Shown piece after piece: positions 1 to 64,000 of a stretch of DNA of 64,000 nucleotides (positions within the stretch are counted from its first letter, which is position 1; each line of letters starts with the position of its first letter). The translations under genes were made by a program, and so were the position numbers. The notes beneath the pieces are model-generated. The model was not told where the DNA came from. It saw only the letters and a program-made list of their open reading frames with translations, and did not search any database. Source of the DNA: Candidatus Paceibacter sp. (GTDB lineage Bacteria > Patescibacteriota > Minisyncoccia > UBA6257 > 02-FULL-45-10c); assembly GCA_020724845.1 (NCBI GenBank), contig DYGE01000003.1:1377-65376 (forward strand). Reading direction: 5' to 3'.

Positions 1-306
1 CTGGTTGATAAGGCCTTTTTTGCTGAAGAACGGAGCATTCCCCGGTCTCCCATCTTAATTAAGATAGATTCGGCAGCTGGCGGAAATGTGTCTTTGACCA
101 GGGTATTTATAGATGCCGAGAGATCAGCTGTTCTAGTAGCCGGAAGGGCCGGCGATCAATCAACTGCGGTTAACTTTAAGAACGCGCTTGTCGCGGAGGG
201 TTTTCAGAACGTTTCTTTGCCTCTTTCCGATATAGTGCTTAATCAGGATAGAACAGTCTCGTTTACGATCACCTTTAGCTTAGGAGAGCAGGGGACTGAT
301 TCCTAG
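1..306 (+). CDS. 3' end of a gene that starts upstream of the window. The frame is open from base 1 and the track ORF at 88 begins on an internal GTG. Hypothetical, weakly pilus-assembly-like (PilN/PilO).
   Basis: Frame 1 has no stop from nt 1 to 306. The C-terminal tail overlaps the pth stop by 27 nt. Confidence 0.35.
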   Translation: MVDKAFFAEERSIPRSPILIKIDSAAGGNVSLTRVFIDAERSAVLVAGRAGDQSTAVNFKNALVAEGFQNVSLPLSDIVLNQDRTVSFTITFSLGEQGTDS

Positions 307-807
307 CGCTTCTTCTGATTTCCGAAAAACCTCTTCCAATATTTTTTTGTCAGAGGCGCTGATTTTTTTAAGCACAAATTTCTCGGCTTTTTGTCGCGGA
401 ATGCCTTTTCGGGGCTTTGGCCTTATTCCTATGCGCAAGCGCCAGAAGTTCTTGGTGCCTAGCGCATTGATAATACTTTCAATGCCGTGGTGGCCGGCTG
501 CTCCGCGCCCGTATGACAGCTTGAAGTCTCCCAGGATAATATCGCTATCGTCGTGAACAACCAGTGTATTTTCTGATTTAATCCCGGCTTTCTTCAGCGC
601 CCTGGACACAAATCTTCCAGATTCATTCATGTAGACGTCGGTTTTTAAGCTTTTACCTGCCTGCCGGCGGGCAGGGCCTTTTAGCTGGAAGCTTTTAGTT
701 AAATAATCAACAAAGAGGTGGCCGACGTTGTGATAGGTGTTTTCGTACTTTTTATCAGGATTGCCGAGGCCGATGATTAGCTTGAACTCTGGCTTGCTTG
801 TTTCCAT
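280..807 (-). CDS. pth: Peptidyl-tRNA hydrolase
   Basis: KLIIGLGNPDKKYENTYHNVGHLFVDYL is the canonical Pth N-terminal signature. Length 175 aa. Confidence 0.9.
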   Translation of the reverse strand: METSKPEFKLIIGLGNPDKKYENTYHNVGHLFVDYLTKSFQLKGPARRQAGKSLKTDVYMNESGRFVSRALKKAGIKSENTLVVHDDSDIILGDFKLSYGRGAAGHHGIESIINALGTKNFWRLRIGIRPKPRKGIPRQKAEKFVLKKISASDKKILEEVFRKSEEALGISPLLS

Positions 808-848
808 ACTCTAATTGTAGTAAAATATCTCTATTGGTGTCCATTTTT

Positions 849-876
849 AGCGTATAGCGTATAGCGTATAGCGTAT
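849..876. repeat. Tandem heptamer repeat (AGCGTAT)x4 in the divergent pth/lepB promoter region
   Basis: Direct reading: agcgtat agcgtat agcgtat agcgtat. Confidence 0.8.
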
Positions 877-921
877 AGGTTTATCTAAATGCTTAACGCT
901 AATCGCTGAACGCTTTTATGA

Positions 922-1461
922 ATGAAATCGTTTTTATTAGCAATTTGGGAAGTTTTAGAAGTGGTTTTGATAGCGGTAGTTACGGTGTTTTTAATCCGCA
1001 CTTTTCTAATTCAGCCATTTTTGGTTAGCGGGGCTAGTATGGAGCCTAATTTTGGAAGCGGCAATTATTTGATTATTGATGAGCTAACTTATAGGCTTAG
1101 AGAGCCGGAGAGGGGTGAAGTTGTTGTTTTCAAGTATCCCAATAATCCGTCAACTTATTACATCAAAAGAATCGTAGGTTTGCCCGGGGAAAAGGTTGAA
1201 ATTAAAGAAGGATCCGTTTACATTTTTAATAGCGAGCATCCCGACGGCTTGAGGCTGGAAGAAGAATATCTGCCATTTAATGTAAATACTTCCGGCTCGG
1301 TATCCACCTCCTTAAGCGACAGCGAATATTTTGTTCTAGGTGATAATAGAAGCTACAGTTTTGATTCCAGAAGCTGGGGCAGTTTGCAGAAAAAGTATAT
1401 AATTGGTTTGGCAAGATTGCGGCTTCTACCGATTAACCAGGTTCAGGCATTTTCGTATTAG
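922..1461 (+). CDS. lepB: Signal peptidase I
   Basis: N-terminal TM segment, GASMEPNF (catalytic Ser box), YIKRIVGLPGE and VLGDNRSYSFDSRSWG boxes. Confidence 0.85.
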   Translation: MKSFLLAIWEVLEVVLIAVVTVFLIRTFLIQPFLVSGASMEPNFGSGNYLIIDELTYRLREPERGEVVVFKYPNNPSTYYIKRIVGLPGEKVEIKEGSVYIFNSEHPDGLRLEEEYLPFNVNTSGSVSTSLSDSEYFVLGDNRSYSFDSRSWGSLQKKYIIGLARLRLLPINQVQAFSY

Positions 1462-1516
1462 TGACCGCGAACAGCGCCCAAATAGTTTAAAGATCATTCG
1501 TATTATTAAATAAAAT

Positions 1517-2842
1517 TTGCTATATCGCGAATACTCTATGGCTAAAAAAATACAAAAAATCAAAAATTTGCGATCGCCCAGGGGGATGCACGACATTCTG
1601 CCTCAAGAACAGGATTGGTGGGATAAGGTTAGGAAGGAGGTGGACAACGTGGCTAATTACTACAATTTCAGCCGCATAGACACCCCGCTATTGGAATATT
1701 CTGATGTTTTTGAAAAATCTCTTGGCGAGACTTCAGATATAGTAGAAAAGCAGATGTTTGTATTGAGAAGCGGATCCGGAGATCGTTTGGTGCTTAGGCC
1801 GGAAGGCACGGCGGCGATTGTCCGCGCTTATATTCAACACGGCTTGAGCCATCTCGGCCAGCCGCTCAAGTTATTCTATTTAGGCCCGATGTTTAGAAAA
1901 GAACGTCCGCAGGCCGGACGCTTCAGGCAGTTCCACCAGGCTGGCTTTGAAATTATCGGCGGGCAGGACGATCCTATATATGACGCCCAGATTATTCTGG
2001 CTACTTTCAAGCTTTTAGAGCGTCTTAAAATAAGGAATTTATCTCTGCACATTAATAGCATCGGGTGCCGCGTCTGCCGGCCGAATTACCGCAAAAAATT
2101 GACCGAATATTATAAGCCGCTGTCCGCCAAGCTTTGCAAGGATTGCCGCCGCCGCGTCAAGCAGAATCCTTTGCGCCTTCTTGATTGCAAAGAGGAGTCT
2201 TGCCAGCCGTACAAAGCGGAGGCCCCGATTATATTGGACAGCCTTTGCGTAAATTGCAACCGGCACTTGAAGCATGTTTTGGAATTTCTGGAGGAGTTGG
2301 GGTTATCCTATAAACTGGATAACTATTTGGTTAGGGGTTTGGACTACTATAACAAGACAGTTTTTGAATTCTTCACTGAATCTGCTGATCAAGGTGGAAA
2401 GGCGTTCGATTTTGCTATTGCCAGCGGCGGTCGGTACGATTATCTGATGGACATGTTTGGCGCCAGGCAATCGGCCGCGGTCGGCAGCGCCGTGGGTCTG
2501 GAGAGGGTCATTGAGGTTATGAAGGGGACGGATGTCGGGCTTGGCCTAAGGAAAAAACCTAAAGCGTTTTTCATTCATATAGGAGATTTAGCAAAGAAGA
2601 GAAGCTTAACTTTAATTGAGGAATTGAGGAGCGCGGGGGTTGCAGTGCTGGAATCTTTAGGAAAAGATTCGCTGGCCGCGCAATTACGGTTGGCGAATAA
2701 AACCGGATCTGATTACGCGTTAATTTTCGGCCAGAAAGAAGCCTTTGAGGATTCAATCATTATCAGAGATCTAAAGAACAGCGTCCAGGAAACCGTGCCT
2801 CTCAAAAAGTTAGTGAATGAGGTTAAGAAGCGATTAAGATAG
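1517..2842 (+). CDS. hisS: Histidyl-tRNA synthetase (class II). The true start may be the MAKK methionine at about 1538.
   Basis: MHDILP, LRPEGTAAIVRAY, FRKERPQAGRFRQFHQ (motif 2), GGRYD (motif 3). Cys-rich insertion typical of HisS. Confidence 0.9.
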   Translation: MLYREYSMAKKIQKIKNLRSPRGMHDILPQEQDWWDKVRKEVDNVANYYNFSRIDTPLLEYSDVFEKSLGETSDIVEKQMFVLRSGSGDRLVLRPEGTAAIVRAYIQHGLSHLGQPLKLFYLGPMFRKERPQAGRFRQFHQAGFEIIGGQDDPIYDAQIILATFKLLERLKIRNLSLHINSIGCRVCRPNYRKKLTEYYKPLSAKLCKDCRRRVKQNPLRLLDCKEESCQPYKAEAPIILDSLCVNCNRHLKHVLEFLEELGLSYKLDNYLVRGLDYYNKTVFEFFTESADQGGKAFDFAIASGGRYDYLMDMFGARQSAAVGSAVGLERVIEVMKGTDVGLGLRKKPKAFFIHIGDLAKKRSLTLIEELRSAGVAVLESLGKDSLAAQLRLANKTGSDYALIFGQKEAFEDSIIIRDLKNSVQETVPLKKLVNEVKKRLR

Positions 2843-2921
2843 GGCGTAGATCGTAGTGCGTAGGGCGTATAAAAAAACAATATCATTCCTACGAACTACG
2901 GGCTACTGCCTACGAACTAAA

Positions 2922-3284
2922 GTGGATTGCATCTTTTGCAAAATAGCCAAAAAAGAGGTCTCCTCTAATGTTGTTTATGAGGATGATCAAGTGATGGCCT
3001 TTGAGGACATTAAACCGTCCGCGCCGGTGCATTATTTGATTGTTCCGAAGGAGCATATTCAGTCTATTGCTCATCTAGAAGGGAATCATCGCGACATTCT
3101 TTCTAAAATCATCTATGCCGCGAAAGATTTAGCGAATAAATTCGGATTAAAAGGGTACAAGCTGGTTTTTAATGTCGGCAAAGAGGGGGGTCAGGTTATT
3201 GACCACCTGCATCTTCATTTATTGGGAGGCTGGAATAACAAGAAAGATATTGAAGCGGTGCCGCATCCAGGCCTAGACAAATAG
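2922..3284 (+). CDS. HIT-family (histidine triad) nucleotide hydrolase, probably with a GTG start. The track ORF from 2856 is an upstream extension through the hisS terminator hairpin.
   Basis: CIFCKI near the N-terminus, then the DHLHLHLLGG histidine triad. Confidence 0.8.
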   Translation: MDCIFCKIAKKEVSSNVVYEDDQVMAFEDIKPSAPVHYLIVPKEHIQSIAHLEGNHRDILSKIIYAAKDLANKFGLKGYKLVFNVGKEGGQVIDHLHLHLLGGWNNKKDIEAVPHPGLDK

Positions 3285-3311
3285 ATATAATTTTGCAATA
3301 CTATAACGACT

Positions 3312-3521
3312 ATGCAGGTTAAAAGAAAAGAAGGGGAAACTATCGGTTCGCTTTTGTACCGATTCTCCAAAAAGGTAAGGCAAGGAGGTATTTTGCGCGA
3401 GGCTAGAAAGCGCCGTTTTCACGACCGTCCGCAGAATAAAAATAAGAGAAGGTTAGCCGCCATTTACAGGGAGGACAAGAAAAAGGAGGTTGCGCAAGCC
3501 AAAAAGATGGGCCTGCTTTAG
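3312..3521 (+). CDS. rpsU: 30S ribosomal protein S21
   Basis: Typical S21 sequence and size (69 aa): KRKEGE..LRRF..REARKRRFHDRP. Confidence 0.85.
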   Translation: MQVKRKEGETIGSLLYRFSKKVRQGGILREARKRRFHDRPQNKNKRRLAAIYREDKKKEVAQAKKMGLL

Positions 3522-3545
3522 ACTTTACGAACATACGAAAAGTCT

Positions 3546-3998
3546 ATGAAATTACAGGAGCAACTGACAAATGATCTTAAAGCAGCCATGAAAGCCGGCG
3601 AAGCTGTTAAAGTCGGTGTTTTAAGGATGCTTGGAGCGGCTTTGAAAAACAAGTCAATTGAGAACAAGAGCCAGGGCAAGCCGGAAGAGTTGGCTGATGA
3701 AGATATTCTTGGCGTTATTGGCAAAGAGGCTAAGAAACGAAAAGAGGCGGTAGAGGCGTTTGAGAAAGGCGGTCGTCCGGAAATGGCCGAAAACGAAAAA
3801 AAGGAGCTGGCTGTTTTAGATACTTATCTTCCTAAACAAATGAGCAGGGAAGAGGTGGCGGCCGCGGTAGAAAAGGTTTTGGTTGGCTTAGATGATAAAA
3901 GCAACCAAGGGCTGGTAATGAAAGCGGTGATGAGCGAACTCAAAGGCAAGGCTGACGGTAAAATGATAAGCGAGGTAGTAAGGGGAAAATTAGGTTAG
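3546..3998 (+). CDS. yqeY: GatB/YqeY-domain protein
   Basis: LKAAMKAG..VGVLRML..A.KNK..E..LDTYLPKQMS, and 150 aa, fit the YqeY family. Confidence 0.8.
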   Translation: MKLQEQLTNDLKAAMKAGEAVKVGVLRMLGAALKNKSIENKSQGKPEELADEDILGVIGKEAKKRKEAVEAFEKGGRPEMAENEKKELAVLDTYLPKQMSREEVAAAVEKVLVGLDDKSNQGLVMKAVMSELKGKADGKMISEVVRGKLG

Positions 3999-4023
3999 TT
4001 TATATAGGCACTTTATCTATTTG

Positions 4024-4070
4024 CCTACCGGCATCGGAGTTCGCTTGCTTTTACGGTAGGCGTTTTTTTA
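4024..4070 (+). terminator. Rho-independent terminator after yqeY
   Basis: GCCTACCG...CGGTAGGC stem followed by T7. Confidence 0.5.
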
Positions 4071-4132
4071 TTTGCTATTTAAATAAATTTTTGGTAGCCT
4101 CTTTTTAGATTCATCGACACAAGAGAAAAGAA

Positions 4133-4939
4133 ATGAGCCCTCAATCAGAAGGTCAAAGAATGAAAGAGCTTAAGTTTCGGAAAGAAAATCATCAAAGCAA
4201 CCATCTTCCAAAGGCGCTCATTTTAGGCGGTACTGATGGGTTGGGGAGGCAGCTGGCTTTAGAGGCGGCTAAAAATTCCCTTTGGCCGGTGGTCACTGGC
4301 CGGCGATCGGTGCTCGGCGATAAAGAGCTTAGGGAAATTTGCTCCGCAATCAGGTTAGATTTATCTAAAGATAAAAGCGTAAATGATGGATTAGCCATTT
4401 TAAGGCATTGGTTTCAAAGCGATGTTGGCTACGTTTTCTGGAATGCCGGCGTATTTCTGCGAAAGCCGATGCACAGTGTTTCTCCGGATGATATAGATAG
4501 AATGATCAATGTGCATCTGCGCGGGCCGATGAAATTCCTCCAAGGGTTCCATAAAATGCAGGAAAGACCATACCACTTGGTAGTGATTGCTTCCACTTCT
4601 TCGTGGCGAGTGCGAGTTGACGAAACGCTTTACTGCGCGCTCAAAGCGGCTAAAGCTGCTTTCGCGAGGAACTTCGCCAGAGAATTAGTTGGGGACCTGT
4701 TTAAATCCAAAGTTACTCTAGTTAACCCCGGCGGCATGAAAACGCCGAATTTTTGGGAACCGAGCGGACAGGATATCTCCGGCTACATGGATCCGAAAGA
4801 AGTTGCCGAGATTATTTGGCGCGAAGTCTTGCTTCAGAAAGATCGAGATGAACCATATCATGAGGTGCAGATTTTGAGAAATGAAGACGGATCTCCTCGG
4901 GTTGAATACGGCCCGAAACTTCCGGAACTTCCTTTCTAA
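4133..4939 (+). CDS. Short-chain dehydrogenase/reductase (SDR) family protein
   Basis: GGTDGLG (TGxxxGxG-type Rossmann motif) and a YCALK catalytic YxxxK. Confidence 0.65.
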   Translation: MSPQSEGQRMKELKFRKENHQSNHLPKALILGGTDGLGRQLALEAAKNSLWPVVTGRRSVLGDKELREICSAIRLDLSKDKSVNDGLAILRHWFQSDVGYVFWNAGVFLRKPMHSVSPDDIDRMINVHLRGPMKFLQGFHKMQERPYHLVVIASTSSWRVRVDETLYCALKAAKAAFARNFARELVGDLFKSKVTLVNPGGMKTPNFWEPSGQDISGYMDPKEVAEIIWREVLLQKDRDEPYHEVQILRNEDGSPRVEYGPKLPELPF

Positions 4940-4991
4940 GCGGCTTTCAAAGCCGTTTTTTTAATGCCTAAAATTGAGGTATAATTCCTAG

Positions 4992-5381
4992 ATGAAATTA
5001 GAAGTCATCGTTTTAGACAAAGGGGCAAAAGATTATAAAAAACATATTATTCAATCAGCCAGAAAACTTTCTGCCGCCTTGCGGCAGAAGGGAGGTGTTG
5101 AGGTTTATCTGATTGGCGGCAAGCGGATGCGCATGCTTAATAAACGTTTCCGCGGCAAGGATAGGTCCACTAATGTTCTTTCCTTCCAAAAACCGAAGGG
5201 TTTTCCAGGGGAAAAGCTGGGGGAGGTGTATTTGGACCCTAATTATATCAAGCGGCACAAAGAGGACCCTGACCTGATGCTGGTACACGGGGTTTTGCAC
5301 ATTTTAGGGTATGATCACGAAAAAAATAGTGATAGAATTAAGATGGAAGAATTAGAAAGTAAGCTTCTTAAAAGACTATGA
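4992..5381 (+). CDS. ybeY: rRNA maturation endoribonuclease YbeY
   Basis: HGVLHILGYDHE metal-binding motif. Length 129 aa. Confidence 0.85.
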   Translation: MKLEVIVLDKGAKDYKKHIIQSARKLSAALRQKGGVEVYLIGGKRMRMLNKRFRGKDRSTNVLSFQKPKGFPGEKLGEVYLDPNYIKRHKEDPDLMLVHGVLHILGYDHEKNSDRIKMEELESKLLKRL

Positions 5382-5448
5382 CGATGGCTAATGGCTATGA
5401 CAGTTAATATTTTGTCATCGTCATGGTTATAGTCATTGTAATAAATGC

Positions 5449-6678
5449 ATGGCTCAACAATATGTAACCGGTCTAGATATCGGCACTAATAGTTTAAAGG
5501 CGGTAATAGGCGAATTGAAAAACGACGGGCAGTTGTCCGTTTCTAAAATTTTAAAAACCCCTTCCGGCGGAATGCGAAAAGGGAGTATCGATGATCTTTC
5601 AGAGATGACCAGGTCTTTGAATGTGATGTTTGGCGATATTAAAAAAGTTTCCCGCAACGCCCTAAAAAACATATATCTCAATGTCGGAGGCGCCGATGTG
5701 CGCGTGCAGGCTTCCAAGGGCATTGTCGCGGTTTCCCGAGCGGATTATGAGATCCATCAGGATGACGTAGACAGGGCGGTGCAAGCTTCCCAAGCGATTA
5801 ATTTGCCGCCCAATCGAATGGTACTCCATTCAATCACTCGGGAATTCGTCGTTGACGGTGTAGGGGATATTCGGGATCCTCTTGGGATGATTGGCAATCG
5901 ATTGGAGGTAAACAGCTTGATCATTGACGCTTTCGCTCCGGCAGTCAAAAACCTTACTAAGTGCGTGGAAATGGCCGGGGCAACGGTTGGCGGACTTATT
6001 TTTACCCCGCTCGCCAACTCCAGGTCCATTCTTTCAAAAAATCAGAAAGACTTAGGCGTTGCGCTGATTGATGTCGGTTTCGGCACAACCAGCTTGTGCG
6101 TATACGAGGAAAACAAGCTTATTCATGCCGCGGTTTTTCCGGTTGGCTCCGGAAATATTACCAATGATTTAGCAATCGGATTAAAGACTTCTGTTGAAGC
6201 CGCAGAGGCAGTGAAGCTGACTTTTGGCTCCGCTTCTCCCAAAGGAATTTCCGGCCGTGAAAATGTGGATCTCAAAAAAATTGACCCGAATGTGCGCAAT
6301 AACGTTTCGCGCCGATTCATCGCGGACATTATTGAAGTTCGGCTTGCTGAAATCTTTGAATTTGTTAATAATGAGCTTAAGCTGATTGGAAAAGCCGATA
6401 AGCTTCCGGTTGGCGCCATCTTGGTTGGCGGAGGCTCTAAGATGCCTGGCTTGGTTGACCTTGCTAAGGCGGAACTCAACTTGCCTGCCCAGATTGGCAT
6501 TCCCAGCATGTCCTCTTTAGAAATGGCGAGCGGGGAGATGAGTCTTCAGGCGGAGGACCCTGAATTTGTTTGCGCCATTGGCTTGGCTCTTTGGGGGAGG
6601 GATAGGATGTTCGCCGATCAAGTTGGCGGCGGCTTCGGTTCCTGGGCTAAGAAACTTTTTAATAATCTATTACCATAA
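5449..6678 (+). CDS. ftsA: Cell division protein FtsA
   Basis: GLDIGTNSLKAVIGE actin-fold phosphate-1 motif and VGGGS phosphate-2-like motif. Immediately upstream of ftsZ. Confidence 0.85.
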   Translation: MAQQYVTGLDIGTNSLKAVIGELKNDGQLSVSKILKTPSGGMRKGSIDDLSEMTRSLNVMFGDIKKVSRNALKNIYLNVGGADVRVQASKGIVAVSRADYEIHQDDVDRAVQASQAINLPPNRMVLHSITREFVVDGVGDIRDPLGMIGNRLEVNSLIIDAFAPAVKNLTKCVEMAGATVGGLIFTPLANSRSILSKNQKDLGVALIDVGFGTTSLCVYEENKLIHAAVFPVGSGNITNDLAIGLKTSVEAAEAVKLTFGSASPKGISGRENVDLKKIDPNVRNNVSRRFIADIIEVRLAEIFEFVNNELKLIGKADKLPVGAILVGGGSKMPGLVDLAKAELNLPAQIGIPSMSSLEMASGEMSLQAEDPEFVCAIGLALWGRDRMFADQVGGGFGSWAKKLFNNLLP

Positions 6679-6682
6679 CTAT

Positions 6683-7849
6683 ATGGCAACAAAAAAACCG
6701 AACGAAGTATTCAAACACGAAAAAGCGAGAATCAAAGTAGTTGGCGTGGGCGGCGGCGGCGGTAATGCTATAAGCCGCATGAAAAGAGATCTTTTCAAAG
6801 GGATTGATTTTATCGCTATCAATACTGATACCCAGGACTTGGAGTTGTGCAATGCCGGCACAAAAATTCATATTGGTAAAAACTTGACTAAAGGATTAGG
6901 GACTGGCATGAACCCGGATCTTGGCAGGCAGGCCGCCGAGGAAACTAAGGCGGAAATTACTGACGCGATTAAAGGAGCGGACCTAGTGTTTATAACTGCC
7001 GGTCTTGGCGGCGGCACTGGTTCGGGCGCCTCTGGGGTTGTCGCGGAGGTTGCAAAAGAAAATGGCGCTCTGACGATTGCGGTGGTGACCAAGCCATTCT
7101 CTTTTGAGGGATCCCAGCGTGCCAGGATAGCCCAGGATGCTTTAATGAAGATGAAAGATAAGGTTGATACTTTAATTGTCATCCCGAACGACCGCATTTT
7201 CACGATTATTGAGAAAGACACTACTTTAGTAAAAGCTTTTGAAGCCGTTGACGACATCTTGCGTTATGCCATTCAGGGGATCGCGGAATTAATAACTATG
7301 CCGGGCATTGTGAATGTGGATTTCGCGGACGTGAAGGCGATTATGGAAAATGCCGGTACGGCTTTGGTGGGAATTGGAATTTCTTCCGGCCAGGAACGCT
7401 CCGTGGCTGCTGTCACCCAGGCGATTAATTCTCCTTTATTAGAAGCCTCAATAGAAGGGGCTAAGGGAGTTCTTTTTGGCGTTTCCGGATCAAAAGATTT
7501 GAAGATGATGGAAATTAACGATATAGCAAAGACTATTGCTGACGCGGTGGATCCTTCGGCAAAAATAATTTTCGGCGCTTACCATGATCGAAATATGAAG
7601 GCCGGACAGATAAAAGTTACTATCGTAGCAACCGGTTTCAGCGTGAATAGCGTGGCAGGCAAACAGTCGCCGGCTCCGATCTCCAGTCTTTTTAGCAGTC
7701 CGGTAGAGAAGAAGCCAGAGCCGCTGCTTATGAAAAAAGAGGAGGAGCGTTCGGATGAGGATCGGGTTGTGAAAGAAAGGCCGAAAACAGCAAAAAAATC
7801 CTCCGACGTCTGGGACATACCCACCTTCCTTAGAAAAAAGAAGAAATAA
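6683..7849 (+). CDS. ftsZ: Cell division GTPase FtsZ. The start is taken at the MATKK methionine. The track ORF from 6566 overlaps the ftsA end.
   Basis: GVGGGGGNAI tubulin signature, NTDTQ, GLGGGTGSG. C-terminal DIPTFLRKKK tail. Confidence 0.9.
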   Translation: MATKKPNEVFKHEKARIKVVGVGGGGGNAISRMKRDLFKGIDFIAINTDTQDLELCNAGTKIHIGKNLTKGLGTGMNPDLGRQAAEETKAEITDAIKGADLVFITAGLGGGTGSGASGVVAEVAKENGALTIAVVTKPFSFEGSQRARIAQDALMKMKDKVDTLIVIPNDRIFTIIEKDTTLVKAFEAVDDILRYAIQGIAELITMPGIVNVDFADVKAIMENAGTALVGIGISSGQERSVAAVTQAINSPLLEASIEGAKGVLFGVSGSKDLKMMEINDIAKTIADAVDPSAKIIFGAYHDRNMKAGQIKVTIVATGFSVNSVAGKQSPAPISSLFSSPVEKKPEPLLMKKEEERSDEDRVVKERPKTAKKSSDVWDIPTFLRKKKK

Positions 7850-7861
7850 GTATTTGTTTAT

Positions 7862-7892
7862 AAAACTCCCCATTTTTGGGGAGTTTTATTTT
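7862..7892 (+). terminator. Rho-independent terminator after ftsZ
   Basis: AAAACTCCCCATTTTTGGGGAGTTTTATTTT. Confidence 0.6.
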
Positions 7893-7951
7893 GCGACAGC
7901 AAAAAGTTATCCACATTGCCTAGTTAAGAGGCGAGGTAGTAAAATGAAGTT

Positions 7952-10447
7952 ATGTCCACCAACAAAGCAAATAAAAAACTTAGTGATAAAGAAATAAACG
8001 CTTCTTTTTCAGAGAATGCTCTGAAGATGATGAGGAAGCGTTTTTTATTAGCCCGAGATGATGGTTCTCAAGAAAAACCAGCAGACATGATGCGACGGGT
8101 TACCGGCGCCTTAGCCGGTGTTGAGCGCGACTACGGAGCCGATGACAGGGCCGTGCATAAGTTTGAAGATGACTTCTTTGAAATAATGGCTAAGAAGGAA
8201 TTTACCCCTGCTGGACGAACAATTACCAACGCGGGCGCTCCAACTGCTTTGGTCGCTAACTGCATCGTCTTGCCAATTTTTGATTCCATGGAGGATATTT
8301 TCCAAACCTTGAAAGATGCCGCCTTGCTTCAGCAGGCCGGATCGGGTTTGGGTTTTGCTTTTTCTCATTTGCGGCCGGCCGGCGCCCCTACCAAGAGGTC
8401 GCGCGGGATTTCTTCAGGTCCGATTTCTTTCTTAGAGGTCTATAACCGGGCTTTTGGCGTCATCAAACAGCAAGGGAGGCATGGAGCCAATATGGCGATT
8501 ATGCGAGTGGATCATCCGGATATTTTGGATTTTATAAACTGCAAAAAGATCGAAGGAAAAATTCGCAATTTTAATATATCCGTCGGCCTTACAGATGAAT
8601 TTATGGAAGCAGTTCAGAACCGTCCAGATGAATTATGGATGGCTACCTTCAAGGGCGAGAAGATGAAGCCGAGAAAAGTCTTGCGGGCGAAGAACGGAAC
8701 AGTAACTGGATACGAAGAATTAGACATTACTGCCAAAGAGCTCTTTGACGAACTGGTGGAGGGCGCCTGGACGAATGGCGAGCCGGGAGTGGTGTTCCTG
8801 GATACCGTTAACAAAACCAATCCCTTGCCTAAGTTGGGAGAGATTGATGCCTGCAACCCCTGCGGAGAGCAGTTTTTGCACCACTATGATGTCTGCAATC
8901 TTGGTTCTATCAACCTTGCCGCTTTTGTCAGGCCGAATGTTTCTTCTTCCGCTAAGCCGAACGAGATGATCGACTGGAATCGCCTGCGTTTTGTGACTAA
9001 AACCGCTATACGCATGCTGGATAATGTGATTGACCGTTCTAAGTTCCCAGTTTCTAAAGTCACCGAAATGATGAAGAAGAACCGCCGGATTGGCCTGGGT
9101 ATAATGGGTTTTGCCGATCTGCTTTATCAATTGCGAGTGAAATATAACTCGCCGGAAGGTTTTGCTTTAGCGGAAAAACTGATGAAGTTCATACAAAAAG
9201 CCAGTGAGGAAATGTCTGAAGAATTAGCCCGCCAAAAAGGAGTTTTTGGCAATTACGATTTGAGCGTGTTTAAGGAAAAAGGCATCAAGCGGCGCAATAC
9301 CGCGCTTACTACCGTTGCCCCGACCGGCTCAATCTCTATGATGCTGGATACCTCCAGCGGCATTGAGCCGAATTTCGCGCTTCTCTACACTAAGCAAGAT
9401 AAAGATGGCCACCAATACCGATATTTGAATCAGTACTTCCAGAAGGCTCTGGAAGAGCACGGTATAGATCTGGAGAAGGTAAAAGACGAATTGGTCAGAA
9501 CCGGCAGCGTTCAGAAGCTGGACTGGCTGCCGAAAGAGTTGCGGGATACTTTTGTCGTTTCTATGGATATGTCAGCCGACGATCATATCGGCATTCAGGC
9601 GGCTTTTCAAAAACACGTGGATAATTCTATTTCCAAAACTATTAATTTTCCGAATAGCGCCACCAGAGAAGAAGTTGCTAAGGGATATATTATGGCCTGG
9701 AAGAAGGGCTGCAAGGGATGTACGGTTTATCGGGAAGGCAGTCGAACAGTCCAAATTCTCAATTTAGGCACTGGCGAGAACATTACTTCCCCGACGGATT
9801 TTCAGGAGGGATCGGAGAATGATAAGAAAGCTAACCGGCAGCCGCCTAAAGAGGCGATTGACCAGAGGGTTATGGATTTACCGAAATACTCTCCGAAGCC
9901 AAGGCCGGAAGTTCTGACCGGCCAGACCTATAAAATAAAAACTGGTTATGGCAATTTGTACGTGACGGTTAATAATGATGAAAATGGCCAGCCGTTTGAG
10001 GTTTTCGCCACTATTGGCAAGAGCGGCGGATTTTTCCAAGAGCAAAGCGAAGGAATCTGCCGGCTTATCTCTCTGGCGCTTCGTTCGGATGTCGGCGCGG
10101 AGGATATTATCAGAAACTTAAAGGGCATTCGCGGCCCGATGCCGACGCTTACGAACAAGGGAACAGTACTGTCCTTGCCGGACGCCATTGGCCAAATTCT
10201 GGAAGAGCATTTGAGTTATGTTTCCGGAGAAACTCCGAAACTGGAAGAAAAATCCGCTGAAACATTGTCCGAGCATATGAATAAGGCGGAACCGGTTTTT
10301 GTTAAATCAGATTCCCTAAGGAAAGAGCCGAAGAAATCTATGGCTGATTTTGGCGTGATGCCCGGCTGCCCTGATTGCGGTAATATGCTGGAAATGAGCG
10401 AGGGCTGCATGTCCTGTAAGGCATGCGGGTTTTCTAGGTGTATATAA
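7952..10447 (+). CDS. nrdJ: Class II (adenosylcobalamin-dependent) ribonucleotide reductase with a C-terminal zinc ribbon
   Basis: 831 aa. NCIVLP, CNLGSINL, TVAPTGSIS and GCKGCTVYR boxes typical of NrdJ. C-terminal CPDCG...CMSCKACG. Confidence 0.85.
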   Translation: MSTNKANKKLSDKEINASFSENALKMMRKRFLLARDDGSQEKPADMMRRVTGALAGVERDYGADDRAVHKFEDDFFEIMAKKEFTPAGRTITNAGAPTALVANCIVLPIFDSMEDIFQTLKDAALLQQAGSGLGFAFSHLRPAGAPTKRSRGISSGPISFLEVYNRAFGVIKQQGRHGANMAIMRVDHPDILDFINCKKIEGKIRNFNISVGLTDEFMEAVQNRPDELWMATFKGEKMKPRKVLRAKNGTVTGYEELDITAKELFDELVEGAWTNGEPGVVFLDTVNKTNPLPKLGEIDACNPCGEQFLHHYDVCNLGSINLAAFVRPNVSSSAKPNEMIDWNRLRFVTKTAIRMLDNVIDRSKFPVSKVTEMMKKNRRIGLGIMGFADLLYQLRVKYNSPEGFALAEKLMKFIQKASEEMSEELARQKGVFGNYDLSVFKEKGIKRRNTALTTVAPTGSISMMLDTSSGIEPNFALLYTKQDKDGHQYRYLNQYFQKALEEHGIDLEKVKDELVRTGSVQKLDWLPKELRDTFVVSMDMSADDHIGIQAAFQKHVDNSISKTINFPNSATREEVAKGYIMAWKKGCKGCTVYREGSRTVQILNLGTGENITSPTDFQEGSENDKKANRQPPKEAIDQRVMDLPKYSPKPRPEVLTGQTYKIKTGYGNLYVTVNNDENGQPFEVFATIGKSGGFFQEQSEGICRLISLALRSDVGAEDIIRNLKGIRGPMPTLTNKGTVLSLPDAIGQILEEHLSYVSGETPKLEEKSAETLSEHMNKAEPVFVKSDSLRKEPKKSMADFGVMPGCPDCGNMLEMSEGCMSCKACGFSRCI

Positions 10448-10552
10448 GATTTAACGGCTCGCTGCTGGCGAACAGTTTATTAATCTTGACTTCGGCCATT
10501 TATTGGTCTACTTTATATATAGTTCAAAGTTGAACCGATTGAGGCAAGAGGG

Positions 10553-11065
10553 ATGACTATTGATCCGAATGAGCTTAGGCGGTTGGCGGAAGAGGCTAAT
10601 CAGAAGAAAGCTGATGCTGTTAAGCAGAAAGCGCTTGAGAGGATAGAGGCCGAGGCGCAGGCGATTATCGCTGAATTGCCGGGAACGCTGAAAGCCGCGG
10701 CAGAGAAGGGACATCTTAGTTTTAATTATTGCCCGATAGTGGATGCTGAAGTTGCAAAGAAGGTGATTGAGTATTGCAAGAGCCAAGGATTGAAAGTTTT
10801 TGGGGATCCAGGTGATGGGATGATTGATATCAGTTGGGAGGCAGAAGTAAAACCGACATCGGTGCCTTACAAATATGGCGAAAAGTTTGACAATAAATCT
10901 GGCAAGAATTATGAGCTTTGCCCGGAGCCTGGTTGCGGCAAGTCAGCCAAGAGTTGGTGTCGCTGTATGCGCAGCGACAGCACCTGCGTGGACGGCCATT
11001 CCTGGCATATTGATAATGAGGGGCTAGTTCGGCCCGGGGACAGCCATTCTAAAAAGAACCGCTGA
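10553..11065 (+). CDS. Hypothetical protein with a Cys/His-rich C-terminal metal-binding region
   Basis: Long ORF with an RBS-like gagg upstream. The C-terminus reads CPEPGCGK..CRCMRSDSTCVDGHSWH. Confidence 0.45.
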   Translation: MTIDPNELRRLAEEANQKKADAVKQKALERIEAEAQAIIAELPGTLKAAAEKGHLSFNYCPIVDAEVAKKVIEYCKSQGLKVFGDPGDGMIDISWEAEVKPTSVPYKYGEKFDNKSGKNYELCPEPGCGKSAKSWCRCMRSDSTCVDGHSWHIDNEGLVRPGDSHSKKNR

Positions 11066-11143
11066 AGAAGCGGTTTTTTCTTTGACAATTTTGCAATTTT
11101 CGCTTATTATCTAATCAGCTCTCGTTCGATAAGCGAACAGGTA

Positions 11144-11332
11144 ATGGCTAAGAAAAGAAAGAGTAAGCACGTGGGAGATCCCAAGTGCGAGTCGCATTTT
11201 GGACAAATGTATGCCGCTGTGATGGGAAGCTGCAAGGGCTGCGGTAATCCGACTGCCAGCAGTGCCTTTCAACTCTGCAGCGTCTGCGCCAAGAAACGGG
11301 GCAAATGCCAGGTCTGCCTGAAGAAGCTTTAA
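11144..11332 (+). CDS. Small basic Cys-rich (zinc-ribbon-like) protein
   Basis: 62 aa: CKGCGN...CSVCAKKRGKCQVC. Followed by a terminator hairpin. Confidence 0.4.
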   Translation: MAKKRKSKHVGDPKCESHFGQMYAAVMGSCKGCGNPTASSAFQLCSVCAKKRGKCQVCLKKL

Positions 11333-11337
11333 AAGAA

Positions 11338-11365
11338 AAAACCGCGGTTTAACCGCGGTATTTTA
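11338..11365. terminator. Bidirectional hairpin terminator (CCGCGG-TTTAA-CCGCGG) between convergent genes
   Basis: AAAACCGCGGTTTAACCGCGGTATTTT. Confidence 0.5.
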
Positions 11366-11387
11366 ATTGCCTTGCCTATTTTTTTAT

Positions 11388-12170
11388 TTAACTGCTTCTA
11401 CTCAAAGCATTCCAAATTAAGGTAATAAGGAAAATGGCGCTGGCGATAATAATGATCGCCGGTCCCAGTTGGAAGGAGAATAAATTAGATACGGCTATTC
11501 CCGAAAGAACGGAGAAGAGAGATATGCCGGAAGAAATAACAAGCATGCTATTCAGATTTCTGGCGATATTACGGGCGGCAGATGCCGGGATGATGATCAG
11601 CGATCCCATCAAGAGTACTCCAAGGAATTTCATTCCCAGGATGACCGTCAGGGCGAAAGACAGCAAGAAATATAGCTGCAGCCGATCAGTGGAGATTCCG
11701 GCTGTTCTGGCGAGCTCTTTGGAGACCAGCGCTAAAACCAGCGAATGGCGGTTTTTCAGGATAAACCAGATTACAGCCGCAGCAATGATAGATCCGTAAA
11801 TAAATTCATTTGCGGTTACAGTGGCGATGCCGCCGAACAGCACCTCTACTAATTCGTGGGCTTCCTCAAAGGCCAGAGCTCCAACTGCCAAGCTAGCCGC
11901 GAAGAGTACCCCGATGACAGCTTCAGTGTTCAGTTTGGAAATTTTTTCAACTTTCCAAATAATCAGGGTTCCGAAAAGAAGCACTAGTCCGCCACCGAGC
12001 ACTGGATTGTACGAATAAATAAGCGCCAGCCCGATTCCCGGCAAAGCGACGTGCGACAGCGCGTCTCCTGCTAGAGTCATCCGGCGCATCAGAGCGAAGG
12101 ATCCGACAATGCCGGAAGCGACAGCGGTAAGGCCGGCCAGTATTAAACTAAGCATTTCTATGTTTATCAT
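11388..12170 (-). CDS. znuB: Zn/Mn ABC transporter permease
   Basis: Multi-TM protein. RRMTLAGDALSHVALPGIGLA is typical of the ZnuB/MntB family. It overlaps the znuC stop. Confidence 0.8.
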   Translation of the reverse strand: MINIEMLSLILAGLTAVASGIVGSFALMRRMTLAGDALSHVALPGIGLALIYSYNPVLGGGLVLLFGTLIIWKVEKISKLNTEAVIGVLFAASLAVGALAFEEAHELVEVLFGGIATVTANEFIYGSIIAAAVIWFILKNRHSLVLALVSKELARTAGISTDRLQLYFLLSFALTVILGMKFLGVLLMGSLIIIPASAARNIARNLNSMLVISSGISLFSVLSGIAVSNLFSFQLGPAIIIIASAIFLITLIWNALSRSS

Positions 12171-12876
12171 GGTGGTTATGGGTAAAGAACTTGTGGTGTT
12201 CGTCGCCGTAGAGGTCGGTTAGGATATCCGGTTTCAGCACATCCTTTGGAACGCCCAGGCAAACTTGGTTCTTATTCAGGCAGAGCACTCTATCAGAATG
12301 CCGGTAGACATTGCTTAGATCGTGGGAAATGGTGATGATGGTCAGTTTGTGTTCATGCTTAAGCTTGTGCAGGGTGTCATGGATTTGCTGTTCGGTTGGT
12401 TCGTCAATTCCGGCGGTCGGTTCGTCAAAGAGGAGCACGTTTGTTCCTCCGATCAGGGCGAACGCCACTAGCGCCCGTTGAAATTCTCCTCCGGACAAAG
12501 TTCCGAGCGAATTGCCCAATAGAGAGGGCGAGAGATTTACTAAATCTAAGTATTTTTCCAGCTCTTCTTTATTCATTTTTCCGGTTTTGGAATGCAAGAA
12601 ATCGCGAAGCGAGAGCGGAACATTCCTTTCCAAATCCAGTTTTTGCGGCACATAACCTATGACCGAAGTAGGCGCCCAAGAGATCTCTCCACTATATGGC
12701 AGAACTCCTATTAAGGCTCTAAAGAGTGTGGTCTTGCCGGAGCCGTTCGGCCCGATGATCATGAAATGCTCGCCTCGGCTTATGTTAAAGCTAAGGTTAT
12801 CGATAACCGTTTCTTCCCCGAGCTTCACCGTCAGGTTTTTAACCGTGAGAATTTTTTGCGCTGTTTCTTTTTCCAT
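12148..12876 (-). CDS. znuC: Zn/Mn ABC transporter ATP-binding protein
   Basis: GPNGSGKTT Walker A, LSGGEFQRA signature, LLFDEPTAGID Walker B, His-rich C-terminal tail HNHHDKH. Confidence 0.85.
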   Translation of the reverse strand: MEKETAQKILTVKNLTVKLGEETVIDNLSFNISRGEHFMIIGPNGSGKTTLFRALIGVLPYSGEISWAPTSVIGYVPQKLDLERNVPLSLRDFLHSKTGKMNKEELEKYLDLVNLSPSLLGNSLGTLSGGEFQRALVAFALIGGTNVLLFDEPTAGIDEPTEQQIHDTLHKLKHEHKLTIITISHDLSNVYRHSDRVLCLNKNQVCLGVPKDVLKPDILTDLYGDEHHKFFTHNHHDKHRNA

Positions 12877-12932
12877 AGTCGACCCCCTTTAGCAAGGGCT
12901 CGTATAATAATATTACCATAATTTCCGGTCGT

Positions 12933-12954
12933 CAAATTATTTGCAAATAATTTG
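12933..12954. promoter_or_regulatory. Perfect 22-bp palindrome CAAATTATTTGCAAATAATTTG in the divergent znuC/zur spacer. Candidate Zur (Fur-family) operator.
   Basis: Direct reading: CAAATTATTTG is the exact reverse complement of CAAATAATTTG. AT-rich, like known Fur/Zur boxes. Confidence 0.5.
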
Positions 12955-12976
12955 CATTTAGTTTAGCGTAGCAGAT

Positions 12977-13420
12977 ATGGGTAAAGTAGGCAATAAGGGT
13001 CAAATTAAAGAGAGACTGCGAACCTGGGGCTACAAAGCTACGTCGGCACGTCTTTCTATTTTGGGCGTTTTAGAGAAGTCCCCTTCGCCTCTTAGCGCCC
13101 AAGCGATTATTGATAGGATGAAGGGCGAAGTTGATCCGGCAACCGTGTATCGTAATATTAAGGCGCTTAGAGACAAGGGGGTTATCCGCCCGATTGATTT
13201 TCGCCACAACCACGCTCATTATGAACTGGAGACCGATCGAGAGAAGAAACGTCATCATCATCACCTGATCTGCACTAAATGCGGCGCCAGCGAGGACATT
13301 TCTTACTGCGACGTGGAGTTATTAGAAGAAATGGTTATTAGAAAATCAAAATCATTCAGCGCGATTAATCAGCATTCTCTTGAATTCTATGGTATTTGCG
13401 ATAAATGCTCTAAAAAATAA
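12977..13420 (+). CDS. zur: Fur-family metalloregulator, probably Zur
   Basis: RLSILGVL..S.QAI..VYRNIKAL DNA-binding helix, HHHHLICTKCG and CDKC metal sites. Divergent from znuCB. Confidence 0.8.
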   Translation: MGKVGNKGQIKERLRTWGYKATSARLSILGVLEKSPSPLSAQAIIDRMKGEVDPATVYRNIKALRDKGVIRPIDFRHNHAHYELETDREKKRHHHHLICTKCGASEDISYCDVELLEEMVIRKSKSFSAINQHSLEFYGICDKCSKK

Positions 13421-14495
13421 AAAAGCCGCTGTTTGGGCCGGAGTCATTCTCGCTGCGCTTTTCTTTGGTGCCGCTTTTGCCCAGCAGACCTATGAACCGC
13501 TGCCGCCGGAGGCGTTTCCGCCGGACCAATTTTATAAAGCCGAGGCCTTAGAGCTTTTTGATGATAAAGTTCGCTTGCAGATATTAAGTGGCGTGGAGCA
13601 GGGCAGGGAAATGGTCTTGGAAAACAACAGTTTATTTTACAATCTTGAAGAACAAAAGATAAAACAAGGAGAGGTGTTGGTGCTCATAAAAAATCAGGTT
13701 CTGGACGAGGTTAACTATTATATTGCCGACAAGTATCGGCTTCCGGCGATTATGGTTATTTTTATATTGTTTTTTGGCCTGACCGCGCTGACTGCTGGGT
13801 CGAGGGGATTGACTTCATTTCTGGGGCTGGTTTTCAGCATAGCTATCTTAGCGGTTTTTGTGGTTCCTAAGATATTGGCCGGCTATAATCCCTTATTCAT
13901 TTCTCTAGTCGGTTCAGTGGCTATTGTGTTGATATCGCTTTATCTTGCCCATGGATTTAATAAACGGACCTCTATTGCTCTTTTGAGCACTCTGCTGACG
14001 TTGGGCGTAGCCGCGGTTTTGGCTGTTGCGTTCGTTTACTTTTCGAAATTATTCGGCACTGGGAGTGAAGAAGCTTTTTATCTGCAAATTTCTTCAGTGG
14101 AAAATCTCAATCTCCGCGGGCTTCTTCTGGGGGCGATTATTATCGGCGCTCTAGGGGTGCTGGATGATGTGACCACCAGCCAGACCGCCGTAGTGGAAGA
14201 AATTAAAAAGGCTAACCGAACTCTTCCTTTCGGCGAGCTTTATAAGAGAGGATTAAATGTCGGCAGGGAACATATTACCGCTTTAGTAAACACGTTGGCG
14301 CTCGCCTATGCCGGAGCGTCTTTGCCGTTGTTTCTTTTATTTTCCATAAACGAGAGCCGGCGTCCTCTGTGGGTTATTCTCAATGATCAGATCGTGGCGG
14401 AGGAGATTATTCGCACTCTGGTCGGCAGTACCGCCCTTCTATTCGCGATTCCCATCACCACATTTTTAGCCGCTTATTTTTATAGTAGGGAATAA
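13380..14495 (+). CDS. YibE/F-family integral membrane protein. The start is uncertain and the ORF overlaps the zur 3' end.
   Basis: Multiple TM helices. GVLDDVTTSQTAVVEEI motif and overall architecture resemble YibE/F. Confidence 0.5.
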   Translation: MNSMVFAINALKNKKAAVWAGVILAALFFGAAFAQQTYEPLPPEAFPPDQFYKAEALELFDDKVRLQILSGVEQGREMVLENNSLFYNLEEQKIKQGEVLVLIKNQVLDEVNYYIADKYRLPAIMVIFILFFGLTALTAGSRGLTSFLGLVFSIAILAVFVVPKILAGYNPLFISLVGSVAIVLISLYLAHGFNKRTSIALLSTLLTLGVAAVLAVAFVYFSKLFGTGSEEAFYLQISSVENLNLRGLLLGAIIIGALGVLDDVTTSQTAVVEEIKKANRTLPFGELYKRGLNVGREHITALVNTLALAYAGASLPLFLLFSINESRRPLWVILNDQIVAEEIIRTLVGSTALLFAIPITTFLAAYFYSRE

Positions 14496-14530
14496 ATATG
14501 CTATCATAAACATAACTTCCAGAAAAAAGT

Positions 14531-15163
14531 ATGAAGAAATTTTCACTGCCAAAACTCCCATACGAGCTTGGCGCGCTGGCGCCGCACCTCTCTAAAGAAA
14601 CTTTGGAATACCACTACGGCAAGCACCATGCCGCTTACGTCAATAAGCTGAACGGCATGATTGAGGGCAAGGATTACGTTAATATGCCGATTGAAGAGAT
14701 TATTCAGCGCGCTGATGATAAAAGCCTTTTCAACAATGCCGCGCAAGCTTACAACCATACGCTTTATTGGTATTGTATGAAGCCAAATGGCGGAAACGAA
14801 GACTCAAAACCGACCAACCAGATTGAATCGGCTATTACCGAGGCCTTCGGGTCAATGGTGAATTTTAAGGAAGAATTCACTAAGACTGGCCTTACTCATT
14901 TTGGCAGCGGCTGGGCTTGGCTGCTTAAGAGTAAAGAAGGTAGGCTGGAAATCAAAGGCATGCACGATGCCGACACTCCGATCAAAGATGGTAACACTCC
15001 GCTCTTGGCGTTAGATGTCTGGGAACACGCCTATTATATTGATTACCGCAACGCGCGAGCCGATTACATCACCGCTTTCTGGAAACTAGTTAACTGGGAA
15101 TTCGCCGAGAAGCAATTGCTAGCTGATCAGAGTGAACCATTGATGCTGGTTAGCGAACAATAA
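14531..15163 (+). CDS. sod: Fe/Mn superoxide dismutase
   Basis: LPKLPYELGALAPHLSKETLEYHYGKHH, and DVWEHAYYIDYRN at the C-terminus. Confidence 0.9.
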   Translation: MKKFSLPKLPYELGALAPHLSKETLEYHYGKHHAAYVNKLNGMIEGKDYVNMPIEEIIQRADDKSLFNNAAQAYNHTLYWYCMKPNGGNEDSKPTNQIESAITEAFGSMVNFKEEFTKTGLTHFGSGWAWLLKSKEGRLEIKGMHDADTPIKDGNTPLLALDVWEHAYYIDYRNARADYITAFWKLVNWEFAEKQLLADQSEPLMLVSEQ

Positions 15164-15193
15164 AAAAGGGACTACTGAAGTAGTCCTTTTTAA
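15164..15193. terminator. Bidirectional terminator hairpin between sod and the convergent exonuclease gene
   Basis: AAAAAGGGACTACTGAAGTAGTCCTTTTTAA. Confidence 0.55.
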
Positions 15194-15856
15194 TTACCAT
15201 CCCAACTTTTCGTACAGAAGAACTCTCGCAACTTGAGCTAGCAGTACCGCGTCGTGATCGGCTCGGTGCGGTTTTTCTCTGGTATCCGGCACGCCAAGTT
15301 GCTTCAGCTTGGCATTTTTTCTGCCAGTGTAGCCGCGATGCAGGGAATTGAGTTCAATTCCGCCCCAGCCGAATGGCGAGCCGTTGTCGGTATTGGTTCC
15401 GAAACATAGATTGACGTGTCCGCTGTCAAAAAAGGCGGTGTCAATCACTCCTTGAACCCACTTTCCGCCGGTGACGCGGCGCACCCACTCTCTGAATCTT
15501 TCCATCGCCATTCGCGGGTCTTCGCAAACGCTCCGCATCCTTTCCAGAACAAGTTTTGGGTTGAAATTCTGACTGGTCGGATCGTACCTTGAATCGGATT
15601 GCCTGACTTCCTCCAAGCATTCAAGGTGCAGGCAGCCGACCCGCATCGCGTCTATCTCGCATTCCATAGAATGCGGCTTAATTTCCGCGTAAAAGATAAG
15701 TCCTCTTTCCTGATAATCGGCATAATCCAGTTTCTCCCTGGTAACCAGGCAGGCTCCGAGGGAAAGCGTTGGGTGGAACCCGAGCCGCTTGCCGGCTGCT
15801 TCCACGTCATTAGCGATATAGATCACGATATTCCACATCTGATTATTTAGAGCCAA
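15194..15856 (-). CDS. Putative DEDDh-family 3'-5' exonuclease
   Basis: An N-terminal D-V-E (Exo I-like DxE) and a C-terminal H-R-A-D-H-D-A (Exo III HxAxxDA) pattern. Confidence 0.5.
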   Translation of the reverse strand: MALNNQMWNIVIYIANDVEAAGKRLGFHPTLSLGACLVTREKLDYADYQERGLIFYAEIKPHSMECEIDAMRVGCLHLECLEEVRQSDSRYDPTSQNFNPKLVLERMRSVCEDPRMAMERFREWVRRVTGGKWVQGVIDTAFFDSGHVNLCFGTNTDNGSPFGWGGIELNSLHRGYTGRKNAKLKQLGVPDTREKPHRADHDAVLLAQVARVLLYEKLGW

Positions 15857-15924
15857 AGAAAAAATAACACGGCCGAATAAAAAAATAAAGCCCCGTTTGT
15901 CGGTTGACGAACGGGGCTTTTGAG

Positions 15925-16236
15925 TTAGGCCGCCTCGCGAGGCACGAATTCGCAGGGAAGAGTTTGTCGTTCTCCCATGCGCTGGAAGTACGACGGTTTG
16001 GCGGTAAGACGGAGGAAGTTGGTGTAATCGCTAGGGTCGTACCGGTCGTAGTTCAGGTGATGCGTATGGACGTACTCCGGCGCGATTTCCAGCTCCTCCA
16101 TTTTGATCCCGGGCCACTTCTTCTGGGCTTTCTGCCAGAGATCCTCGAAGTCGGTGTGGTCGTTTCCTTGGATGTAGAGCTCGTCCTTGGAGCTCTCGTT
16201 CTTATCCGGCGGCCAGTGCTGCGCGTGTATGCACAT
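15925..16236 (-). CDS. Hypothetical protein
   Basis: ORF only. Followed by a hairpin at 15888-15922. Confidence 0.3.
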   Translation of the reverse strand: MCIHAQHWPPDKNESSKDELYIQGNDHTDFEDLWQKAQKKWPGIKMEELEIAPEYVHTHHLNYDRYDPSDYTNFLRLTAKPSYFQRMGERQTLPCEFVPREAA

Positions 16237-16372
16237 GTTGATTCTCCTGTTTACAGTATTACTTCAACGAGCTTGGCTGTATTATATATCAAAAATTTCC
16301 TCTTGTCAAGCTAAAAATTTTATGTTAATCTCTTGGGAGATACAAAATCCAACCTTGAAAAAGGAAATCGGG

Positions 16373-16978
16373 ATGGAAACGGAAAGGGGTATGGTTCTAC
16401 ACACCGACCAGGAGAAGCTTTTGGCCAAGGTGGCCACGGTCAAAGACGAGCGTCTTCAACGAGAGCTCCAGCAGAGCGAAAAGGATACGGTCGTTAGAAA
16501 GAAGAATGTCTTTTTGCAGCAAAGAAAACAATTTGTTAAATATTTTGCCGAGTGTGCCGATGTCTATCTTGGAATTAAAAAAGAGGATCTTGTTAAATTT
16601 GACGAGAAAGAACTGCGTGATTTAGCCGGTTTCCTTGCGACTCAATCAGTTTCTAGAGCAAAGCTTGAGAAGATGTGGGGCTATATTGGCGGCCCACTTG
16701 TGACGACCTTAATGTTCGGTGCGGCGGTTTTTATACCTGCTACTATACCTTTTGGGTTTATGCCGGGTTTAGCATTTGGGCTTGCATTATCCGGCGGGCT
16801 CGCATCTCTGCTTTCTACTTTTGCGTGTTGCGAGCGTGCAGTTAGCTGGAATTATTGCCATTACCACAAGCTAATGCGCGACCGCTATGGAGAGAATTAT
16901 TTTCCCCATGCTCTGTTGGAGAGTGAGGGCGGAAAGAAAAAGAAAGCTCCTGCGAGCCAACCCGAAGAGAGTGATTAG
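16373..16978 (+). CDS. Hypothetical membrane protein with an N-terminal coiled coil. The start is taken at the METERG methionine preceded by AAGGAAA.
   Basis: ORF with an SD sequence. Gly-rich TM segments near the C-terminus. The track ORF from 16187 is an upstream extension. Confidence 0.45.
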   Translation: METERGMVLHTDQEKLLAKVATVKDERLQRELQQSEKDTVVRKKNVFLQQRKQFVKYFAECADVYLGIKKEDLVKFDEKELRDLAGFLATQSVSRAKLEKMWGYIGGPLVTTLMFGAAVFIPATIPFGFMPGLAFGLALSGGLASLLSTFACCERAVSWNYCHYHKLMRDRYGENYFPHALLESEGGKKKKAPASQPEESD

Positions 16979-17022
16979 ATTTTGCGAAAACCCCTGCCTC
17001 TGGCAGGGGATTTTTATATCGT

Positions 17023-17484
17023 TTATTTGGTAATTTGCTTCCAGAGCCAGACGACTGCTAAAACGCCGACTGTCAGCCAGATGAGCGAGCCGAGCCAGGC
17101 AAACAGCATCCAGAATCCGCCAAATCCTCCGCCCCAGGACATCATATTGTAGCCACCCATCATGCCTTGCGGCCATCTAGAAGCTTGGTCTCCGCCATAG
17201 CGCATGCCGACCAGCCGGCTAGCCATCATCGCCTGCGGTCCGGGATATTGCCGCATCAGTTCAACTAGCCGTTCGGATTCTGCGTCCGTTAAGGTCCCGG
17301 CCATCATATTGACCATCAAGCTCTCCATCTCTTCATGGAGTTCGTCTCCCAGCGCCTGGTCTTCAATAAATCTCATCATTCCGAAATCGGCATCGCCGCT
17401 TGCTTCACCGTGGGCCAGAGCCGCGACCGGAAGGGCGAGAAAAGAAGTTGATAAGAGTGAAATTATAAGTAGAATTTTTTTCAT
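17023..17484 (-). CDS. Secreted, membrane-anchored Met-rich protein. Putative copper-binding protein.
   Basis: Signal peptide, repeated MxxM/MM motifs (MMGGYNMMSWGGGFGG), C-terminal TM helix. Sits next to the Cu-ATPase gene. Confidence 0.5.
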   Translation of the reverse strand: MKKILLIISLLSTSFLALPVAALAHGEASGDADFGMMRFIEDQALGDELHEEMESLMVNMMAGTLTDAESERLVELMRQYPGPQAMMASRLVGMRYGGDQASRWPQGMMGGYNMMSWGGGFGGFWMLFAWLGSLIWLTVGVLAVVWLWKQITK

Positions 17485-17518
17485 ATTTTGTATTTTAGGT
17501 TTATTAATTCCGACCTTT

Positions 17519-19729
17519 TTATAATTTTTTATTGCGCAAAAGCATTGCGTTAACTGCCACGATAACCGTAGAGAATGACATCAGGATTGCCGCCACAGCC
17601 GGCTGAAGCAGAATGCCTTTGAAAGCCAGCGCTCCGGCCGCAAGGGGAATAGCAATAACATTGTATCCGGTAGCCCAAAAGAGATTCTGGATCATCTTTG
17701 AATAGGTGAGCCGCGAGAGCTTGATTATCTTGGCGATATCGCGCGGGTCGTTTTTCACCAGGATAATGCCAGCTGATTCAATTGCCACGTTTGTCCCGGC
17801 TCCGATAGCGATGCCGAGATCGGCTTGAGTCAGGGCCGGAGCGTCGTTAACGCCGTCTCCGACCATCGCGACTTTCTGGTCTTCAGCCTGCAGTAATTTT
17901 ACAATCTCTGATTTTTTCTCCGGCAGGACTCGGGAGAAATATTTATCTATCCCAAGCTCTCCGGCTACCCATTTAGCCACATCTTCCGCGTCTCCGGTAA
18001 TCATAGCAGTCTTGATTCCCATTTTTTGCAAGCTTTTAACTGCCTCTCGGGATTCTTCTCGAATAATGTCGGCTAGCGCGATGGCGCCGATCACCTGGCT
18101 GTTTACAACTACGAAATTGACTGTCTTGCCTTGTTTCTCAAGTTCTTTCACTTCATTATTGAATTTTTCCTGGAGCGCGACCTTCGCGTCTTCAATTAAA
18201 GTCCTGCTTCCGACAAGCACTTCTTTATTGTTGATTTTTGCCTTTATGCCTTTGCCGGGAATTCTTTGAAAATCCTTTACTTCTGAAAGAGTGATTTCTT
18301 TTATCTCAGCTTCTTTCACAGTTGCTTTGGCAATGGGATGTTCGGAATGGCTGTTAGCTGACGCGGAATATCGCAGTACCTGATTCTCATCTCCGTCTTT
18401 TACGGCGATGACTCGGTCAATGCCGAACTCTCCGCGGGTCAGCGTTCCGGTTTTATCAAACAGCACTATATCAAGATTCCTGGCCGCTTCCAGCGCCAGC
18501 CGCTGTTTAACCAAGAATCCGTTCTTGGCCGCTTTAGTAGTTGAAATTGAGGCAACTAAAGGTATAGCCAGGCCCAGAGCGTGCGGGCAGGTGATGACAA
18601 GCACGGCTACCATTCTTTCAATAGCGAAGGCCGTATCGGCGGCCGCCAGCCAGGCGGCGAAAGTGATGCTTCCGACTACCACTGCGATAATGGTCAGGTA
18701 ATAGGCCGCCCGGTCGGAAAGCAACTGCAGGCGGGACTTTGACGCCTGGGCTTCCTGGACTAAGCGCATAACTCCGGCTAGGAAGGTATCTTCGCCAATT
18801 TTAGTGACGTTGATTTTTAACGAACCGTCGCCGTTTATGGTGCCGGCAATGACATCATCGCCCGGTTTTTTGGCGATCGGCTTGGATTCGCCGGTGGCGA
18901 TTGATTCGTTTACATCGGAAAGCCCTTCTTTAACAACTCCATCGGTTGGAATCTTGCCTCCCGGCTTTACCAAGACAAGGTCTCCGGCTTTCACTTCGGA
19001 AAGAGGAATGATTTTAGCGACACCATCCTGAATAACTTCCGCTTGGTCCGGCAGAAGTTTGGAAAGCTCCTTGAGGGCGCTCTGCGCTCCGGTTACCGCT
19101 CGCATTTCCATCCAGTGCCCGAGAAGCATGACTGTGATCAAAGTCGCCAGTTCCCAAAATAGAGTTTTTCCTTCGCCCACAAAAGTTATATAGGCGCTAT
19201 AAATGTAGGCCGTGGAAATAGCGAGAGCAATCAGAGTCATCATTCCGGGGAGTTTTGCTCTAAGCTCTCGGTAAGCGGAGGCGATAAATATCCAGCCGCC
19301 GTAGAAGAAAATTACGGACGCTAAAACAAATGGAAGGTAATCCGATCCCGGGAATCGCGGCGCCTGGTATCCAAGGAGATCCTGGGCCACTTCGGCATAG
19401 AGCACGACTGGGATGGAAAGGATAAAGCTTACCCAGAATTTCGTTTTGAAGATGTTAGTTGAATGGCCTCCATGCTTGGAATACTCTTCCTTGCTTTCTT
19501 TTGCGGGCATCGGCAGCAATTTCATCCCACACTCTGGACAAATTCCCGGCCCATCCTGAACCACGTTTGGATGCATTGGGCAGGTATATTTTTTCGCCAA
19601 TTGTTTTTTCGGCTTTGCCGAGGTCGGCATCAGATTCATTCCGCATTCCGGGCATAGTCCAGGACTGTCCTGGACAATCTCCGGATGCATCGGGCAGGTG
19701 TATTGTTTTGAATTTTGATTGTGTTCCAT
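17519..19729 (-). CDS. copB: Copper-translocating P1B-type ATPase (CPH-motif, CopB-like) with two tandem N-terminal CxxC zinc-ribbon-like metal-binding domains
   Basis: YTCPMHPEIVQD..CPECGM occurs twice. TM CPH motif (ITCPHALGLA). DKTGTLT phosphorylation site, GDGVNDAP. Confidence 0.85.
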   Translation of the reverse strand: MEHNQNSKQYTCPMHPEIVQDSPGLCPECGMNLMPTSAKPKKQLAKKYTCPMHPNVVQDGPGICPECGMKLLPMPAKESKEEYSKHGGHSTNIFKTKFWVSFILSIPVVLYAEVAQDLLGYQAPRFPGSDYLPFVLASVIFFYGGWIFIASAYRELRAKLPGMMTLIALAISTAYIYSAYITFVGEGKTLFWELATLITVMLLGHWMEMRAVTGAQSALKELSKLLPDQAEVIQDGVAKIIPLSEVKAGDLVLVKPGGKIPTDGVVKEGLSDVNESIATGESKPIAKKPGDDVIAGTINGDGSLKINVTKIGEDTFLAGVMRLVQEAQASKSRLQLLSDRAAYYLTIIAVVVGSITFAAWLAAADTAFAIERMVAVLVITCPHALGLAIPLVASISTTKAAKNGFLVKQRLALEAARNLDIVLFDKTGTLTRGEFGIDRVIAVKDGDENQVLRYSASANSHSEHPIAKATVKEAEIKEITLSEVKDFQRIPGKGIKAKINNKEVLVGSRTLIEDAKVALQEKFNNEVKELEKQGKTVNFVVVNSQVIGAIALADIIREESREAVKSLQKMGIKTAMITGDAEDVAKWVAGELGIDKYFSRVLPEKKSEIVKLLQAEDQKVAMVGDGVNDAPALTQADLGIAIGAGTNVAIESAGIILVKNDPRDIAKIIKLSRLTYSKMIQNLFWATGYNVIAIPLAAGALAFKGILLQPAVAAILMSFSTVIVAVNAMLLRNKKL

Positions 19730-19759
19730 TTTATTGTCTTAATTTTCTAATTATTTTTA

Positions 19760-20674
19760 TTATACTCCGCAACTGCCGCTGCCGCCAATTTTTTCCGGTT
19801 CCACTGCTGACAAGATTTGCCTATATCCCTGAGCGCTGGAATACGCTGATCCTAGGACTTCTTTCGGATTTACTTCATTCCAAGCAATGCCTTTCTGATG
19901 GAAATAAGAGGCAATTATTAGGTAGGTGTCCGGGAACCAGTAAGAATTAACCTGGAGCGCCATCTGGTATAGTTCGTCTTCATTCAGGCCCTGGGAAGCG
20001 CCTAGCTCCAAAAGGCCAAGCATTGCCATTCCATGATTGCAATCCGGAAAATGGGTTGAATTTCCGCAACAGGGGCGGTAGATATTTTTAGCGGCCTTTT
20101 CCACTAATTTTTGCTGTTCCGAGTTAAGCGGCAGCAAGGAATGCCTGCTGTAGTGGTCCATCGCTTTTCCTTTGGAAAGAGGCCAGCCGCCGGTGGAGGC
20201 GAATTGTCCGGCGTCGCTTCCGTAAACCGGGCTGACCATTGGCCCTTCTTCCAGGATTGGGTTTTGGTTGGCGAGCCCGAGCGCCCACAGGAGATTCAGC
20301 AAAAAACTAGCATTTTTTTCATTGATTTCTAGCCGGCCGTTGTCTGTTTCATAAAGAAGACGCCTCGACTCTTCATTAAGCCCGCCTCTTTGGTCGTAAA
20401 GTATGGCCAACTTTGTTTTGTCAATGACTCCGCTTTCAATTAACTTCCTGCCGAGATCGCTCCAGCGGACCGGCAGCGTCACTCCGTTTACTGGCCGAAC
20501 TGATTGATCTAAGTTTTCCGTGTTTACTTCTATGACTTGCTGGTCTTTTCTAGGGTTCAAAAGGGGATTGCTGTTCATCGCTGATGTCAGTAACTGTGCC
20601 AGCAACAGAATGCCAGCTAGTAACAGAACCGCCAATGCCCAGCTTTTCAAAGGTTCAAATTTTGGTGTTTCCAT
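19760..20674 (-). CDS. Hypothetical membrane-anchored secreted protein with a Cys/His cluster (CCGNSTHFPDCNHGMAM)
   Basis: N-terminal TM/signal segment. ORF only. Lies between copB and the CcdA-like gene. Confidence 0.45.
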   Translation of the reverse strand: METPKFEPLKSWALAVLLLAGILLLAQLLTSAMNSNPLLNPRKDQQVIEVNTENLDQSVRPVNGVTLPVRWSDLGRKLIESGVIDKTKLAILYDQRGGLNEESRRLLYETDNGRLEINEKNASFLLNLLWALGLANQNPILEEGPMVSPVYGSDAGQFASTGGWPLSKGKAMDHYSRHSLLPLNSEQQKLVEKAAKNIYRPCCGNSTHFPDCNHGMAMLGLLELGASQGLNEDELYQMALQVNSYWFPDTYLIIASYFHQKGIAWNEVNPKEVLGSAYSSAQGYRQILSAVEPEKIGGSGSCGV

Positions 20675-20679
20675 AATTT

Positions 20680-21540
20680 TTATTCCAATGTATTTCTTTC
20701 CATCTTATAGAGAAAGAAAAGAAATATGCCGGTGATGATAATTGCCCAGATAATTTCCGGTAATTTAGTCAGAGTTTCCAGTAAATTTTGCGACCAGGCG
20801 TTTAAGGCATTGCCGATCCCGACTTGAACGGCCGGCGCCCAGAAGGCGTCTCCGGAGAAGGCTAGGGCGAGTAGTATAACTCCCATCGCGAAAAAGACTG
20901 CTCCGGCAAGAAGGTTGGTGGAATGAACGTAGAACGTTTTTGCGCCAATTTTAAATTCCAGCATTTTCCCCTGGATTAATTTTGATTCTTCAATCTTGAA
21001 GCGGTCGTAGAAGTAAGCAGCGATGAACAGCGGGAAGGTCATTCCGAACACGTAGGCGAAAGTTACAATCAGCGCCTTCCAGAAAGTTCCGGAGATAACC
21101 GCGAGCGTTACCGCGCCAGCCAGCACCGGGGCGCAGCAGGAAGTGGCGGCTCCGGAAAATATTCCAAGCAGGAATACGGACTTTGGATCCGATCCGCTCA
21201 TCTTCGGGGTTAAGCGCTTCGGCATTGGAATCATGGCCAGGCCTTTTCCTCTAACAGCTAATACGGCAAGGAGAATCATTAAGAGTCCGCCGAAAATGTA
21301 CATTTCGCTGTGGTAATCGCGGAAGAACTGCGCCAGGCCGGCCGCCCCTAGTCCGATTGGCACCAGGATAACCGCGATGCCGGCGAAAAAGATAAAGGTC
21401 ATCTTTAAGATATTCTTTTTCTCCCGAAAGGCGGAGGCAAGGTAAGCTGGTAGAAGCACAGTTATGCAGCAGGGAGCGAAAAGCGCTACCATCCCCGCGA
21501 TGAAAGCGGCGATAATTGATGCTGAAAAGATTATGTCCAT
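20680..21540 (-). CDS. CcdA/DsbD-family-like polytopic membrane protein (thiol-disulfide or metal transfer)
   Basis: Six or more TM helices. Cys pair in TM1 (FAPCC), a second Cys pair in a later helix (TSCCAPVLAG). Topology resembles CcdA-like proteins. Confidence 0.45.
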   Translation of the reverse strand: MDIIFSASIIAAFIAGMVALFAPCCITVLLPAYLASAFREKKNILKMTFIFFAGIAVILVPIGLGAAGLAQFFRDYHSEMYIFGGLLMILLAVLAVRGKGLAMIPMPKRLTPKMSGSDPKSVFLLGIFSGAATSCCAPVLAGAVTLAVISGTFWKALIVTFAYVFGMTFPLFIAAYFYDRFKIEESKLIQGKMLEFKIGAKTFYVHSTNLLAGAVFFAMGVILLALAFSGDAFWAPAVQVGIGNALNAWSQNLLETLTKLPEIIWAIIITGIFLFFLYKMERNTLE

Positions 21541-21542
21541 CG

Positions 21543-22049
21543 CTATCGGCTTACCATTGCCTGGAAGAAAAGTTCCAGTTTTGGCGAGGCGACTGAATTG
21601 GTTTCTAAATAGATCGACCTTTGGGCAAGCCCGACGCCGGACGGCCCGTGCGCAGCCGGGTCAAAAATAGCTTCAACGGTTACTGTTTCTCCCGGCAGAA
21701 CTTCCACGTTTGTTTTGGAATTGGCATGGCCTGGCATCCCGAACTCTCCGTACTTGCCGCCGGAACTGTCCGTGATTAACGCGGTAGTGCACATGCAGGA
21801 GGTGTACACCTTTTCAATGATTACCGATTCCGGCCCCTCATTTTTCAGAGTAAAATTGTGAGATACATTTCCATTTGCCATTGAGATAGCCCCGAAATCA
21901 AAGCGGATTTCTTCCGCTGTCAGCGCGCTGGCGGAATAGGTAATCGGTTCTCGGGCATCGCTTCCGATATTGGAAGCTAAGGCAATCAAAGCGGCAAGAA
22001 AGAACGCGCCGGCTCCGAATGCTATAAAATTGTTATTTTTGTTTTTCAT
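21543..22049 (-). CDS. DUF1573-like secreted protein
   Basis: Signal peptide/TM segment, FDFG...G.....F.L.N.G.....I..V.TSCMCT pattern reminiscent of DUF1573. Confidence 0.45.
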   Translation of the reverse strand: MKNKNNNFIAFGAGAFFLAALIALASNIGSDAREPITYSASALTAEEIRFDFGAISMANGNVSHNFTLKNEGPESVIIEKVYTSCMCTTALITDSSGGKYGEFGMPGHANSKTNVEVLPGETVTVEAIFDPAAHGPSGVGLAQRSIYLETNSVASPKLELFFQAMVSR

Positions 22050-22135
22050 AAATTAAAACACCCGTTCAGAATTTTGAACGGGTGTATAATGATTAATTTC
22101 TTTAATAGTAAAGACTCTGATTAAATCAGGTTAAA

Positions 22136-22609
22136 TCACACACCCAAAGAATAAGAGTGCGGATCTCTTTTATAATGAATTGAAAACCAGTCAAGGAATT
22201 GGCTAAACGGTATGGAATAAGAATTAGCGTTGGCCAAGCGGCTTTGGTATAAAGAAGCCGATTCCGAGATATTGTTTTTTGAAAGTTTAGAGTAGACCAA
22301 ATAAGCCGCAGCCATAGCGGAAACAATAAGCAATATTAGCGCGTCGGCGTTCAATGTAAATTTCGCGAGATTCTGCAGGCCGGAAGCGTGGTGTAAGGCG
22401 AGGGCTAAAACTCCGCCAACCGGAGGGCAACTATTTCCGGATAACAAGTTGACTGGGCAATTGTGGCCGCTGGAGTGGTCAACCATGCTCAATCCAAAGA
22501 AGCTAAAGGTGCCAATTACGAATAGCGCCGCAATTATTAGAATAGAAACGATTTTTAGTTGCATAGCGATATTATAGCTCGGTGAATCCACCAAGACAAG
22601 TGCCGCCAT
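22136..22609 (-). CDS. Hypothetical membrane protein with HNCP/NSCPP Cys motifs
   Basis: ORF with two predicted TM helices. Confidence 0.35.
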   Translation of the reverse strand: MAALVLVDSPSYNIAMQLKIVSILIIAALFVIGTFSFFGLSMVDHSSGHNCPVNLLSGNSCPPVGGVLALALHHASGLQNLAKFTLNADALILLIVSAMAAAYLVYSKLSKNNISESASLYQSRLANANSYSIPFSQFLDWFSIHYKRDPHSYSLGV

Positions 22610-22707
22610 AAACTTGTTGCAACCTTGCGTAATTTCTTATATCATATAAAAATATTGAAAATTCAATATATATTCCCCGGTAGCTCAGCGGTAGAGCGGC
22701 GCGCTGT

Positions 22708-23274
22708 GAATAACTAAGTTTGTCTTTTCTGGTATAATCAATTGTGTATGCCAGAAAGGAGAACATATGCCGACCGTGCTGAATATTTAAAACAGGCTGT
22801 TACCAAGAGGAGAAGAAAACTCAAGGTGATGCTTGTAGAATATAAAGGCGGTAAATGTAGGATTTGTGGCTACAAGAAGACCCATTGGGCGCTTGATCTT
22901 CATCATATCGATGCCTCCAAAAAAGAATTTGGATTATCAGTACGAGGATTAACGCGCTCTTGGGAAAAGCTTAAACAAGAGGCAGATAAATGCATACTTG
23001 TTTGTGCTAATTGCCATAGAGAAATACACGCAGGCATTACGCAGCCTTCTAAAGTAATTTAGATTGAATAACGAGGTGAATTCGGTGAAGTCCATCTATT
23101 GATGGATAATACCGAGCCAAGGTCGCTTTAGGCGACAAGGTGTAGAGACTATCCCACAAGGGAGTAGGTTGTAGTCCCCAAAAAGATTTACATCCGAAGC
23201 GCCTCGCCACGTGATCTAAGAAGATTTTACGTGGATGATATAGTCCACCCCTATTAGTAATAGTAGGATAAGTG
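22708..23274 (+). other. Group I intron inserted in the tRNA anticodon loop. It carries an HNH homing-endonuclease ORF.
   Basis: Conserved group I core elements: R-like GTAGAGACTATCC (23142-23154) and S-like GATGATATAGTCC (23236-23248), which pair to form P7. The 5' exon ends in U and the intron ends in G. The exact splice points are ambiguous by 2 nt. Confidence 0.6.
22742..23062 (+). CDS. HNH homing endonuclease encoded in the intron
   Basis: CRICGY...LDLHHID...CANCHREIH: a complete HNH motif with two CxxC zinc knuckles. Confidence 0.8.
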   Translation: MCMPERRTYADRAEYLKQAVTKRRRKLKVMLVEYKGGKCRICGYKKTHWALDLHHIDASKKEFGLSVRGLTRSWEKLKQEADKCILVCANCHREIHAGITQPSKVI

Positions 23275-23300
23275 TAACGCGACGGTCGTAGGTTCGATCC

Positions 23301-24893
23301 CTACCCGGGGAGCCATATCGGACGAACGGAGTCAAAAGCTCCGTTTTTCTGTTTATTCATGCCACTTACAGCAGGTTCTAACCGAGAATTCTCTGCAACA
23401 CCCACGAATGAGACATTTTGCAGGGGTATCAGGTATTTGGCCATATCAATACGCAGTTTTTTGTCTTGTAGGAGAAGGTTCGAACCGAGCGCTTTTAGAA
23501 TGCTTCGTTTGGTTTCTATGCTTCCTTCCTGGTAGGCGGCGTGCGCATATTTGGCAAAGGTGAAAATCTTTTCTGCGTTCTCCATCCAGGCGTCTACACG
23601 GCGGTCCGTATCCTGTAAAAGTCCCTGGAATTTGTTTTTCTGCTTCTCAAGCTCCCTGCGTTTGCTCTTGTATTCGTCTTCGGTGATCTCGCCAGCCGCG
23701 CGCATGTCAATCAAATTGTCCAGCTTGCTCACTACGATGTTGTAGTTTCTTTGCTGGGTTTCCAAGATTATGTTGCGGTCGCTTGATTCTTTGGCGTTTT
23801 CTTCCTGAAGCCACTTCATGGCCCAGCTATGAAAGTTAGCGGGTATCTCAATGCTTTTCAAAAGTTCGGCAACCTGGCTTTCCAATGCTTTTATTTCCAG
23901 CGACCGCTGGGAGCAGGGACCTTTGCGCTTGGTGCAGTGGTAGTAGAGGTAATAATGGACGTTGCCGTTTTTCGGCCGTTTGACCTTGTCCTCGGCCGTC
24001 ACGTAACAGCCGCACTCTCCGCAGTGGATCATACCCGTATAGGCAAACTTTTTCTGACGTGGGCGTTGCTTTCCTTTTCTGCCCAGGTGCGCCTGGATGC
24101 GGTCGAAGTCTTCTTCGGTGATCATGGCGGGATGCCCGCCTTTGTACCAGTTGCCTGAACCTTTCGGGTATTCAAATTCGCCATAGTAAAATGGATCGGA
24201 CATGGCGCGGTAGAAGGTGCTCTTGGCCATCTTCTTTCCATTTGGCATGCGCAAACCCCATTCTTCGGTAGCAATCTTGTGAATTCTGGGAGCGGTGTAC
24301 ACGCCCTCCAGAACCATGGCGAACATCCGCTTTATTAAATCAAACCGCTTCGGGTCTTTTTTGATAATCTTTTGTCCTTTCTTGCGGTCTGGCGTATTCA
24401 TATAGCCGACAGGCGCAGGTCCTGGATACCAGCCGTTCTCGGCTTTGCGCTTGAGCTCCCGCTTTACATTTACAGAAAGGTCGCGGATAAACTGGTTGGC
24501 CATGCCGAGCTCAACGCTCATCATAAGTACGTTGTCGGTCGGGTAATAACTGCGGTCGTAGGTTTTGATATGGCGGATGACGTTTTGCTGGAGCATCCAG
24601 CTGATGTTTCCGCCGTCCACGGGATTGCGGGCCAGACGGTCCAGCTTCCAGCAGAGAATTCCCTGGGCTTCGCCGTTGGTAATCCGCGTGAGCATTTCGT
24701 TGAAAACAGGACGGCCTGGTGCTTTGGCTGACTGGGATTCGGTAAAGATGTGAACGATATTGATACCGTCACGCTGGGCCATTTCTTTGAGCACATCCAG
24801 CTGGGAATCAATGGAGGCTACCTGGCGGTCTTCCGCTTCCGATGATTTGCGGGCGTAGAGAAAGTATTTGAGTTGTGGCGTTAATCTCTCCAT
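23301..24893 (-). CDS. Large serine recombinase (phage-type serine integrase). Its 3' end overlaps the tRNA 3' end.
   Basis: N-terminal YARKSS catalytic Ser box and resolvase domain, recombinase domain, zinc ribbon (CGECGC...HCTKRKGPC), C-terminal coiled coil. 530 aa. Confidence 0.85.
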   Translation of the reverse strand: MERLTPQLKYFLYARKSSEAEDRQVASIDSQLDVLKEMAQRDGINIVHIFTESQSAKAPGRPVFNEMLTRITNGEAQGILCWKLDRLARNPVDGGNISWMLQQNVIRHIKTYDRSYYPTDNVLMMSVELGMANQFIRDLSVNVKRELKRKAENGWYPGPAPVGYMNTPDRKKGQKIIKKDPKRFDLIKRMFAMVLEGVYTAPRIHKIATEEWGLRMPNGKKMAKSTFYRAMSDPFYYGEFEYPKGSGNWYKGGHPAMITEEDFDRIQAHLGRKGKQRPRQKKFAYTGMIHCGECGCYVTAEDKVKRPKNGNVHYYLYYHCTKRKGPCSQRSLEIKALESQVAELLKSIEIPANFHSWAMKWLQEENAKESSDRNIILETQQRNYNIVVSKLDNLIDMRAAGEITEDEYKSKRRELEKQKNKFQGLLQDTDRRVDAWMENAEKIFTFAKYAHAAYQEGSIETKRSILKALGSNLLLQDKKLRIDMAKYLIPLQNVSFVGVAENSRLEPAVSGMNKQKNGAFDSVRPIWLPG

Positions 24894-24895
24894 GG

Positions 24896-25660
24896 TTATT
24901 GCCGATAATTTTGCAGCGCTTCGCTTTCCAAGGCGTCATAGTAAAGACCGATCGTGTTCTCGTAGCTGAAGATAAACCCGCTTTCGGTAATACCGATCTG
25001 GATAAACGGCGCACGGTCTGCTTCTACACCTTCTGGTAGCAGGTTCTGGTATTCCATGTCATTCCAGGTGAAGAAGTAGTTCGCGCCGTCTGGACCGCCA
25101 GACTTGTCACCGATCTCATACTGGCGGATGTTGCTTGTCAGCTGTTCAAAATCTGGCTCTACCCGCTCAAGAAACTGGAGTACAAGCTTGCTTAATTCGC
25201 CCTGACTTTTAACGTCGCAGGGCTTGTCATCGCAGAATCCGTAGTGTGGTTTGCGGTGAAAGGCAATGACCTTGCCAGTAGCCGAATCTACCTCGGCGGT
25301 TCCGCCCTGATCATCGGTAAAGTTTATTATTTTTTCCTCAACCACTCGGTCTCCGCGGATGCCCTCATAGGTAACCAGGCCAAAGTTCCCAGAACGGCCG
25401 TAGGCGTCTCTTGGTTCGAAGGTAAAGCTGGCACCCTCTGTAATGCCATAGATGCGGTTGGCTACGTCCAGAATGCCACGCAGGGCCTCGGTGGCCTGTT
25501 CTTTTTCTGCCTCGCTTACGGTTTCCCTCTCTTGGGCCACATCACCCGAAAGCGGTGCTTTGTCTGCCGTAAGGCTGTAAATCCCGTAACCTGCCCCAAA
25601 GACCGCAACAAGGGCGATTACGGCGTAAATTATGGTTTTATTTTTCATAAGTGTGTTCAT
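24896..25660 (-). CDS. Hypothetical secreted protein (signal peptide/TM anchor)
   Basis: ORF with a hydrophobic N-terminal helix. 4 nt downstream of the integrase start. Confidence 0.45.
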   Translation of the reverse strand: MNTLMKNKTIIYAVIALVAVFGAGYGIYSLTADKAPLSGDVAQERETVSEAEKEQATEALRGILDVANRIYGITEGASFTFEPRDAYGRSGNFGLVTYEGIRGDRVVEEKIINFTDDQGGTAEVDSATGKVIAFHRKPHYGFCDDKPCDVKSQGELSKLVLQFLERVEPDFEQLTSNIRQYEIGDKSGGPDGANYFFTWNDMEYQNLLPEGVEADRAPFIQIGITESGFIFSYENTIGLYYDALESEALQNYRQ

Positions 25661-25694
25661 TACGTTAATTGTTTAATTTTTCGACCTGGTGAGC

Positions 25695-25780
25695 GTGGGT
25701 CGCAGGCTCTAACAGCAACATGGTCCCAAGCCCGAAAGAAGTCAAACAATACAAAAAGGGACAGCCAGAGCCTGCGACCC
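25695..25780. repeat. 15-bp perfect inverted repeat (TGGGTCGCAGGCTCT / AGAGCCTGCGACCCA) with a 56-nt loop
   Basis: Direct reading of both arms. Located just upstream of the 24896-25660 gene start. Confidence 0.6.
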
Positions 25781-26026
25781 ACAGTCTTGGAATGCACGAA
25801 GGCACCCAATTGTGGAGGATGGCTGCCCCTTTCAGCCCGCAATTGGGCTTCAAAAGAAGCACAGCCATCGTGCAATATTCCAAAACTGTAGGTCGCACCT
25901 TTATAATGGCACTTACAGCGTTATTTTTCAATGTTTTTATGCGGGCGAAGGTAAAAACCTGTACCGATTTTGTCCGCCTTTTATCCGATTTATTTTGGTC
26001 GCTTTTAATGGTCATAAGGTTGTTTC

Positions 26027-26176
26027 TTACCGATGTTTTACCGATGGTCTACCGATGGTTGATAGGGTCGAAATACCTGAAGTTTCCCTGAAGTCTTCCT
26101 GAAGTTTTGGTGAAGAATTGGTGAAGTTCTGGTGCAACCCAGACTGCCGAATCCACCGAAGTTTTACCGAAGTCCA
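26027..26176. repeat. Iteron-like array: 3x TTACCGATG at 11-bp spacing, then five GAAGT-core repeats at exact 11-bp spacing (26079, 26090, 26101, 26112, 26123) plus two more (26158, 26169)
   Basis: Direct reading. 11-bp helical phasing is characteristic of Rep-binding iterons or phased transcription-factor sites. Next to the Rep-like winged-helix gene. Confidence 0.6.
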
Positions 26177-26251
26177 TAATTGTTTGTTTTTGACGCGCTT
26201 TGCGCGTATTACTTATACTTTCTTAATCTTCTTTCTTACTTATATCTCTAC

Positions 26252-26704
26252 TTAATCAGGTGGCCGTAGTGGCTCGCGGTCAAGCGTCATGTTGGTCTCT
26301 GACCGCAGACCACCATGGTCTCTGGTGCCGTGGAGCAGTTTTCTGTTTACGCGGTACATGGTTGTTGGCCACAGACCGCTCTCAGTCCGCACTTTCCTCG
26401 TCTCAATCAGGCCCAGACTTCTAAGCTTCCGCCTGGTTCTGACGCAGGTACTGCCCCCGAATCCATAGGCGGCAAAGCCTAATACCTTACCCTCTTTGGT
26501 TTCGAAGCTCTTATCCGTATGCCAGAACCAGCCATCCTTAGTCGCAAAGCGGTTAGAAAGACTACATAATCTGAACAGAAAATCCCGCTCAGCGTGACTG
26601 AGCTTCTTTCGCAGAGTTTCATTATCGTAGACAAGATGAGGCGCGAAGAAACAGTTTTCGTGCCTATTCTCTGATTGTTGTTTGTGATCCATAGTTTTCA
26701 TCAA
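26252..26704 (-). CDS. Winged-helix DNA-binding protein. Possible replication initiator or regulator of the element.
   Basis: ERDFLFRLCSL...CVRTRRKLRSLGLIETRK winged-helix-like segment. Adjacent to the iteron array. Confidence 0.4.
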   Translation of the reverse strand: MMKTMDHKQQSENRHENCFFAPHLVYDNETLRKKLSHAERDFLFRLCSLSNRFATKDGWFWHTDKSFETKEGKVLGFAAYGFGGSTCVRTRRKLRSLGLIETRKVRTESGLWPTTMYRVNRKLLHGTRDHGGLRSETNMTLDREPLRPPD

Positions 26705-26972
26705 GTATTTCAGTCACTTTGTTGCCAACCGCTTCTTCCATAGCTCTGCCGACCTCAGAGCTGATCGGATGGAAGGTATTCAGGTTCTTTTCGCCGACTT
26801 TCCGTGTCGGGTAAACCAGGCGGTATCCTGTACCGTCCAGGCGGGTATAGACAGCGACCGACCCGATCCAGAATTTCCCGTCAATCACGAAGGAGACAAA
26901 GCCCACGTGGCCGTCTCTGGGTTTGACGGGTACAAACTGAATTTCACTGATTTTTGTTGGTGTCTGGCTCAT
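26664..26972 (-). CDS. SpoVG-like nucleic-acid-binding protein
   Basis: IQFVPVKPRDGHVGFVSFVIDGKFWIGSVAVYTRLDG..YRLVYPTRK......FHPI...R..EEAV aligns with the SpoVG family pattern. Confidence 0.5.
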   Translation of the reverse strand: MSQTPTKISEIQFVPVKPRDGHVGFVSFVIDGKFWIGSVAVYTRLDGTGYRLVYPTRKVGEKNLNTFHPISSEVGRAMEEAVGNKVTEILDENYGSQTTIRE

Positions 26973-27174
26973 GGTGTTCCTGTTGTTTTTCCATGAATTT
27001 CTGATAGGCAGGTTTGTAAAGCTGGATCAGATTATTCGCATGCAAAGAAGCCTCGGCCTCGGACAATTCCACGCCGTATTTTTTTCGGTAAATCTCTTTG
27101 AATTCTTTGATGGCTTCTTTGGGTAACATAAAAGCGGAGCTCCCGAAGGAGTCCCGCTTTTTGCCTCTGACCAA
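26944..27174 (-). CDS. Small hypothetical protein
   Basis: ORF only. Overlaps the spoVG-like gene start. Confidence 0.3.
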   Translation of the reverse strand: MVRGKKRDSFGSSAFMLPKEAIKEFKEIYRKKYGVELSEAEASLHANNLIQLYKPAYQKFMEKQQEHHEPDTNKNQ

Positions 27175-27597
27175 CAGAACACGGCCCGTCTATTGGGAGA
27201 GGAAATCGAACCCCCAAGGGTTATTGGCCGTGTTTTGTATTGGTTTGTGAAAGAAGCCTTGGTCTTTATCTGCAACGAAAAAAGACCGCTGCTTCTCGCT
27301 CTCGGTTTCAAATCATGGGTCCGCCCGAAGACGGATAATCTGATCTCATCGAGAGCAGAAGCAGTGGTCCTTTGTGGTCCCAATATGTCAGGACGTCTTG
27401 ATCACTTCTTCTGCCGTACAAATCTTACATGCGACAGTCGTATATCGTACCTGTATTATATGCCGCACAGAAAACTGCGGCAAGACCCCCGCATTGTGGA
27501 AAAGCCACACTGACAAAATCTGACAAGGACTGACGCAAAATTACGCTCTGACAGATTTGAACACTTCTGACATAAGCGCTATAATGAAATTAATCCT

Positions 27598-27789
27598 ATG
27601 AAAGACAGACTGCTCACAGTCAAGGAGGTTGCTGATTACCTACGTGTCAGCGAACGCTCTGTGCTTCGATATATAGAAGCAGGCAGACTTAATGCGTCCA
27701 AGGTCGGATGGTGGCGGATCAGGCAGTCTGATTTGGATGACTTTCTGAAAAGAACCAGTCGTCCGCAAAAAAGAAAACGCCATGGCTGA
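27598..27789 (+). CDS. Helix-turn-helix DNA-binding protein (excisionase/MerR-like HTH_17). Candidate excisionase, or a controller of the downstream methyltransferase.
   Basis: LLTVKEVADYLRVSERSVLRYIEAGRL HTH. Its stop overlaps the Vsr-Dcm start by 8 nt. Confidence 0.65.
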   Translation: MKDRLLTVKEVADYLRVSERSVLRYIEAGRLNASKVGWWRIRQSDLDDFLKRTSRPQKRKRHG

Positions 27790-29422
27790 TGTAATGACAA
27801 CCGCACAGCGGTCTTACAATATGTCCCGTATCCGCTCGCAGGATACAAAACCCGAAATCCAGCTTCGGAATCTTCTGATTTCAAACGGAATCAGTGATTT
27901 TGAAATTACACCTAAACATATCCCAGGGCGTCCTGATTTTTATTTCTCAAACAGAAAAACAGCTGTGTTTGTAGACGGATGTTTCTGGCATGGTTGCAAA
28001 GACTGTTACCAGGCTCCAAAGACCAATGCGAAGTTCTGGAAGAAAAAGGTCAGCACAAACACTGCAAGAGACCAGGTAGTTAATCGGGAATTAAAGTCTC
28101 TTGGAGTAAAAGTAATCAGGGTTAAAGAACACAGCCTGAAATCTGCGCCTGACAAAACTATAAAGCACATTGAATCTAAACTATCACAGGATCAGCGACC
28201 GAAGGTTCTTGATCTTTTTGCTGGCGCTGGAGGATTATCGGAGGGTTTTATGAGGGCAGGTTGTGAAATGATAGGCCACATTGAGGTTGATAAAAATTCC
28301 TGCGAGACTTTGACAACGCGTATGATATATCACGCGCTTAAGGCAAGAGGAAAATACGAAGATTATAAAAAATATGTTTTGGGGAAACTGAGCAGAGAAG
28401 AACTAGTTGAGAAATACGGTCTGCAGAGAGATCGGAATTCGGTGATATGTGCTGAAATTGGAAAGGATAATTATAAAAAACTTATAAGAGAAATACGTGA
28501 ACGACTCAACGGTCAGCAACTGGATATCATTGTCGGCGGTCCTCCGTGCCAGGCTTACTCGTATATCGGGCGTGCCAGAGACGAAAACAGAATGCGGCGT
28601 GATTCGCGTAATTTTTTGTACAGATACTATGTTGAATTCCTGAAAGCCTTTCAGCCGAAGATTTTTGTATTTGAAAATGTCCCTGGACTGATAAGTGCTG
28701 GTAAAGGCAGGTATCTGAAAGACATGCGGCGCCTTATGAAAAAGGCTGGTTATGACACTGGATACAAAATTCTTAACGCATCTGATTTTGGTGTGCCACA
28801 GAGCAGAAAAAGAGTTCTGCTGGTGGGGTGGAATAAATACTCAAAGATGGAGGAATATCCCGATTTTCCAAAAGTAAAAAGGCAGTATAAGGTCAAAGAT
28901 TTCTTTGTTGGGCTTCCAAAGATTAATTCTGGCGAAGGAAAAACAATACAACGATTCTCAAAAAGAAGTGATCTGCTTGAAAAGCTCAGAATCATGAATC
29001 CAGAATTTGGCCTGCTGCTGGATCATCTGTCGCGTCCCAATACCAAACAGGACCTTGAGATTTATCGACTGGCCGTTACGGCAAAGAAAAAAGGTCAGAA
29101 CATAAAATATAATGAGCTGCCAAGGCGTTTGAAGACACACAGGAATGAAGACGGTTTTCTCGACCGATTTAAAGTTGTAGATGCCAGCGCAGAAGGGTCA
29201 CATACCATAGTTGCTCACATAGCCAAGGATGGTCACTTCTATATTCATCCTGATCTGAGACAAAACAGATCTATTTCTGTCAGAGAGGCGGCGAGATTAC
29301 AAACGTTTCCTGATGACTATAAATTTGAAGGTACCCGAGGTCCCCAATTTCGCCAGATTGGAAATGCTGTTCCACCTATGCTGTCAGAGGTGATCGCGAG
29401 GGAACTAATTAAATACCTGTAG
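27782..29422 (+). CDS. Fusion protein: very-short-patch-repair (Vsr) T/G mismatch endonuclease fused N-terminally to a C5-cytosine DNA methyltransferase (Dcm-type)
   Basis: Vsr part: RSYNMSRIRSQDTKPE, GRPDFYF, FVDGCFWHGC. MTase part: FAGAGGLSEGF (motif I), GGPPCQAYS (IV), ENVPGL (VI), QTFPDDY...GNAVPP (IX/X). Confidence 0.85.
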   Translation: MADVMTTAQRSYNMSRIRSQDTKPEIQLRNLLISNGISDFEITPKHIPGRPDFYFSNRKTAVFVDGCFWHGCKDCYQAPKTNAKFWKKKVSTNTARDQVVNRELKSLGVKVIRVKEHSLKSAPDKTIKHIESKLSQDQRPKVLDLFAGAGGLSEGFMRAGCEMIGHIEVDKNSCETLTTRMIYHALKARGKYEDYKKYVLGKLSREELVEKYGLQRDRNSVICAEIGKDNYKKLIREIRERLNGQQLDIIVGGPPCQAYSYIGRARDENRMRRDSRNFLYRYYVEFLKAFQPKIFVFENVPGLISAGKGRYLKDMRRLMKKAGYDTGYKILNASDFGVPQSRKRVLLVGWNKYSKMEEYPDFPKVKRQYKVKDFFVGLPKINSGEGKTIQRFSKRSDLLEKLRIMNPEFGLLLDHLSRPNTKQDLEIYRLAVTAKKKGQNIKYNELPRRLKTHRNEDGFLDRFKVVDASAEGSHTIVAHIAKDGHFYIHPDLRQNRSISVREAARLQTFPDDYKFEGTRGPQFRQIGNAVPPMLSEVIARELIKYL

Positions 29423-29426
29423 AATC

Positions 29427-30914
29427 ATGAAAGTATTAAAGACAAATCCAGGCGCCAAACGTTTGATGGAAAGCCTGCGCAATATGGGTTATGACTGCAG
29501 TACTGCTGTGGCTGATTTGGTTGACAACAGTATTGTTGCGCATGCTTCTGAGATTTACATCGATATAATTCCGAAGCAGGATGATCACCCTGCAGCAATT
29601 GTTATTGCCGACAATGGTAATGGAATGGACAGGAATGAGCTTCATGAGGCAATGCGTTTCGGCGCTTTTCAGGAATATTCCCCAGATGATCTGGGTAAAT
29701 ATGGTCTTGGTCTCAAGACTGCTTCCCTCAGCCAGTGTCGTACTCTGACCGTTTCGTCCAAAGGAAAAAGTATTCGTGGCAAAAGACCGAGGCGCCACTG
29801 TATGCGCTGGGATATTGACCATGTTTATAAAACCGACGACTGGAATCTTCTTGAGTTATCCGACGATGAGCTTCTTCCTTGGGAGCAGAAACTTATTGAG
29901 CATGATGTCGTTAAAGAAAACGGCACCGTAGTATTGTGGACTGATCTTAATGATGCCCTGCCCCTTCTTTCCTCTGAAAATGCCTTGGACCGTGAGAGGT
30001 TTCTTGCTCACCTCATCGATGAAATCAGTAGTCATTTACGAATGGTATTTCATCGGTTTATGCAGGGTGCTGTTACGGGAAGACGGAAACTGGATATTTA
30101 TGTTTGCGGAGAGCAGCTGATTCCGTGGGACCCCTTCTGTCGAAATGAATCAACCCGTGAGCTGGAAATTATCCGTATTCCTGTTATTTCAATGGAGCCT
30201 GACGGTTCAAAATTAAAAGAAACGGTTACTGTCAGTCCTTTTGTTTTGCCACGAGATGATGAATTTTCATCTCCAGCTGCCTGGAGAGAAGCTTCTGGAC
30301 CCAAAAACTGGAATCAGCAGCAGGGCTTTTATTTTTATCGCAATAACCGTCTGATGCAGGCAGGTGGCTGGAACCGTATAAGAACCTCGGATGAACACAC
30401 AAAGCTTCTCAGGGTGGCAGTAGATTTCCCTGGAGAACTTGACCGCGCTTTTTCGATAAATATCACAAAAATGCGGGCAAAGATTCCGTCTGAAATAAGA
30501 CAGGATATTAAGTCCCATGTAAGTGCATGGGTGAAAATAGCGAGAGCCCGCTATGACGGTCTGTCTTCGAGAGCCAGTAAGCAGCGCCAGAAGCAACAGA
30601 GGTCAAAGACCCCCGAAAAGGGCAAAGCGGTTCAGGAACAGGTGAAGAATTCAGTCACGATGGGCCGTATGATTTTTCACAGAAGCGAAAACGCACGGGA
30701 CATTGTGATTACTGAGGACCGAAAAAGAAAACTTATAAATATATCAGTTCCTGTTTATCACGAGCTGGCAGGCATTTTTACCAATGGTAACAAGTGGGAT
30801 CATCACAAGTTTTCGATGATCACCCTTAGTATTCTTGAGGCAGTAGCGGCAAAAAAGCTTCCATCCGACCGTATTCCAGTCAGCACGCTCAGGAAAATTT
30901 ATAAAGAGTTATGA
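29427..30914 (+). CDS. GHKL/Bergerat-fold ATPase (HATPase_c_3-like)
   Basis: DLVDNSI (N box), IADNGNGMD (G1), GKYGLGLKTAS (G2). Starts 4 nt after the MTase stop. Confidence 0.7.
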   Translation: MKVLKTNPGAKRLMESLRNMGYDCSTAVADLVDNSIVAHASEIYIDIIPKQDDHPAAIVIADNGNGMDRNELHEAMRFGAFQEYSPDDLGKYGLGLKTASLSQCRTLTVSSKGKSIRGKRPRRHCMRWDIDHVYKTDDWNLLELSDDELLPWEQKLIEHDVVKENGTVVLWTDLNDALPLLSSENALDRERFLAHLIDEISSHLRMVFHRFMQGAVTGRRKLDIYVCGEQLIPWDPFCRNESTRELEIIRIPVISMEPDGSKLKETVTVSPFVLPRDDEFSSPAAWREASGPKNWNQQQGFYFYRNNRLMQAGGWNRIRTSDEHTKLLRVAVDFPGELDRAFSINITKMRAKIPSEIRQDIKSHVSAWVKIARARYDGLSSRASKQRQKQQRSKTPEKGKAVQEQVKNSVTMGRMIFHRSENARDIVITEDRKRKLINISVPVYHELAGIFTNGNKWDHHKFSMITLSILEAVAAKKLPSDRIPVSTLRKIYKEL

Positions 30915-33424
30915 TTAAAACGCTTTCAGACGCAGTCACAATTGTTGAATTTCTGATTTCCCGTCAGGGGAAAACAGTCGAAGAAGCCGTAGAAGAGGCT
31001 TCTGTTCCAATGCATCTTCGGGAGCAGGTAATAAAATATTTTGCTCTGCCTCTTGAAATCACGCCGCCCGATCTCCTCGTAAGCACTGAAAAGATTCCCC
31101 GTTGTGATCCAGACCCCGATTCTGTCCAGCAGTATTTCGGAGCTTTCCAGAGATTTCTTATCGATGAACGACACTGGCCAAAGTCAACCATTGATACCCT
31201 TGCAGATACCTCTCTCGACCTTGTCAGGCGGTTCCCCAAACCAGATGCGGTACAGTATTTTCAGGGGCGCGGCCTTGTAGTCGGGCACATACAAAGCGGC
31301 AAAACCGCCAACATGGCCGCACTGATAGCCCGTGCGGCTGATGAAGGGTATAAGCTCTTTATTGTTTTGGGAGGGTTCTGGAAAGATTTGCGGGCCCAGA
31401 CACAGAGAAGGCTGGATCAGGAAGTTGTCGGCGGTTCTGACAACGATGCAGATGGTCCATATGTTCAGCATGATTCTGAAATACCCCGATGGGTAAGACT
31501 TACCCGTTCTGGTCTTGAGGGTGACTTCAGGCCAGGTCCAAATGATCTGAACCCGCAGACACCAAAACTTGCTGTCATTAAGAAAAACAAAAGAATAGAA
31601 ACTCTGGTGAACTGGCTGAAAAAATCTCCCGTATCACTGGGTGAATTACCTGCAATTGTTATTGATGATGAGGCAGATCAGGGGTCTATAGATACAAATT
31701 ACGGACGTTACGATGATGACGGCGAGCAGATTGATCCATCTGCTACCAACAGGCGCATCCGAGAACTTCTTGGTATTCTTCCGAAATGTGTCTATGTCGG
31801 TTTTACTGCAACCCCCTTTGCCAACGTACTTATTGATGCCTCAACAGAGGAAGATTTGTATCCACGAGACTTTATCGCCACCCTCCCAGAGCCGCCAGGT
31901 TATTTCGGCCCGAGGAAGCTTTTTGGATTGGGGCTTGATCCTTCTGATCTTTCTCCTGTGCCTGCTCAAAGACCTCCGCTTGACCTGATTCGGCACATCA
32001 ACGAAGAAGATCTTGATGAAATTGATAAAGTAATCAATGAAGGCGGGTCTTGCCCTAGGATTCTTTCAGACGCACTTCTGTCTTTTGTGCTCGCAAGCTG
32101 CGCTCGTCTTGCACGGGGACATAACCGTGACCGTGATCATTCCAGTATGCTGGTCCATACATCTCACAGAACCGAGCCACACCGAATATTTGCTGACACG
32201 ATAAACCAGGAATTGCAGCTCATAAAGAATGCAGCTGCCCGACCCAAGTCCTTCCCCGAACTTATGGCCCGTGCCCGTGAGATATGGAATTCAGATTTTC
32301 GCAGAGTTACCGCAGAGCAGGATGACCCCGAACTTCAGGAGTACGATTTTGAAACAGTCTGGAAGTTTGCCAAGACACTGACAGAGTCGATTGAGGTTAA
32401 GGTACTTAACAGCACTTCGGACGATGAGCTGGACTATACTGGGCACGCAAAAAGATATGTGGTTGTGGGCGGAAACCGCCTTTCCCGCGGGCTTACCCTG
32501 GAGGGACTGTGCGTAAGCTTATTCACCAGAGATACAAATCAGTACGATACCCTTCTGCAGATGGGAAGATGGTTCGGCTATCGACCTCAATATCATGATC
32601 TGACAAGAATATATGTGGAATCACAGCTTGCTGAACGTTTTGCAGAGCTTGCCCGTGTTGAAGAAGAAATGAGGGCAGACCTGTCCAAGTATTCACAGCA
32701 GCCAGACCCCCCGACGCCCCTCCAGCTTAAACCTGTTATCCGCAGTCACCCGACAATGATGGTGACTTCCCGTATGAAAATGGGTGCTGGGAGGCCTCTC
32801 TATATTTCTTTTCAGAATACTTTGCAGCAGACAGTTGCTTTTCCGATGGAAAACAAATCACTGCTGCAAAACAATCTTGAGGCGGCAAAAACGTTTATCT
32901 CTGGACTTCCTGATAATCTCCAGAGTGCTTCTGATGAAGGTACGCATATATGGACCGATGTCCCGTCAGAAAAGATTCTGGAATTTCTTCAGGCTTATGA
33001 ATTCAGCCGTGAGGCTCGGGATGTTAACCGCCAGAATCTGGTCAGTTATATTTCCCGACAGAATAACAGGGGCGAGCTTGTATTATGGGACGTGGTTATC
33101 CCGCGCGGAAATCCTAAGCTGGAACCTTTCAAATGGACGAAAAATATACTGACACGCAAAATTACACGTGTGCCGATGACAAGTAAATCTATCAGGGTTT
33201 TGTCGAGCCCTGCTGATATCAGGAACTGGCAACAAGTAGCATACCGCGACCTTAAAGATCCCAAACGGGGATGCCTGATGCTTTATTTGATTGACAGAAA
33301 ATCTGATCTGGGGAGCGATGTAAAGTTTTTTCCGAATACTTCCGATGCCGAAGATATTCTTGGTCTCGTTCTTGCTTTCCCCGAATCAAAATCTAATGAA
33401 ACGATTGAATATGTCTCACAATGA
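30911..33424 (+). CDS. Large P-loop NTPase of the Z1-domain type (methyltransferase-associated)
   Basis: GHIQSGKTANM Walker A and IVIDDEADQGS Walker B. 837 aa. ATGA start overlaps the upstream stop. Confidence 0.6.
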   Translation: MIKTLSDAVTIVEFLISRQGKTVEEAVEEASVPMHLREQVIKYFALPLEITPPDLLVSTEKIPRCDPDPDSVQQYFGAFQRFLIDERHWPKSTIDTLADTSLDLVRRFPKPDAVQYFQGRGLVVGHIQSGKTANMAALIARAADEGYKLFIVLGGFWKDLRAQTQRRLDQEVVGGSDNDADGPYVQHDSEIPRWVRLTRSGLEGDFRPGPNDLNPQTPKLAVIKKNKRIETLVNWLKKSPVSLGELPAIVIDDEADQGSIDTNYGRYDDDGEQIDPSATNRRIRELLGILPKCVYVGFTATPFANVLIDASTEEDLYPRDFIATLPEPPGYFGPRKLFGLGLDPSDLSPVPAQRPPLDLIRHINEEDLDEIDKVINEGGSCPRILSDALLSFVLASCARLARGHNRDRDHSSMLVHTSHRTEPHRIFADTINQELQLIKNAAARPKSFPELMARAREIWNSDFRRVTAEQDDPELQEYDFETVWKFAKTLTESIEVKVLNSTSDDELDYTGHAKRYVVVGGNRLSRGLTLEGLCVSLFTRDTNQYDTLLQMGRWFGYRPQYHDLTRIYVESQLAERFAELARVEEEMRADLSKYSQQPDPPTPLQLKPVIRSHPTMMVTSRMKMGAGRPLYISFQNTLQQTVAFPMENKSLLQNNLEAAKTFISGLPDNLQSASDEGTHIWTDVPSEKILEFLQAYEFSREARDVNRQNLVSYISRQNNRGELVLWDVVIPRGNPKLEPFKWTKNILTRKITRVPMTSKSIRVLSSPADIRNWQQVAYRDLKDPKRGCLMLYLIDRKSDLGSDVKFFPNTSDAEDILGLVLAFPESKSNETIEYVSQ

Positions 33425-34451
33425 AATTACATTCGGAGGTATCCTGCAGCCGCTGGTTGATCGCCTGACCCGTACTCCGCAAAAAAGAGGCAAACTTTCG
33501 GGTCAGGAGGTCGTCATCCCGAGAAAGGATGTGGGAGTAATTATCGCTGTTGATGATGAGAATAATATTCACCTTCTTGTTTCTCCAGCGCCTTCAGACC
33601 TGGATCATCTTTCAAAACTTGATCTGAAAGGATTAAAAATTGATGTCAAAGACTGGGCAGTTGCCGAAAAACCAGCTCAAAGCTATCTTGATATTTTCTG
33701 TACAACAGGCTCACTTCCTTCGTTCAGGCGCCCATTCCTTCGTTTTGCTGAGGATGTACTGTATGAAGTTTCTAAGTCACAAACACAACCTTCTGATGCA
33801 GTATACAAAACCTGTATAAGATGGAGAAAATTCTGGAGCCCTGATGTTAAAACAGAAATAACAAGAGAGTGGATTCAGGGTATGTTTGGAGAGCTTAGCT
33901 TTCTTTCCAGTCTGATAGAACGGTTCGGGTCTGGTGTTGTGGGCAGCTGGAGCGGGCCTGTCGGTGCAGATCATGATTTCCAGTCGGGAACAAAGCTGGC
34001 AGTTGAGGTAAAAACATCCACCGAAACACCTTTTCGTATTATCTGCAATATTCATCAGCTGGATGATTCTTTGTTCAAAACACTTTTTATAGCCTGTTAT
34101 CGCATTACTGCAACAGAAAAAGGACGGACTCTGTCAGAACTTGTAAGAGAAATCGAACAGCTTATGGGTGATGACGAGACTGCCTTGGATGTATTTTATG
34201 AACGCCTCATGGCGGGAGGTTATACCCGCCAGCTTGAGTCCGCTTACGATAATTTCAGGCTGGAGACTGATGATGTTGTTATGTTCCGTGTAGATAATAA
34301 CTTTCCGAAGCTTACCGAGAAAAGTTTTGTACGTCCGCCTGATCATCGTATCAGCAGCATAAGATATATTCTCGAACTTGCAGGCCTGAAAGAGCTTTCC
34401 TTTAATGATGTGTCAGGTGAGTTAAACATATTTGCTAATGAAGAAAAATAA
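33411..34451 (+). CDS. Putative PD-(D/E)XK-like nuclease (possibly AIPR-like)
   Basis: GELSFLS...GADHDF...LAVEVKT resembles an E...D...E-x-K nuclease core. Overlaps the upstream gene by 14 nt. Confidence 0.4.
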   Translation: MSHNEITFGGILQPLVDRLTRTPQKRGKLSGQEVVIPRKDVGVIIAVDDENNIHLLVSPAPSDLDHLSKLDLKGLKIDVKDWAVAEKPAQSYLDIFCTTGSLPSFRRPFLRFAEDVLYEVSKSQTQPSDAVYKTCIRWRKFWSPDVKTEITREWIQGMFGELSFLSSLIERFGSGVVGSWSGPVGADHDFQSGTKLAVEVKTSTETPFRIICNIHQLDDSLFKTLFIACYRITATEKGRTLSELVREIEQLMGDDETALDVFYERLMAGGYTRQLESAYDNFRLETDDVVMFRVDNNFPKLTEKSFVRPPDHRISSIRYILELAGLKELSFNDVSGELNIFANEEK

Positions 34452-35214
34452 TCAGCTCGCTCTTATTGTTGCCTATTTTCTGTCACGGTGTGACAGGGAT
34501 GCTTATACCCGTCTCGGATACAGTTCCTTTACAGAGGCAACAAAAGAGGTCGGAAAAATCCTCGGTGTTAAGCAGGCTACAGTTCAGAACATGCGTGATG
34601 AATTTGATCCATATCATGACAATCCACGTGTCGGCTGGCAACGGGAATTGGCTGGCAGTCGTCTGAAAGTGATGGAGGCATTTCAGAATACTGACGATGA
34701 AACTATGCTGGAGATAGTTAAAGAAATCCTCTTTAACAGCAATTTCCAGGAGACTGATGAATTTCATGATATAAGTGTTGTCTTTTCGGATAAAAAGCAA
34801 AATCGTCACAAAAGAGAATCCGTGTTTATATTAAGAGGTCCTACTGGGAAAAAGGCAGAGAACTTTTTTATAGCTAATTTTGAAAAAAGCAGGAATCCTG
34901 TTGACGGCACCTTAACAGACAGACGCGAAGACGGATGCGGTTATGATTTTGAAATAAAAAATTCTGTAGGCCTGCATTTTATTGAGGTTAAAGGGCTGGC
35001 ATCTGAAAGCGGTGGAGTACTGTTTACAAACAAAGAATGGAAAACTGCGCTCATGCACGGCGACAGATATTATCTTGTACTGGTTCATAATATTGCTGCT
35101 CAACCATCCCTGAAAATTATTAGAAATCCAGCTGCAAAGCTTAAAGCCAAGAAGAATATTTACACCACGGTACAGGTAAGCTGGTCTATATCATCTTTAA
35201 TCTTGGAATCCTGA
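34432..35214 (+). CDS. Putative restriction-endonuclease-like protein (DUF3883-like PD-(D/E)XK C-terminal domain)
   Basis: GYDFEI...HFIEVKG...YYLVLV at the C-terminus. Overlaps the upstream gene by 20 nt. Last gene of the operon. Confidence 0.4.
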   Translation: MLMKKNNQLALIVAYFLSRCDRDAYTRLGYSSFTEATKEVGKILGVKQATVQNMRDEFDPYHDNPRVGWQRELAGSRLKVMEAFQNTDDETMLEIVKEILFNSNFQETDEFHDISVVFSDKKQNRHKRESVFILRGPTGKKAENFFIANFEKSRNPVDGTLTDRREDGCGYDFEIKNSVGLHFIEVKGLASESGGVLFTNKEWKTALMHGDRYYLVLVHNIAAQPSLKIIRNPAAKLKAKKNIYTTVQVSWSISSLILES

Positions 35215-35231
35215 AACAGGGACTGATAATT

Positions 35232-35525
35232 ATGCTTAAACGATACATTCAATATCTCAAAGACAACCCGCAAGGGTACTTGTTCAAGCGGAAGCTCTAC
35301 GGTTGGGGCTGGGTGCCTGTGAGGTGGCAGGGCTGGCTTGTGGTGACCATAGGAGTCGCTATTGTTTCTCTTGGTTACTGGATCGGAGAGACCGATGATG
35401 CGCCTGGCATGATACTTCTCGGTCTTGCGCTTGGGGTTGGATTTATATTCGTCTTCGGCTACTGGAAGGGAGAAAAACCGCGCTGGCAGTGGGGCTTACC
35501 GAAAAAATATGATGAAAAGAAATAA
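35232..35525 (+). CDS. Small membrane protein (two TM helices)
   Basis: ORF with hydrophobic segments. Confidence 0.4.
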   Translation: MLKRYIQYLKDNPQGYLFKRKLYGWGWVPVRWQGWLVVTIGVAIVSLGYWIGETDDAPGMILLGLALGVGFIFVFGYWKGEKPRWQWGLPKKYDEKK

Positions 35526-35814
35526 TATAAAACAATTTATTGTAAGCGCATTTGTCTTGTATTTCTCCTTTGGTTTTATCTTTGCCGTATATGCATATTC
35601 TCACGACTTGCGGACATTCAGATGTGTTGATCCGACCGCGCCGCACGGATACATTGGCATGGGTAGCGGTAGTTTTCAGAACCCCGATCCTGAACGTTGT
35701 ACCCGACGAGGATTTGAATTGCGGTCTATCGCAACTATTCCGTTCTTTACTGTCGCTGGTCCTGTGATTCTTGCGGGACGTTACACTCATGCGCTGTTTT
35801 ATCAATCTGATTAA
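35509..35814 (+). CDS. Small membrane protein. The start is taken at MMKRNN. The track ORF 35425 extends further upstream.
   Basis: ORF with a TM helix after the start. Overlaps the previous stop by 17 nt. Confidence 0.35.
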   Translation: MMKRNNIKQFIVSAFVLYFSFGFIFAVYAYSHDLRTFRCVDPTAPHGYIGMGSGSFQNPDPERCTRRGFELRSIATIPFFTVAGPVILAGRYTHALFYQSD

Positions 35815-35831
35815 ACGCAGTAAGATAAAAA

Positions 35832-36677
35832 ATGATGACAAAATATTACAAAACATTTATTTGGATTTTCATGGGGGTTATAGCTCTTGTTTGGGCAACC
35901 TCAATTATCATTCGGTCCCAAGAATCTCAAGAAAGCATACCGCCAGAAATTGTCGCTGATTTCCAAGAAGAGCTTATTGACCGCGCTTTGGCACGCGGGC
36001 CTATGCCTATAGAGGGATTCGAGGCCGCTATGCTTTTGGATATATTTCCTGGCCTTGAAGAAAGTGATTTTGATGGAGTACAGACAGGAATAATGGAAGA
36101 AGAGGGTGTGTATTTTTACATTGACGGCAAGCTTCAGTGGGAGAGAGCAAGCTATCAATCAATAACGTCTGGTGAGAAAACCGTATCAAGTGAAGGATAC
36201 GGGATACTTCTAGGGAATCTCGCACAAAGACTCGGCATGCCCGCTTCAAGCGCGGAAGAAGCGGTGGCAATTGTTGACGAAGTTGATATTCCGTCCGACA
36301 TTACCGACCATATCATTTCAAAGCGTGATCTGATTCGCGTGTATACCCCACGCCCACTTTCTGTTATTACCTCACCACTCACCGTCTGGGGTGAGGCGCG
36401 CGGCTCCTGGTATTTTGAAGCCGACTTTCAGCTTACCCTTGTTGATTGGGACGGCAGAATTATCGCCGAAAGTTACGCCAGCGCGCGTCTTGACCCCAAT
36501 GACCCAGAATCAACCTGGATGACCGAGGAATTCGTGCCGTTTGAAGGAACAATTGAGTTTGAGCTTTCAGAAGAGAATCGTGTGTACAACAGGGGTACGC
36601 TCATATTCCAGAAAGCTAATCCGTCAGGGTTGCCCGAAGAAGCCAACACTTTAGAAATCCCCGTTTTATTTGAATAA
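35832..36677 (+). CDS. Hypothetical secreted/membrane-anchored protein
   Basis: N-terminal TM anchor, acidic extracellular domain. Confidence 0.5.
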   Translation: MMTKYYKTFIWIFMGVIALVWATSIIIRSQESQESIPPEIVADFQEELIDRALARGPMPIEGFEAAMLLDIFPGLEESDFDGVQTGIMEEEGVYFYIDGKLQWERASYQSITSGEKTVSSEGYGILLGNLAQRLGMPASSAEEAVAIVDEVDIPSDITDHIISKRDLIRVYTPRPLSVITSPLTVWGEARGSWYFEADFQLTLVDWDGRIIAESYASARLDPNDPESTWMTEEFVPFEGTIEFELSEENRVYNRGTLIFQKANPSGLPEEANTLEIPVLFE

Positions 36678-36692
36678 TCACGGGTTCATACT

Positions 36693-37742
36693 ATGACAAA
36701 ATCTCATAAAATACTTATCGGGATTATAGCTCTGCTTATTATAGGAGGCGTGATTTATAGTGTTCATCTTGTTGACCGCAGGAAGGACATGACGAAGAAT
36801 GAGTTATCAGACGTAGGGATCAACATTCCCCCTGGTTGGTATGAACATCGATTAACTGGTACACATATTATTTTGACAAAGCAGGAAGATCTCCCCGACA
36901 TTGGTGCCACTGAAGGATATGCCTACGGCGAACAGATAAATATTAGCGTCTTACCAGCAGGTATACCGTCGAAAGAGTGGGTTAGCCAAAATTTTATGGA
37001 CCTGGAGGATGTACTTGTTAAGGAGGCGGCGTGGAGCATTGTAGATAACGGAGATACTATTATTGATCCTGGCGATATAACTTTTCTGCGCGTAGAGCAT
37101 GAGACTCCTGCAGAGCCGCAATTAACCTATTATGTTTTTGAAAACGGGCGCGTGTATGTATTTTCACTTTATCCTCTTGAACCGCAAAATGCGGAGCGGT
37201 TGGATGCGTTGGAATCGGTAATGCGTTCATATACCAGTATTGGCGCAGATGAACGCATTCGCATTAACGGGGCGGTCACCGCGCTTGCGGACGGCTGGTC
37301 GGCATACCGCAACGAAGAATTAGGCATTGCCTTTGAATACCCATCCATTGTAAACGGAGAGAACATCTTTGTATCCGAGTTTGGGCCTTCCGAAAGAAAT
37401 GGCGTTGCAACAGATGGAGGAGTTTCGTTTTATCCAGACAGTCGTTTTGGTTTTATCAGCATTTCTGTTGCGCGTGCGCCATTTACAACAGTAGAAGACT
37501 GGTTTGATTGGAGAGAAGAACAGGTCGGCTATTCTATCTATAAAGATGGAGAAACAATAATTGACGGTCAGCGAACACTCATTACACATACCCCACAAGA
37601 AGCGGGCGCCCCGCTTCATCCCGAAGAAAACCGCTGGCGGACGACTGTTTTTTTCAAGAATGGCACGTTGTATAAAATCTTTACCCGTGCGGTACCCTAC
37701 GAGGATGTACAAAAGATTTGGGAAACATTTCAGGTTCTCTAA
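36693..37742 (+). CDS. Hypothetical secreted/membrane-anchored protein
   Basis: N-terminal TM anchor. ORF 349 aa. Confidence 0.5.
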   Translation: MTKSHKILIGIIALLIIGGVIYSVHLVDRRKDMTKNELSDVGINIPPGWYEHRLTGTHIILTKQEDLPDIGATEGYAYGEQINISVLPAGIPSKEWVSQNFMDLEDVLVKEAAWSIVDNGDTIIDPGDITFLRVEHETPAEPQLTYYVFENGRVYVFSLYPLEPQNAERLDALESVMRSYTSIGADERIRINGAVTALADGWSAYRNEELGIAFEYPSIVNGENIFVSEFGPSERNGVATDGGVSFYPDSRFGFISISVARAPFTTVEDWFDWREEQVGYSIYKDGETIIDGQRTLITHTPQEAGAPLHPEENRWRTTVFFKNGTLYKIFTRAVPYEDVQKIWETFQVL

Positions 37743-37791
37743 GCCCTAATGGCCTTCTTCGTATTAATGAAACTTGGTAAAATAAAAAACA

Positions 37792-38571
37792 ATGAAAAAA
37801 CCTAATAAAATTATTATCGGGTTCGTTATCTTGGCCCTGCTTGTCGGAGGCTTCTTTGTTTTAAATTCGTATATCTACAATGAAAAGCAGGCCGTTACCG
37901 CAGACGACTATAAGAACGCGGAATTTATCATAGAGGGTGAACGAATAACGCTTGGCGGAGAGGCGCGCTATTTTGGAAATGATCTTATGACCGACCTGAA
38001 TGACGACGGACGTGATGACGTTATCTTTCTCATTACGCATGAACCAGGCGGTAGTGGCACCTTTTACTACGCCGTTGCCGCACTCAATACCGAATATGGC
38101 TATATCGGCTCTGACGGCTATTTCTTGGGTGACCGCATCGCGCCACAGACAATTGAGGAGAGCCAAAACCCGCGCCATGTAAATGTCATTGTAGTGAACT
38201 ATGCTGACCGTGCCCCAGGCGAACCGATGACTGCCGAGCCATCAGTCGGTAAGAGCGTGTATCTTAAGCTCGACCCAACGGCAATGCAGTGGGGCATCGT
38301 TGAGCCAGACTTTGAAGGAGAAAGTGTTTTGCCGCTTGCGGACGAACTTATCCTTAACTGCCAGCAGGATATTCCACGGGAGAAAATAGATGATTCGGTC
38401 CTAGACATAGAGCGCGGAACGGTAACCGTTTACTGGTGGGATGGACAGCTACAGGATAATGTTTCGCTGATCCTTCCATATCAACCTGAAACTGATTTCG
38501 CGGGCTGCTCGGAATCAGTAAGAGACTTCTTGCGCCATATCCAAGATACTTATGAAGACAATAAGGATTAA
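37792..38571 (+). CDS. Hypothetical secreted/membrane-anchored protein
   Basis: N-terminal TM anchor. ORF 259 aa. Confidence 0.5.
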   Translation: MKKPNKIIIGFVILALLVGGFFVLNSYIYNEKQAVTADDYKNAEFIIEGERITLGGEARYFGNDLMTDLNDDGRDDVIFLITHEPGGSGTFYYAVAALNTEYGYIGSDGYFLGDRIAPQTIEESQNPRHVNVIVVNYADRAPGEPMTAEPSVGKSVYLKLDPTAMQWGIVEPDFEGESVLPLADELILNCQQDIPREKIDDSVLDIERGTVTVYWWDGQLQDNVSLILPYQPETDFAGCSESVRDFLRHIQDTYEDNKD

Positions 38572-39289
38572 ATACTTTTTTATTATGCCAAAGCAAAAAA
38601 TTACCATTATAGCCGCAACAGTTCTTGTCCTCATTGGAGGAGCGGTGTTTTTTAATAATCAAAAGGAGGGCAACGATTCTTTCAGCGGGTCAGGCGTGCT
38701 CAGTCCAATTCAGGAGGTCTATGCCGCTTTGCCAGAGCAGGCAAAGCCTTTTTATTACCAGCAGAGCGAAGGATTGACTAAACCTGTTCCCGAACGACTG
38801 GTAGAGCTTGATCAGCTGACCATCGGCTGTTTTGGAGCGGATACTATTATGCAGATGTCGCCAGACGACACGAATCTTGGCGGGCAGTGTTGCGGTGTTC
38901 TGAAGGATATAGAAGCATACGAGGCCCAGCTTCCCGCTCTGCATGCCTTTATTGAAGAAAACGGAAACATAGACCTGATTCCTAGAGACCCCTATGACAT
39001 ACCCGTTACCCATGCGCAAACTCTAATCGGATTTGACCAGGAAATCATGCTGTCAGTAGAAGAGCAGGACATATACGATGAGGCCGTAATCCTTTCCCAT
39101 CACGGCGGCCCCTGCTGCTGTAAGTGCTGGAAATGGTACATGATGTCTGGCCTGGGCAAGAAGCTGATTGCAGAACACGGCTGGGATGCCGAACAGCTGG
39201 CTGAGCTCTGGGATTTATCCAGCTCATGCGGTCATGCCGAAGATACGAATATGCAGAAGCACTACGAGCACGACGATGAAGCGGTTTAA
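38552..39289 (+). CDS. Hypothetical secreted protein with several Cys pairs
   Basis: N-terminal TM anchor. CC..CC motifs (GGPCCCKCW). Confidence 0.5.
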   Translation: MKTIRIKYFFIMPKQKITIIAATVLVLIGGAVFFNNQKEGNDSFSGSGVLSPIQEVYAALPEQAKPFYYQQSEGLTKPVPERLVELDQLTIGCFGADTIMQMSPDDTNLGGQCCGVLKDIEAYEAQLPALHAFIEENGNIDLIPRDPYDIPVTHAQTLIGFDQEIMLSVEEQDIYDEAVILSHHGGPCCCKCWKWYMMSGLGKKLIAEHGWDAEQLAELWDLSSSCGHAEDTNMQKHYEHDDEAV

Positions 39290-39407
39290 TCAGTACGCTT
39301 TCCCCGTTTCAATCAACCGCACGGCTGCCTGGAGGGCATAGGGCGTTTCGCCCTCTATCAGAGCCGTGCGTATATCTTCTGTTACGCGGAGCCAAATAAA
39401 AATCCGT

Positions 39408-39674
39408 CTAGTCAGACGGGTTTTCCATTATCTTGGATAAATCCTCAAAAAGTTTTTCCATATTTTCTTTAAGCTCTTTGATTTTCTTTGAGTCCGCGGG
39501 TTTCAGTTCAATGTTATGATCTTCTTTGCAGTGCCTAATCATTTGACCTAGTTTAATTCTTTTTTTGCAGTACTCGCAGATACTACAGCAGGGGATGCAG
39601 CTGAGATCATCGCAATGTTTCATCTCTGGGTTGGTGTGGCAGGGACATTCACACTTGAATTTTGACATTCCCAA
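39408..39674 (-). CDS. Small Cys-rich metal-binding protein
   Basis: 88 aa with CECPCH, CIPCCSICEYC and HC motifs. Confidence 0.4.
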   Translation of the reverse strand: MGMSKFKCECPCHTNPEMKHCDDLSCIPCCSICEYCKKRIKLGQMIRHCKEDHNIELKPADSKKIKELKENMEKLFEDLSKIMENPSD

Positions 39675-39844
39675 ACTCTGACTAGCTTACTAGTCCAAAT
39701 AATAATTTACTTAATAATTTTTTGCAATATAATTAAATTTTCACAACCCTGACTCTAAAATTCTTTACGATTGGGAGTAAAATTTCTTCTCAAATACCCC
39801 AATAATCCTGTGGTTTTTGTGTAAAATGGAGTTATTATCTAAAT

Positions 39845-40609
39845 ATGAAAACACTAGAACAACCGCCAAAGGAATCAAACAAATTAAAGAAAGAGATAGA
39901 TCCTCGGGGGCGTAAGGAAGAAATTAAGAAATATAATTTTGAGGAATTTGAGAGATTAGAAAAATCCACTATTAGCTTAGTCGAACAACTAAAAGAAAAA
40001 ATAGACAGAGGGGAATATGATATGTTGATCAGCGACGATTCTAGCGGTAGATTACATACTCTAATACTAAGAAAGGTAATTAACGAGAGGAATAGAAAAA
40101 TGCATCCAGAGTTGCCTCAAAATGAAACTGAGGTTAAGACTAGGTTTATCGCGGGAGGGACCGATATAGATGATAGATATTCAAAAATCTCAGAGTTTTT
40201 TCAAAAACTACGGCCAGAGGTTAAGAAAAAGGCTCTGTTAGTTACGGAGTATATGAACACCGGAAGAAGTATAAGATATTTAGCCGAATTGATTGAGCAT
40301 AGCGGCATAGATTTTGATATTGCTACAGACAGGGCCGAGGATACTCCCGAGGGATATAAAAGAAAGTTCCCGAATACTTTAGGAAGTAAAGTTGTATATG
40401 TAGGCATGGTCGGCAGAGAATTCCCTCTCTATAAGAAGCCTTGGCTTACGGGCGTTGAAAAGAAATTATTTAGTTCTGAAGCTCATCCAAGAGCGTATAG
40501 GGATAACCTCGATGCGCCGATTCAGGGTTCTCAGGAGGATGTGAATAAAGCCAGAGAAGATGTGGGTATTTTAGCCGACAAGGTATTACGGGAAGTTTGG
40601 GGAGATTAA
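39845..40609 (+). CDS. Hypothetical protein with a weak phosphoribosyltransferase-like motif
   Basis: ALLVTEYMNTGRSI resembles the PRTase PRPP-binding loop. Otherwise ORF only. Confidence 0.35.
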   Translation: MKTLEQPPKESNKLKKEIDPRGRKEEIKKYNFEEFERLEKSTISLVEQLKEKIDRGEYDMLISDDSSGRLHTLILRKVINERNRKMHPELPQNETEVKTRFIAGGTDIDDRYSKISEFFQKLRPEVKKKALLVTEYMNTGRSIRYLAELIEHSGIDFDIATDRAEDTPEGYKRKFPNTLGSKVVYVGMVGREFPLYKKPWLTGVEKKLFSSEAHPRAYRDNLDAPIQGSQEDVNKAREDVGILADKVLREVWGD

Positions 40610-40693
40610 TTATCAACAAATCCTGGTTTTCTGGTCGGGCGGGCTAGGTGGGCAAGCTGTCAGGCGAGGTAACCAAACAACAGACTAATCTCT

Positions 40694-41614
40694 GTGGTTT
40701 TTTTGATTTGGTTTACAAAATGCCCATTTCAGTCTATTGTCAGAAACATGGAGAAACTTCCATCAAAAAAAGAAAATATTGACGGTATTATCATGCCAGA
40801 GAACTTTGAGGCGCGCAGAAAGCAACTTTCAGAACGAATGTGGAGCGGAGAATATGATGAAGCGCTTCCGCTTGCAGATAAGATGTTAGAATATCGTACA
40901 GAACAAGGAGACAGAGACGCCGCGCTTGTAAACTATGCGAGTAATTATTATTCTGTGGCATCAAGGTTGTGGAAAGAAAAAGGAGCTAAAGAAATAGCTT
41001 CAGTTGGGGGGCATATGAACACAGCGTTGCGCGCTCTCCAGGAGCGATTAGAAAAGGAAATTGAAGCGGGTGGAGGAAAAAAAGAAGGAATGATCCCGGT
41101 TTCGCTTAATAGAATGACAGCAAGCGAACTTGATGTAATGCAGGTAGTTTACAGAAAGGCAGCCGTAATTGCGGATAAAGTTCCTTTAGTAAAGCCTATG
41201 AGGACATTATTGTTAAGCAAAGAAAATGATAAAGTCCGTGATTGGGACGCGGCCGCGCTTCTTTCAATTAGGGCAGGTCTTAATAAAGTTCGGGATGCGG
41301 AAAAATCTGGAAAACCAGAGCCGCCTCATACGGAAATCTTTCTGCGGATAGGGGCATTTGAAATAGCCAAGCGATACGGATGGGATAACGACGCGCAAAC
41401 TCGCGCTAAGAAGATTTTTGAACTCGCGGAACGCTACCCGTGGCCATCAAAAGAAGAAAAGTCAGATAAAAGCGTTTATGGTCAGGCCGCCAGAGTGGCG
41501 AGGCAACTTAGAGATGTGGCTCGGACAACCGATGATAAAGAAAAAGCCGCGGAGTACGAAGAAAAAGCAAAGTCTTATTCAGAAGAGGTGCCAGACCAAA
41601 AAGCAAAACTTTGA
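40694..41614 (+). CDS. Hypothetical protein. The real start may be the MEKLPSKK methionine at about 40748.
   Basis: ORF only, alpha-helical and charged. Confidence 0.45.
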   Translation: MVFLIWFTKCPFQSIVRNMEKLPSKKENIDGIIMPENFEARRKQLSERMWSGEYDEALPLADKMLEYRTEQGDRDAALVNYASNYYSVASRLWKEKGAKEIASVGGHMNTALRALQERLEKEIEAGGGKKEGMIPVSLNRMTASELDVMQVVYRKAAVIADKVPLVKPMRTLLLSKENDKVRDWDAAALLSIRAGLNKVRDAEKSGKPEPPHTEIFLRIGAFEIAKRYGWDNDAQTRAKKIFELAERYPWPSKEEKSDKSVYGQAARVARQLRDVARTTDDKEKAAEYEEKAKSYSEEVPDQKAKL

Positions 41615-41718
41615 AATGGGAGATTACTAAAAGCTGCCCAAAACAGAATAATGGTTGCGTCCCGGACTTTTTTGGATTATCCTAAGAATTAGCAAAACTA
41701 ATTCAGGTTCGTCTCCAA

Positions 41719-41994
41719 GTGAACAAAGGTCCTCTTGCTAAGTGGGAAGACAATGATTCAAGGCATGAAAATCTAGTTTGGTGGTCCAGGTTGGATAACC
41801 GCTACCAGATTGAGGTTCAGAGGACCGGGGAACGCGCGGGAGATTTGGTAATTTATGACCATAGCGATGGCGACAAGGAGCTTCTTAGAGAGTCGGTAGG
41901 GCTCTCTTATGGGGCAAGGTTCGGTCCCGACGTTTCCGATGTGGAAGATTGGAAAGAGCGAGCTGTCAAATTTGTAGACGGATTAGAGCAGTAA
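41719..41994 (+). CDS. Small hypothetical protein
   Basis: ORF followed by a terminator hairpin at 41994-42019. Confidence 0.35.
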   Translation: MNKGPLAKWEDNDSRHENLVWWSRLDNRYQIEVQRTGERAGDLVIYDHSDGDKELLRESVGLSYGARFGPDVSDVEDWKERAVKFVDGLEQ

Positions 41995-42034
41995 CCGCTC
42001 AATAGGGCGGTTTTTTCTTTGGTTTCTGGTATAA

Positions 42035-42271
42035 TTGGAATGTCGTACTAATTTAAAAATTCGATCTTATATGAAAACTTTAAAATGTGATTTGTGCGAA
42101 CACGAAGCTCAAGGCGAAACATTTGAGCAATGGATGGAGGCGATGAAGCCTCATTATGCCGAAGCGCACGCGGACTTTATGAGGCAACAGGGCGAAAAGT
42201 CGGAAGAAGAACAGAAAGCAGGGATGCAAAAGTGGGTGACCGATAACAAGGCGCGATTTGAAGCCGCGTAG
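42035..42271 (+). CDS. Small hypothetical protein
   Basis: ORF followed by a bidirectional hairpin at 42316-42333. Confidence 0.35.
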   Translation: MECRTNLKIRSYMKTLKCDLCEHEAQGETFEQWMEAMKPHYAEAHADFMRQQGEKSEEEQKAGMQKWVTDNKARFEAA

Positions 42272-42347
42272 ACTTTGGGCACGGCCTCAATATAAACTGA
42301 GTTCTCAATAAAAAATCCGCTCATTGAGAGCGGGTTTGAACTTTGTA

Positions 42348-42881
42348 TTAGCGCTTATCTTCTAACTTGATGAGCCTAGCTTTGTTATGGGCTCCGACTA
42401 GCAATCCGTAGCTTTCTCTAAATCTTCTCTCTTCCCACCTCGGTGGCAAGTCTTTCAAATAGAACCCGCCAATAAAGGAACTAATTCCACTAGAGAACAC
42501 TAAAATAGCAAGGGGCAAACTTTGAATCACCGAGAGGCATATCATGGTCCCGCCTCCAGCAATCACTATTCCCAGAATGGCGAAGAGAAGACCATCTCCG
42601 GTTTTCTCCGATAGCCTTGAGAGAGCCGCGGGTAGTTTTACCTTTTCATCTACTAGACCGGCAAGAATGGGAAGTTCTTCTTTGCTAAATTCACTAACTT
42701 GTTTCCGGCTTATACCGAGATATCGCTCGGCAAGTTCGGGTAGGCACTGCTCAATTTGTTTTAGAGCTTCCTGTTGTTCGGCAGCTATTTTTGTAGCTTG
42801 GTTTTTCCTCTGCAAAATCGCCAGCTTGGCTATCGCTTTCTCTCGAGGATGCTGTGTGACCAGAGACTTGTTTTCAACCAT
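42348..42881 (-). CDS. Hypothetical membrane protein
   Basis: ORF with two C-terminal TM helices. Confidence 0.4.
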   Translation of the reverse strand: MVENKSLVTQHPREKAIAKLAILQRKNQATKIAAEQQEALKQIEQCLPELAERYLGISRKQVSEFSKEELPILAGLVDEKVKLPAALSRLSEKTGDGLLFAILGIVIAGGGTMICLSVIQSLPLAILVFSSGISSFIGGFYLKDLPPRWEERRFRESYGLLVGAHNKARLIKLEDKR

Positions 42882-42990
42882 TTATACACCTTTCTCAAAG
42901 TTCTTAGGATGCCTATATATTATCAGAAAAAATTGAGTTTGGCAAGTGTTGATTTGGGAGTATTTGCTTTTTAAGCATTATTGACTGGGG

Positions 42991-43629
42991 ATGATTTTAG
43001 AGTTTAGACTTCAAGGAATTATGGGAGAATCAAATAAATCTCTAATATTTAAATGGAAAGACAGTCTCGCCCCAGCCCGAATTTCAAAGATAATAAGGGA
43101 TGGCGGAACGGGCGTTCTTCCTACGGACACTATCTACGGGCTGGTTGCTTCGGCGCTTGATAAAAAAGCGGTGGGAAAAGTTTATAAAATGCGCGAGCGA
43201 AATCCTAAGAAGCCATTCATTATACTCATCAGTTCTGTCAGGGATTTGGAAATTTTTGGCATCAGGGTTGATAAAAAATTGAGATCATTGCTGTTTAAAT
43301 TCTGGCCAGGCAAAGTTAGCGTTATTTTGCCCTGTCCGTTGAAGCGCTATCACTATCTTCACAGGGGCACGAACAGTTTGGCTTTCCGTTTGCCGGCAAA
43401 TGAAGATTTGATTGAAATTCTAAAAAAGACCGGGCCCCTGATCGCGCCTAGCGCCAATTTGGAAGGACTCCCGCCGGCAAAAACTATTGAGCGGGCCAGA
43501 AAATATTTTGGCGACCAAGCGGAATTTTACGCGGACAGCGGCAAGTTGGATTCGCCGCCATCAACTCTTATAAGAATTTCGGCAAACGGAGAGGTTGCGG
43601 TTTTAAGGCGCGGAGCGATGAAGATTTGA
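42991..43629 (+). CDS. tsaC: L-threonylcarbamoyladenylate synthase (YrdC/TsaC family)
   Basis: GGTGVLPTDTIYGL, KPFIIL, GPLIAPSANLEG motifs. Confidence 0.8.
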   Translation: MILEFRLQGIMGESNKSLIFKWKDSLAPARISKIIRDGGTGVLPTDTIYGLVASALDKKAVGKVYKMRERNPKKPFIILISSVRDLEIFGIRVDKKLRSLLFKFWPGKVSVILPCPLKRYHYLHRGTNSLAFRLPANEDLIEILKKTGPLIAPSANLEGLPPAKTIERARKYFGDQAEFYADSGKLDSPPSTLIRISANGEVAVLRRGAMKI

Positions 43630-43652
43630 GAAACGAGGTTAAATAATTGCTA

Positions 43653-43681
43653 TTGACTTTATGGGAGATTTTTGATACTAT
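43653..43681 (+). promoter_or_regulatory. Sigma70-like promoter (TTGACT, 17-bp spacer, TACTAT) upstream of the SPFH gene. It is followed by a 5'UTR hairpin ATCCCG..CGGGAT and a strong SD AAAGGAGG.
   Basis: Direct reading. Confidence 0.45.
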
Positions 43682-43747
43682 ATGTATCGGCATATCCCGG
43701 TGCAGAATTGATCGGGATATTCACAAACGAAAAAGGAGGCGGGGAGT

Positions 43748-45088
43748 ATGAACCTGCTGCTGTTGTTGCCGTTGCTGTTGGTTGTCGTAGCCGTAGCGGG
43801 CCTTTTGGCCGCGGTGATGTTCCGCCGGGTGGTTAGCACCAATACGGTGCATATCGTGCAAAGCCGCACTAAGACGACTCCGTACGGGACTCAACAGGGC
43901 GAAGGCAACGTCTATTACCAGTGGCCCTCATGGGTTCCTGGTCTGGGCGTTACGGTCATCGAGTTGCCGGTCAGCAACTTTGACCTTTCGCTGAAGGACT
44001 ACGAAGCCTATGACAAAGACCGCGTGCCTTTCAAGGTTGATGTTACGGCGTTCTTCCGCATTGAAAACACGGCGCTGGCCGCTCAACGAGTGTCCAACAT
44101 CAAGGAACTGGAAGAGCAGCTTTCGCTGATCGTGCAGGGCGCGGTGAGAAAGGTGCTCGCTTCGGACGTTATTGACTCCATCATGCTGGAGCGTTCCAAG
44201 TTCGGCGACGAGTTTACCAAGGAGGTTGCGGAACAGCTTAAAGAGTGGGGCGTGAGGTCGGTGAAGTCCATGGAGCTGATGGATATCCGCGACGCCCACG
44301 ACAGCAAGGTCATTTCCAACATCATGGCCAAGAAGACGTCGCATATTGAAATGGAGAGCCGCACGGAAGTCGCCAAGAACACCAAAGCGGCCGAGACGGC
44401 GGAGATTGAGTCCAGGGAGGCCGTTGACATCCGCAAGCAAGTGGCCGAAGAGGCGGTCGGCAAGCGTACGGCCGAGAAGGAGAGGACCGTCGGCATTGCC
44501 AACCAGCAGTCCCGCCAGGAAGTTCTCGCGCAGGAGAAGGTGACGCAGGAACGCGACATGGAAGTGAAGCGGGTTCAGCAGGTCAAGATGGCGGAGATCA
44601 CCAAGGAACAGCAGGTCGTCGCTGCCGAGCAGGAGAAGGAGACGATGGTCATCAAAGCCGAGGGCGGCCTGGAAGCCCAGCGCAAGGAAGCGGAGGGCGT
44701 CAAGGTGCTCGGCGAGGCGAAGGCCGATGCCGAGAAGGCCATGCAGATGGCGCCGGTGCAGGCGCAGATCGCGCTTGCCCAGGAGATCGGCGAAAACGAA
44801 GGGTATCAGAAATATCTGGCGATGATTGAGGCCGTTAAGGCATACCTCACGGTCGGCAGCAAGCAGGCCGAGGCCTTGCAGAAGGCCGAGGTCAAGGTGA
44901 TCGCCAATACTGGCCACCCTACGGCTGGCGCTCGAGATGTGATGGATCTGTTTACGTCCAAGGGCGGAACGGACTTGGCCGCTATGGTTGAAGGGTTCGC
45001 CCAGACGCCGCTAGGCCAAGCGACCTTGAGCAAGCTGGGGGTCACGACGAACGGCCATTCGCCCGAGGCGCCGAAAGCGGGAAAGTAA
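43748..45088 (+). CDS. SPFH/band-7 (flotillin-like) membrane protein. Strongly GC-rich relative to its surroundings.
   Basis: N-terminal TM helix, SPFH-domain pattern (VPFKVDVTAFFRIEN...), long Ala/Glu/Gln-rich coiled coil typical of flotillin/YqiK. Confidence 0.8.
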   Translation: MNLLLLLPLLLVVVAVAGLLAAVMFRRVVSTNTVHIVQSRTKTTPYGTQQGEGNVYYQWPSWVPGLGVTVIELPVSNFDLSLKDYEAYDKDRVPFKVDVTAFFRIENTALAAQRVSNIKELEEQLSLIVQGAVRKVLASDVIDSIMLERSKFGDEFTKEVAEQLKEWGVRSVKSMELMDIRDAHDSKVISNIMAKKTSHIEMESRTEVAKNTKAAETAEIESREAVDIRKQVAEEAVGKRTAEKERTVGIANQQSRQEVLAQEKVTQERDMEVKRVQQVKMAEITKEQQVVAAEQEKETMVIKAEGGLEAQRKEAEGVKVLGEAKADAEKAMQMAPVQAQIALAQEIGENEGYQKYLAMIEAVKAYLTVGSKQAEALQKAEVKVIANTGHPTAGARDVMDLFTSKGGTDLAAMVEGFAQTPLGQATLSKLGVTTNGHSPEAPKAGK

Positions 45089-45131
45089 TTTAGTTCGCTA
45101 CCAGCGGACAAAACAAACCACTCTAACCAGG

Positions 45132-45365
45132 GTGGTTTTTCTTTTTAATTGGCGAGGCAAAAAAAGAAAATTGCATATCTTTGATATAATTAAAATTATG
45201 AAAGAGTTGATGGCGAAAATTAAATTAAGCGAAATATTTTTCTTGGCTTCCGGGCTTGGGATTCTATTTTCTCTCCCTTGGCTTGAGGGCGGCGGATTTT
45301 CTGTTTGGGCGGTTGCCAAGGCCGCTTATTTCGCCGGGGTAATACTATTAATTTTCAAAAAATAA
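45132..45365 (+). CDS. Small membrane protein
   Basis: ORF with two hydrophobic segments. Confidence 0.3.
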   Translation: MVFLFNWRGKKRKLHIFDIIKIMKELMAKIKLSEIFFLASGLGILFSLPWLEGGGFSVWAVAKAAYFAGVILLIFKK

Positions 45366-45366
45366 A

Positions 45367-46368
45367 ATGTTGGGGATAACTTATCCGGAACTAACCAGAT
45401 TTTTAATCCAGTTTGGCATCGCGGTCAGCGGAGCGGCCTCGCTTTGGGGATGCGTATTCGCGCTCAAAAGCCGCAAAAGCGGAGAAGTTATTTATGAAAA
45501 CTTATCTTCGCTGTTAATGTGGCTTTTTATAGCCGGATTTTTGATCTTCACCTTTAATTGGTGGATAGGCTCATTATTTTTATTTGTTCCTGATATTTTT
45601 GCTCATGAAGGGATCGTTGTCAGGCCGTCCGTGGACGCCGTGCTAAGGGGATTTGAACTTAATATGCCGCTGGTAACATTGATTATGTTATTGGGGATTT
45701 TGAACATTCACTGGTTTTTCTATTACAAGGAATTATGGAAAAAGTACGCTTCAGTTTTGTGGGGAGCGCAATTTTTGTTATTCAGCGCGGTTGCCGCGCT
45801 TTCTGCCGCGGCCCCGGATTTTTTAAGCAGGCTGCAGATGTTTTTTACATTGCATAATTGGCATTCTATACTCACTTTAGGGAGCGTAATCACCGTTGAT
45901 TATCTTTTTTTGGCGACTTTCCGCCTGCACAGCCATAAAAAATTCTTGTACGCTTTTTTCCCGATCATCAGCTTGTTTATTTGGATCGGCTTAGGAATAG
46001 ATTTTTTGAGCAACTTTTTGATTTTCGAAGACGCTTTTCGCTTAGATGACCAGTTTCTTTTCATCCAGACTATCGTGGCGATTATAATTATTAACGGCGC
46101 CATACTCTCTGGGCGGATTAATGAGCTGCTAATCAACTTTGCGGAATTGGCAAAAAGAGAACTCATTGACCCTCTTCTCAAGAAAGTTATTGCCGTTTCC
46201 GGCTCGGTATCGATCGTGTCTTGGCTCACAATAACTTTCATGGATTTTTTTGAATTTTCCGCGAAGTATTGGCAGTTTTGGGGGGTTTATCTGCTTGCTG
46301 TCGTTACGGCTTACACTATTCATGGCATTCTGGAATCGTTTTTCGCCAATGGCGAGCCGGCGCATTAA
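45367..46368 (+). CDS. Hypothetical polytopic membrane protein
   Basis: ORF with about 8 TM helices. Confidence 0.45.
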   Translation: MLGITYPELTRFLIQFGIAVSGAASLWGCVFALKSRKSGEVIYENLSSLLMWLFIAGFLIFTFNWWIGSLFLFVPDIFAHEGIVVRPSVDAVLRGFELNMPLVTLIMLLGILNIHWFFYYKELWKKYASVLWGAQFLLFSAVAALSAAAPDFLSRLQMFFTLHNWHSILTLGSVITVDYLFLATFRLHSHKKFLYAFFPIISLFIWIGLGIDFLSNFLIFEDAFRLDDQFLFIQTIVAIIIINGAILSGRINELLINFAELAKRELIDPLLKKVIAVSGSVSIVSWLTITFMDFFEFSAKYWQFWGVYLLAVVTAYTIHGILESFFANGEPAH

Positions 46369-46402
46369 AAAGACATCGCGCATTATTTAGCCAAATAAAA
46401 AA

Positions 46403-47485
46403 ATGAAAATAAATTTAAACATTTCAAAACTTTGGTTCAGCCTTTTGTTATTAGGCATCGGCGGTTTTTTTCTGACGTTTATTTTCCCGCATCCCCAGGG
46501 TTTCTACGCTTTCGCGGCGGTAGCGGCAGTCGGCGGCTTTGCCGTTTCCGCCAACGTTTATCGCGTGAAGCGATCTGATGACAAGCTAATATGCCCAATG
46601 GGCTCGGACTGCAATGCCGTAATTACCAGCAGATACTCGAAGTTTTTGGGTGTCCCGCTCGAGATATTGGGGATGATGTATTTTGCTATCGTTTTTTTGA
46701 CTTATCTATCTGTTTCATTTTATCCGGGGTTGTTAACGGGAACGTTTTTGACCGCAGCCATGGCGCTTTCGGCGGCAGCTTTCCTATTTTCCACTTATTT
46801 GCTGTTTGTTCAAGCATTTTTATTGCGGCAGTGGTGCGTATGGTGCATTCTGGCCGCCGCTTTTTCGTATTCGATCTTTTTGGCTTCTCTGACAAATTTG
46901 GATATGGCCAGCCAGTTTCTAATCAGGGCGGAAAATGTCTTAGCGGCCCTCCAATCTCTTGGATTCGCGCTGGGGATAGGTTCAGCTACCGCGGCAATCT
47001 TCGTTTTCTACAGGTTCTTGAAGGATCTTGATATTGACGAAAAAGAAATGGATACGCTGAAAGGCATTTCTGAAGTGGCCTGGGTCGGTCTTAGCTTTGT
47101 CCTGCTTAGCCAGCTCTCTCTTTACGTAGCCCAGCCCCAAATTTTGGCAGATTCAAATTTGTTTGTTTCCAGGATCATAGCGCTTTTTGCCGCCGCTTTT
47201 TTCGGGGCCGTTTTGATGGTTATTTTGGCGCCGTTTCTAGCATACATTCCTTTTGGAGAAAAGCCGGGGAAACACCATGTCTCGCTTTTGGAGGAGCTCC
47301 GCAAGCCGACGTTTGCGGCCGGAGCGTTGACGATTTCATCCTGGTATTTTGCTTTCTCAACAGCCTTTCTTCCTGAATATCCGCTTGGGTCATTGCTGGT
47401 ATTTTACGCATGCTTTGCGACTGCCGCCGTTATCTTAAGTTTGGCGTGGGAGCAAACGATTGCCGCAAAGTCCCTGCATAAATAA
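46403..47485 (+). CDS. Vitamin K epoxide reductase (VKOR)-family membrane protein with an additional C-terminal polytopic domain
   Basis: Loop Cys pair CPMGSDC and TM CxxC (CVWC), matching the VKOR family arrangement. Confidence 0.6.
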   Translation: MKINLNISKLWFSLLLLGIGGFFLTFIFPHPQGFYAFAAVAAVGGFAVSANVYRVKRSDDKLICPMGSDCNAVITSRYSKFLGVPLEILGMMYFAIVFLTYLSVSFYPGLLTGTFLTAAMALSAAAFLFSTYLLFVQAFLLRQWCVWCILAAAFSYSIFLASLTNLDMASQFLIRAENVLAALQSLGFALGIGSATAAIFVFYRFLKDLDIDEKEMDTLKGISEVAWVGLSFVLLSQLSLYVAQPQILADSNLFVSRIIALFAAAFFGAVLMVILAPFLAYIPFGEKPGKHHVSLLEELRKPTFAAGALTISSWYFAFSTAFLPEYPLGSLLVFYACFATAAVILSLAWEQTIAAKSLHK

Positions 47486-47584
47486 GCGCCGATTCTTTTT
47501 AGAAAGCCGTACTTGAGAGCGGGTTCCTTTTGAGCTATATTATTAGTAAGCATAAGTTGAAAGTAATTTCAATCATCGCTTGTT

Positions 47585-49618
47585 ATGTTCAACAAGATTA
47601 ATGATAGGTTTATAGAGTTCCTAACCAGGCGCGGCAACAAGAGAACCTTCTTTCTGTTAGTTTTATTGTTTCTTTTGCTGAATCCGCTGGTTTTTAACTT
47701 AGTGCTTGATTATAGAACCTATAACGGCATTGTTACCGAGAGCTTGCGGAATGAAAAAATGGATACGGCCGTCTTAGCCTCCCGCTTGTTTGAAGAAAGG
47801 CTTGATAACCTGGTTAACCTTGGGGTTTCTTTGGCTACCAGGGTCCAATTTAGAAGGGCGATTGAGCGAGGAGATTGGAACGAGGCGGCGCGAATAATCG
47901 GAGACGTTCCCCAAAACTTTTCATTTTTAGACAGGGTTTTCTTGACTGATCCGGAGGGCTTTGAAACGGCGGCAGTTCCGGAACTCATAGGGGGTGTTGG
48001 GAAAAATTTTGCTTTCAGGGATTGGTACAAAGGGGTAAGCAAAGATTGGAAGCCCTATGTTTCCGAGGTGTATAGGAGAGAGGCCATTCCTCAATACAAT
48101 TTAGTTGCCATTGCCGCGCCGATTATTTCCGAGAACGGTTCCGTGCTGGGGATCTTGGTTCTTCAATTAAGGTTAGAGAGTTTGGTTAGTCAGTTGAAGT
48201 CAATAAACGCGGGTGAAAGCGGTTTCGTGTATTTGGTTGACCAATACGGTCATGTTATTGGCCATCCGGATTTTCCGGTCCAGGATGAAATTGTTTCCGC
48301 CTTTGACGACTTTTTTATAAATGACGCGCTTGCCGGCAATGGCGATGTTGGAATTTTTGACAGCAAAATAGACGGCCAGGTTATGTTTTCCGCTTATTAT
48401 CCGATAGCTAAATACGGATGGAGCGTAGTTGTCTCCCAGCCGGAGAGCGTGGCCTTTGCTTTCAGCGGCGATTTGTTAAATAACAAGATCACGCTCGGTT
48501 TCATTTTTATAATTTTAAGTTCGGCCGTGATGCTGGTTCTGTTTAGGTTGATTTATATCTTGACTCTTTATCGGCAGAGGGAAAGAAGGATATTTGAGAA
48601 TATCGGGGACGGGGTTTTCACTATGGACAGGAACTGGAGAATCACTGACATTAACGATGCCGCGCTTAAAATCCTTGGGAAGGACAAGAAAGATGTTGTG
48701 GGCAGGAGCTTCAGGCAGGTTTTCAGATTCATCAGGGCGAATGACCGGCAAGAAAATATAAGGTTTATAGAAGAAGCGATGCTCTTCAAAAAAACCAAAT
48801 TTATGGAGAACCACACTCTTTTGATTACCGATGACGGAAGAGAGGTGCCGGTGGCTGACAGCGCCGCCCCCTTATTGGACGATTCCGATCAGGTAATTGG
48901 CGCGGTGGTCATTTTCCGGGACGCGACTAAGGAGAACGAAGCAAGGCAGCTCCGTTCCGATTTTGCTTATTCTTCCCATCAGCTCCGCACCCCGGTCAAT
49001 CAAGCGTCTTGGGCTTTGGAGGCTGCTATGGAAGCCAAAGATAGAGAAGAGGTTAATAAATATCTCAATACCGCTAGCCGGGCTTTGGACAGCACGATTG
49101 AGACTGTTGATAAAATCATACGGATATCGGAAATCAACCAAGGAATGGTTTCTCCGTCTATTAAGGAGTTCAAACTATCTGCCACCCTGGATGAGGTTAT
49201 TAGCGACTTAGAGAAAGCCACAAAGGAACGGAAAGTGGAAATAAAAAAGTCTTCCGGATTGGAAGAAATTTCATTGAGGTCCGACCCTAATTTGCTGAAA
49301 ACCATGCTTTTTGATGTGTTGGAGAACGCGATTTTTTATAGTCCTCTGGGCGGTAAAGTGGAAATTGCAGCTTCGGCGGATGAAGACTTGCTCATTATAA
49401 TCAGAGATTCCGGCATCGGCATACCGGCCGAGGAGCAGCCCCTGGTGTTTACCAAATTTTTCCGTGGCAGGAATTTTGACAAGCAGCAGATCGCCGGAGC
49501 GGGGTTGGGGCTAGCTATCTGCCAGGAATACGCGAAACTCCTCGGCGGGAAAATCTGGTTTAAGTCTAAAGAAGGCCAAGGAACTACCTTCTATATCTCA
49601 ATACCGCTCAACAATTAG
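47585..49618 (+). CDS. Sensor histidine kinase with an extracytoplasmic Cache-like domain, a PAS domain, HisKA and HATPase. No adjacent response regulator.
   Basis: Two TM helices around a roughly 250-aa periplasmic domain. H-box SHQLRTPVN. N, G1 and G2 boxes (GGKVEI, DSGIGI, GAGLGLAI). Confidence 0.8.
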   Translation: MFNKINDRFIEFLTRRGNKRTFFLLVLLFLLLNPLVFNLVLDYRTYNGIVTESLRNEKMDTAVLASRLFEERLDNLVNLGVSLATRVQFRRAIERGDWNEAARIIGDVPQNFSFLDRVFLTDPEGFETAAVPELIGGVGKNFAFRDWYKGVSKDWKPYVSEVYRREAIPQYNLVAIAAPIISENGSVLGILVLQLRLESLVSQLKSINAGESGFVYLVDQYGHVIGHPDFPVQDEIVSAFDDFFINDALAGNGDVGIFDSKIDGQVMFSAYYPIAKYGWSVVVSQPESVAFAFSGDLLNNKITLGFIFIILSSAVMLVLFRLIYILTLYRQRERRIFENIGDGVFTMDRNWRITDINDAALKILGKDKKDVVGRSFRQVFRFIRANDRQENIRFIEEAMLFKKTKFMENHTLLITDDGREVPVADSAAPLLDDSDQVIGAVVIFRDATKENEARQLRSDFAYSSHQLRTPVNQASWALEAAMEAKDREEVNKYLNTASRALDSTIETVDKIIRISEINQGMVSPSIKEFKLSATLDEVISDLEKATKERKVEIKKSSGLEEISLRSDPNLLKTMLFDVLENAIFYSPLGGKVEIAASADEDLLIIIRDSGIGIPAEEQPLVFTKFFRGRNFDKQQIAGAGLGLAICQEYAKLLGGKIWFKSKEGQGTTFYISIPLNN

Positions 49619-49964
49619 ATTTTTGTGCTCGGATAAAAATAGGCGCCCCTTCGGAACGCCTATTTTTTACTCTTGCTCATCCTCAAACGATTTTTTCAGT
49701 TCTTCCCGGAGTTCGGGGGTGTCCTGATGACCGTGGGCCGTGACCGCGTGGTTTATGGCCGCCGGCAGAAGGTGCTCTTCGCTGCCGCTCATTTTCAGGT
49801 CGCAATTTTTTTCGCTTGGCATTTTGCGGCAATCAATAGATTTTCTTGGCATGTTATTAAAATTTAAATTAATTTTGACCTTTAAGGTTAGTATACATTA
49901 AAACTATTTTGATAAAAAACCGCCCTTAGGGTCTTGACGGAGATACGCACGTTGGATACACTGA

Positions 49965-50225
49965 TTGCCCGAAGGGAAACCGTTCTTAAATAGCAAAAAC
50001 AGCGAGGGGGAGGGGGCGAGCGAGATGGCGGGAGAAGCGAAAGCGAAGCTGGTTCTGCACCACGACGATCCTCCGTGCGAGGCAAGGTTAGCCAATGGCT
50101 ACTGCCGGGAATGCCGGTTTGTGCCCGATATGCAAAGCACCTGCTTTTGGTATTATTGTCCCGGATGCGATATCCCTCTCAAGAAAATGAAATGCAAGGG
50201 ATGCAAGAGGGTATTTAAGAAATAG
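49965..50225 (+). CDS. Small Cys-rich protein (zinc-ribbon-like)
   Basis: CRECRF...CPGC...CKGC motifs. A terminator hairpin follows at 50223-50249. Confidence 0.35.
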   Translation: MPEGKPFLNSKNSEGEGASEMAGEAKAKLVLHHDDPPCEARLANGYCRECRFVPDMQSTCFWYYCPGCDIPLKKMKCKGCKRVFKK

Positions 50226-50301
50226 CCGCCGCAAATGGCGGCTTTTTTTGTCGTGGGCTGTTAATGTTGTATAATTAAATTAATTAATCCAATTATTATT
50301 T

Positions 50302-50778
50302 ATGAATAAACTTTTAGTTGTTATTGTAGCGCTATTATTAATTTCCGCTGGCGTTTACTGGGCAGTCCAATACTCTTCCAACTATGGCGGAAGCAATGGC
50401 GATATTTCCGGATTACTGGTTGGGGACAATGCCATTTATGTGGCGGACCAGCGTCCGGGGCCGTCAGTTAATATTAGTTTTGTTAAGCTTGCCAAAAATG
50501 GTTTCGTAGCGATACACGCGAGTGCTGATGGAAGGCCTGGCGCCATAGTCGGCAGCAGCGATTTTTTGGAGGCTGGCGAAACTAGGAATTTTGCAATTTC
50601 TCTTTCGCGTCTCGTTACCGAGGGTGAAGAACTATTTGCCATGCCGCACGTAGATGACGGGGACCTGGTTTTTAATCCAGCAAACGACCCTCCGGCGCTG
50701 GACTCGGAGAATAACGTTATGTTCATGAGGTTCTTTATTAGCGGGGGCGCTGAAGATCCAGGCGCAGTAAGTTTGTAA
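50302..50778 (+). CDS. Hypothetical secreted protein
   Basis: N-terminal TM/signal segment. Confidence 0.4.
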   Translation: MNKLLVVIVALLLISAGVYWAVQYSSNYGGSNGDISGLLVGDNAIYVADQRPGPSVNISFVKLAKNGFVAIHASADGRPGAIVGSSDFLEAGETRNFAISLSRLVTEGEELFAMPHVDDGDLVFNPANDPPALDSENNVMFMRFFISGGAEDPGAVSL

Positions 50779-50810
50779 AAGAAAATTTTCAATTTTTAAA
50801 ATTAAGACAT

Positions 50811-51407
50811 ATGACTATTATGACAAATCGTTTAAAGAATTATTTGGTATTCAGTGTTTCGCTAGCTGTTGTAGTTATGCTTTTCAGCGCTATCTTTGCT
50901 TTAGCGGCTAGCCATGAGGATGTCGGCGCTATGGCAGAAGAAAAAATGGAAGAAGCGCGCGAGAGGGCTGGAGAGGCAATGGAGAAAAGCAGGGCCGAGG
51001 AGCATCGGAGCCAAGTTTCCAGAGTTGCCGCGGAATTAAGAGAGCTTGCCGGGAAAGACAGGAATATAGGCGAGGAAATAAGAGAGGTGGCTATGGAACA
51101 GGAAGAGTCGTCAGAAAAAGCTGTAGAAGCTATGGAAAGCGCGGAGAAGAGAAATGCTTTTATAACTTTCTTATTCGGAACTGATTACGGCAGCTTGGGA
51201 CAATTAAGGAGCGAATTGGTAACTACGGAAAATCATATTAATCGCTTAACCGGAGCTATGGAGAGGGCTAGCGATCAAATGTTAAAAGACGATTTACAAG
51301 CCCAAATTGATGAGTTGCAGGCAGCTAAAGATTCGGTCGAAAGCTTTGTTAGGGAGCAGGAAAATAAATTCAGTTTGTTTGGTTGGCTGGTAAGATTGTT
51401 CCAATAA
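50811..51407 (+). CDS. Hypothetical secreted coiled-coil protein
   Basis: Signal anchor plus a Glu/Ala-rich helical region. Terminator at 51417-51445. Confidence 0.4.
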   Translation: MTIMTNRLKNYLVFSVSLAVVVMLFSAIFALAASHEDVGAMAEEKMEEARERAGEAMEKSRAEEHRSQVSRVAAELRELAGKDRNIGEEIREVAMEQEESSEKAVEAMESAEKRNAFITFLFGTDYGSLGQLRSELVTTENHINRLTGAMERASDQMLKDDLQAQIDELQAAKDSVESFVREQENKFSLFGWLVRLFQ

Positions 51408-51490
51408 CCCATAAAATTCCCCGCAACGCGGGGGATTTTTAGCATGCATAATAAAACAAGCCGCCCCTTATTTAGGACGGCAACCAAAGC

Positions 51491-52006
51491 TTACCAGGTA
51501 TACTCTTTTGAGTAATTTTTTAAGGCTTTTAGGGGAAAATAGCTTTGCCTCCTATGCTTCATCAAAAAACTTCGCGCCATATGATATTTTCTTGATCTCC
51601 CTTCTCCGCCAGGTACTATTAAACAAAGTACTGACGCGACACAAATTCCAAGCGGACCTAAGGCCAAGCCTGGACTATTAATCACTAATCCAGCGAAAGA
51701 ACTTAACACTGAAAGAATTCCCAAAGAAACCCCGACAGCCAGACAGGAGCGTTGAAGCAACGCCAAATTCCTGGTCCGCTCCGCGAGCAAATCGCCAAGA
51801 TCGCAAATCTGCTTGTCAGTAAGTTTGCTTATCTGTTTCTCCCCAATACCAAAGTATTCTGGGCAAAGATCGGTAAACAAATTCATAAACTCGTTATCTT
51901 TTCGGCTGATTTCCGCCGCCAAGCTCAAACTGCCAACTTTAGCAACCAGCTCATCCCTTTCGGTTTTTTTCACCAGTCCGCGATCGTCATTTTGCCCTTG
52001 CCCCAT
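51491..52006 (-). CDS. Hypothetical membrane protein
   Basis: ORF with C-terminal TM helices. Confidence 0.4.
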   Translation of the reverse strand: MGQGQNDDRGLVKKTERDELVAKVGSLSLAAEISRKDNEFMNLFTDLCPEYFGIGEKQISKLTDKQICDLGDLLAERTRNLALLQRSCLAVGVSLGILSVLSSFAGLVINSPGLALGPLGICVASVLCLIVPGGEGRSRKYHMARSFLMKHRRQSYFPLKALKNYSKEYTW

Positions 52007-52090
52007 CTTTTACCTCCCTATATAAATTTCAAAAATATTCAATCTGTGGAGATATTATCAGAAAAATACTCCTTCGTCAAGTGATTGACT

Positions 52091-52150
52091 TTTTGATGGA
52101 TCCGTACTATTGTATAAGCACCCAAAGCACTTTCACATTAGAGGGGAAAG
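52091..52150 (+). promoter_or_regulatory. Conserved leader/promoter element, copy A. About 85 percent identical to 54916-54976.
   Basis: GTACTATTGTATAAGCACCCAAAGCACTTTCACATTAGAGGGGAAAG-ATG aligned with copy B. Contains a -10-like TATAAG and an SD GAGGGG. Confidence 0.5.
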
Positions 52151-52357
52151 ATGAAGATTCTTAAGCAAGGGAAGAAGCCGGATCCTGACTGGGTTGGAAG
52201 AAGGGTTACGTGTGATTATTGCGGCTGCCTATTCCAGCTTGGCATGGAAGACAGAAAAAGTGTTCATTATGAATCAGACCAGAGAGAAGGGGATTACTAT
52301 ACGGTGAAATGCCCGATGAAAGATTGCCGAAAAAGGATTTATTTCAGCGCCCAGTAA
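52151..52357 (+). CDS. Small zinc-ribbon protein
   Basis: CDYCGC...CPMKDCRK. Downstream of the conserved leader. Terminator at 52365-52396. Confidence 0.45.
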   Translation: MKILKQGKKPDPDWVGRRVTCDYCGCLFQLGMEDRKSVHYESDQREGDYYTVKCPMKDCRKRIYFSAQ

Positions 52358-52488
52358 GAATATCTGCCGCGGCAAGAAGCCGCGGTTTTTTTATTTTCAA
52401 TTCTTGCTGAAAGTCTTTATTTGACTTTGCGGTTATTTTCATATAATATATAAGACGGCTGTTAACCAATAAAAGAAAGAGGGTCCGA

Positions 52489-53289
52489 GTGATTGTTGAC
52501 TTTCTGAAGGACTTAGTCGGCGCTTGGGGGGAGGAAGATAGGGAGTTGGCAAAGAAGCTTGGAGTTTGGGATCCGCATCCGTTTACCGTAAATCAGTATC
52601 TGACAGATCTGTTTATGATTGTTCCGGAAAATATCGGGCGGGATCATAAGTATCCTCCGCGATTCGCGGTTGCTAAAGAAGATGGGCTTTATAAGTTGCC
52701 TGACAAAGTTATCTTTTATAAGCAAAAACCAGAGATCGTTCCAAAGGGGCATAAGGTAACAGGCGTGCGTTTGAGCATTGATCTTGCCTATGAGGTTCCT
52801 CAAAAGCTTGTCAGGCGCGGATGTTGCCAAAGGTATTCCTTGCGCACCTCGGTCAAGCTTGACCGGAAGTTCGGAGGCGATCCCGTCTGCGGAGGAGGCA
52901 TTAAGCGGCTTTTCGCTCCCAGTTCAACCGAAAAGAGGGCGGCCAAAGATTTGCAGCGCGTACTTGAGAGGGGCAGATTTACGGGGACCACCTGGTTGCA
53001 TCAATATTTTGACTTTTGGTCTGACTGCTCTTACCGCGCCGAAGAGAATAGTTGTAGGATTGCGGTTTTCGTCGGTGGTGAAGATGCTGTGATGCGGCAC
53101 ATCAAAAGAGTTGCCGATCCTCGCGGGAAATACCCATATTATCTTGATGACGAGGGGCTCGAGAAAATGAAGGATTGGCAAAGGGAGCAAGAAGAGAGAA
53201 GTAAAAGAGGCGAATCCTTCACTCTAGTTTCTGTGCCGGAGTTTATGGATACCAAAACTTCCAAAGTGAGATTTGAAATTGTAAGCTAG
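52489..53289 (+). CDS. Hypothetical protein
   Basis: ORF 266 aa. Terminator hairpin at 53300-53325. Confidence 0.45.
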   Translation: MIVDFLKDLVGAWGEEDRELAKKLGVWDPHPFTVNQYLTDLFMIVPENIGRDHKYPPRFAVAKEDGLYKLPDKVIFYKQKPEIVPKGHKVTGVRLSIDLAYEVPQKLVRRGCCQRYSLRTSVKLDRKFGGDPVCGGGIKRLFAPSSTEKRAAKDLQRVLERGRFTGTTWLHQYFDFWSDCSYRAEENSCRIAVFVGGEDAVMRHIKRVADPRGKYPYYLDDEGLEKMKDWQREQEERSKRGESFTLVSVPEFMDTKTSKVRFEIVS

Positions 53290-53372
53290 GGCTTTGATTG
53301 CCGCCTATCAAGGGCGGCTTTTTAATTAAAAAATCCCGCTCGGGGCGGGAATTAGACTAGGGATTCATTCAG

Positions 53373-54818
53373 TTATCTTGAGAATTTTTCTATTTTCAGA
53401 TTCGGAAGCGCGGCTTGCAGGAATTTGGCCATGGCGTCGTCTTCCGCCGGACCGGGCCGATAGGTTCCGGAGTTGCCGGAGCAGATGATCTTGCCGCTCG
53501 GATCTTTCCAGAGCTCCCCGGCCCAGACAACGTACGGCTTAGTCTTGTCTGTTTGCTGGTTCTGTTCGCCGGGAGACCATAGGTATCCTGATACCAGAAC
53601 ATGTTTGGAGAGTATCCAATCCACCAGTTTGTTTCTGACAGTAATGCGCGAGATTATCAGGCGGGTAGCGGGCTTTTCTTTCGGTTTAGAAGCGGGTTTG
53701 CGCACGGCCACAATGTTGTATTTATTCTCCGAAGCCTCGGAATGAGTCCGCAGCATGTCGTAAATGTCTCGTTCGCTGCAGGTTCCGATTTCGTGGAATG
53801 CGGAGGCGCCCATTATCTTTCTCATCAGCCAGATGACCGGCTTTGAGAAAAGGACGGTCTTTTTGACGCGGGTGGCGAATCCCGGATTTTCTTGAGAAAA
53901 GGGCTTTAGCGCCTTTTGGAAGTAATCATCAGCACTGATTCTGTCTATCATTGCTTCAAAAAGAGCGTGCGGACCCCAGAGCTGGCGAAGCATTCTGCCG
54001 GGCAGGGGAGCCGCGGTTACTCTTACTTGAATGTCTTTCAGATAGTCGCTCTCTACTGGCAGGGCTGGCGCCACTTCGGCCAGCTCCGATTTTTTTGCGC
54101 CAACCGGCTTTAGCCCGCGGAACGGAGCCGTCAGCATCCCGTGGAGTTTTGCTCCCAAGGGGTGCTTTTTGAAGTGCCGGTAAGGCGTCGCGATTTCGGC
54201 TAAGATAATGCCGCGAGTGTACTCTTCCATGCTCATTCTGGTGGTCCGGATAACTTCGAAACCAATTGGTTCGCCATCAAAGAGAAGGCCGCCTTCCAAA
54301 AGAACGCTCATCAATTGGTATGGCCAGGTGATCGCGGAAAGCTTCTTGCTCTTGGAGCTGAATCCGGCGGATTCCAGCACTTGCATTGTTCCATTAACGC
54401 AGGTGCGGAATTTTTCCCCGCTTAGTTTGTCCATTTCTTTCCGTACGCGTTCTTGAGCGCTCGGCGGAAGATTCAGCAGGCGCAGCCAGATGCCTGACTG
54501 CAGAAACGATCCGGAATTACGCGTAATATTTTCGATATGCGCCGCTTTTCGCCAGAGCGAGTAAGCGGCGAACTTTTGGTAGCCGGTTCCGTCCGGCAAG
54601 GCAGTTACCAACGCGGTATTCGGCCTGCCGAAAACGATAAATGTCTCGTTATAATTGTCAAAGACATCCTCAACTCTGGCTACTCGAAAATCATTTACGG
54701 TTCGTTCCTGGACGTTGGCGTCAATAACTTTCTTGACCAGATTGCAGAAAAGAAATTCCGGCCGGTATTCGAACCGACGGGCGTAGCCGCGTTCTCTCTC
54801 GGATTCTTGATTTCGCAC
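53373..54818 (-). CDS. Large hypothetical protein (481 aa)
   Basis: ORF with a terminator hairpin at 53329-53357. No recognisable motif. Confidence 0.45.
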   Translation of the reverse strand: MRNQESERERGYARRFEYRPEFLFCNLVKKVIDANVQERTVNDFRVARVEDVFDNYNETFIVFGRPNTALVTALPDGTGYQKFAAYSLWRKAAHIENITRNSGSFLQSGIWLRLLNLPPSAQERVRKEMDKLSGEKFRTCVNGTMQVLESAGFSSKSKKLSAITWPYQLMSVLLEGGLLFDGEPIGFEVIRTTRMSMEEYTRGIILAEIATPYRHFKKHPLGAKLHGMLTAPFRGLKPVGAKKSELAEVAPALPVESDYLKDIQVRVTAAPLPGRMLRQLWGPHALFEAMIDRISADDYFQKALKPFSQENPGFATRVKKTVLFSKPVIWLMRKIMGASAFHEIGTCSERDIYDMLRTHSEASENKYNIVAVRKPASKPKEKPATRLIISRITVRNKLVDWILSKHVLVSGYLWSPGEQNQQTDKTKPYVVWAGELWKDPSGKIICSGNSGTYRPGPAEDDAMAKFLQAALPNLKIEKFSR

Positions 54819-54915
54819 AAGAACCTCCTGTAGTTTTGAGCTGCTGCGCGTATTTTAGCAGAAAAATTCGGACTTGACAAGCTTGGCTTTTTCTTTTCAA
54901 TTTGAATTGATTGCT

Positions 54916-54976
54916 TTTTGATATTACTTGTACTATTATATAAGCGTCTAAAGTACTTTTACATTAGGGGGAAAAG
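54916..54976 (+). promoter_or_regulatory. Conserved leader/promoter element, copy B
   Basis: GTACTATTATATAAGCGTCTAAAGTACTTTTACATTAGGGGGAAAAG-ATG. Contains the perfect palindrome AAAGTACTTT. Confidence 0.5.
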
Positions 54977-55972
54977 ATGAAGATGGTTCGATTGGGATTT
55001 ATCGGTTGCGGCGGGCACGCGTATTCGTCTCATGGTTTGGTGGCGGACAAGCTGCCGGAGCTTTTTCGGATAACCTCGGCTTTTGACCCGAATCTGGAGG
55101 TAGTTGATCAGTTTGTTAAACTGGCGCCTGATTTGTATCGCGCTTCCTCGGCAGAGGATTTGCTGGCCAGGCCGGACGTGGACGCGGTAGTGATTGCCAC
55201 CCCGCATCAGTTCCATCTTACTTTAATGGAAAAAGCGGTGGCTGCCGGCAAGCACGTTCTTTGCGAGAAACCGCTTTGGGTAGGCGACTATGCGAGAGTA
55301 ATGTGGAAAATTATTGAAGAAGCGGAGAAACGAAAGTTAGTTCTGACCAGCTGCCATCCGAGGCGCTATGAAAGAGAGAACGTTCGCCTGAAAATGGAAT
55401 TGCTGGAATATCGGGAGGCGTACGGCCGACTGGAAGAATTTAACTTCCGATTTTTTTATCACAAACCGAGTACTGATTGGAAAAAAGAGGATAGTTTGCT
55501 GCTGGATCATATGAACCATGAAATAGACCTGGTGAACTTTCTACTTGGCCACGCGCCGTTTTATCTTAGGAGGGTCTGCGACAGTTTTGACCGATATCAG
55601 GTTGTCGGCAGAAGGGAAGACGGGGTCAGCTTGTGTTTCAGCGGTTATCGCCGATTGGAAAATCGGATATACAACAATGAGCTGGAACTGATTTTTGACC
55701 GCGGCAGAGTCAGAGTTTTGTCTTCGCTTAAAAAGGGCTTGGTTGAAACCAGGGTCTTGGAGGAGCATTTTGACGCGTTCGGAGCTACTATTGATTCGCC
55801 GCGAGGGTCCGCCCCGTATAATCTTGCTTTTTTTGATGTGATGAGGAATTTCGGCGAGACCATCTTGGGCAGAGCGAAGAATTATCTGACGATCAGCGAT
55901 TTATTGACCAATACTGTTTCCTGCAATGTCCTGTTGGAGGAAGGTTATTATCATCAGTCCAGGAATTTTTAA
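54977..55972 (+). CDS. Gfo/Idh/MocA-family NAD(P)-dependent oxidoreductase
   Basis: N-terminal Rossmann motif [11 protein letters not shown]. Size (331 aa) and EKP motif typical of the family. Confidence 0.6.
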
Positions 55973-56034
55973 CCTCGCGTTGCGAGGTTTTTTAATTGCG
56001 AAGAATCGGTTAATTTTTGATATACTGAATATGT

Positions 56035-56865
56035 ATGGACATGGATGATTTTAAAAAGTTAAGCGGCAGTTTTTCGCCAACCGACATTTCCGCTTCTAAC
56101 ATTCAAGCTTTAATTGAAAGCGAAAGATGGAAGGCGAAGTTTGAGACGCTTCAGGAAGCGTTGGAGAACGAGCGAAAAGAAAGAAAGGAGCTGGAGACTA
56201 ATCTTAACAAGCTGGCATTTGAGCTCGGTGCCGCCAAAAATGAAATTAAGCTCTTGGAAGACAAGATCAAGCTTCTTACGAGCGGAGCCGGCCCCGAAAG
56301 GCTTCGCCATGAGGCAGGCAAAAGCCAGCCCGCGGTTCACGAATATAAGGAGGAGCCAAAAACCGAACACAAGGTTGCTCAAGAACCGGCGCAAGCGGAG
56401 GTTAAGCCGAGCGCGAAGCCGGCTGAACAAACGATAGAGCCGGAGCCAAAGCTTAGAAAAGAGGAAGTTGCGCCTGATGAGCCGGAAGAGAATGTTGATC
56501 CGCCGAAACTTTTTGAAGAGCTCTGGATTGAGCAGTTTAAGGAAGAGGAAAAAGAAGGAGACTTGGAAATAAAGTCTGCGATCGCGGAAGCGTATCAGGA
56601 ACAAGCGGAAAAAGTTTGGGAGCTTGGCGACGCAATTTTAGAGGCGTTGAGCGAGTCTCCTAATGAGCTTTGCTATGATTTCCTTAGGAAAAGGGGAACT
56701 GAAGACAGCATCTATACTAAATTCATTGACGGCGTGGCGGCGCTGGAAGAAGAATTCGGCAAGTACAGGAATATTGTGGAAGTGGTGGACTACGACTTGA
56801 AGAGCTTGAACAAAGTTATCCCGCACTTAAAAACGACTTGTTCCGAAATTTTCCACTCTGGCTAA
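56035..56865 (+). CDS. Hypothetical coiled-coil protein with a Pro/Glu/Lys-rich linker
   Basis: ORF only. Heptad-rich N-terminus. Confidence 0.45.
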   Translation: MDMDDFKKLSGSFSPTDISASNIQALIESERWKAKFETLQEALENERKERKELETNLNKLAFELGAAKNEIKLLEDKIKLLTSGAGPERLRHEAGKSQPAVHEYKEEPKTEHKVAQEPAQAEVKPSAKPAEQTIEPEPKLRKEEVAPDEPEENVDPPKLFEELWIEQFKEEEKEGDLEIKSAIAEAYQEQAEKVWELGDAILEALSESPNELCYDFLRKRGTEDSIYTKFIDGVAALEEEFGKYRNIVEVVDYDLKSLNKVIPHLKTTCSEIFHSG

Positions 56866-56923
56866 ATTTGCGGTTTTGGGTGGTTTGTGACATAATTTAC
56901 CCGTCTTTGAAAAGGAGGTTTGG

Positions 56924-57574
56924 ATGAGCAGAGTTCGGGATGTGGCGTTTTTGGAAAGCGGAGTAAATCAGCTGGCTGAAGCGGCCAAGATTGACCCGGA
57001 GGCCTGGAAGAAGTTTATGGCTCACATGGCCGGGCTGAAGGAGCATCACTTGGAAACCTATCTTCATTGTCTCCGAGTCGGCGCCTACTCGTTCGGTTTG
57101 GCCGAAATGGAGAAGTGGCAAGATCTGAAATACCCGCTTTTCGGCGGCTGCGGCCACGACGATGGCAAGTGCGAGGTTGAGCAGGTTCTCCTAGGGGCGA
57201 CCGGCCGGCTGACCGAGGAAGAGTTCAACCGAATAAAGAAGCACACTAGAGAAGGATTTAACCGGCTGAAGGAGAGTTTTCTCTTTACGGCCTTTATTGC
57301 CGGCATGCACCATAAGTTCCAGGATAAGGGCTACGGCATTGACCTGGATAGGGACTCGCCGGTTCCGCTAAGCGATGAGTCCAAGGAAATGGTGCGTAAA
57401 ACCGCGGTGCTGGTGATGACTGCCGACTTCTTTGACGCTTTGACCACCCGAAGTAACAACAAGGGATTGATTGATGACCCAAGTGATCCGGCTAAGCAGG
57501 CTGAGGTAATGACCCAGTTCTTCCCGGAAACTCCAGCGAGAGTAGCATGGCTAGTTGAAAATAGAATTAAGTGA
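56924..57574 (+). CDS. HD-domain phosphohydrolase-like protein
   Basis: HCLRVGAYS ... GCGHDDGK gives an H...HD pattern. Confidence 0.45.
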   Translation: MSRVRDVAFLESGVNQLAEAAKIDPEAWKKFMAHMAGLKEHHLETYLHCLRVGAYSFGLAEMEKWQDLKYPLFGGCGHDDGKCEVEQVLLGATGRLTEEEFNRIKKHTREGFNRLKESFLFTAFIAGMHHKFQDKGYGIDLDRDSPVPLSDESKEMVRKTAVLVMTADFFDALTTRSNNKGLIDDPSDPAKQAEVMTQFFPETPARVAWLVENRIK

Positions 57575-57581
57575 GATCTTC

Positions 57582-57613
57582 GCCCCGCAGCGTTACGCTG
57601 CGGGGCCTTTTTT
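57582..57613 (+). terminator. Rho-independent terminator
   Basis: GCCCCGCAGCGTTACGCTGCGGGGCCTTTTTTG. Confidence 0.6.
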
Positions 57614-57679
57614 GTTTGACAATGGGGATTTAAAATTGTAAACTCTTGGCAGAAGTATCCTTAATAACAAGGAGATGAG

Positions 57680-58219
57680 ATGAGAAAGGCGCTGATTTTA
57701 GCAGTTTTCGCGTTTTGGCCTGGCCTTTGCGCCGCTGCCTCAAATGGTCCGGAGATGGCCATTTCTCTTAAGAAGGGATTTTCAATGAAGCCGATGATGG
57801 AAAGCCCGGCTCGGTCTTATTCGGCTGATGATCTGGATGTTTTTTTCTATGACATAAAAACCAAGAATAGGTATTGGGGAATGGGGGTTCGGAAACGGGA
57901 GGACAGCGAGAAGACAAAATACTTGGCGCTTCCGGTTATCAGAGGCGCCTTGGAAGATATCGGCGCCGCGACTAAAGAAAGTTTGACTGATTCCGGCTGG
58001 CGGATCGGTTACGGGCTTGGGCCTAATTTCGTTTCTGGATCCGGATCTAAGCTTTATTTTTATGGAGAGGTGGTTGTCGGTTTGGATATTGTCCTTTGGA
58101 AATGGCAGCGCGGTGAAAGGTCTTTCGCTTTCAACTGCGATGTGAAATTCGAAGCTCTGAAGAATTTCGACTTGATGTCCTTGACTCCGATGATCGGCTT
58201 TACCTATCAGTTATTCTAG
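57680..58219 (+). CDS. Hypothetical secreted protein
   Basis: Signal peptide (AFWPGLCAAAS). Possibly a lipoprotein (LCAA). Confidence 0.4.
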   Translation: MRKALILAVFAFWPGLCAAASNGPEMAISLKKGFSMKPMMESPARSYSADDLDVFFYDIKTKNRYWGMGVRKREDSEKTKYLALPVIRGALEDIGAATKESLTDSGWRIGYGLGPNFVSGSGSKLYFYGEVVVGLDIVLWKWQRGERSFAFNCDVKFEALKNFDLMSLTPMIGFTYQLF

Positions 58220-58290
58220 TTTATCAACCGCCTGTTGGGCGGTTTTTGAATTGCTGATATAATTAGGAGAGTAGAATCCAAAAGACTGAA

Positions 58291-59841
58291 ATGCTAAAGT
58301 TTTTATTTACCAACAAATTGTTTCTGGCGATCATTGGAGCGGCTGTTCTGGCCGGCATTGCGTACTTTGCTTTTAATAATGAAGCGCCTCAAGCCGACAC
58401 TGCTGAAGCGCAGATAAGAGATTTAAAACAAATAGTCAGCGTAACCGGTTCGGTGAGGTCTTCGGAGGAGATAGATTTGGCGTTTGAGGTTTCGGGCAGA
58501 GTCTCTGATATTTATGTAAACGTAGGCGATCAGGTTATTTCCGGCCAGAGATTGGTGTCTCTGGACGCTAGCGAGCTGCTGGCCCAATTGAGCGATGCCA
58601 AAGCCAATTTAGAAGTTCAGGTTGCTAAATTAGACGAGCTTAGGAAGGGAACTAGGGCTGAAGAAATAAACGTCGCTATTGCCAAGGTTAGAAGCGCGGA
58701 AGACGCATTGTCCGATGCCAAATTAAACTTCACCAACAGCGCCAAAGATGCCTTTACTAAAGCCGATGACGCCGTAAGAAACAAAGTTGATCAATTTTTT
58801 GATAATTCCAGAAGTTCCAATCCGGAACTCTCTTTTCAGCCGAATAATGCTCAACTTGGAAACAAACTTGAGCAAGCGCGGCCTGGCATTGAACAAATTC
58901 TTAACGAATGGAAGTCGGCGACGGACGCCCTATCGGTCAATAGCAATTTAAGCCAGCATTCTGATTTAGCGAATAGCTACCTGAATTCCATCAACTTATT
59001 TTTAGATGACGTGGCTTTGATGTTGAATTCCCTCACCCCTACGGGAGAAGTTTCCCAGACTAACATAGATAAGTACAGAACAGATGTTTCAACTGCCAGA
59101 ACTAATTTAAATACCGCCATAACCAACCTTGCCTCGTCCGAAGAAAAATTTAACAGCGCTAGAGCCAGTTTGGCTGTCGCGGAGCGGGAACTTGAATTAA
59201 AACAGGCGGGAGCAACCCAAGAGCAGATCGCGGCGCAAGAGGCGCTCGTGCGGCAAGCGGAAGCCAAACTGCAGGTTACTAATTCTCAACTTAGCAAAAC
59301 CGTCCTGCGAGCTCCCTTTGCGGGAGTGGTTGCCAAGAAAGACGTGAAGGTGGGCGAAATTGCGCGGGTTAACAGCCCGGCTATCTCGGTGATTGGGCAA
59401 AGCGAGTTTGAAATTGAAACATTTGTGCCGGAAGCGGATATTGCCAGCGTAAGCGTGGGGGACATTGCTGAAATCACGCTTGACGCGTATGGGAATGACG
59501 AGCTTTTTGAGGCCGAGGTGGTTTCCATTGACCCCGCGGAAACCGTGGTGGGCGGCGTGCCGACTTATAAAACGATTTTAGAATTGAAGGCTGTGAATGG
59601 GAGGATTAAGTCAGGTATGACCGCGAACATTGATATTCTAGCTGATATGAGAGAGGGCGCGATCGCGATTCCGGTGAGGGCGGTGATATATCGCAATGGC
59701 GATAGGATCGTCAGAGTATTGACCGGCGGGGAGATTGTAGAAAAAATGGTTGAGACGGGCATACGCGGCAGCGACGGATTTATTGAAATCACGCGCGGCA
59801 TTGAAGCGGGAGAGGAGATAGTTGTGTTTATAAGAGATTAA
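58291..59841 (+). CDS. Efflux-pump periplasmic adaptor (HlyD/MacA-like membrane fusion protein)
   Basis: N-terminal TM anchor, biotinyl/lipoyl-like hairpin, long coiled coil, RAPFAGVV beta-barrel motif. Immediately upstream of the MacB-like ABC genes. Confidence 0.65.
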   Translation: MLKFLFTNKLFLAIIGAAVLAGIAYFAFNNEAPQADTAEAQIRDLKQIVSVTGSVRSSEEIDLAFEVSGRVSDIYVNVGDQVISGQRLVSLDASELLAQLSDAKANLEVQVAKLDELRKGTRAEEINVAIAKVRSAEDALSDAKLNFTNSAKDAFTKADDAVRNKVDQFFDNSRSSNPELSFQPNNAQLGNKLEQARPGIEQILNEWKSATDALSVNSNLSQHSDLANSYLNSINLFLDDVALMLNSLTPTGEVSQTNIDKYRTDVSTARTNLNTAITNLASSEEKFNSARASLAVAERELELKQAGATQEQIAAQEALVRQAEAKLQVTNSQLSKTVLRAPFAGVVAKKDVKVGEIARVNSPAISVIGQSEFEIETFVPEADIASVSVGDIAEITLDAYGNDELFEAEVVSIDPAETVVGGVPTYKTILELKAVNGRIKSGMTANIDILADMREGAIAIPVRAVIYRNGDRIVRVLTGGEIVEKMVETGIRGSDGFIEITRGIEAGEEIVVFIRD

Positions 59842-59852
59842 TTTCGCGCGGC

Positions 59853-60569
59853 ATGGCCTTGATTGAAGTAAAAGATCTGCGGAAAACTTATGTCAATGAC
59901 GGTGTGGAGACGCCTGCTTTGAGAGGCGTTTCTTTTTCAATTGGAAAGGGGGAATTCGTGTCTATTATGGGACCCTCGGGATCCGGCAAGTCAACCCTTC
60001 TGCATATTCTGGGGTTTTTAGACCGGCAAACTTCCGGCGTGTATAAGTTCAATCAAAAAACAATAGACGGTTATTCAAGCGATGAGCTGGCAAAGCTGCG
60101 CAATGAAAAAATGGGGTTTGTGTTCCAGATGTTTAATTTGTTGCCGCGCACTACCGTTCTTGATAATGTGCTGTTGCCGCTGGTATATTCCGGCTTAGAA
60201 GAAAATCAATGGGAGCAAAAAGCGGCGAAGGCGGTGGAGCAGGTCGGGCTTGCGCATAGGATGAATCATGAATCCTCCCAGCTTTCCGGCGGAGAAAAAC
60301 AGAGGGTAGCAATCGCGAGGGCGCTTGTTAATGACGCGGAAGTTATTTTCGCAGATGAGCCGACTGGCAATTTAGATTCCAAGTCCGGAGAAGTGATTAT
60401 GGATACGCTGCAAAACCTAAATAAGATGGGCCACACTATTGTATTAATAACTCACGAAACTTACACTGCTGAACACTCCCAAAGGATTATTCGCTTGAAG
60501 GATGGATTAATGGAGAGCGATACTCCTGTGAAGAACAGGAGAATTGCGAATGGCCATTTCACTAAATAA
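59853..60569 (+). CDS. ABC transporter ATP-binding protein (MacB/LolD/FtsE-like)
   Basis: GPSGSGKST Walker [16 protein letters not shown] signature, [11 protein letters not shown] Walker B. Confidence 0.85.
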
Positions 60570-60574
60570 TTTCA

Positions 60575-61819
60575 ATGCAACTTAAGCACGGATTTAAAAT
60601 AGCGCTGAATGGCTTACAGGCGAATAAATCTCGCACTGCTTTAACTATTTTGGGCATAGTCATAGGCATTACCGCGATCATACTGGTGATGTCTTTAGGC
60701 GAGGGCGCTAGGGAGTTGATTTTGAGCGAGGTGCGCGGCATGGGGGCTGAAACTATAGTTATTCGCCCCGGCCGTGAGCCGAAGGGGCCTACCGATATTG
60801 CTGAAACTGTTTTTTCTGACTCTCTTACTAGTAGAGATGTGGATGCGCTTAGGCTGAAGAGTAATGTTCCCGGATTGGTGGATGTGGCTCCCGGCGTGAT
60901 AGTTACCGGCAGCGTTTCTTACTTAGGGGAGACCTACAAGCCGTTTATTTTGGGCTGGTCAGCCGAATTTATGGTGGATTTTTTGGATCTTTATCCGGAG
61001 GACGGGGAGATATTTTATGAAAGCGATATCAGGCAGAAGTCCAGCGTGGCGATTATCGGATCTAAGGTTAAGGAAGAGCTTTTCGGCGATTCGGACGCGG
61101 TCGGGCAGAATATAACGATTAAAGATAGAAAATTCAGGATTGTCGGCGCATACCCTCCGAGAGGGCAATTGGCCTTTTTCAACGTTGATGACTTGGTATT
61201 GATTCCTTATACTACTGCCCAGTCGTACCTTCTTGGCATTGATCACTACCACGAAATTATCACCAGAGCGGCGAGTCCCGACTTGGTTGACCAGACGGTG
61301 CGTGATATAGAGCTCACGTTGCGGGAAAGCCATAACATCACCGATCCGGAAAAAGATGACTTTTTTATAGTCACGCAACAAGGGCTGGTGGATCAGATTA
61401 AAATTATCACTCAAACTTTTACCGCTTTTCTTGCGTTGGTGGTCGCGATATCGCTCGTAGTCGGCGGAATAGGCATTATGAACATCATGTTGGTATCGGT
61501 AACAGAAAGGACGAGGGAAATCGGCTTGCGCAAGGCCATCGGCGCCACCAACAGAGATATTCTCACCCAATTTCTTCTTGAGTCGGTTTTATTAACATCA
61601 GCCGGAGGAGTGATAGGCATTGCGATCGGCCTCGGCCTCTCGCTGGGAATTTCGGTGGTGCTTAGCCAATTTTTAGGAATTAATTGGGAATTTTCTATTC
61701 CCATTGCGGGCATTGTGCTTGGATTAGGCGTTTCCGGATTAGTGGGATTAATTTTTGGACTGTATCCGGCAAGGCACGCGGCGCGAAAGGATCCGATTGA
61801 AGCATTGCGCTACGAATAG
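60575..61819 (+). CDS. ABC transporter permease (FtsX/MacB-type with a periplasmic domain)
   Basis: N-terminal TM helix, roughly 220-aa periplasmic domain, three C-terminal TM helices. GIMNIMLVSVTERTREIGLRKAIGA is typical of the FtsX domain. Confidence 0.8.
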   Translation: MQLKHGFKIALNGLQANKSRTALTILGIVIGITAIILVMSLGEGARELILSEVRGMGAETIVIRPGREPKGPTDIAETVFSDSLTSRDVDALRLKSNVPGLVDVAPGVIVTGSVSYLGETYKPFILGWSAEFMVDFLDLYPEDGEIFYESDIRQKSSVAIIGSKVKEELFGDSDAVGQNITIKDRKFRIVGAYPPRGQLAFFNVDDLVLIPYTTAQSYLLGIDHYHEIITRAASPDLVDQTVRDIELTLRESHNITDPEKDDFFIVTQQGLVDQIKIITQTFTAFLALVVAISLVVGGIGIMNIMLVSVTERTREIGLRKAIGATNRDILTQFLLESVLLTSAGGVIGIAIGLGLSLGISVVLSQFLGINWEFSIPIAGIVLGLGVSGLVGLIFGLYPARHAARKDPIEALRYE

Positions 61820-62119
61820 CCGCGCAGGAAAATTTTTCTGGAATTTTTCTTGAAACGTTTTTGCGATTTATTACGTTATATTTTTTGTGAAAGATATTTT
61901 TAAATTTTTTTTTCGGAAAAATTTAAGTTATCCACAGTTTAGAAAAATTTTTTTCGCGGATATTATTTGTATAATGAAATTAGAAAGGAATTTTTTCAAA
62001 AATGTTTTCTGATGTCGCAAAAATTTTTCTTGCGATGAAAGCAGAAAGGTCGCTTGCAAACTTATCTTAACAATGATCAGATAAGTTTGGATAATTAATT
62101 TCAAATTTGCAATTGAACA
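61820..62119. other. 300-bp AT-rich intergenic region. It has at least five copies of the palindrome-like motif GAAAA(A)TTTTTC, one perfect DnaA box (TTATCCACA, 61928-61936) and a one-mismatch box (TTATCCAAA, 62083-62091, minus strand).
   Basis: Direct reading. The spacer is unusually long and AT-rich for this compact genome. Confidence 0.5.
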
Positions 62120-62254
62120 ATGGCAAAGAAGAAAAGAAAGGCCGCCAAAAAAGCAAAAAAGTCTAAGAAGCCGATGAAGAAGGCTAAGAAAGCCAAGAAG
62201 GCTAAAAAGACTAAGAAAGCTGCAAAGCGAGGCGGGAAAAAGCGCCGCAGATAA
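62120..62254 (+). CDS. 44-aa Lys/Ala-rich highly basic protein (histone H1/Hc1-like or ribosome-associated). Not in the ORF track because of its size.
   Basis: MAKKKRKAAKKAKKSKKPMKKAKKAKKAKKTKKAAKRGGKKRRR. Followed by a strong terminator. Confidence 0.5.
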   Translation: MAKKKRKAAKKAKKSKKPMKKAKKAKKAKKTKKAAKRGGKKRRR

Positions 62255-62270
62255 AGTTTATCTGTTTAAA

Positions 62271-62298
62271 ACACCCCCGGTTTTCGGGGGTGTTTTAT
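62271..62298 (+). terminator. Rho-independent terminator
   Basis: ACACCCCCGGTTTTCGGGGGTGTTTTATT. Confidence 0.6.
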
Positions 62299-62332
62299 TG
62301 AAAAATAAATTATAAAAGTTTAAAATAAATTT

Positions 62333-63400
62333 ATGTTGGAAAATTTCTTTTCTCCGGACACCTTGCAAAGGGTATTTCTTGGAAACACATTAGAGGATTT
62401 TATTGTCGCGGGCGGCGCTTTTTTGGTGCTGCTGCTGGTTTTTAAGCTGCTGCAGGCGATTTTGTTTTACCGATTCAAAAAACTGGCCGAAAAAACCGCC
62501 ACCGCGGCCGACGATGTTTTCATAGAAATCCTCCGCTCTATCAGGCCGCCCTTCTATTCTTATCTTTCGTTCTATTTGGCGATGAGCTTTTTGGAATTGC
62601 CTGGCGCTTTCAGAAAGGTAATCAATGTAATTCTGGTGGTCTGGGCGGTTTACCAAGTGACTTTGGCGCTGCAAATCCTGATAGATTATCTGCTTCATGG
62701 GCGATTGAAAGATGCCGCGGCTGCCAGCAATCGCGAGGCCTTGAAGGTGCTCGGCAAGGTGCTGAAGGGGATTTTGTGGACAATTGGCGTCTTGTTTATT
62801 TTATCCAATGTCGGCATTGACGTTACTTCTTTCATTGCCGGGCTTGGCATCGGCGGTGTTGCGGTAGCTCTGGCGCTTCAAAATATTTTGAGCGACCTTT
62901 TCAGCTCCTTCGCGATTTTCTTTGACAAGCCGTTTGAGGTCGGCGATTTTGTAGTTGTCGGCGAGAATCTCGGGGTAGTGGAAAGAATTGGAATTAAAAC
63001 CACCCGCCTGCGCGCTTTGCAGGGCGAAGAAATAGTAATTTCTAACAGGGAATTGACCTCTGTCAGGATTCAGAATTTCAAAAAGATGAAAGAGCGGCGC
63101 GTGGCTTTTAGCTTTGGCGTGACTTACGATACCCCGATTGAAAAGCTGAAAGAAATCCCGCAGATTATAAAAGAAATCATAACAGCCGAAGAGTTGGCTC
63201 GTTTTAGCCGAGCCCATTTTAATAAATTTGACGATTCCGCCTTGAATTTTGAAGTCGTTTATTATGTGCAAACCGCTGACTACGATAAATATATGGATAT
63301 CAATCAGGATATCCACCTTAAAGTAAAGGAAGCGTTTGATAAAAGAAAAATATCCATGGCTTTCCCGACCAGGACTATCTATCTGGAAAGGGAAAATTAA
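62333..63400 (+). CDS. mscS: Small-conductance mechanosensitive channel (MscS family)
   Basis: Three N-terminal TM helices. TM3 pore helix GLGIGGVAVALALQNILSDLFSS. beta-domain VVVGENLGVVERIGIKTTRLRALQGEEIVISN. Confidence 0.75.
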   Translation: MLENFFSPDTLQRVFLGNTLEDFIVAGGAFLVLLLVFKLLQAILFYRFKKLAEKTATAADDVFIEILRSIRPPFYSYLSFYLAMSFLELPGAFRKVINVILVVWAVYQVTLALQILIDYLLHGRLKDAAAASNREALKVLGKVLKGILWTIGVLFILSNVGIDVTSFIAGLGIGGVAVALALQNILSDLFSSFAIFFDKPFEVGDFVVVGENLGVVERIGIKTTRLRALQGEEIVISNRELTSVRIQNFKKMKERRVAFSFGVTYDTPIEKLKEIPQIIKEIITAEELARFSRAHFNKFDDSALNFEVVYYVQTADYDKYMDINQDIHLKVKEAFDKRKISMAFPTRTIYLEREN

Positions 63401-63408
63401 AAAGCGGA

Positions 63409-63978
63409 TTAACTTCCGCTTTTTTGTATTTTTTTCTCCAAAGAATCCAGCACATGCTTCGCGATGTATTCAACCATTTCTTGCTCGCCGAGGTCAGTGG
63501 TGTCAATGAGGTGCAGTTGGGGATATTGCGGTGACAAAACTTCATAGACCTTTTTAAATCTCGTAACCAGCGTTGCCACGGTTTTGGGGTTTGTCGTCTC
63601 GCCCGGCTCTTTGCTAAGAGCTATTTTCAATTCTCGTTCCATGGCGACCATGGGGTCAGCAGTCATGAAATATACCGCGTCCAGCTTGTCGGTAAAGAAT
63701 CGGGAGAGAAAGAAAGATTGTATCGTTTGCTTTTCATCCGCGTCCAATTTGCCTTTCTCATCCCAGTATTCCATCCAGCAATAGGCGTCGAACAGGCAAC
63801 GGTCAAAGATGACGATGTCATACAGAGTGCCCATACTGATGTCTACCAGCATTTCGGCGGCGTACATTCCGGTTCTGATATTGTAGAGCGGGGTTGCTCT
63901 TGATATGTGGCGGATAACTTCCGCCCCTTCCTGCGGGCAGAGAACTCGGAATCCCTGTCGCCTGAAGAATTTGTCCAA
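63409..63978 (-). CDS. Nucleoside/nucleotide kinase-like protein (deoxynucleoside kinase-like DRC/ERS motif). The N-terminus may extend beyond the window end.
   Basis: IFDRCLFDAYCWMEY resembles the dNK ERS-motif region. Terminator-like sequence downstream. Weak call. Confidence 0.35.
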   Translation of the reverse strand: MDKFFRRQGFRVLCPQEGAEVIRHISRATPLYNIRTGMYAAEMLVDISMGTLYDIVIFDRCLFDAYCWMEYWDEKGKLDADEKQTIQSFFLSRFFTDKLDAVYFMTADPMVAMERELKIALSKEPGETTNPKTVATLVTRFKKVYEVLSPQYPQLHLIDTTDLGEQEMVEYIAKHVLDSLEKKIQKSGS

Positions 63979-64000
63979 TTCTTTGATGCAGGTGGTTTTC

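Follow-up and report, generated by a model that had tools for sequence, protein, structure and literature searches.

The window, a 64-kb stretch of DNA (64,000 nt), was found to contain a single split tRNA gene at positions 22674-23315 of the plus strand when ARAGORN was run with its intron search, the two halves lying on either side of a 567-nt insert; default ARAGORN, without the intron option, returned zero tRNAs across the entire window. The spliced sequence was read by ARAGORN as a tRNA-Asn(gtt) of 75 nt with a canonical cloverleaf, and the predicted product of exon joining contains GCGCGCUGUUAACGCGA. The tRNA has an acceptor stem of 7 pairs (U1-A72 ... G7-C66), a T arm of sequence GTAGG-TTCGATC-CCTAC, G73 as discriminator and an encoded CCA end. 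The insert holds an ORF for a predicted HNH protein in addition to the elements of a group I ribozyme, and the features of the locus, including the promoter-like and terminator-like sites that flank the gene, are compiled in Table 1. This agrees with a sequence-only reading of the same DNA, which had described two tRNA halves 567 nt apart whose acceptor strands pair over 7 bp, together with an intact HNH ORF (CxxC...HH..N..CxxC-H) inside the insert. A second copy of the tRNA 3' end, of the kind that would form an attachment site for the neighbouring recombinase, was not found at up to 3 mismatches.

Table 1. Features of the split tRNA-Asn gene and its intron (positions in the window)
Feature	Position	Strand	Basis or remark
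Promoter-like site, TTGCAA, 17 nt, TATCAT	22617-22645	+	Consensus scan, 9/12 matches; not above shuffle expectation
tRNA-Asn 5' exon: acceptor 5' strand, D arm, anticodon stem 5' strand, C32 U33 G34 U35	22674-22707	+	ARAGORN with intron search
Group I intron, 567 nt, between tRNA positions 35 and 36	22708-23274	+	RF00028; U(-1) and terminal G; P1 wobble
P1-loop hairpin, 13 pairs; 3' strand holds the HNH start codon	22724-22759	+	Fold -16.7 vs -5.0 kcal/mol for shuffles
TGGTATAAT, extended -10-like box in hairpin 5' strand, 9 nt before ATG	22730-22738	+	Sequence motif
HNH homing-endonuclease ORF (predicted), 104 aa, in P1 loop, reaching guide sequence and P2	22748-23062	+	Profile matches, motif residues
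Internal guide sequence GCAGC (P1 3' strand)	23041-23045	+	Pairs with G31-C32-U33-G34-U35; wobble U35•G23041
P2 hairpin UCUAAA-GUAA-UUUAGA	23048-23063	+	6/6 pairs changed on both sides; 96.9% of cells paired
Catalytic core, whole	23072-23267	+	RF00028, folding, covariation
P3	23072-78/23200-06	+	
P4	23082-86/23111-15	+	
P5	23090-96/23101-07	+	
P6	23116-18/23139-41	+	
P6a	23122-27/23131-36	+	
P7	23147-51/23241-45	+	Invariant in homologues
P7.1	23152-55/23160-63	+	95.7% paired; double changes in 3/4 pairs
P7.2	23167-73/23189-95	+	78.4% paired; double changes in 5/6 pairs
P8	23207-12/23229-34	+	
P9	23250-56/23261-67	+	
Terminal guanosine (omega-G) of intron	23274	+	G in 61/61 homologues
tRNA-Asn 3' exon: U36 A37 A38, anticodon stem 3' strand, variable loop, T arm, acceptor 3' strand, G73, CCA	23275-23315	+	ARAGORN
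Intrinsic-terminator-like hairpin, then T run, 3' of tRNA	23324-23346	+	Pattern match; count about as expected from shuffles

The covariance-model search suggested in the sequence-only reading yielded a match to the full Rfam group I intron model (RF00028, model positions 1-253) at 22993-23267 of the plus strand, with 59.8 bits (E = 1.2e-12) for a gathering score of 50 bits. This was the sole Rfam match in the window above its gathering score; those to preQ1-II and mir-96 in the region fell far under theirs and were discarded. Two elements that this reading had picked out, R-like GTAGAGACTATCC at 23142-23154 and S-like GATGATATAGTCC at 23235-23247, do together form P7. The core folds with a z-score of -5.4 relative to shuffled sequences and, when compared across 49 homologous introns, 86.6% of the cells are paired versus 33-45% in slid controls, with a covariation score of 0.475 versus at most 0.11 in the controls. 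Changes on both sides were seen in 54 of the 67 pairs, and 0 of 500 shuffles reached the observed values. Compensatory changes occur in P2, P3, P4, P5, P6, P6a, P8, P9, P7.1 and P7.2, P7 itself being invariant. The extra hairpins P7.1 and P7.2, which lie between P7 and the P3 3' strand, mark the intron as a predicted member of subgroup IA. A direct repeat, TGAATAAC (22707-14 and 23066-73), was considered as an insertion scar and rejected, as it is not conserved in the homologues.

In this single sequence a GTG repeat permits the intron to be placed either at 35/36 or at 33/34, and the sequence-only reading, which had favoured Asn-GUU as probable, had kept Thr-UGU as the alternative on account of this 2-nt ambiguity. 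The repeat does give 33/34 both a U before the 5' splice site and a G at the intron end here, and ARAGORN prints Thr(tgt) and places the intron at position 33, but the homologues fix 35/36. [quoted passage not shown] The CUGU of the exon pairs with the GCAG of the guide sequence in 51/51 distinct homologues, and in all 51 sequences the U•G wobble of P1 falls on U35, U33 being paired with A and not with G; the U35•G23041 wobble marks the 5' splice site. The intron +1 nucleotide pairs with the base preceding the internal guide sequence (IGS) in 48/51 and covaries with it (G-C, A-U and U-A all occur); P10 is weak (1-3 pairs) and not conserved, the first and third bases of the 3' exon pairing in 47/51 and 43/51, respectively. 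A guide sequence was also sought near the intron 5' end, where none precedes the ORF; a GGCGC within the ORF (22890-94), a possible guide for 33/34, is neither followed by a P2 nor conserved.

The isotype was also approached from the tRNA body. In a blastn search of E. coli with the spliced tRNA, tRNA-Thr tops the body matches (80-82% over positions 8-63), a result that would speak for Thr(UGU) and that we judged uninformative, since neither the acceptor stem nor the discriminator is part of the match and the comparison crosses phyla. For the isotype it was superseded by a metagenome pattern scan in which the anticodon was left free: the 120 intron-less tRNAs with matching T arm, acceptor 3' strand and G73 all carry GTT, as well as U1, and none carries TGT. 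U1-A72 and G73 are features of tRNA-Asn, and bacterial tRNA-Thr has G1-C72 and A/U73. Subgroup IA introns at 35/36 of tRNA-Asn(GUU) have been described in Patescibacteria by Nakagawa et al. (mSystems 2026; PMC13011429; preprint 10.1101/2025.07.03.662931), who spliced a homologous ORF-less intron (GCA_016700035.1) in vitro exactly at 35/36, sequenced the product, and already noted the Thr miscall by ARAGORN and likewise by tFind. ARAGORN's Thr(tgt) at 33/34 was therefore rejected, both as a documented miscall and on the evidence of the homologues, and a tRNA-Thr(UGU) with an intron at 33/34 is hardly credible: the terminal G counts, the P1 wobble at U35 and the uniform GTT of the intron-less tRNAs exclude it. 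On this comparative sequence evidence the 2-nt ambiguity is resolved to a 35/36 junction and to Asn(GUU), not Thr(UGU), and the gene is confirmed as a tRNA-Asn(GUU) whose anticodon loop is interrupted by a group I intron.

The RF00028 score of the window intron lies toward the low end of the range found for its homologues (51-93 bits in loci L003-L081), as it might if the intron no longer spliced and the locus were a defunct tRNA gene or a remnant in decay. We regard this as very improbable. All core helices are intact in the window copy; the U•G wobble, the terminal G, the guide sequence and P7 are all canonical; and so are the cloverleaf and the encoded CCA. The promoter-like and terminator-like flanks point the same way, although such pattern matches occur at about the number expected from shuffles. 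[quoted passage not shown]

The HNH ORF was assigned the start codon ATG 22748, another ATG at 22767 being out of frame. Over its final 22 nt the ORF runs through the guide sequence and into P2, and its stop codon TAG (23060-23062) falls within the 3' strand of P2. The motif residues are intact (C37xxC40, H52H53, C86xxC89-H90...H94). The protein matches PHROG 2255, 'HNH endonuclease', at E = 1e-29 (PHROG HNH families, E = 1e-29 and 1.6e-26), and scores slightly under the cut-off of Pfam PF01844 (19.7 versus 21.4 bits). Among solved structures, a group II intron maturase/reverse transcriptase (chain 6ME0_C; E = 0.003) gave the best match, through its HNH domain, with which the HNH motif residues align.

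Upstream of the start codon, a motif of the form TG.TAyAnn-N6-12-ATG is present in 51 of 81 related loci, with a spacing of 9 in 38 of those. An extended -10 promoter of its own (TGGTATAAT-N9-ATG) may drive transcription of the ORF, yielding an mRNA with almost no leader. Within the complete pre-tRNA, this box sequence would fold into the hairpin and bury the AUG, by which ribosomes would be kept away from the guide sequence and P2 during folding of the ribozyme. Both the promoter function of the box and the function of the hairpin are putative. The conserved TGGTATAAT-N9-ATG box and hairpin of the HNH gene go beyond the survey of Nakagawa et al., which gives no account of the ORF location (in the P1 loop, overlapping the guide and P2), of the box and hairpin, or of free-standing copies of the gene (PMC13011429).

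Relatives of the HNH protein were found in 352 species-representative genomes, and the homologous HNH clusters numbered 2802. The lineage is seen in three settings: (i) free-standing in phage tRNA arrays, mostly adjoining tRNA-Asn; (ii) free-standing beside tRNA-Asn genes, upstream or downstream, in other Patescibacteria, in some of which the adjoining tRNA-Asn carries an ORF-less 35/36 intron, while in two loci (L018 and L025) it is intron-less; and (iii) within the P1 loop of that intron, its reading frame continuing into the guide sequence and P2. In the tree, intronic and free-standing copies are interspersed, with switches at at least four places. Closely related genomes that share an identical 5' exon are set apart by placement alone, the gene being free-standing in L030 and L035 and intronic in L020 and L024, and these may be snapshots of a free-standing endonuclease and an ORF-less ribozyme in the course of merging into, or separating from, a mobile intron.

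The switching between intronic and free-standing placement, together with the tRNA neighbours in unrelated phages, is what characterises an actively mobile homing gene, and every HNH catalytic and zinc-binding motif residue is kept. These observations weigh against a protein that lacks, or has lost, the function of a homing endonuclease and has another role, for example in ribozyme folding across the long P1 loop or in a host function. Such a role would nevertheless accord with the strong purifying selection on the gene (dN/dS 0.05-0.13 versus relatives) across very divergent Patescibacteria, since a purely selfish homing gene is expected to decay once fixed, and with the size of the protein, 104 aa being small for a sequence-specific homing enzyme. 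The group II maturase domain as closest solved structure could be taken in the same sense, yet we know of no HNH-type group I maturase. The placement in L018 and L025, where the adjoining intron-less tRNA-Asn has evidently not been destroyed, is awkward for an enzyme that cuts every intron-less tRNA-Asn gene. On balance, we consider a non-homing role unlikely and prefer to see in the protein a predicted homing endonuclease, for which its place within the intron also speaks, if indirectly. Tentatively, and at somewhat less than even odds, the HNH gene can further be viewed as a self-contained cassette, with its own -10-like box and start-codon hairpin, of a homing-endonuclease lineage specialised on tRNA-Asn genes; if it is, phages are the likely shuttle of that lineage. 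The survey of Nakagawa et al. did not look for a cassette or for a series of placements.

Overall, we interpret the locus, with a probability of about 0.9, as a functional tRNA-Asn(GUU) gene of a Harrisonbacteria-like member of the Patescibacteria, interrupted at 35/36 by a mobile 567-nt IA group I intron with an HNH gene. The group I core of the pre-tRNA is complete, from P2 through P9 with P7.1 and P7.2, and the exon end G31-C32-U33-G34-U35 pairs with GCAGC (23041-45), for which P1 must form across a loop of 333 nt, the distance from the 5' exon end to the guide sequence. The intron would then splice itself out through the usual two guanosine-dependent transesterifications, and joining of the exons gives the canonical 75-nt tRNA-Asn(GUU), with U1-A72, G73 and the encoded CCA. 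The HNH protein, as a putative homing endonuclease, would cut intron-less tRNA-Asn genes, and repair of a cut gene would copy the intron and its ORF into it. As to the host, the nearest named matches of the HisRS are from Candidatus Harrisonbacteria (77%), by which the organism is, as far as protein similarity can tell, a Harrisonbacteria-like member of the Patescibacteria (Parcubacteria).

tFind was the first to map this intron class, under the name 'Asn.4Ug' (Williams 2020, 10.1101/2020.01.27.920355). Nakagawa et al. found a tRNA-Asn 35/36 intron in 15 of 95 complete Patescibacteria genomes, 4 of those with HNH genes; 25 of their 28 introns at 35/36 belong to subgroup IA, as do nearly all tRNA introns of Patescibacteria, none being IC, and the published ORF-less introns have the same IGS after a P1 loop of about 5 nt (PMC13011429). 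The core of the window intron is 70.5% identical to the GCA_016700035.1 intron that was spliced in vitro and 72.6% identical to that of GCA_016699245.1, and one of our homologous loci (L071) is GCA_001029735.1 of their study, with an HNH protein 70% identical to that of the window. The window intron shares with the published class the host gene, the insertion site, P7.1 and P7.2, the endonuclease family (HNH, PF01844), the phylum and the ARAGORN Thr miscall; it differs in coming from a Harrisonbacteria-like metagenome contig, outside their 95 complete genomes. An HNH-bearing intron in the tRNA-Asn of a CPR-like genome had been thought unusual in the sequence-only reading, a view that holds neither against the 15 of 95 genomes nor against the 352 genomes with relatives of the HNH protein: the arrangement, common in Patescibacteria, is already known from work published in 2025-2026.

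Biologically, the window locus adds a further example to a class already described. Standard tRNA finders miss the gene or call it Thr(UGU), so that the genome would appear to be without a tRNA-Asn, and such an apparent loss distorts estimates of genome completeness in Patescibacteria, a point already made (PMC13011429). The wider survey indicates that HNH-bearing tRNA-Asn introns are far commoner in draft Patescibacteria genomes than the 4 among complete genomes, and it adds, at modest value, the purifying selection on the HNH gene and the occurrence of its lineage beside tRNA-Asn in phages and in some Patescibacteria. Taken together, these findings provide a testable natural series for the assembly of mobile group I introns.

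Like the classical tRNA introns of bacteria, which are self-splicing, the window intron is a group I intron of the anticodon loop, predicted to self-splice, with a P1 built on the anticodon stem-loop; it also has very similar core motifs, GUAGAGACUA for example. The classical introns differ in belonging to subgroup IC (IC3), without P7.1 and P7.2 (in part after PMC13011429), the window intron being of predicted type IA, and in that most are without an ORF and none has an HNH gene at 35/36 (PMC13011429). Their sites also differ, at 34/35 in the cyanobacterial and plastid tRNA-Leu(UAA), 33/34 in tRNA-fMet, and 36/37 in Azoarcus tRNA-Ile and Agrobacterium tRNA-Arg; some tRNA-fMet introns carry an endonuclease, I-SspI, of the PD-(D/E)XK type, unlike the HNH of the window.

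Group I introns of type IA with HNH enzymes are found in phages, namely those of I-HmuI and I-HmuII (Bacillus phages SPO1 and SP82) and of I-TwoI (Twort). These introns, which we liken to that of the window by description only, reside in protein-coding genes and encode larger, nicking enzymes. [quoted passage not shown] The relatives of the window HNH that stand free in phage tRNA arrays, or beside a tRNA-Asn with an ORF-less intron, resemble SegB, the T5 enzymes and F-CphI in this respect, whereas the window gene itself lies within its intron. The enzyme families differ, SegB being GIY-YIG, F-CphI Endo VII-like and the window protein HNH, and the T5 enzymes are likened to it by setting only.

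Run in its default mode, ARAGORN found no tRNA across the 64-kb window, while with intron search it reported a single split tRNA with an insert of 567 nt, both halves of which read as the sequence-only reading had claimed (see the table below). The group I intron model RF00028 was the sole Rfam family to reach its gathering score within the window, with a match over the full model (59.8 bits against a gathering score of 50; E = 1.2e-12), which bears out the group I assignment. In published ORF-less relatives the order from 5' to 3' is splice site, a loop of about 5 nt, GCAGCC, P2, GAAAAC and P3 (Nakagawa et al., mSystems 2026; PMC13011429). The window intron has guide sequence, P2, J2/3 and P3 as in these relatives, but its guide sequence comes 333 nt after the splice site, and the ORF therefore sits in the P1 loop. 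The HNH frame reads through the guide sequence (codons ...I-T-Q-P...) to a TAG stop at 23060-62, within the 3' strand of P2, and the ORFs of all correctly anchored homologues likewise include the guide sequence, 13-75 nt ahead of the stop. When 49 homologous cores were aligned, standard pairs occupied 86.6% of cells versus 33-45% with partners slid by 1-3 columns, and the covariation score was 0.475 versus at most 0.11; the observed values were reached by none of 500 shuffles. Two-sided changes were seen in all helices except the invariant P7, and P7.1 and P7.2, between P7 and the P3 3' strand, were both supported. Subgroup IA is recognised structurally by helices P7.1/P7.2 in this place. P10 was weak in the window intron and its homologues. 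Identity of the window core is 70.5% with a published intron that was spliced in vitro, and 72.6% with an ORF-less intron from Paceibacteria. As judged by comparative sequence analysis, the locus has every feature of sequence and structure that defines a group I intron, here within tRNA-Asn, and the window copy would be expected to self-splice.

A different downstream core was seen in five related loci retrieved with the window's HNH protein (L005, L014, L046, L053 and L074), where HNH gene, guide sequence and P2 lie in tRNA-Asn as elsewhere. This variant core is devoid of P7.1/P7.2 and carries GGGATAAC at J3/4-P4 and GGGAAC at P6; with RF00028, three of four such loci (L005, L046, L053, L074) scored below the gathering score and L005 barely over it (51.2 bits). 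The endonuclease and P1-P2 module may be combinable with more than one ribozyme core.

The splice junction had been left ambiguous by 2 nt, with tRNA-Asn(GUU), from a junction at tRNA positions 35/36, preferred to tRNA-Thr(UGU), from 33/34. The HNH protein search yielded 352 loci in species-representative genomes, of which the best 80 were examined, and three independent tests were applied: splice-site rules, P1 pairing and intron-less counterparts. These revealed that (i) all 61 introns parsed from the best 80 loci combine a 5' exon ending in CTGT with an intron-terminal G just before TAA, whereas the terminal G needed for 33/34 occurs in only 45 of the 61, (ii) the guide sequence GCAG(C), immediately 5' of P2, pairs with CUGU in 51 of 51 distinct sequences, with a U•G wobble at U35 and an A opposite U33, while the pair between intron +1 and the base preceding the guide is kept in 48 of them, as G-C, A-U and U-A variants, and (iii) in a scan of metagenome contigs, with the D-stem 3' strand, T arm, acceptor 3' strand and discriminator fixed and the anticodon free, all of the at least 120 intron-less tRNAs listed have a GTT anticodon and start with U1. 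The tRNA of locus L099 matches the window's spliced tRNA everywhere but in the anticodon stem. By blastn against E. coli genomes, the spliced tRNA best matched tRNA-Thr (80-82% over positions 8-63), which weighs little because acceptor stem and discriminator fall outside the match and the comparison crosses phyla. The terminal-G counts, the wobble on U35 and the GTT of the intron-less counterparts rule out Thr(UGU), and the comparisons settle the junction at 35/36, with tRNA-Asn(GUU) as predicted product. ARAGORN and tFind often report Thr(UGU) at 33/34 for these introns because of a 2-nt shift, and two such introns splice in vitro exactly at 35/36 (PMC13011429).

The insert holds one long ORF of 104 aa with C37xxC40, H52H53, C86xxC89-H90 and H94; ATG 22767 was rejected as its start, despite a Shine-Dalgarno-like AGGAG upstream, as it is out of frame. 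Among phage HNH endonuclease families the protein strongly matched PHROG 2255 (E = 1e-29), and it narrowly missed the Pfam PF01844 cut-off (19.7 against 21.4 bits). The motif residues and the PHROG match uphold the earlier claim of an intact HNH ORF; together with a dN/dS of 0.05-0.13 against relatives (dS being saturated) and 2802 homologue clusters at 90% identity, the intact motif supports a working protein. The top solved-structure match of the 22748-23059 protein was the C-terminal HNH (En) domain (residues 468-554; E = 0.003) of 6ME0 chain C, a group II intron maturase/reverse transcriptase.

The window belongs to JGI metagenome contig Ga0246236_1000045 (164,681 bp), and ordinary cellular genes surround the locus, including those for HisRS, FtsA, ribonucleotide reductase (large-subunit domains and TSCPD) and a P-type ATPase. 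Among named organisms, the HisRS is closest to those of Candidatus Harrisonbacteria (77% and 69%), and the host is therefore of the Patescibacteria, consistent with the CPR-like genome proposed. The 3' end of a large serine recombinase gene falls within the tRNA gene, with the last four codons and the stop overlapping the final 15 nt of the tRNA. Together with the genes from 24896 to about 35214, this recombinase has the appearance of a defence island integrated next to tRNA-Asn; a search of the window for a second copy (repeat) of the tRNA 3' end, with up to 3 mismatches, gave none.

Features of the window and related loci, with positions along the window unless an accession is given
Feature	Position or loci	Strand or location	Remarks
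Promoter-like site	22617-45	5' flank of tRNA gene	pattern match, count about as in shuffles
tRNA 5' half	within 22674-23315	+	TCCCCGG-TA-GCTC-AGCGGTA-GAGC-G-GCGCG-CTGT
tRNA 3' half	within 22674-23315	+	TAA-CGCGA-CGGTC-GTAGG-TTCGATC-CCTAC-CCGGGGA-G-CCA
Intron (predicted)	22708-23274		junction 35/36
Start-codon hairpin	22724-22759		
HNH ORF	22748-23062		
RF00028 match	22993-23267	+	
Guide sequence	23041-45		
Serine recombinase	23301-24893	-	530 aa; Resolvase + Recombinase + Zn_ribbon_recom; PHROG 95 'integrase', E 3e-67
Terminator-like hairpin	23324-46	3' flank of tRNA gene	pattern match, count about as in shuffles
Three ORFs	24896-26704	-	no family match
One ORF	27027-27383		no family match
Vsr-Dcm cytosine methylase fusion	27782-29422		
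Mza-like genes and NOV_C gene	29427-35214		matches to MzaB, MzaC (Z1 domain) and MzaD (DUF4420), plus a NOV_C protein
HNH with ORF-less 35/36 intron	L008, L021, L030, L035, L037, L060	upstream of tRNA-Asn	six loci
HNH with ORF-less 35/36 intron	L019, L023	downstream of tRNA-Asn	two loci
HNH with intron-less tRNA-Asn	L018, L025	one upstream, one downstream	
Phage HNH relatives	L203-L282; MT708547.1 303224-303917; MF288922.1 32103-32727		L203-L282 are IMG/VR viral contigs

The sequence-only reading had rated the intron unusual, an appraisal that was not supported: the window locus adds one more member to a class that is common in the phylum, was mapped computationally in 2020 and was published in 2025-2026. 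Standard tools miss Patescibacteria tRNA-Asn introns, nearly all tRNA introns of the phylum belong to subgroup IA, four of those in tRNA-Asn encode HNH (PF01844) endonucleases, and HNH-bearing 35/36 IA introns were confined to Patescibacteria in a survey of complete genomes (PMC13011429). The 2020 mapping is the 'Asn.4Ug' class of tFind (Williams 2020 preprint, 10.1101/2020.01.27.920355). One published case, the 568-nt intron in tRNA-Asn 506336-506978 of GCA_001029735.1 (supplementary table, PMC13011429), is our locus L071 (CP011213.1), whose HNH protein is 70% identical to the window's. Records titled Pseudomonadales, Gammaproteobacteria, Omnitrophota, Planctomycetia or Limisphaerales also carry the element (L008, L012, L018, L021, L047, L049, L059, L067, L072, L078 and L082); they may be mislabelled or mis-binned genome bins, or may reflect presence beyond Patescibacteria.

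The start-region box, the free-standing copies and the repeated switches of position are outside the coverage of PMC13011429, and further work might be worthwhile only on the endonuclease cassette and its free-standing relatives. In 51 of 81 loci, free-standing and intronic copies alike, the HNH ATG is preceded at 9 nt by a TGGTATA(C/A)T box, which reads as an extended -10-like sequence placed for a nearly leaderless mRNA. Through pairing with TATGCCA the box also supplies the 5' strand of a hairpin, in which the AUG is buried (mean -11.5 kcal/mol versus -3.9 for shuffles). In L030 the tRNA begins only 13 nt past the HNH stop, so that the box may be its sole promoter. Translation of the ORF may depend on a separate, nearly leaderless mRNA, with the ORF kept silent within the pre-tRNA.

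The HNH gene is free-standing rather than intronic in 10 of about 75 classifiable bacterial loci, on the same strand as the adjoining tRNA-Asn, an arrangement that Rfam confirmed in five (L008, L018, L023, L025 and L030). In the Rfam scan the tRNA-Asn of L018 and L025 scored 65-72 bits with RF00005 and had no RF00028 match. Free-standing copies are interspersed among intronic ones in at least four places of a neighbour-joining tree built without bootstrap; there, free-standing L030 and L035 neighbour intronic L020 and L024, and all four share an identical tRNA 5' exon.

HNH relatives (53-69% identity) also stand free in the tRNA arrays of phages (264 viral contigs; 342 GenBank phage records), among them Lak megaphages, Klebsiella jumbo phages and Bacillus Bastille-like phages. 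In 53 of the 77 viral loci with tRNA calls, and in 16 of 34 clusters after dereplication at 80% identity, tRNA-Asn(GTT) was the tRNA closest to the HNH gene; tRNA-Asn makes up only 65 of all 443 tRNA calls in those loci. These counts support tRNA-Asn as the proposed target, as do the annotated phages Muenster and Janet, where the HNH gene lies directly 3' of tRNA-Asn; other tRNAs adjoin it in more distant viral clusters. Viral loci L203 and L208 have the HNH within a split tRNA-Asn, and in L247 a phage tRNA-Asn is interrupted at 35/36 by an intron of 194 nt. The HNH protein would then be a homing endonuclease aimed at intron-less tRNA-Asn genes, although the intact intron-less tRNA-Asn adjoining it in L018 and L025 counts against a simple homing picture. 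Endonuclease genes are known from phage tRNA clusters (T4 SegB; T5 F-TflI/II/IV), and the switching between free-standing and intronic positions is reminiscent of 'collaborative homing', by which mobile introns have been proposed to arise in cyanophage S-PM2.

What the first reader, a model, noticed from the sequence alone, without database searches (positions are those of the whole stretch)
23301..27600. Serine-integrase element inserted at the tRNA 3' end, with its own replication and regulation module
A 530-aa large serine recombinase gene ends inside the tRNA 3' end on the opposite strand. Behind it are a secreted protein, a long inverted repeat, an 11-bp-phased iteron array, a winged-helix Rep-like protein, a SpoVG-like protein and an HTH excisionase-like gene facing the defence operon. 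Together they suggest an integrative element that may also replicate episomally. The downstream boundary is undefined. The run of secreted-protein genes at 35232-39289 may or may not be cargo.
Basis: partly seen in the sequence, partly recalled or inferred. Interest (0 to 1): 0.65.

Follow-up and report, generated by a model that had tools for sequence, protein, structure and literature searches.

The report
Serine-integrase defence island at tRNA-Asn
A mobile DNA island carrying an anti-phage system has inserted at the very end of an asparagine tRNA gene using a serine integrase, an enzyme type that usually targets other sites, and relatives show that its docking site imitates the tRNA's end.

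Summary
An intact 530-aa large serine recombinase (LSR, 23301-24893, minus strand) ends 12-15 nt inside a convergent tRNA. That tRNA is tRNA-Asn(GUU), split by a 567-nt group I intron with an HNH gene, so ARAGORN missed it.

Behind the LSR lie:
- a membrane-anchored protein;
- a 590-nt gap with inverted repeats and 11-bp-phased iterons;
- a winged-helix protein of the HTH_36/RepA_N class;
- a SpoVG-like protein and a 76-aa protein;
- divergent promoters and an HTH_17 gene heading an Mza-type defence operon.

The LSR family is very large (more than 7000 hits). In 13 of 21 fetched relatives the gene abuts a tRNA 3' end, mostly Asn.

A natural attB/attL/attR triad (L026 versus L023) places the crossover in GGGGAG, tRNA positions 68-73. 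The element's far (P) arm mimics the tRNA 3' end, with the T-arm-like motif 5 bp further out. That is the known LSR attP/attB geometry.

The window has no recognisable P arm, so attR is undefined. Composition puts the foreign tract at 23.3 to about 41.6-42.3 kb.

Integration is well supported. Episomal replication is plausible but unproven.

The parts
22674..22707 (+). tRNA-Asn(GUU) 5' exon (positions 1-35, ends ...CUGU)
   Evidence: Sequence. Identical 5' halves in eight intronless tRNA-Asn genes. The acceptor strand TCCCCGG pairs with CCGGGGA at 23305-23311.
22708..23274 (+). Group I intron in the anticodon loop (between U35 and U36). It carries an HNH homing-endonuclease-like ORF at about 22742/22748-23062.
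   Evidence: Rfam RF00028 at 22993-23267, 59.8 bits against a gathering score of 50. HNH Pfam E=0.001, below the cut-off. A homologous intron and HNH ORF sit at the same position in L003.
23275..23315 (+). tRNA-Asn 3' exon (to G73 at 23312) plus CCA (23313-23315, supplied by the element). This is the B arm of attL. The inferred crossover lies within GGGGAG at 23307-23312.
   Evidence: The attB/attL/attR triad in L026 and L023.
23313..23346 (+). P' arm of attL, including GGAC at +10 to +13 from the inferred centre and a terminator-like hairpin at 23324-23346 that serves the tRNA
   Evidence: Terminator scan. The homologous P' arms and hairpins in relatives, each at a fixed 70 nt from motif 2.
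23374..23383 (.). GGTTCTAACC palindrome (motif 2), inside the recombinase 3' coding region and conserved as DNA
   Evidence: It is read as R(L/F)EP in some homologues and VRT in others, which are different frames of the same DNA. It is retained in the integrase-less L023 mini-element.
23477..23486 (.). GGTTCGAACC palindrome (motif 1), 103 nt from motif 2; encodes the invariant LGSNL
   Evidence: The same pair at 100-114 nt spacing occurs in L002, L006-L009, L013, L021, L022 and L041.
23301..24893 (-). Large serine recombinase (integrase), 530 aa, intact
   Evidence: Pfam Resolvase, Recombinase and Zn_ribbon_recom. phrog_95 integrase, E=2.6e-67. Catalytic motifs conserved. Nearest solved structures are SPbeta SprA/YokA and A118 Int.
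24896..25660 (-). p254: membrane-anchored or secreted protein of unknown function. Its stop is 2 nt from the recombinase start codon.
   Evidence: It has 42-44% identical homologues at the same position in L006, L007 and L009. No significant Pfam, PHROG or PADLOC family.
25661..26251 (.). Noncoding gap. It holds nested inverted repeats (25695-25710/25767-25782 and 25773-25793/25877-25897) and 11-bp-phased iterons (26027-26060, 26076-26134, and a further copy at 26155-26170). It is a candidate origin or operator.
   Evidence: Positionally equivalent 11-bp arrays with element-specific units occur in L006, L007 and L009.
26252..26704 (-). p150: winged-helix DNA-binding protein of the HTH_36/RepA_N/DnaD_N class, a candidate iteron-binding initiator or regulator
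   Evidence: phrog_270 replication initiation protein, E=2.3e-4. Of 59 family members, 16 hit HTH_36 and 3 hit RepA_N. AF2 model pLDDT 83.5. Top Foldseek hits are RepA_N initiators 4pql, 4pt7 and 5kbj, but weak.
26664..26972 (-). SpoVG-like protein (102 aa)
   Evidence: Pfam SpoVG E=1.7e-4, below the cut-off. 66% identical homologues in L006, L007 and L009. The L007 copy scores 29.3 bits against a cut-off of 29.6.
26944..27174 (-). p76: small protein, the most widely co-occurring partner of this recombinase family; function unknown
   Evidence: tblastn hits upstream of the recombinase in L002-L010, L013, L014 and L017. No family match.
27175..27597 (.). Divergent control region. One sigma-70-like promoter faces the core module (-35 at 27483, -10 at 27455, minus strand). 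Another faces HTH_17 and the cargo (27557-27585, plus strand). CTGACA repeats lie at 27509-27575.
   Evidence: These are consensus matches only; function is inferred.
27598..27789 (+). HTH_17 (excisionase/MerR-like) protein. It is the first gene of the cargo operon and overlaps the next gene by 8 nt.
   Evidence: Pfam HTH_17 E=4.2e-16. PHROG excisionase/regulator. PADLOC mad1 E=4e-7. Homologues head different cargo in L009 and L016.
27782..35214 (+). Defence cargo: a Vsr-Dcm fusion (27782-29422), MzaB-like GHKL ATPase (29427-30914), MzaC/Z1 (30911-33424), MzaD/DUF4420 PD-(D/E)XK (33345-34451) and a NOV_C protein (34432-35214)
   Evidence: Pfam. PADLOC MzaB 4.7e-59, MzaC 1e-97, MzaD 4e-12, DrmMII-type methylase 4e-163.
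35232..41614 (+). Tract of small, mostly secreted or hypothetical genes of unresolved status. Compositionally it looks foreign. It could be further cargo or older accreted material. No attR was recognised.
   Evidence: Codon-usage log-likelihood is element-like for 8 of 10 genes between 35.2 and 42.9 kb, against 0 of 24 untrained host genes. The k-mer distance decays to baseline by about 41 kb. Sua5/YrdC at 42991 is host. No P arm was found.

Best explanation
Window 23313 to at least 35214, and probably to about 41.6-42.3 kb, is an integrative genomic island of a large, mostly CPR/Patescibacteria-associated family. These elements are mobilised by a large serine recombinase that targets the extreme 3' end of tRNA-Asn(GUU).

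**Integration.** The recombinase recombined an element site (attP) with the tRNA gene's 3' end (attB). The crossover fell within GGGGAG, tRNA positions 68-73. The tRNA body stays host-derived. The element supplies CCA, a replacement terminator hairpin and the recombinase gene's own 3' tail, which reads passively into the tRNA on the opposite strand.

**Site recognition.** The tRNA acceptor/T-arm strand acts as the B half-site, with GTCC-type and TCGAACC motifs. In relatives the element's distal P half-site imitates it, with the TCGAACC motif 5 bp further from the centre. This is the canonical LSR attP/attB zinc-ribbon-domain offset.

**Backbone and cargo.** The backbone is a leftward operon: p76, a SpoVG-like protein, the p150 winged helix, an iteron gap, p254 and the recombinase. 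A rightward operon starts with an HTH_17 regulator and carries exchangeable defence cargo, here an Mza-type system with a Dcm-Vsr fusion.

**Shown and inferred.** Shown: the anatomy, family-wide tRNA adjacency, the attB/attL/attR triad in relatives, the 5-bp motif shift, synteny of the core and the compositional break. Inferred: p150 binds the iterons and supports replication of the excised circle; HTH_17 or p76 controls directionality or expression; and this particular copy may no longer excise precisely, because no P arm (attR) is recognisable.
For: - The LSR domains and catalytic motifs are intact.
- tRNA adjacency is family-wide. By ARAGORN, eight relatives have a convergent tRNA-Asn abutting or overlapping the recombinase end (seven) or 231 nt beyond it (L021). 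One more is intron-split (L003). Gln, Trp, Ser and Thr occur in more distant members, giving 13 of 21 loci.
- Of 120 homologue C-termini, 43 read into a tRNA acceptor/T-arm (LRGxDSN), 20 are attP-type (LRLxDxVRT), and 38 stop at the junction.
- The junction lies exactly 70 nt after motif 2 in ten loci.
- L007 and L009 are 86-89% identical from the base after GCCA, although their tRNAs differ.
- Triad: L026 attB is ...CCCGGGGAG|CAAGTGAGTGAAAT. L023 is the same locus with a 727-nt insert whose far end is CAGGTTCTAACGTCATTCAGTAAGGGGAG|CAAGTGAGTGAAAT.
- Six independent P arms (L034, L035, L037, L039, L040, L041) place T(C/A)GAACC at +19 to +25, against +14 to +20 in tRNAs. This matches Rutherford et al. 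2013, PMC3783163.
- There is no tRNA-derived direct repeat in any locus, as expected for an LSR.
- The core is syntenic at 42-67% aa identity in L006, L007 and L009, with different cargo.
- Empty relatives lack the recombinase.
- The k-mer and codon-usage break falls at 23.3 kb.
- For replication: iterons are conserved in position and phase; p150 belongs to the HTH_36/RepA_N class; relatives carry Phage_rep_O, HTH_36, or primase plus AAA_25 at that position.
Against: - No attR or P arm is detectable anywhere in the window. The PWM maximum is 9.3 bits, against 29-41 for true sites and up to 13.8 in shuffles. The far boundary and present-day excision competence are therefore unknown.
- No empty site or circular junction was found for this strain. 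Exact-protein look-ups returned only the same arrangement.
- The attB/attL/attR triad and the P arms come from relatives, not from this element. The sister elements L006, L007 and L009 also show no P arm within 10 kb.
- p150 is a single winged-helix domain. Fold matches to initiators are weak and generic wHTH regulators score similarly, so replication is not demonstrated.
- No attP-type contig was demonstrably circular. Some may be joints between tandem elements rather than episomes.
- The positions of the centre of symmetry and the crossover dinucleotide are inferred from sequence symmetry only.
Confidence: 0.85

Rival explanations
1. This is a stranded remnant. The island integrated by the LSR route but has lost its distal attachment site. 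It is now a fixed chromosomal defence island, with the recombinase and core retained but unable to excise precisely.
For: - No P arm is found in 40 kb downstream.
- Genes from 27598 to 39289 are packed on one strand with 15-50 nt spacers, which leaves no room for a roughly 50-bp att site.
- Two samples carry the identical arrangement.
Against: - The recombinase and all core genes are intact and conserved.
- attL is canonical.
- Sister elements sit in hosts with different tRNAs at 86-89% identity, so the lineage was recently mobile.
- The P arm of this sub-lineage may simply diverge from my matrix, although sub-lineage homologues P0004 and P0008 show VRT/FRT-type tails.
Confidence: 0.4
2. The iteron and winged-helix module is a transcriptional or segregation control circuit (operator repeats bound by a repressor-like wHTH), not a replication origin. 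On this reading the element never replicates autonomously.
For: - p150 is only about 140 aa, a single domain, and lacks the C-terminal domains of RepA_N or lambda O initiators.
- Generic PadR, MarR and TFE-type wHTH proteins score like the initiators.
- The repeats lie between two co-directional gene blocks where an internal promoter is plausible. A conserved TTGACT block precedes p254.
Against: - Sequence relatives of p150 hit HTH_36, RepA_N and DnaD_N rather than repressor families.
- Relatives of the element carry unambiguous replication genes at this position.
- 11-bp phasing with element-specific units is typical of iteron origins.
Confidence: 0.35
3. The foreign tract is composite. A recent LSR element (23.3-35.2 kb) abuts older accreted cassettes (35.2-41.6 kb). 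The tRNA-Asn 3' flank would then be a repeated landing pad, and the secreted-protein genes would be remains of earlier insertions with eroded P arms.
For: - Arrays of six or seven co-oriented P-arm sites, each with one or two genes between, occur in L035 and L036. Pairs occur in L034 and L037.
- RsgA sits as a cassette there and also lies just downstream of tRNA-Asn in L026.
- A homologue of window gene 37792-38571 lies 4 kb downstream of the tRNA in L026.
- Codon usage over 35.5-41.6 kb is element-like.
Against: - No P-arm relic is detectable between the window's genes.
- Spacers there are too short for att sites.
- Secreted-protein genes may have a biased composition for reasons unrelated to origin.
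Confidence: 0.35
4. The recombinase-tRNA juxtaposition is ancestral or coincidental gene packing in a compact genome, not an insertion.
For: CPR genomes are compact. The ORF tail overlapping the tRNA is a passive read-through.
Against: - Relatives with the same tRNA lack the recombinase.
- The junction is at a fixed register across dozens of hosts.
- There is an insertion/empty-site pair.
- There is a compositional break.
Confidence: 0.02

Closest known systems
Large serine integrases of temperate phages and ICEs (A118/LI, Bxb1, phiC31, SPbeta SprA, TP901-1)
   Same: - Same domain architecture: Resolvase, Recombinase and zinc ribbon with a coiled-coil region.
- No long att duplication.
- Short att sites in which the distal (ZD) motif sits 5 bp further out in attP than in attB (PMC3783163).
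- The integrase gene lies adjacent to one junction.
   Different: - Only 21-27% identical to any annotated phage or plasmid LSR.
- The target is the 3' terminus of a tRNA gene rather than a protein-coding gene or intergenic site.
- One attP arm is a tRNA 3'-end mimic.
- Only one arm of each site shows a conserved motif.
- Two extra conserved TCGAACC palindromes lie 70 and 173 nt inside the integrase gene.
- No RDF has been identified.
tRNA-targeting genomic islands with tyrosine integrases (P4-like and Islander-type islands, PICIs/SaPIs, tycheposons)
   Same: - Insertion at a tRNA 3' end with preservation of tRNA function.
- Integrase next to the tRNA.
- A small backbone with a replication-type module plus exchangeable defence or niche cargo.
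- Possible tandem accretion at the same tRNA.
   Different: - The recombinase is a serine, not a tyrosine, enzyme.
- No direct repeat of the tRNA 3' segment bounds the island.
- No packaging or helper-exploitation genes were found.
Iteron-controlled replicons (RepA_N plasmids such as pSK41, lambda O/ori, SaPI rep-ori)
   Same: Short directly repeated units phased at one helical turn lie next to a gene for a winged-helix protein of the initiator class.
   Different: - p150 is a single domain of about 140 aa.
- No helicase, primase or loader gene is present in this element.
- The repeats are 11-bp units of two or three types rather than 17-22-bp iterons.
- Function is untested.
Mza candidate defence system (PADLOC) / Dcm-linked MutL-like ATPase-Z1-DUF4420 operons
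   Same: MzaB, MzaC (Z1) and MzaD (DUF4420) homologues occur in order behind a cytosine-5 methylase.
   Different: - The methylase is fused to Vsr.
- The last gene is a NOV_C protein rather than an AIPR-type MzaE.
- An HTH_17 gene heads the operon.
Group I introns in bacterial tRNA anticodon loops (cyanobacterial tRNA-Leu(UAA) and tRNA-fMet; proteobacterial tRNA-Arg and tRNA-Ile) (from my own knowledge)
   Same: A self-splicing-type intron sits in the anticodon loop, with the 5' exon ending in U. It matches Rfam RF00028.
   Different: - The host tRNA is Asn(GUU), with insertion between U35 and U36.
- It carries an HNH ORF.
- It is found in CPR-type genomes, next to the LSR attachment site, in two loci.

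Membership tests
Large serine recombinase (integrase) family | N-terminal resolvase catalytic domain with the nucleophilic serine and conserved Arg/Asp residues | tested here: met
   Pfam Resolvase E=1.7e-19. YARKSS...R..SIDSQ and LDRLARN are invariant across 20-60 homologues.
Large serine recombinase (integrase) family | C-terminal recombinase domain plus zinc ribbon domain with an embedded coiled coil | tested here: met
   Pfam Recombinase 3.7e-8 and Zn_ribbon_recom 1.6e-7. CGECG...YYHCTKR cysteines are conserved. Matches SPbeta and A118 integrase structures across residues 15-496 and 231-424. The coiled coil itself was not modelled.
Large serine recombinase (integrase) family | Short att sites without long duplication; ZD motif 5 bp further out in attP than in attB | tested here: met
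   No duplication. The TCGAACC motif lies at +14 to +20 in tRNAs and +19 to +25 in six P arms of relatives. The rule was confirmed in PMC3783163. This was tested on relatives; the window's own attP/attR is not available.
Large serine recombinase (integrase) family | A cognate recombination directionality factor for excision | not testable with these tools
   Candidates are p76 (family-wide neighbour) and HTH_17. No sequence family defines LSR RDFs.
Tyrosine-integrase tRNA island (P4/Islander type) | Tyrosine recombinase gene at the tRNA-proximal end | tested here: not met
   The only recombinase is a serine enzyme.
Tyrosine-integrase tRNA island (P4/Islander type) | Direct repeat of the tRNA 3' segment at the distal boundary | tested here: not met
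   There is no second copy with up to 3 mismatches. The best sliding match is 15 of 20, on the wrong strand and at chance level. The longest shared word is 8-13 nt across 13 loci.
Iteron-type replicon | Array of directly repeated, helically phased initiator-binding sites | tested here: met
   Period-11 arrays at 26027-26060 and 26076-26134. They are conserved in position in L006, L007 and L009. Binding was not tested.
Iteron-type replicon | Adjacent gene for a replication initiator | tested here: inconclusive
   p150 hits phrog_270 at E=2.3e-4. Family members hit HTH_36 (16 of 59) and RepA_N (3 of 59). Fold matches to RepA_N N-domains have E of about 0.02 and TM 0.38-0.49. It is a single domain only.
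Iteron-type replicon | Autonomous replication or extrachromosomal copies | not testable with these tools
   No read-level data are available. No circular contigs were seen among relatives.
Mza defence system (PADLOC) | MzaB (GHKL ATPase), MzaC (Z1) and MzaD (DUF4420) with a DNA methylase | tested here: met
   PADLOC MzaB 4.7e-59, MzaC 1e-97, MzaD 4.2e-12, methylase 3.9e-163.
Mza defence system (PADLOC) | MzaE (AIPR-type) component | tested here: not met
   The last gene hits NOV_C and TmtA C-terminal models only.
Group I intron | Conserved catalytic core (P3-P9) above the Rfam gathering score | tested here: met
   RF00028, 59.8 bits against 50, full model 1-253.
Group I intron | Exon junctions that restore a functional gene; 5' exon ends in U, intron ends in G | tested here: met
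   Joining 22707 (U) to 23275 (preceded by G23274) gives a tRNA-Asn identical in both halves to the intronless L029. Splicing itself was not tested.

The most novel reading that the evidence does not exclude
This recombinase family may use asymmetric attachment sites, in which only one arm of each partner carries sequence specificity. Those arms are the tRNA acceptor/T-arm strand in attB and a 5-bp-shifted tRNA mimic in attP. The other arms (tRNA trailer and terminator in B', a terminator-like hairpin in P') appear to be interchangeable. If so, the attL left after integration (tRNA plus P') still looks like attB. New elements, or integrase-less single-gene cassettes such as the 727-nt L023 insert, could then insert again and again next to the tRNA. 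This would build integron-like arrays of P-arm-delimited cassettes, as seen in L035 and L036. It would be a serine-recombinase cassette-capture system anchored on tRNA-Asn, widespread in CPR bacteria. The two conserved TCGAACC palindromes inside the integrase gene might act as accessory sites.
Probability: 0.25. Interest if true: 0.85.

Novelty: new variant of a known kind. Interest (0 to 1): 0.62.

Why it matters
- **tRNA targeting by a serine integrase.** Serine integrases are prized genome-engineering tools. They are generally described as targeting protein-coding or intergenic sites, while tRNA genes are the classic targets of tyrosine integrases.
- **A near-universal landing pad.** This is a very large, mostly uncultivated-lineage family (more than 7000 homologues). 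It docks at the 3' terminus of tRNA-Asn, and its attP arm imitates the tRNA with the textbook 5-bp ZD offset. tRNA-Asn is conserved in nearly all bacteria.
- **A comparative data set.** It provides one naturally resolved attB/attL/attR triad, six P arms and about a dozen tRNA-side (attL) junctions for studying att-site recognition.
- **Defence-system traffic in CPR bacteria.** The family shows how defence systems (Mza, type I R-M, OLD-family nucleases, AbiE) move among CPR/Patescibacteria, whose mobile elements are poorly known.
- **Cassette accumulation.** If the accretion reading is right, this would be an integron-like mechanism based on a serine recombinase.
- **A new intron host.** The intron-split tRNA-Asn adds a new host tRNA for bacterial group I introns.

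Tried and rejected
1. ARAGORN on the window found no tRNA. The intron explains this, so it is not evidence against the tRNA.
2. Search for a second copy of the tRNA 3' end as attR found none. The best match, 45244-45263 on the minus strand at 15 of 20, is at chance level and in the wrong orientation.
3. Search for attR as the reverse complement of the P' arm gave only chance scores of 15-17 of 26.
4. Three searches used P-arm models: an IUPAC consensus, a sub-motif spacing regex, and a 5-site weight matrix. None gave a hit above shuffles. 40884-40910 (18 of 24) lies inside an ORF and 42334 (GGGTTTGAAC) lacks the rest of the arm. Both were rejected.
5. Empty-site search by exact-protein look-ups of flank genes returned only the same strain.
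6. p97 (35232-35525) was considered as an element-end marker because of a 70% identical homologue in L006. It was rejected because there it sits among CsoR/CopA genes, an IS3 and a second recombinase fragment.
7. L007 was considered as a cargo-free element giving attR at 7293-7467. No P arm is present there, and the upstream RNR and cytochrome-D1 genes may themselves be cargo, so this is inconclusive.
8. A circularity test of attP-type contigs found no terminal overlaps.
9. The viral-contig scan gave one relative without structural genes.
10. Homology searches for p76 and family scans of p254 and p76 were uninformative.
11. Literature searches for a prior description of tRNA-targeting LSR elements in CPR found nothing specific in the held library. 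This does not prove absence.

Full report
**What is in the window.** The ORF at 23301-24893 (minus strand) encodes a 530-aa protein with Resolvase, Recombinase and Zn_ribbon_recom domains. It matches phage integrase family phrog_95 at E=2.6e-67. Against 60 homologues, the catalytic YARKSS...SIDSQ and LDRLARN motifs and the zinc-ribbon cysteines are conserved. It is an intact large serine recombinase (LSR), not a pseudogene.

ARAGORN reports no tRNA anywhere in the window, but the sequence shows two halves of one. A 5' half lies at 22674-22707. A 3' half...GGTTCGATCCCTACCCGGGGAGCCA, lies at 23275-23315. Between them is a group I intron (Rfam RF00028, 59.8 bits) containing an HNH-like ORF.

Eight intronless tRNA-Asn(GUU) genes from metagenomes share the exact 5' half and read ...GCGCGCTGT|TAACGCGA.... 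This fixes the intron at 22708-23274, between U35 and U36. The recombinase stop codon (23301-23303) lies in the T-stem 3' strand. The ORF therefore overlaps the tRNA by 12 nt, or 15 nt counting CCA.

**The module behind the recombinase.** In order, moving away from the tRNA:
- p254 (24896-25660), membrane-anchored or secreted, with no family match.
- A 590-nt gap with nested inverted repeats (16/16 at 25695-25710/25767-25782, and 21 nt at 90% at 25773-25793/25877-25897). It also holds 11-bp-phased repeats at 26027-26060 (three units) and 26076-26134 (about five units).
- p150 (26252-26704).
- A SpoVG-like protein (26664-26972; Pfam E=1.7e-4, below the cut-off).
- p76 (26944-27174).
- A 423-nt control region with divergent sigma-70-like promoters and CTGACA repeats.
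- An HTH_17 gene (27598-27789, E=4e-16), overlapping by 8 nt the first gene of a rightward operon.

That operon encodes a Vsr-Dcm fusion, a GHKL ATPase, a Z1 protein, a DUF4420 PD-(D/E)XK protein and a NOV_C protein. PADLOC assigns these to the Mza candidate defence system: MzaB 5e-59, MzaC 1e-97, MzaD 4e-12.

**Family context.** The recombinase has more than 7000 homologues. The best is 64% identical, and the few named ones come from CPR-type bacteria. It is only 21-27% identical to any annotated phage or plasmid LSR. Its nearest solved relatives are SPbeta SprA and the A118 integrase.

In 21 fetched relatives, the gene ends at or within a convergent tRNA, or at most 231 nt before one, in 13 cases. 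Eight are tRNA-Asn by ARAGORN and one more is an intron-split tRNA-Asn (L003). Gln, Trp, Ser and Thr occur in more distant members.

The relatives' C-termini end in ...LRGxDSNxxP. This is the reverse-strand translation of a tRNA acceptor stem and T-arm, so the ORF tails run passively into the tRNA. Of 120 homologue tails:
- 43 are unambiguous tRNA read-throughs;
- 38 stop within a few codons of the junction;
- 20 belong to a second class, described below;
- 19 fit none of these patterns.

Anchored on a conserved internal motif, the junction falls exactly 70 nt downstream in ten loci. That fixed register is what site-specific recombination should produce.

**Evidence for insertion.**
- Relatives with the same tRNA (L029 is identical; L026 and L030 are close) have no recombinase downstream.
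- L007 and L009 carry sister elements that are 86-89% identical from the base after GCCA for 4.1 kb. Their tRNA bodies, including the 3' acceptor strand, differ. Element DNA therefore starts at the tRNA's 3' terminus.
- The window's core (p76, SpoVG-like, p150, gap, p254, recombinase) is syntenic with L006, L007 and L009 at 42-67% aa identity. The cargo differs. L009 and L016 also have a divergent HTH_17 gene heading other defence genes.
- Other relatives have HTH_36, Phage_rep_O, or primase plus AAA_25 between p76 and the recombinase, and type I R-M, AbiE or DUF499/DUF1156 cargo.
- Tetranucleotide distance from host sequence jumps at 23 kb.
- Leave-one-out codon usage scores all 24 untrained genes left of the tRNA as host-like and the island genes as distinct.

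**Attachment-site architecture.** No locus has a tRNA-derived direct repeat. That excludes the tyrosine-integrase pattern.

The second class of homologue tails (LLRLxD(D/N)(V/I)RT) led to loci L034-L041. In these, the recombinase 3' end is followed by a tRNA mimic rather than a tRNA. In recombinase orientation it reads GTCC..TTGCT|CCGCnnGCTGGACGAnGTTAGAACCTG.

I take the centre of symmetry between inverted GTCC (-13 to -10) and GGAC (+10 to +13). On that basis, the T-arm-type motif T(C/A)GAACC sits at +14 to +20 in real tRNAs and at +19 to +25 in six independent mimics. Rutherford et al. 2013 established that LSR zinc-ribbon-domain motifs occupy positions 16-24 in attP half-sites and 11-19 in attB half-sites (PMC3783163). 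The mimic therefore behaves as a P arm and the tRNA as a B arm.

A weight matrix built from five P arms then revealed a natural experiment. L026 and L023 are syntenic on both sides at 80-88% identity.
- L026 reads ...CCTACCCGGGGAG|CAAGTGAGTGAAAT. This is an empty attB.
- L023 has a 727-nt insert immediately after GGGGAG.
- The far end of that insert reads CAGGTTCTAACGTCATTCAGTAAGGGGAG|CAAGTGAGTGAAAT. This is attR.

The crossover therefore lies within the shared GGGGAG, tRNA positions 68-73. In the window that is 23307-23312, so the encoded CCA and the terminator hairpin at 23324-23346 are element-supplied.

**What remains unresolved in the window.** The same matrix, an IUPAC consensus, spacing regexes and a reverse-complement search all fail to find a P arm anywhere in the 64 kb. 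The best score is 9.3 bits, against 29-41 for true sites. Exact-protein look-ups returned only the same strain from two samples.

Housekeeping genes resume at 42991 (Sua5/YrdC). Codon usage is element-like for 8 of 10 genes between 35.2 and 42.9 kb and host-like from 42348 on. The k-mer distance returns to baseline by about 41 kb.

The foreign tract is therefore 23.3 to about 41.6-42.3 kb. Three readings of 35.2-41.6 kb remain open: cargo of the same element, older accreted material, or compositionally odd host genes. This copy may also be unable to excise precisely.

**Replication claim.**
- p150 has weak hits to phage replication-initiator PHROGs (2.3e-4).
- An exhaustive profile search found 71 cluster representatives. 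Of 59 aligned members, 16 hit HTH_36, 3 hit RepA_N and 3 hit DnaD_N.
- The AF2 model (pLDDT 83.5) is a winged helix. Its top Foldseek matches are RepA_N initiator N-domains, including an iteron complex (4pql, 4pt7, 5kbj). These matches have E of about 0.02 and TM 0.4-0.5, and generic wHTH regulators score close behind.
- The 11-bp arrays recur in the equivalent gap of L006, L007 and L009 with element-specific units. That is how iterons co-evolving with a cognate binder behave.

Together with the replication genes in relatives, post-excision replication is plausible. It is not shown, and a purely regulatory role is a live rival.

**Unexpected observations.**
- The palindrome GGTTC(G/T)AACC occurs twice in the recombinase 3' coding region, 103 nt apart (23374 and 23477). 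It has the same spacing across the family. It is read in different frames (LGSNL; R(L/F)EP or VRT), so it is conserved as DNA. It is also retained in the integrase-less L023 insert.
- L035 and L036 carry six further co-oriented P-arm sites, 0.6-1.2 kb apart. One or two genes lie between each pair, and a hairpin precedes each site. L034 and L037 have pairs of sites.
- B' and P' arms both consist of a trailer plus a terminator-like hairpin without a conserved motif. One reading is that attL still resembles attB, so that new elements or single-gene cassettes insert repeatedly next to the tRNA. On that reading, the attP-type joints are P'|P junctions in tandem arrays rather than episomes.
- No attP-type contig was circular.

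**Verdict.** It is a new variant of a known kind. The enzyme is an LSR with canonical att geometry, but it has an unusual tRNA-terminus target and a tRNA-mimicking attP arm, and it belongs to a very large, largely undescribed family. I found no prior description in the searchable literature, which does not prove there is none.

Noticed in passing
window 22708-23274 (HNH ORF about 22748-23062); L003 11630-11920: tRNA-Asn(GUU) is interrupted between U35 and U36 by a 567-nt group I intron encoding an HNH endonuclease-like protein. A homologous intron (68-92% nt identity in blocks, homologous HNH ORF) sits at the same position in L003, again next to an LSR element. Eight other tRNA-Asn genes with the same 5' half are intronless. 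A literature search found no bacterial tRNA-Asn group I intron in the held library.
   Followed up: partly
window 23374-23383 and 23477-23486; same pair in L002, L006-L009, L013, L021, L022, L041: Two copies of the palindrome GGTTC(G/T)AACC lie 100-114 nt apart (103-104 nt in most loci) inside the recombinase 3' coding region. They are read in different frames in different homologues, so they are conserved as DNA. They resemble the tRNA T-arm and the P-arm motif. Their function is unknown; they might be accessory recombinase sites.
   Followed up: partly
L035 at 180, 745, 1949, 2623, 3455, 4693 and 11578 (L036 likewise); L034 at 11590 and 14908; L037 at 6806 and 7794: Arrays of co-oriented P-arm-like sites (TTTCT|CCACGCACTGGACGACGTTAGAACCTG), with one or two genes per interval, including an RsgA-like GTPase. 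The layout is integron-like. It may reflect tandem accretion next to tRNA-Asn.
   Followed up: partly
L023 (tRNA orientation) 2604-3330 versus L026 6046/6047: A 727-nt insertion with both att arms, a single 201-aa ORF and no recombinase. It is either a miniature non-autonomous element or a deletion derivative. It provides a clean attB/attL/attR triad.
   Followed up: yes
window 10553-22609: About 12 kb of metal and oxidative-stress genes (ABC-3/ABC transporter, Fur, YibE_F, Fe/Mn SOD, Cu P-type ATPase, DsbD_TM, DUF1573) lies between the RNR gene and tRNA-Asn. In relatives L026 and L030, FtsA-FtsZ-RNR is followed by the tRNA within 0.2-1.3 kb. Codon usage of this stretch is host-like. L006 carries CopA/CsoR/DsbD-like genes on the element side of its tRNA-Asn.
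   Followed up: partly
window 43748-45088: A Band_7/SPFH gene with a strikingly high GC3 (0.78). It produces a local GC peak of 0.59 at 44-45 kb, unlike all its neighbours (0.36-0.63).
   Followed up: no
window about 31421-31494 (inside the Z1/MzaC gene): Three independent Logan contigs from two samples all end within this 75-nt stretch (L031 at 31494, L033 from 31468, L032 from 31421). This suggests an assembly-graph branch, from a repeat or from strain variation inside the defence gene.
   Followed up: no
window 27509-27575: CTGACA repeated five or six times at spacings of roughly 10-19 bp, next to the divergent promoters. It is a candidate operator for HTH_17 or p76.
   Followed up: no
L003 5375-5501 and L004 18377-18492: LOOT RNA (Rfam RF03000, 79-84 bits) occurs near two related elements. 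None is present in the window.
   Followed up: no
L006 4-1011 and 6110-7266; L004 19144-20490: Second serine-recombinase genes or fragments, and an IS3-family transposase, lie within or beside related elements. This indicates composite or nested mobile DNA at these loci.
   Followed up: no
window 25665-26015 (minus strand): Gene callers annotate a 116-aa ORF across the inverted-repeat region of the noncoding gap. It has no family match, and L009 lacks most of the corresponding stretch in the alignment of the gap. It is probably not a gene.
   Followed up: partly
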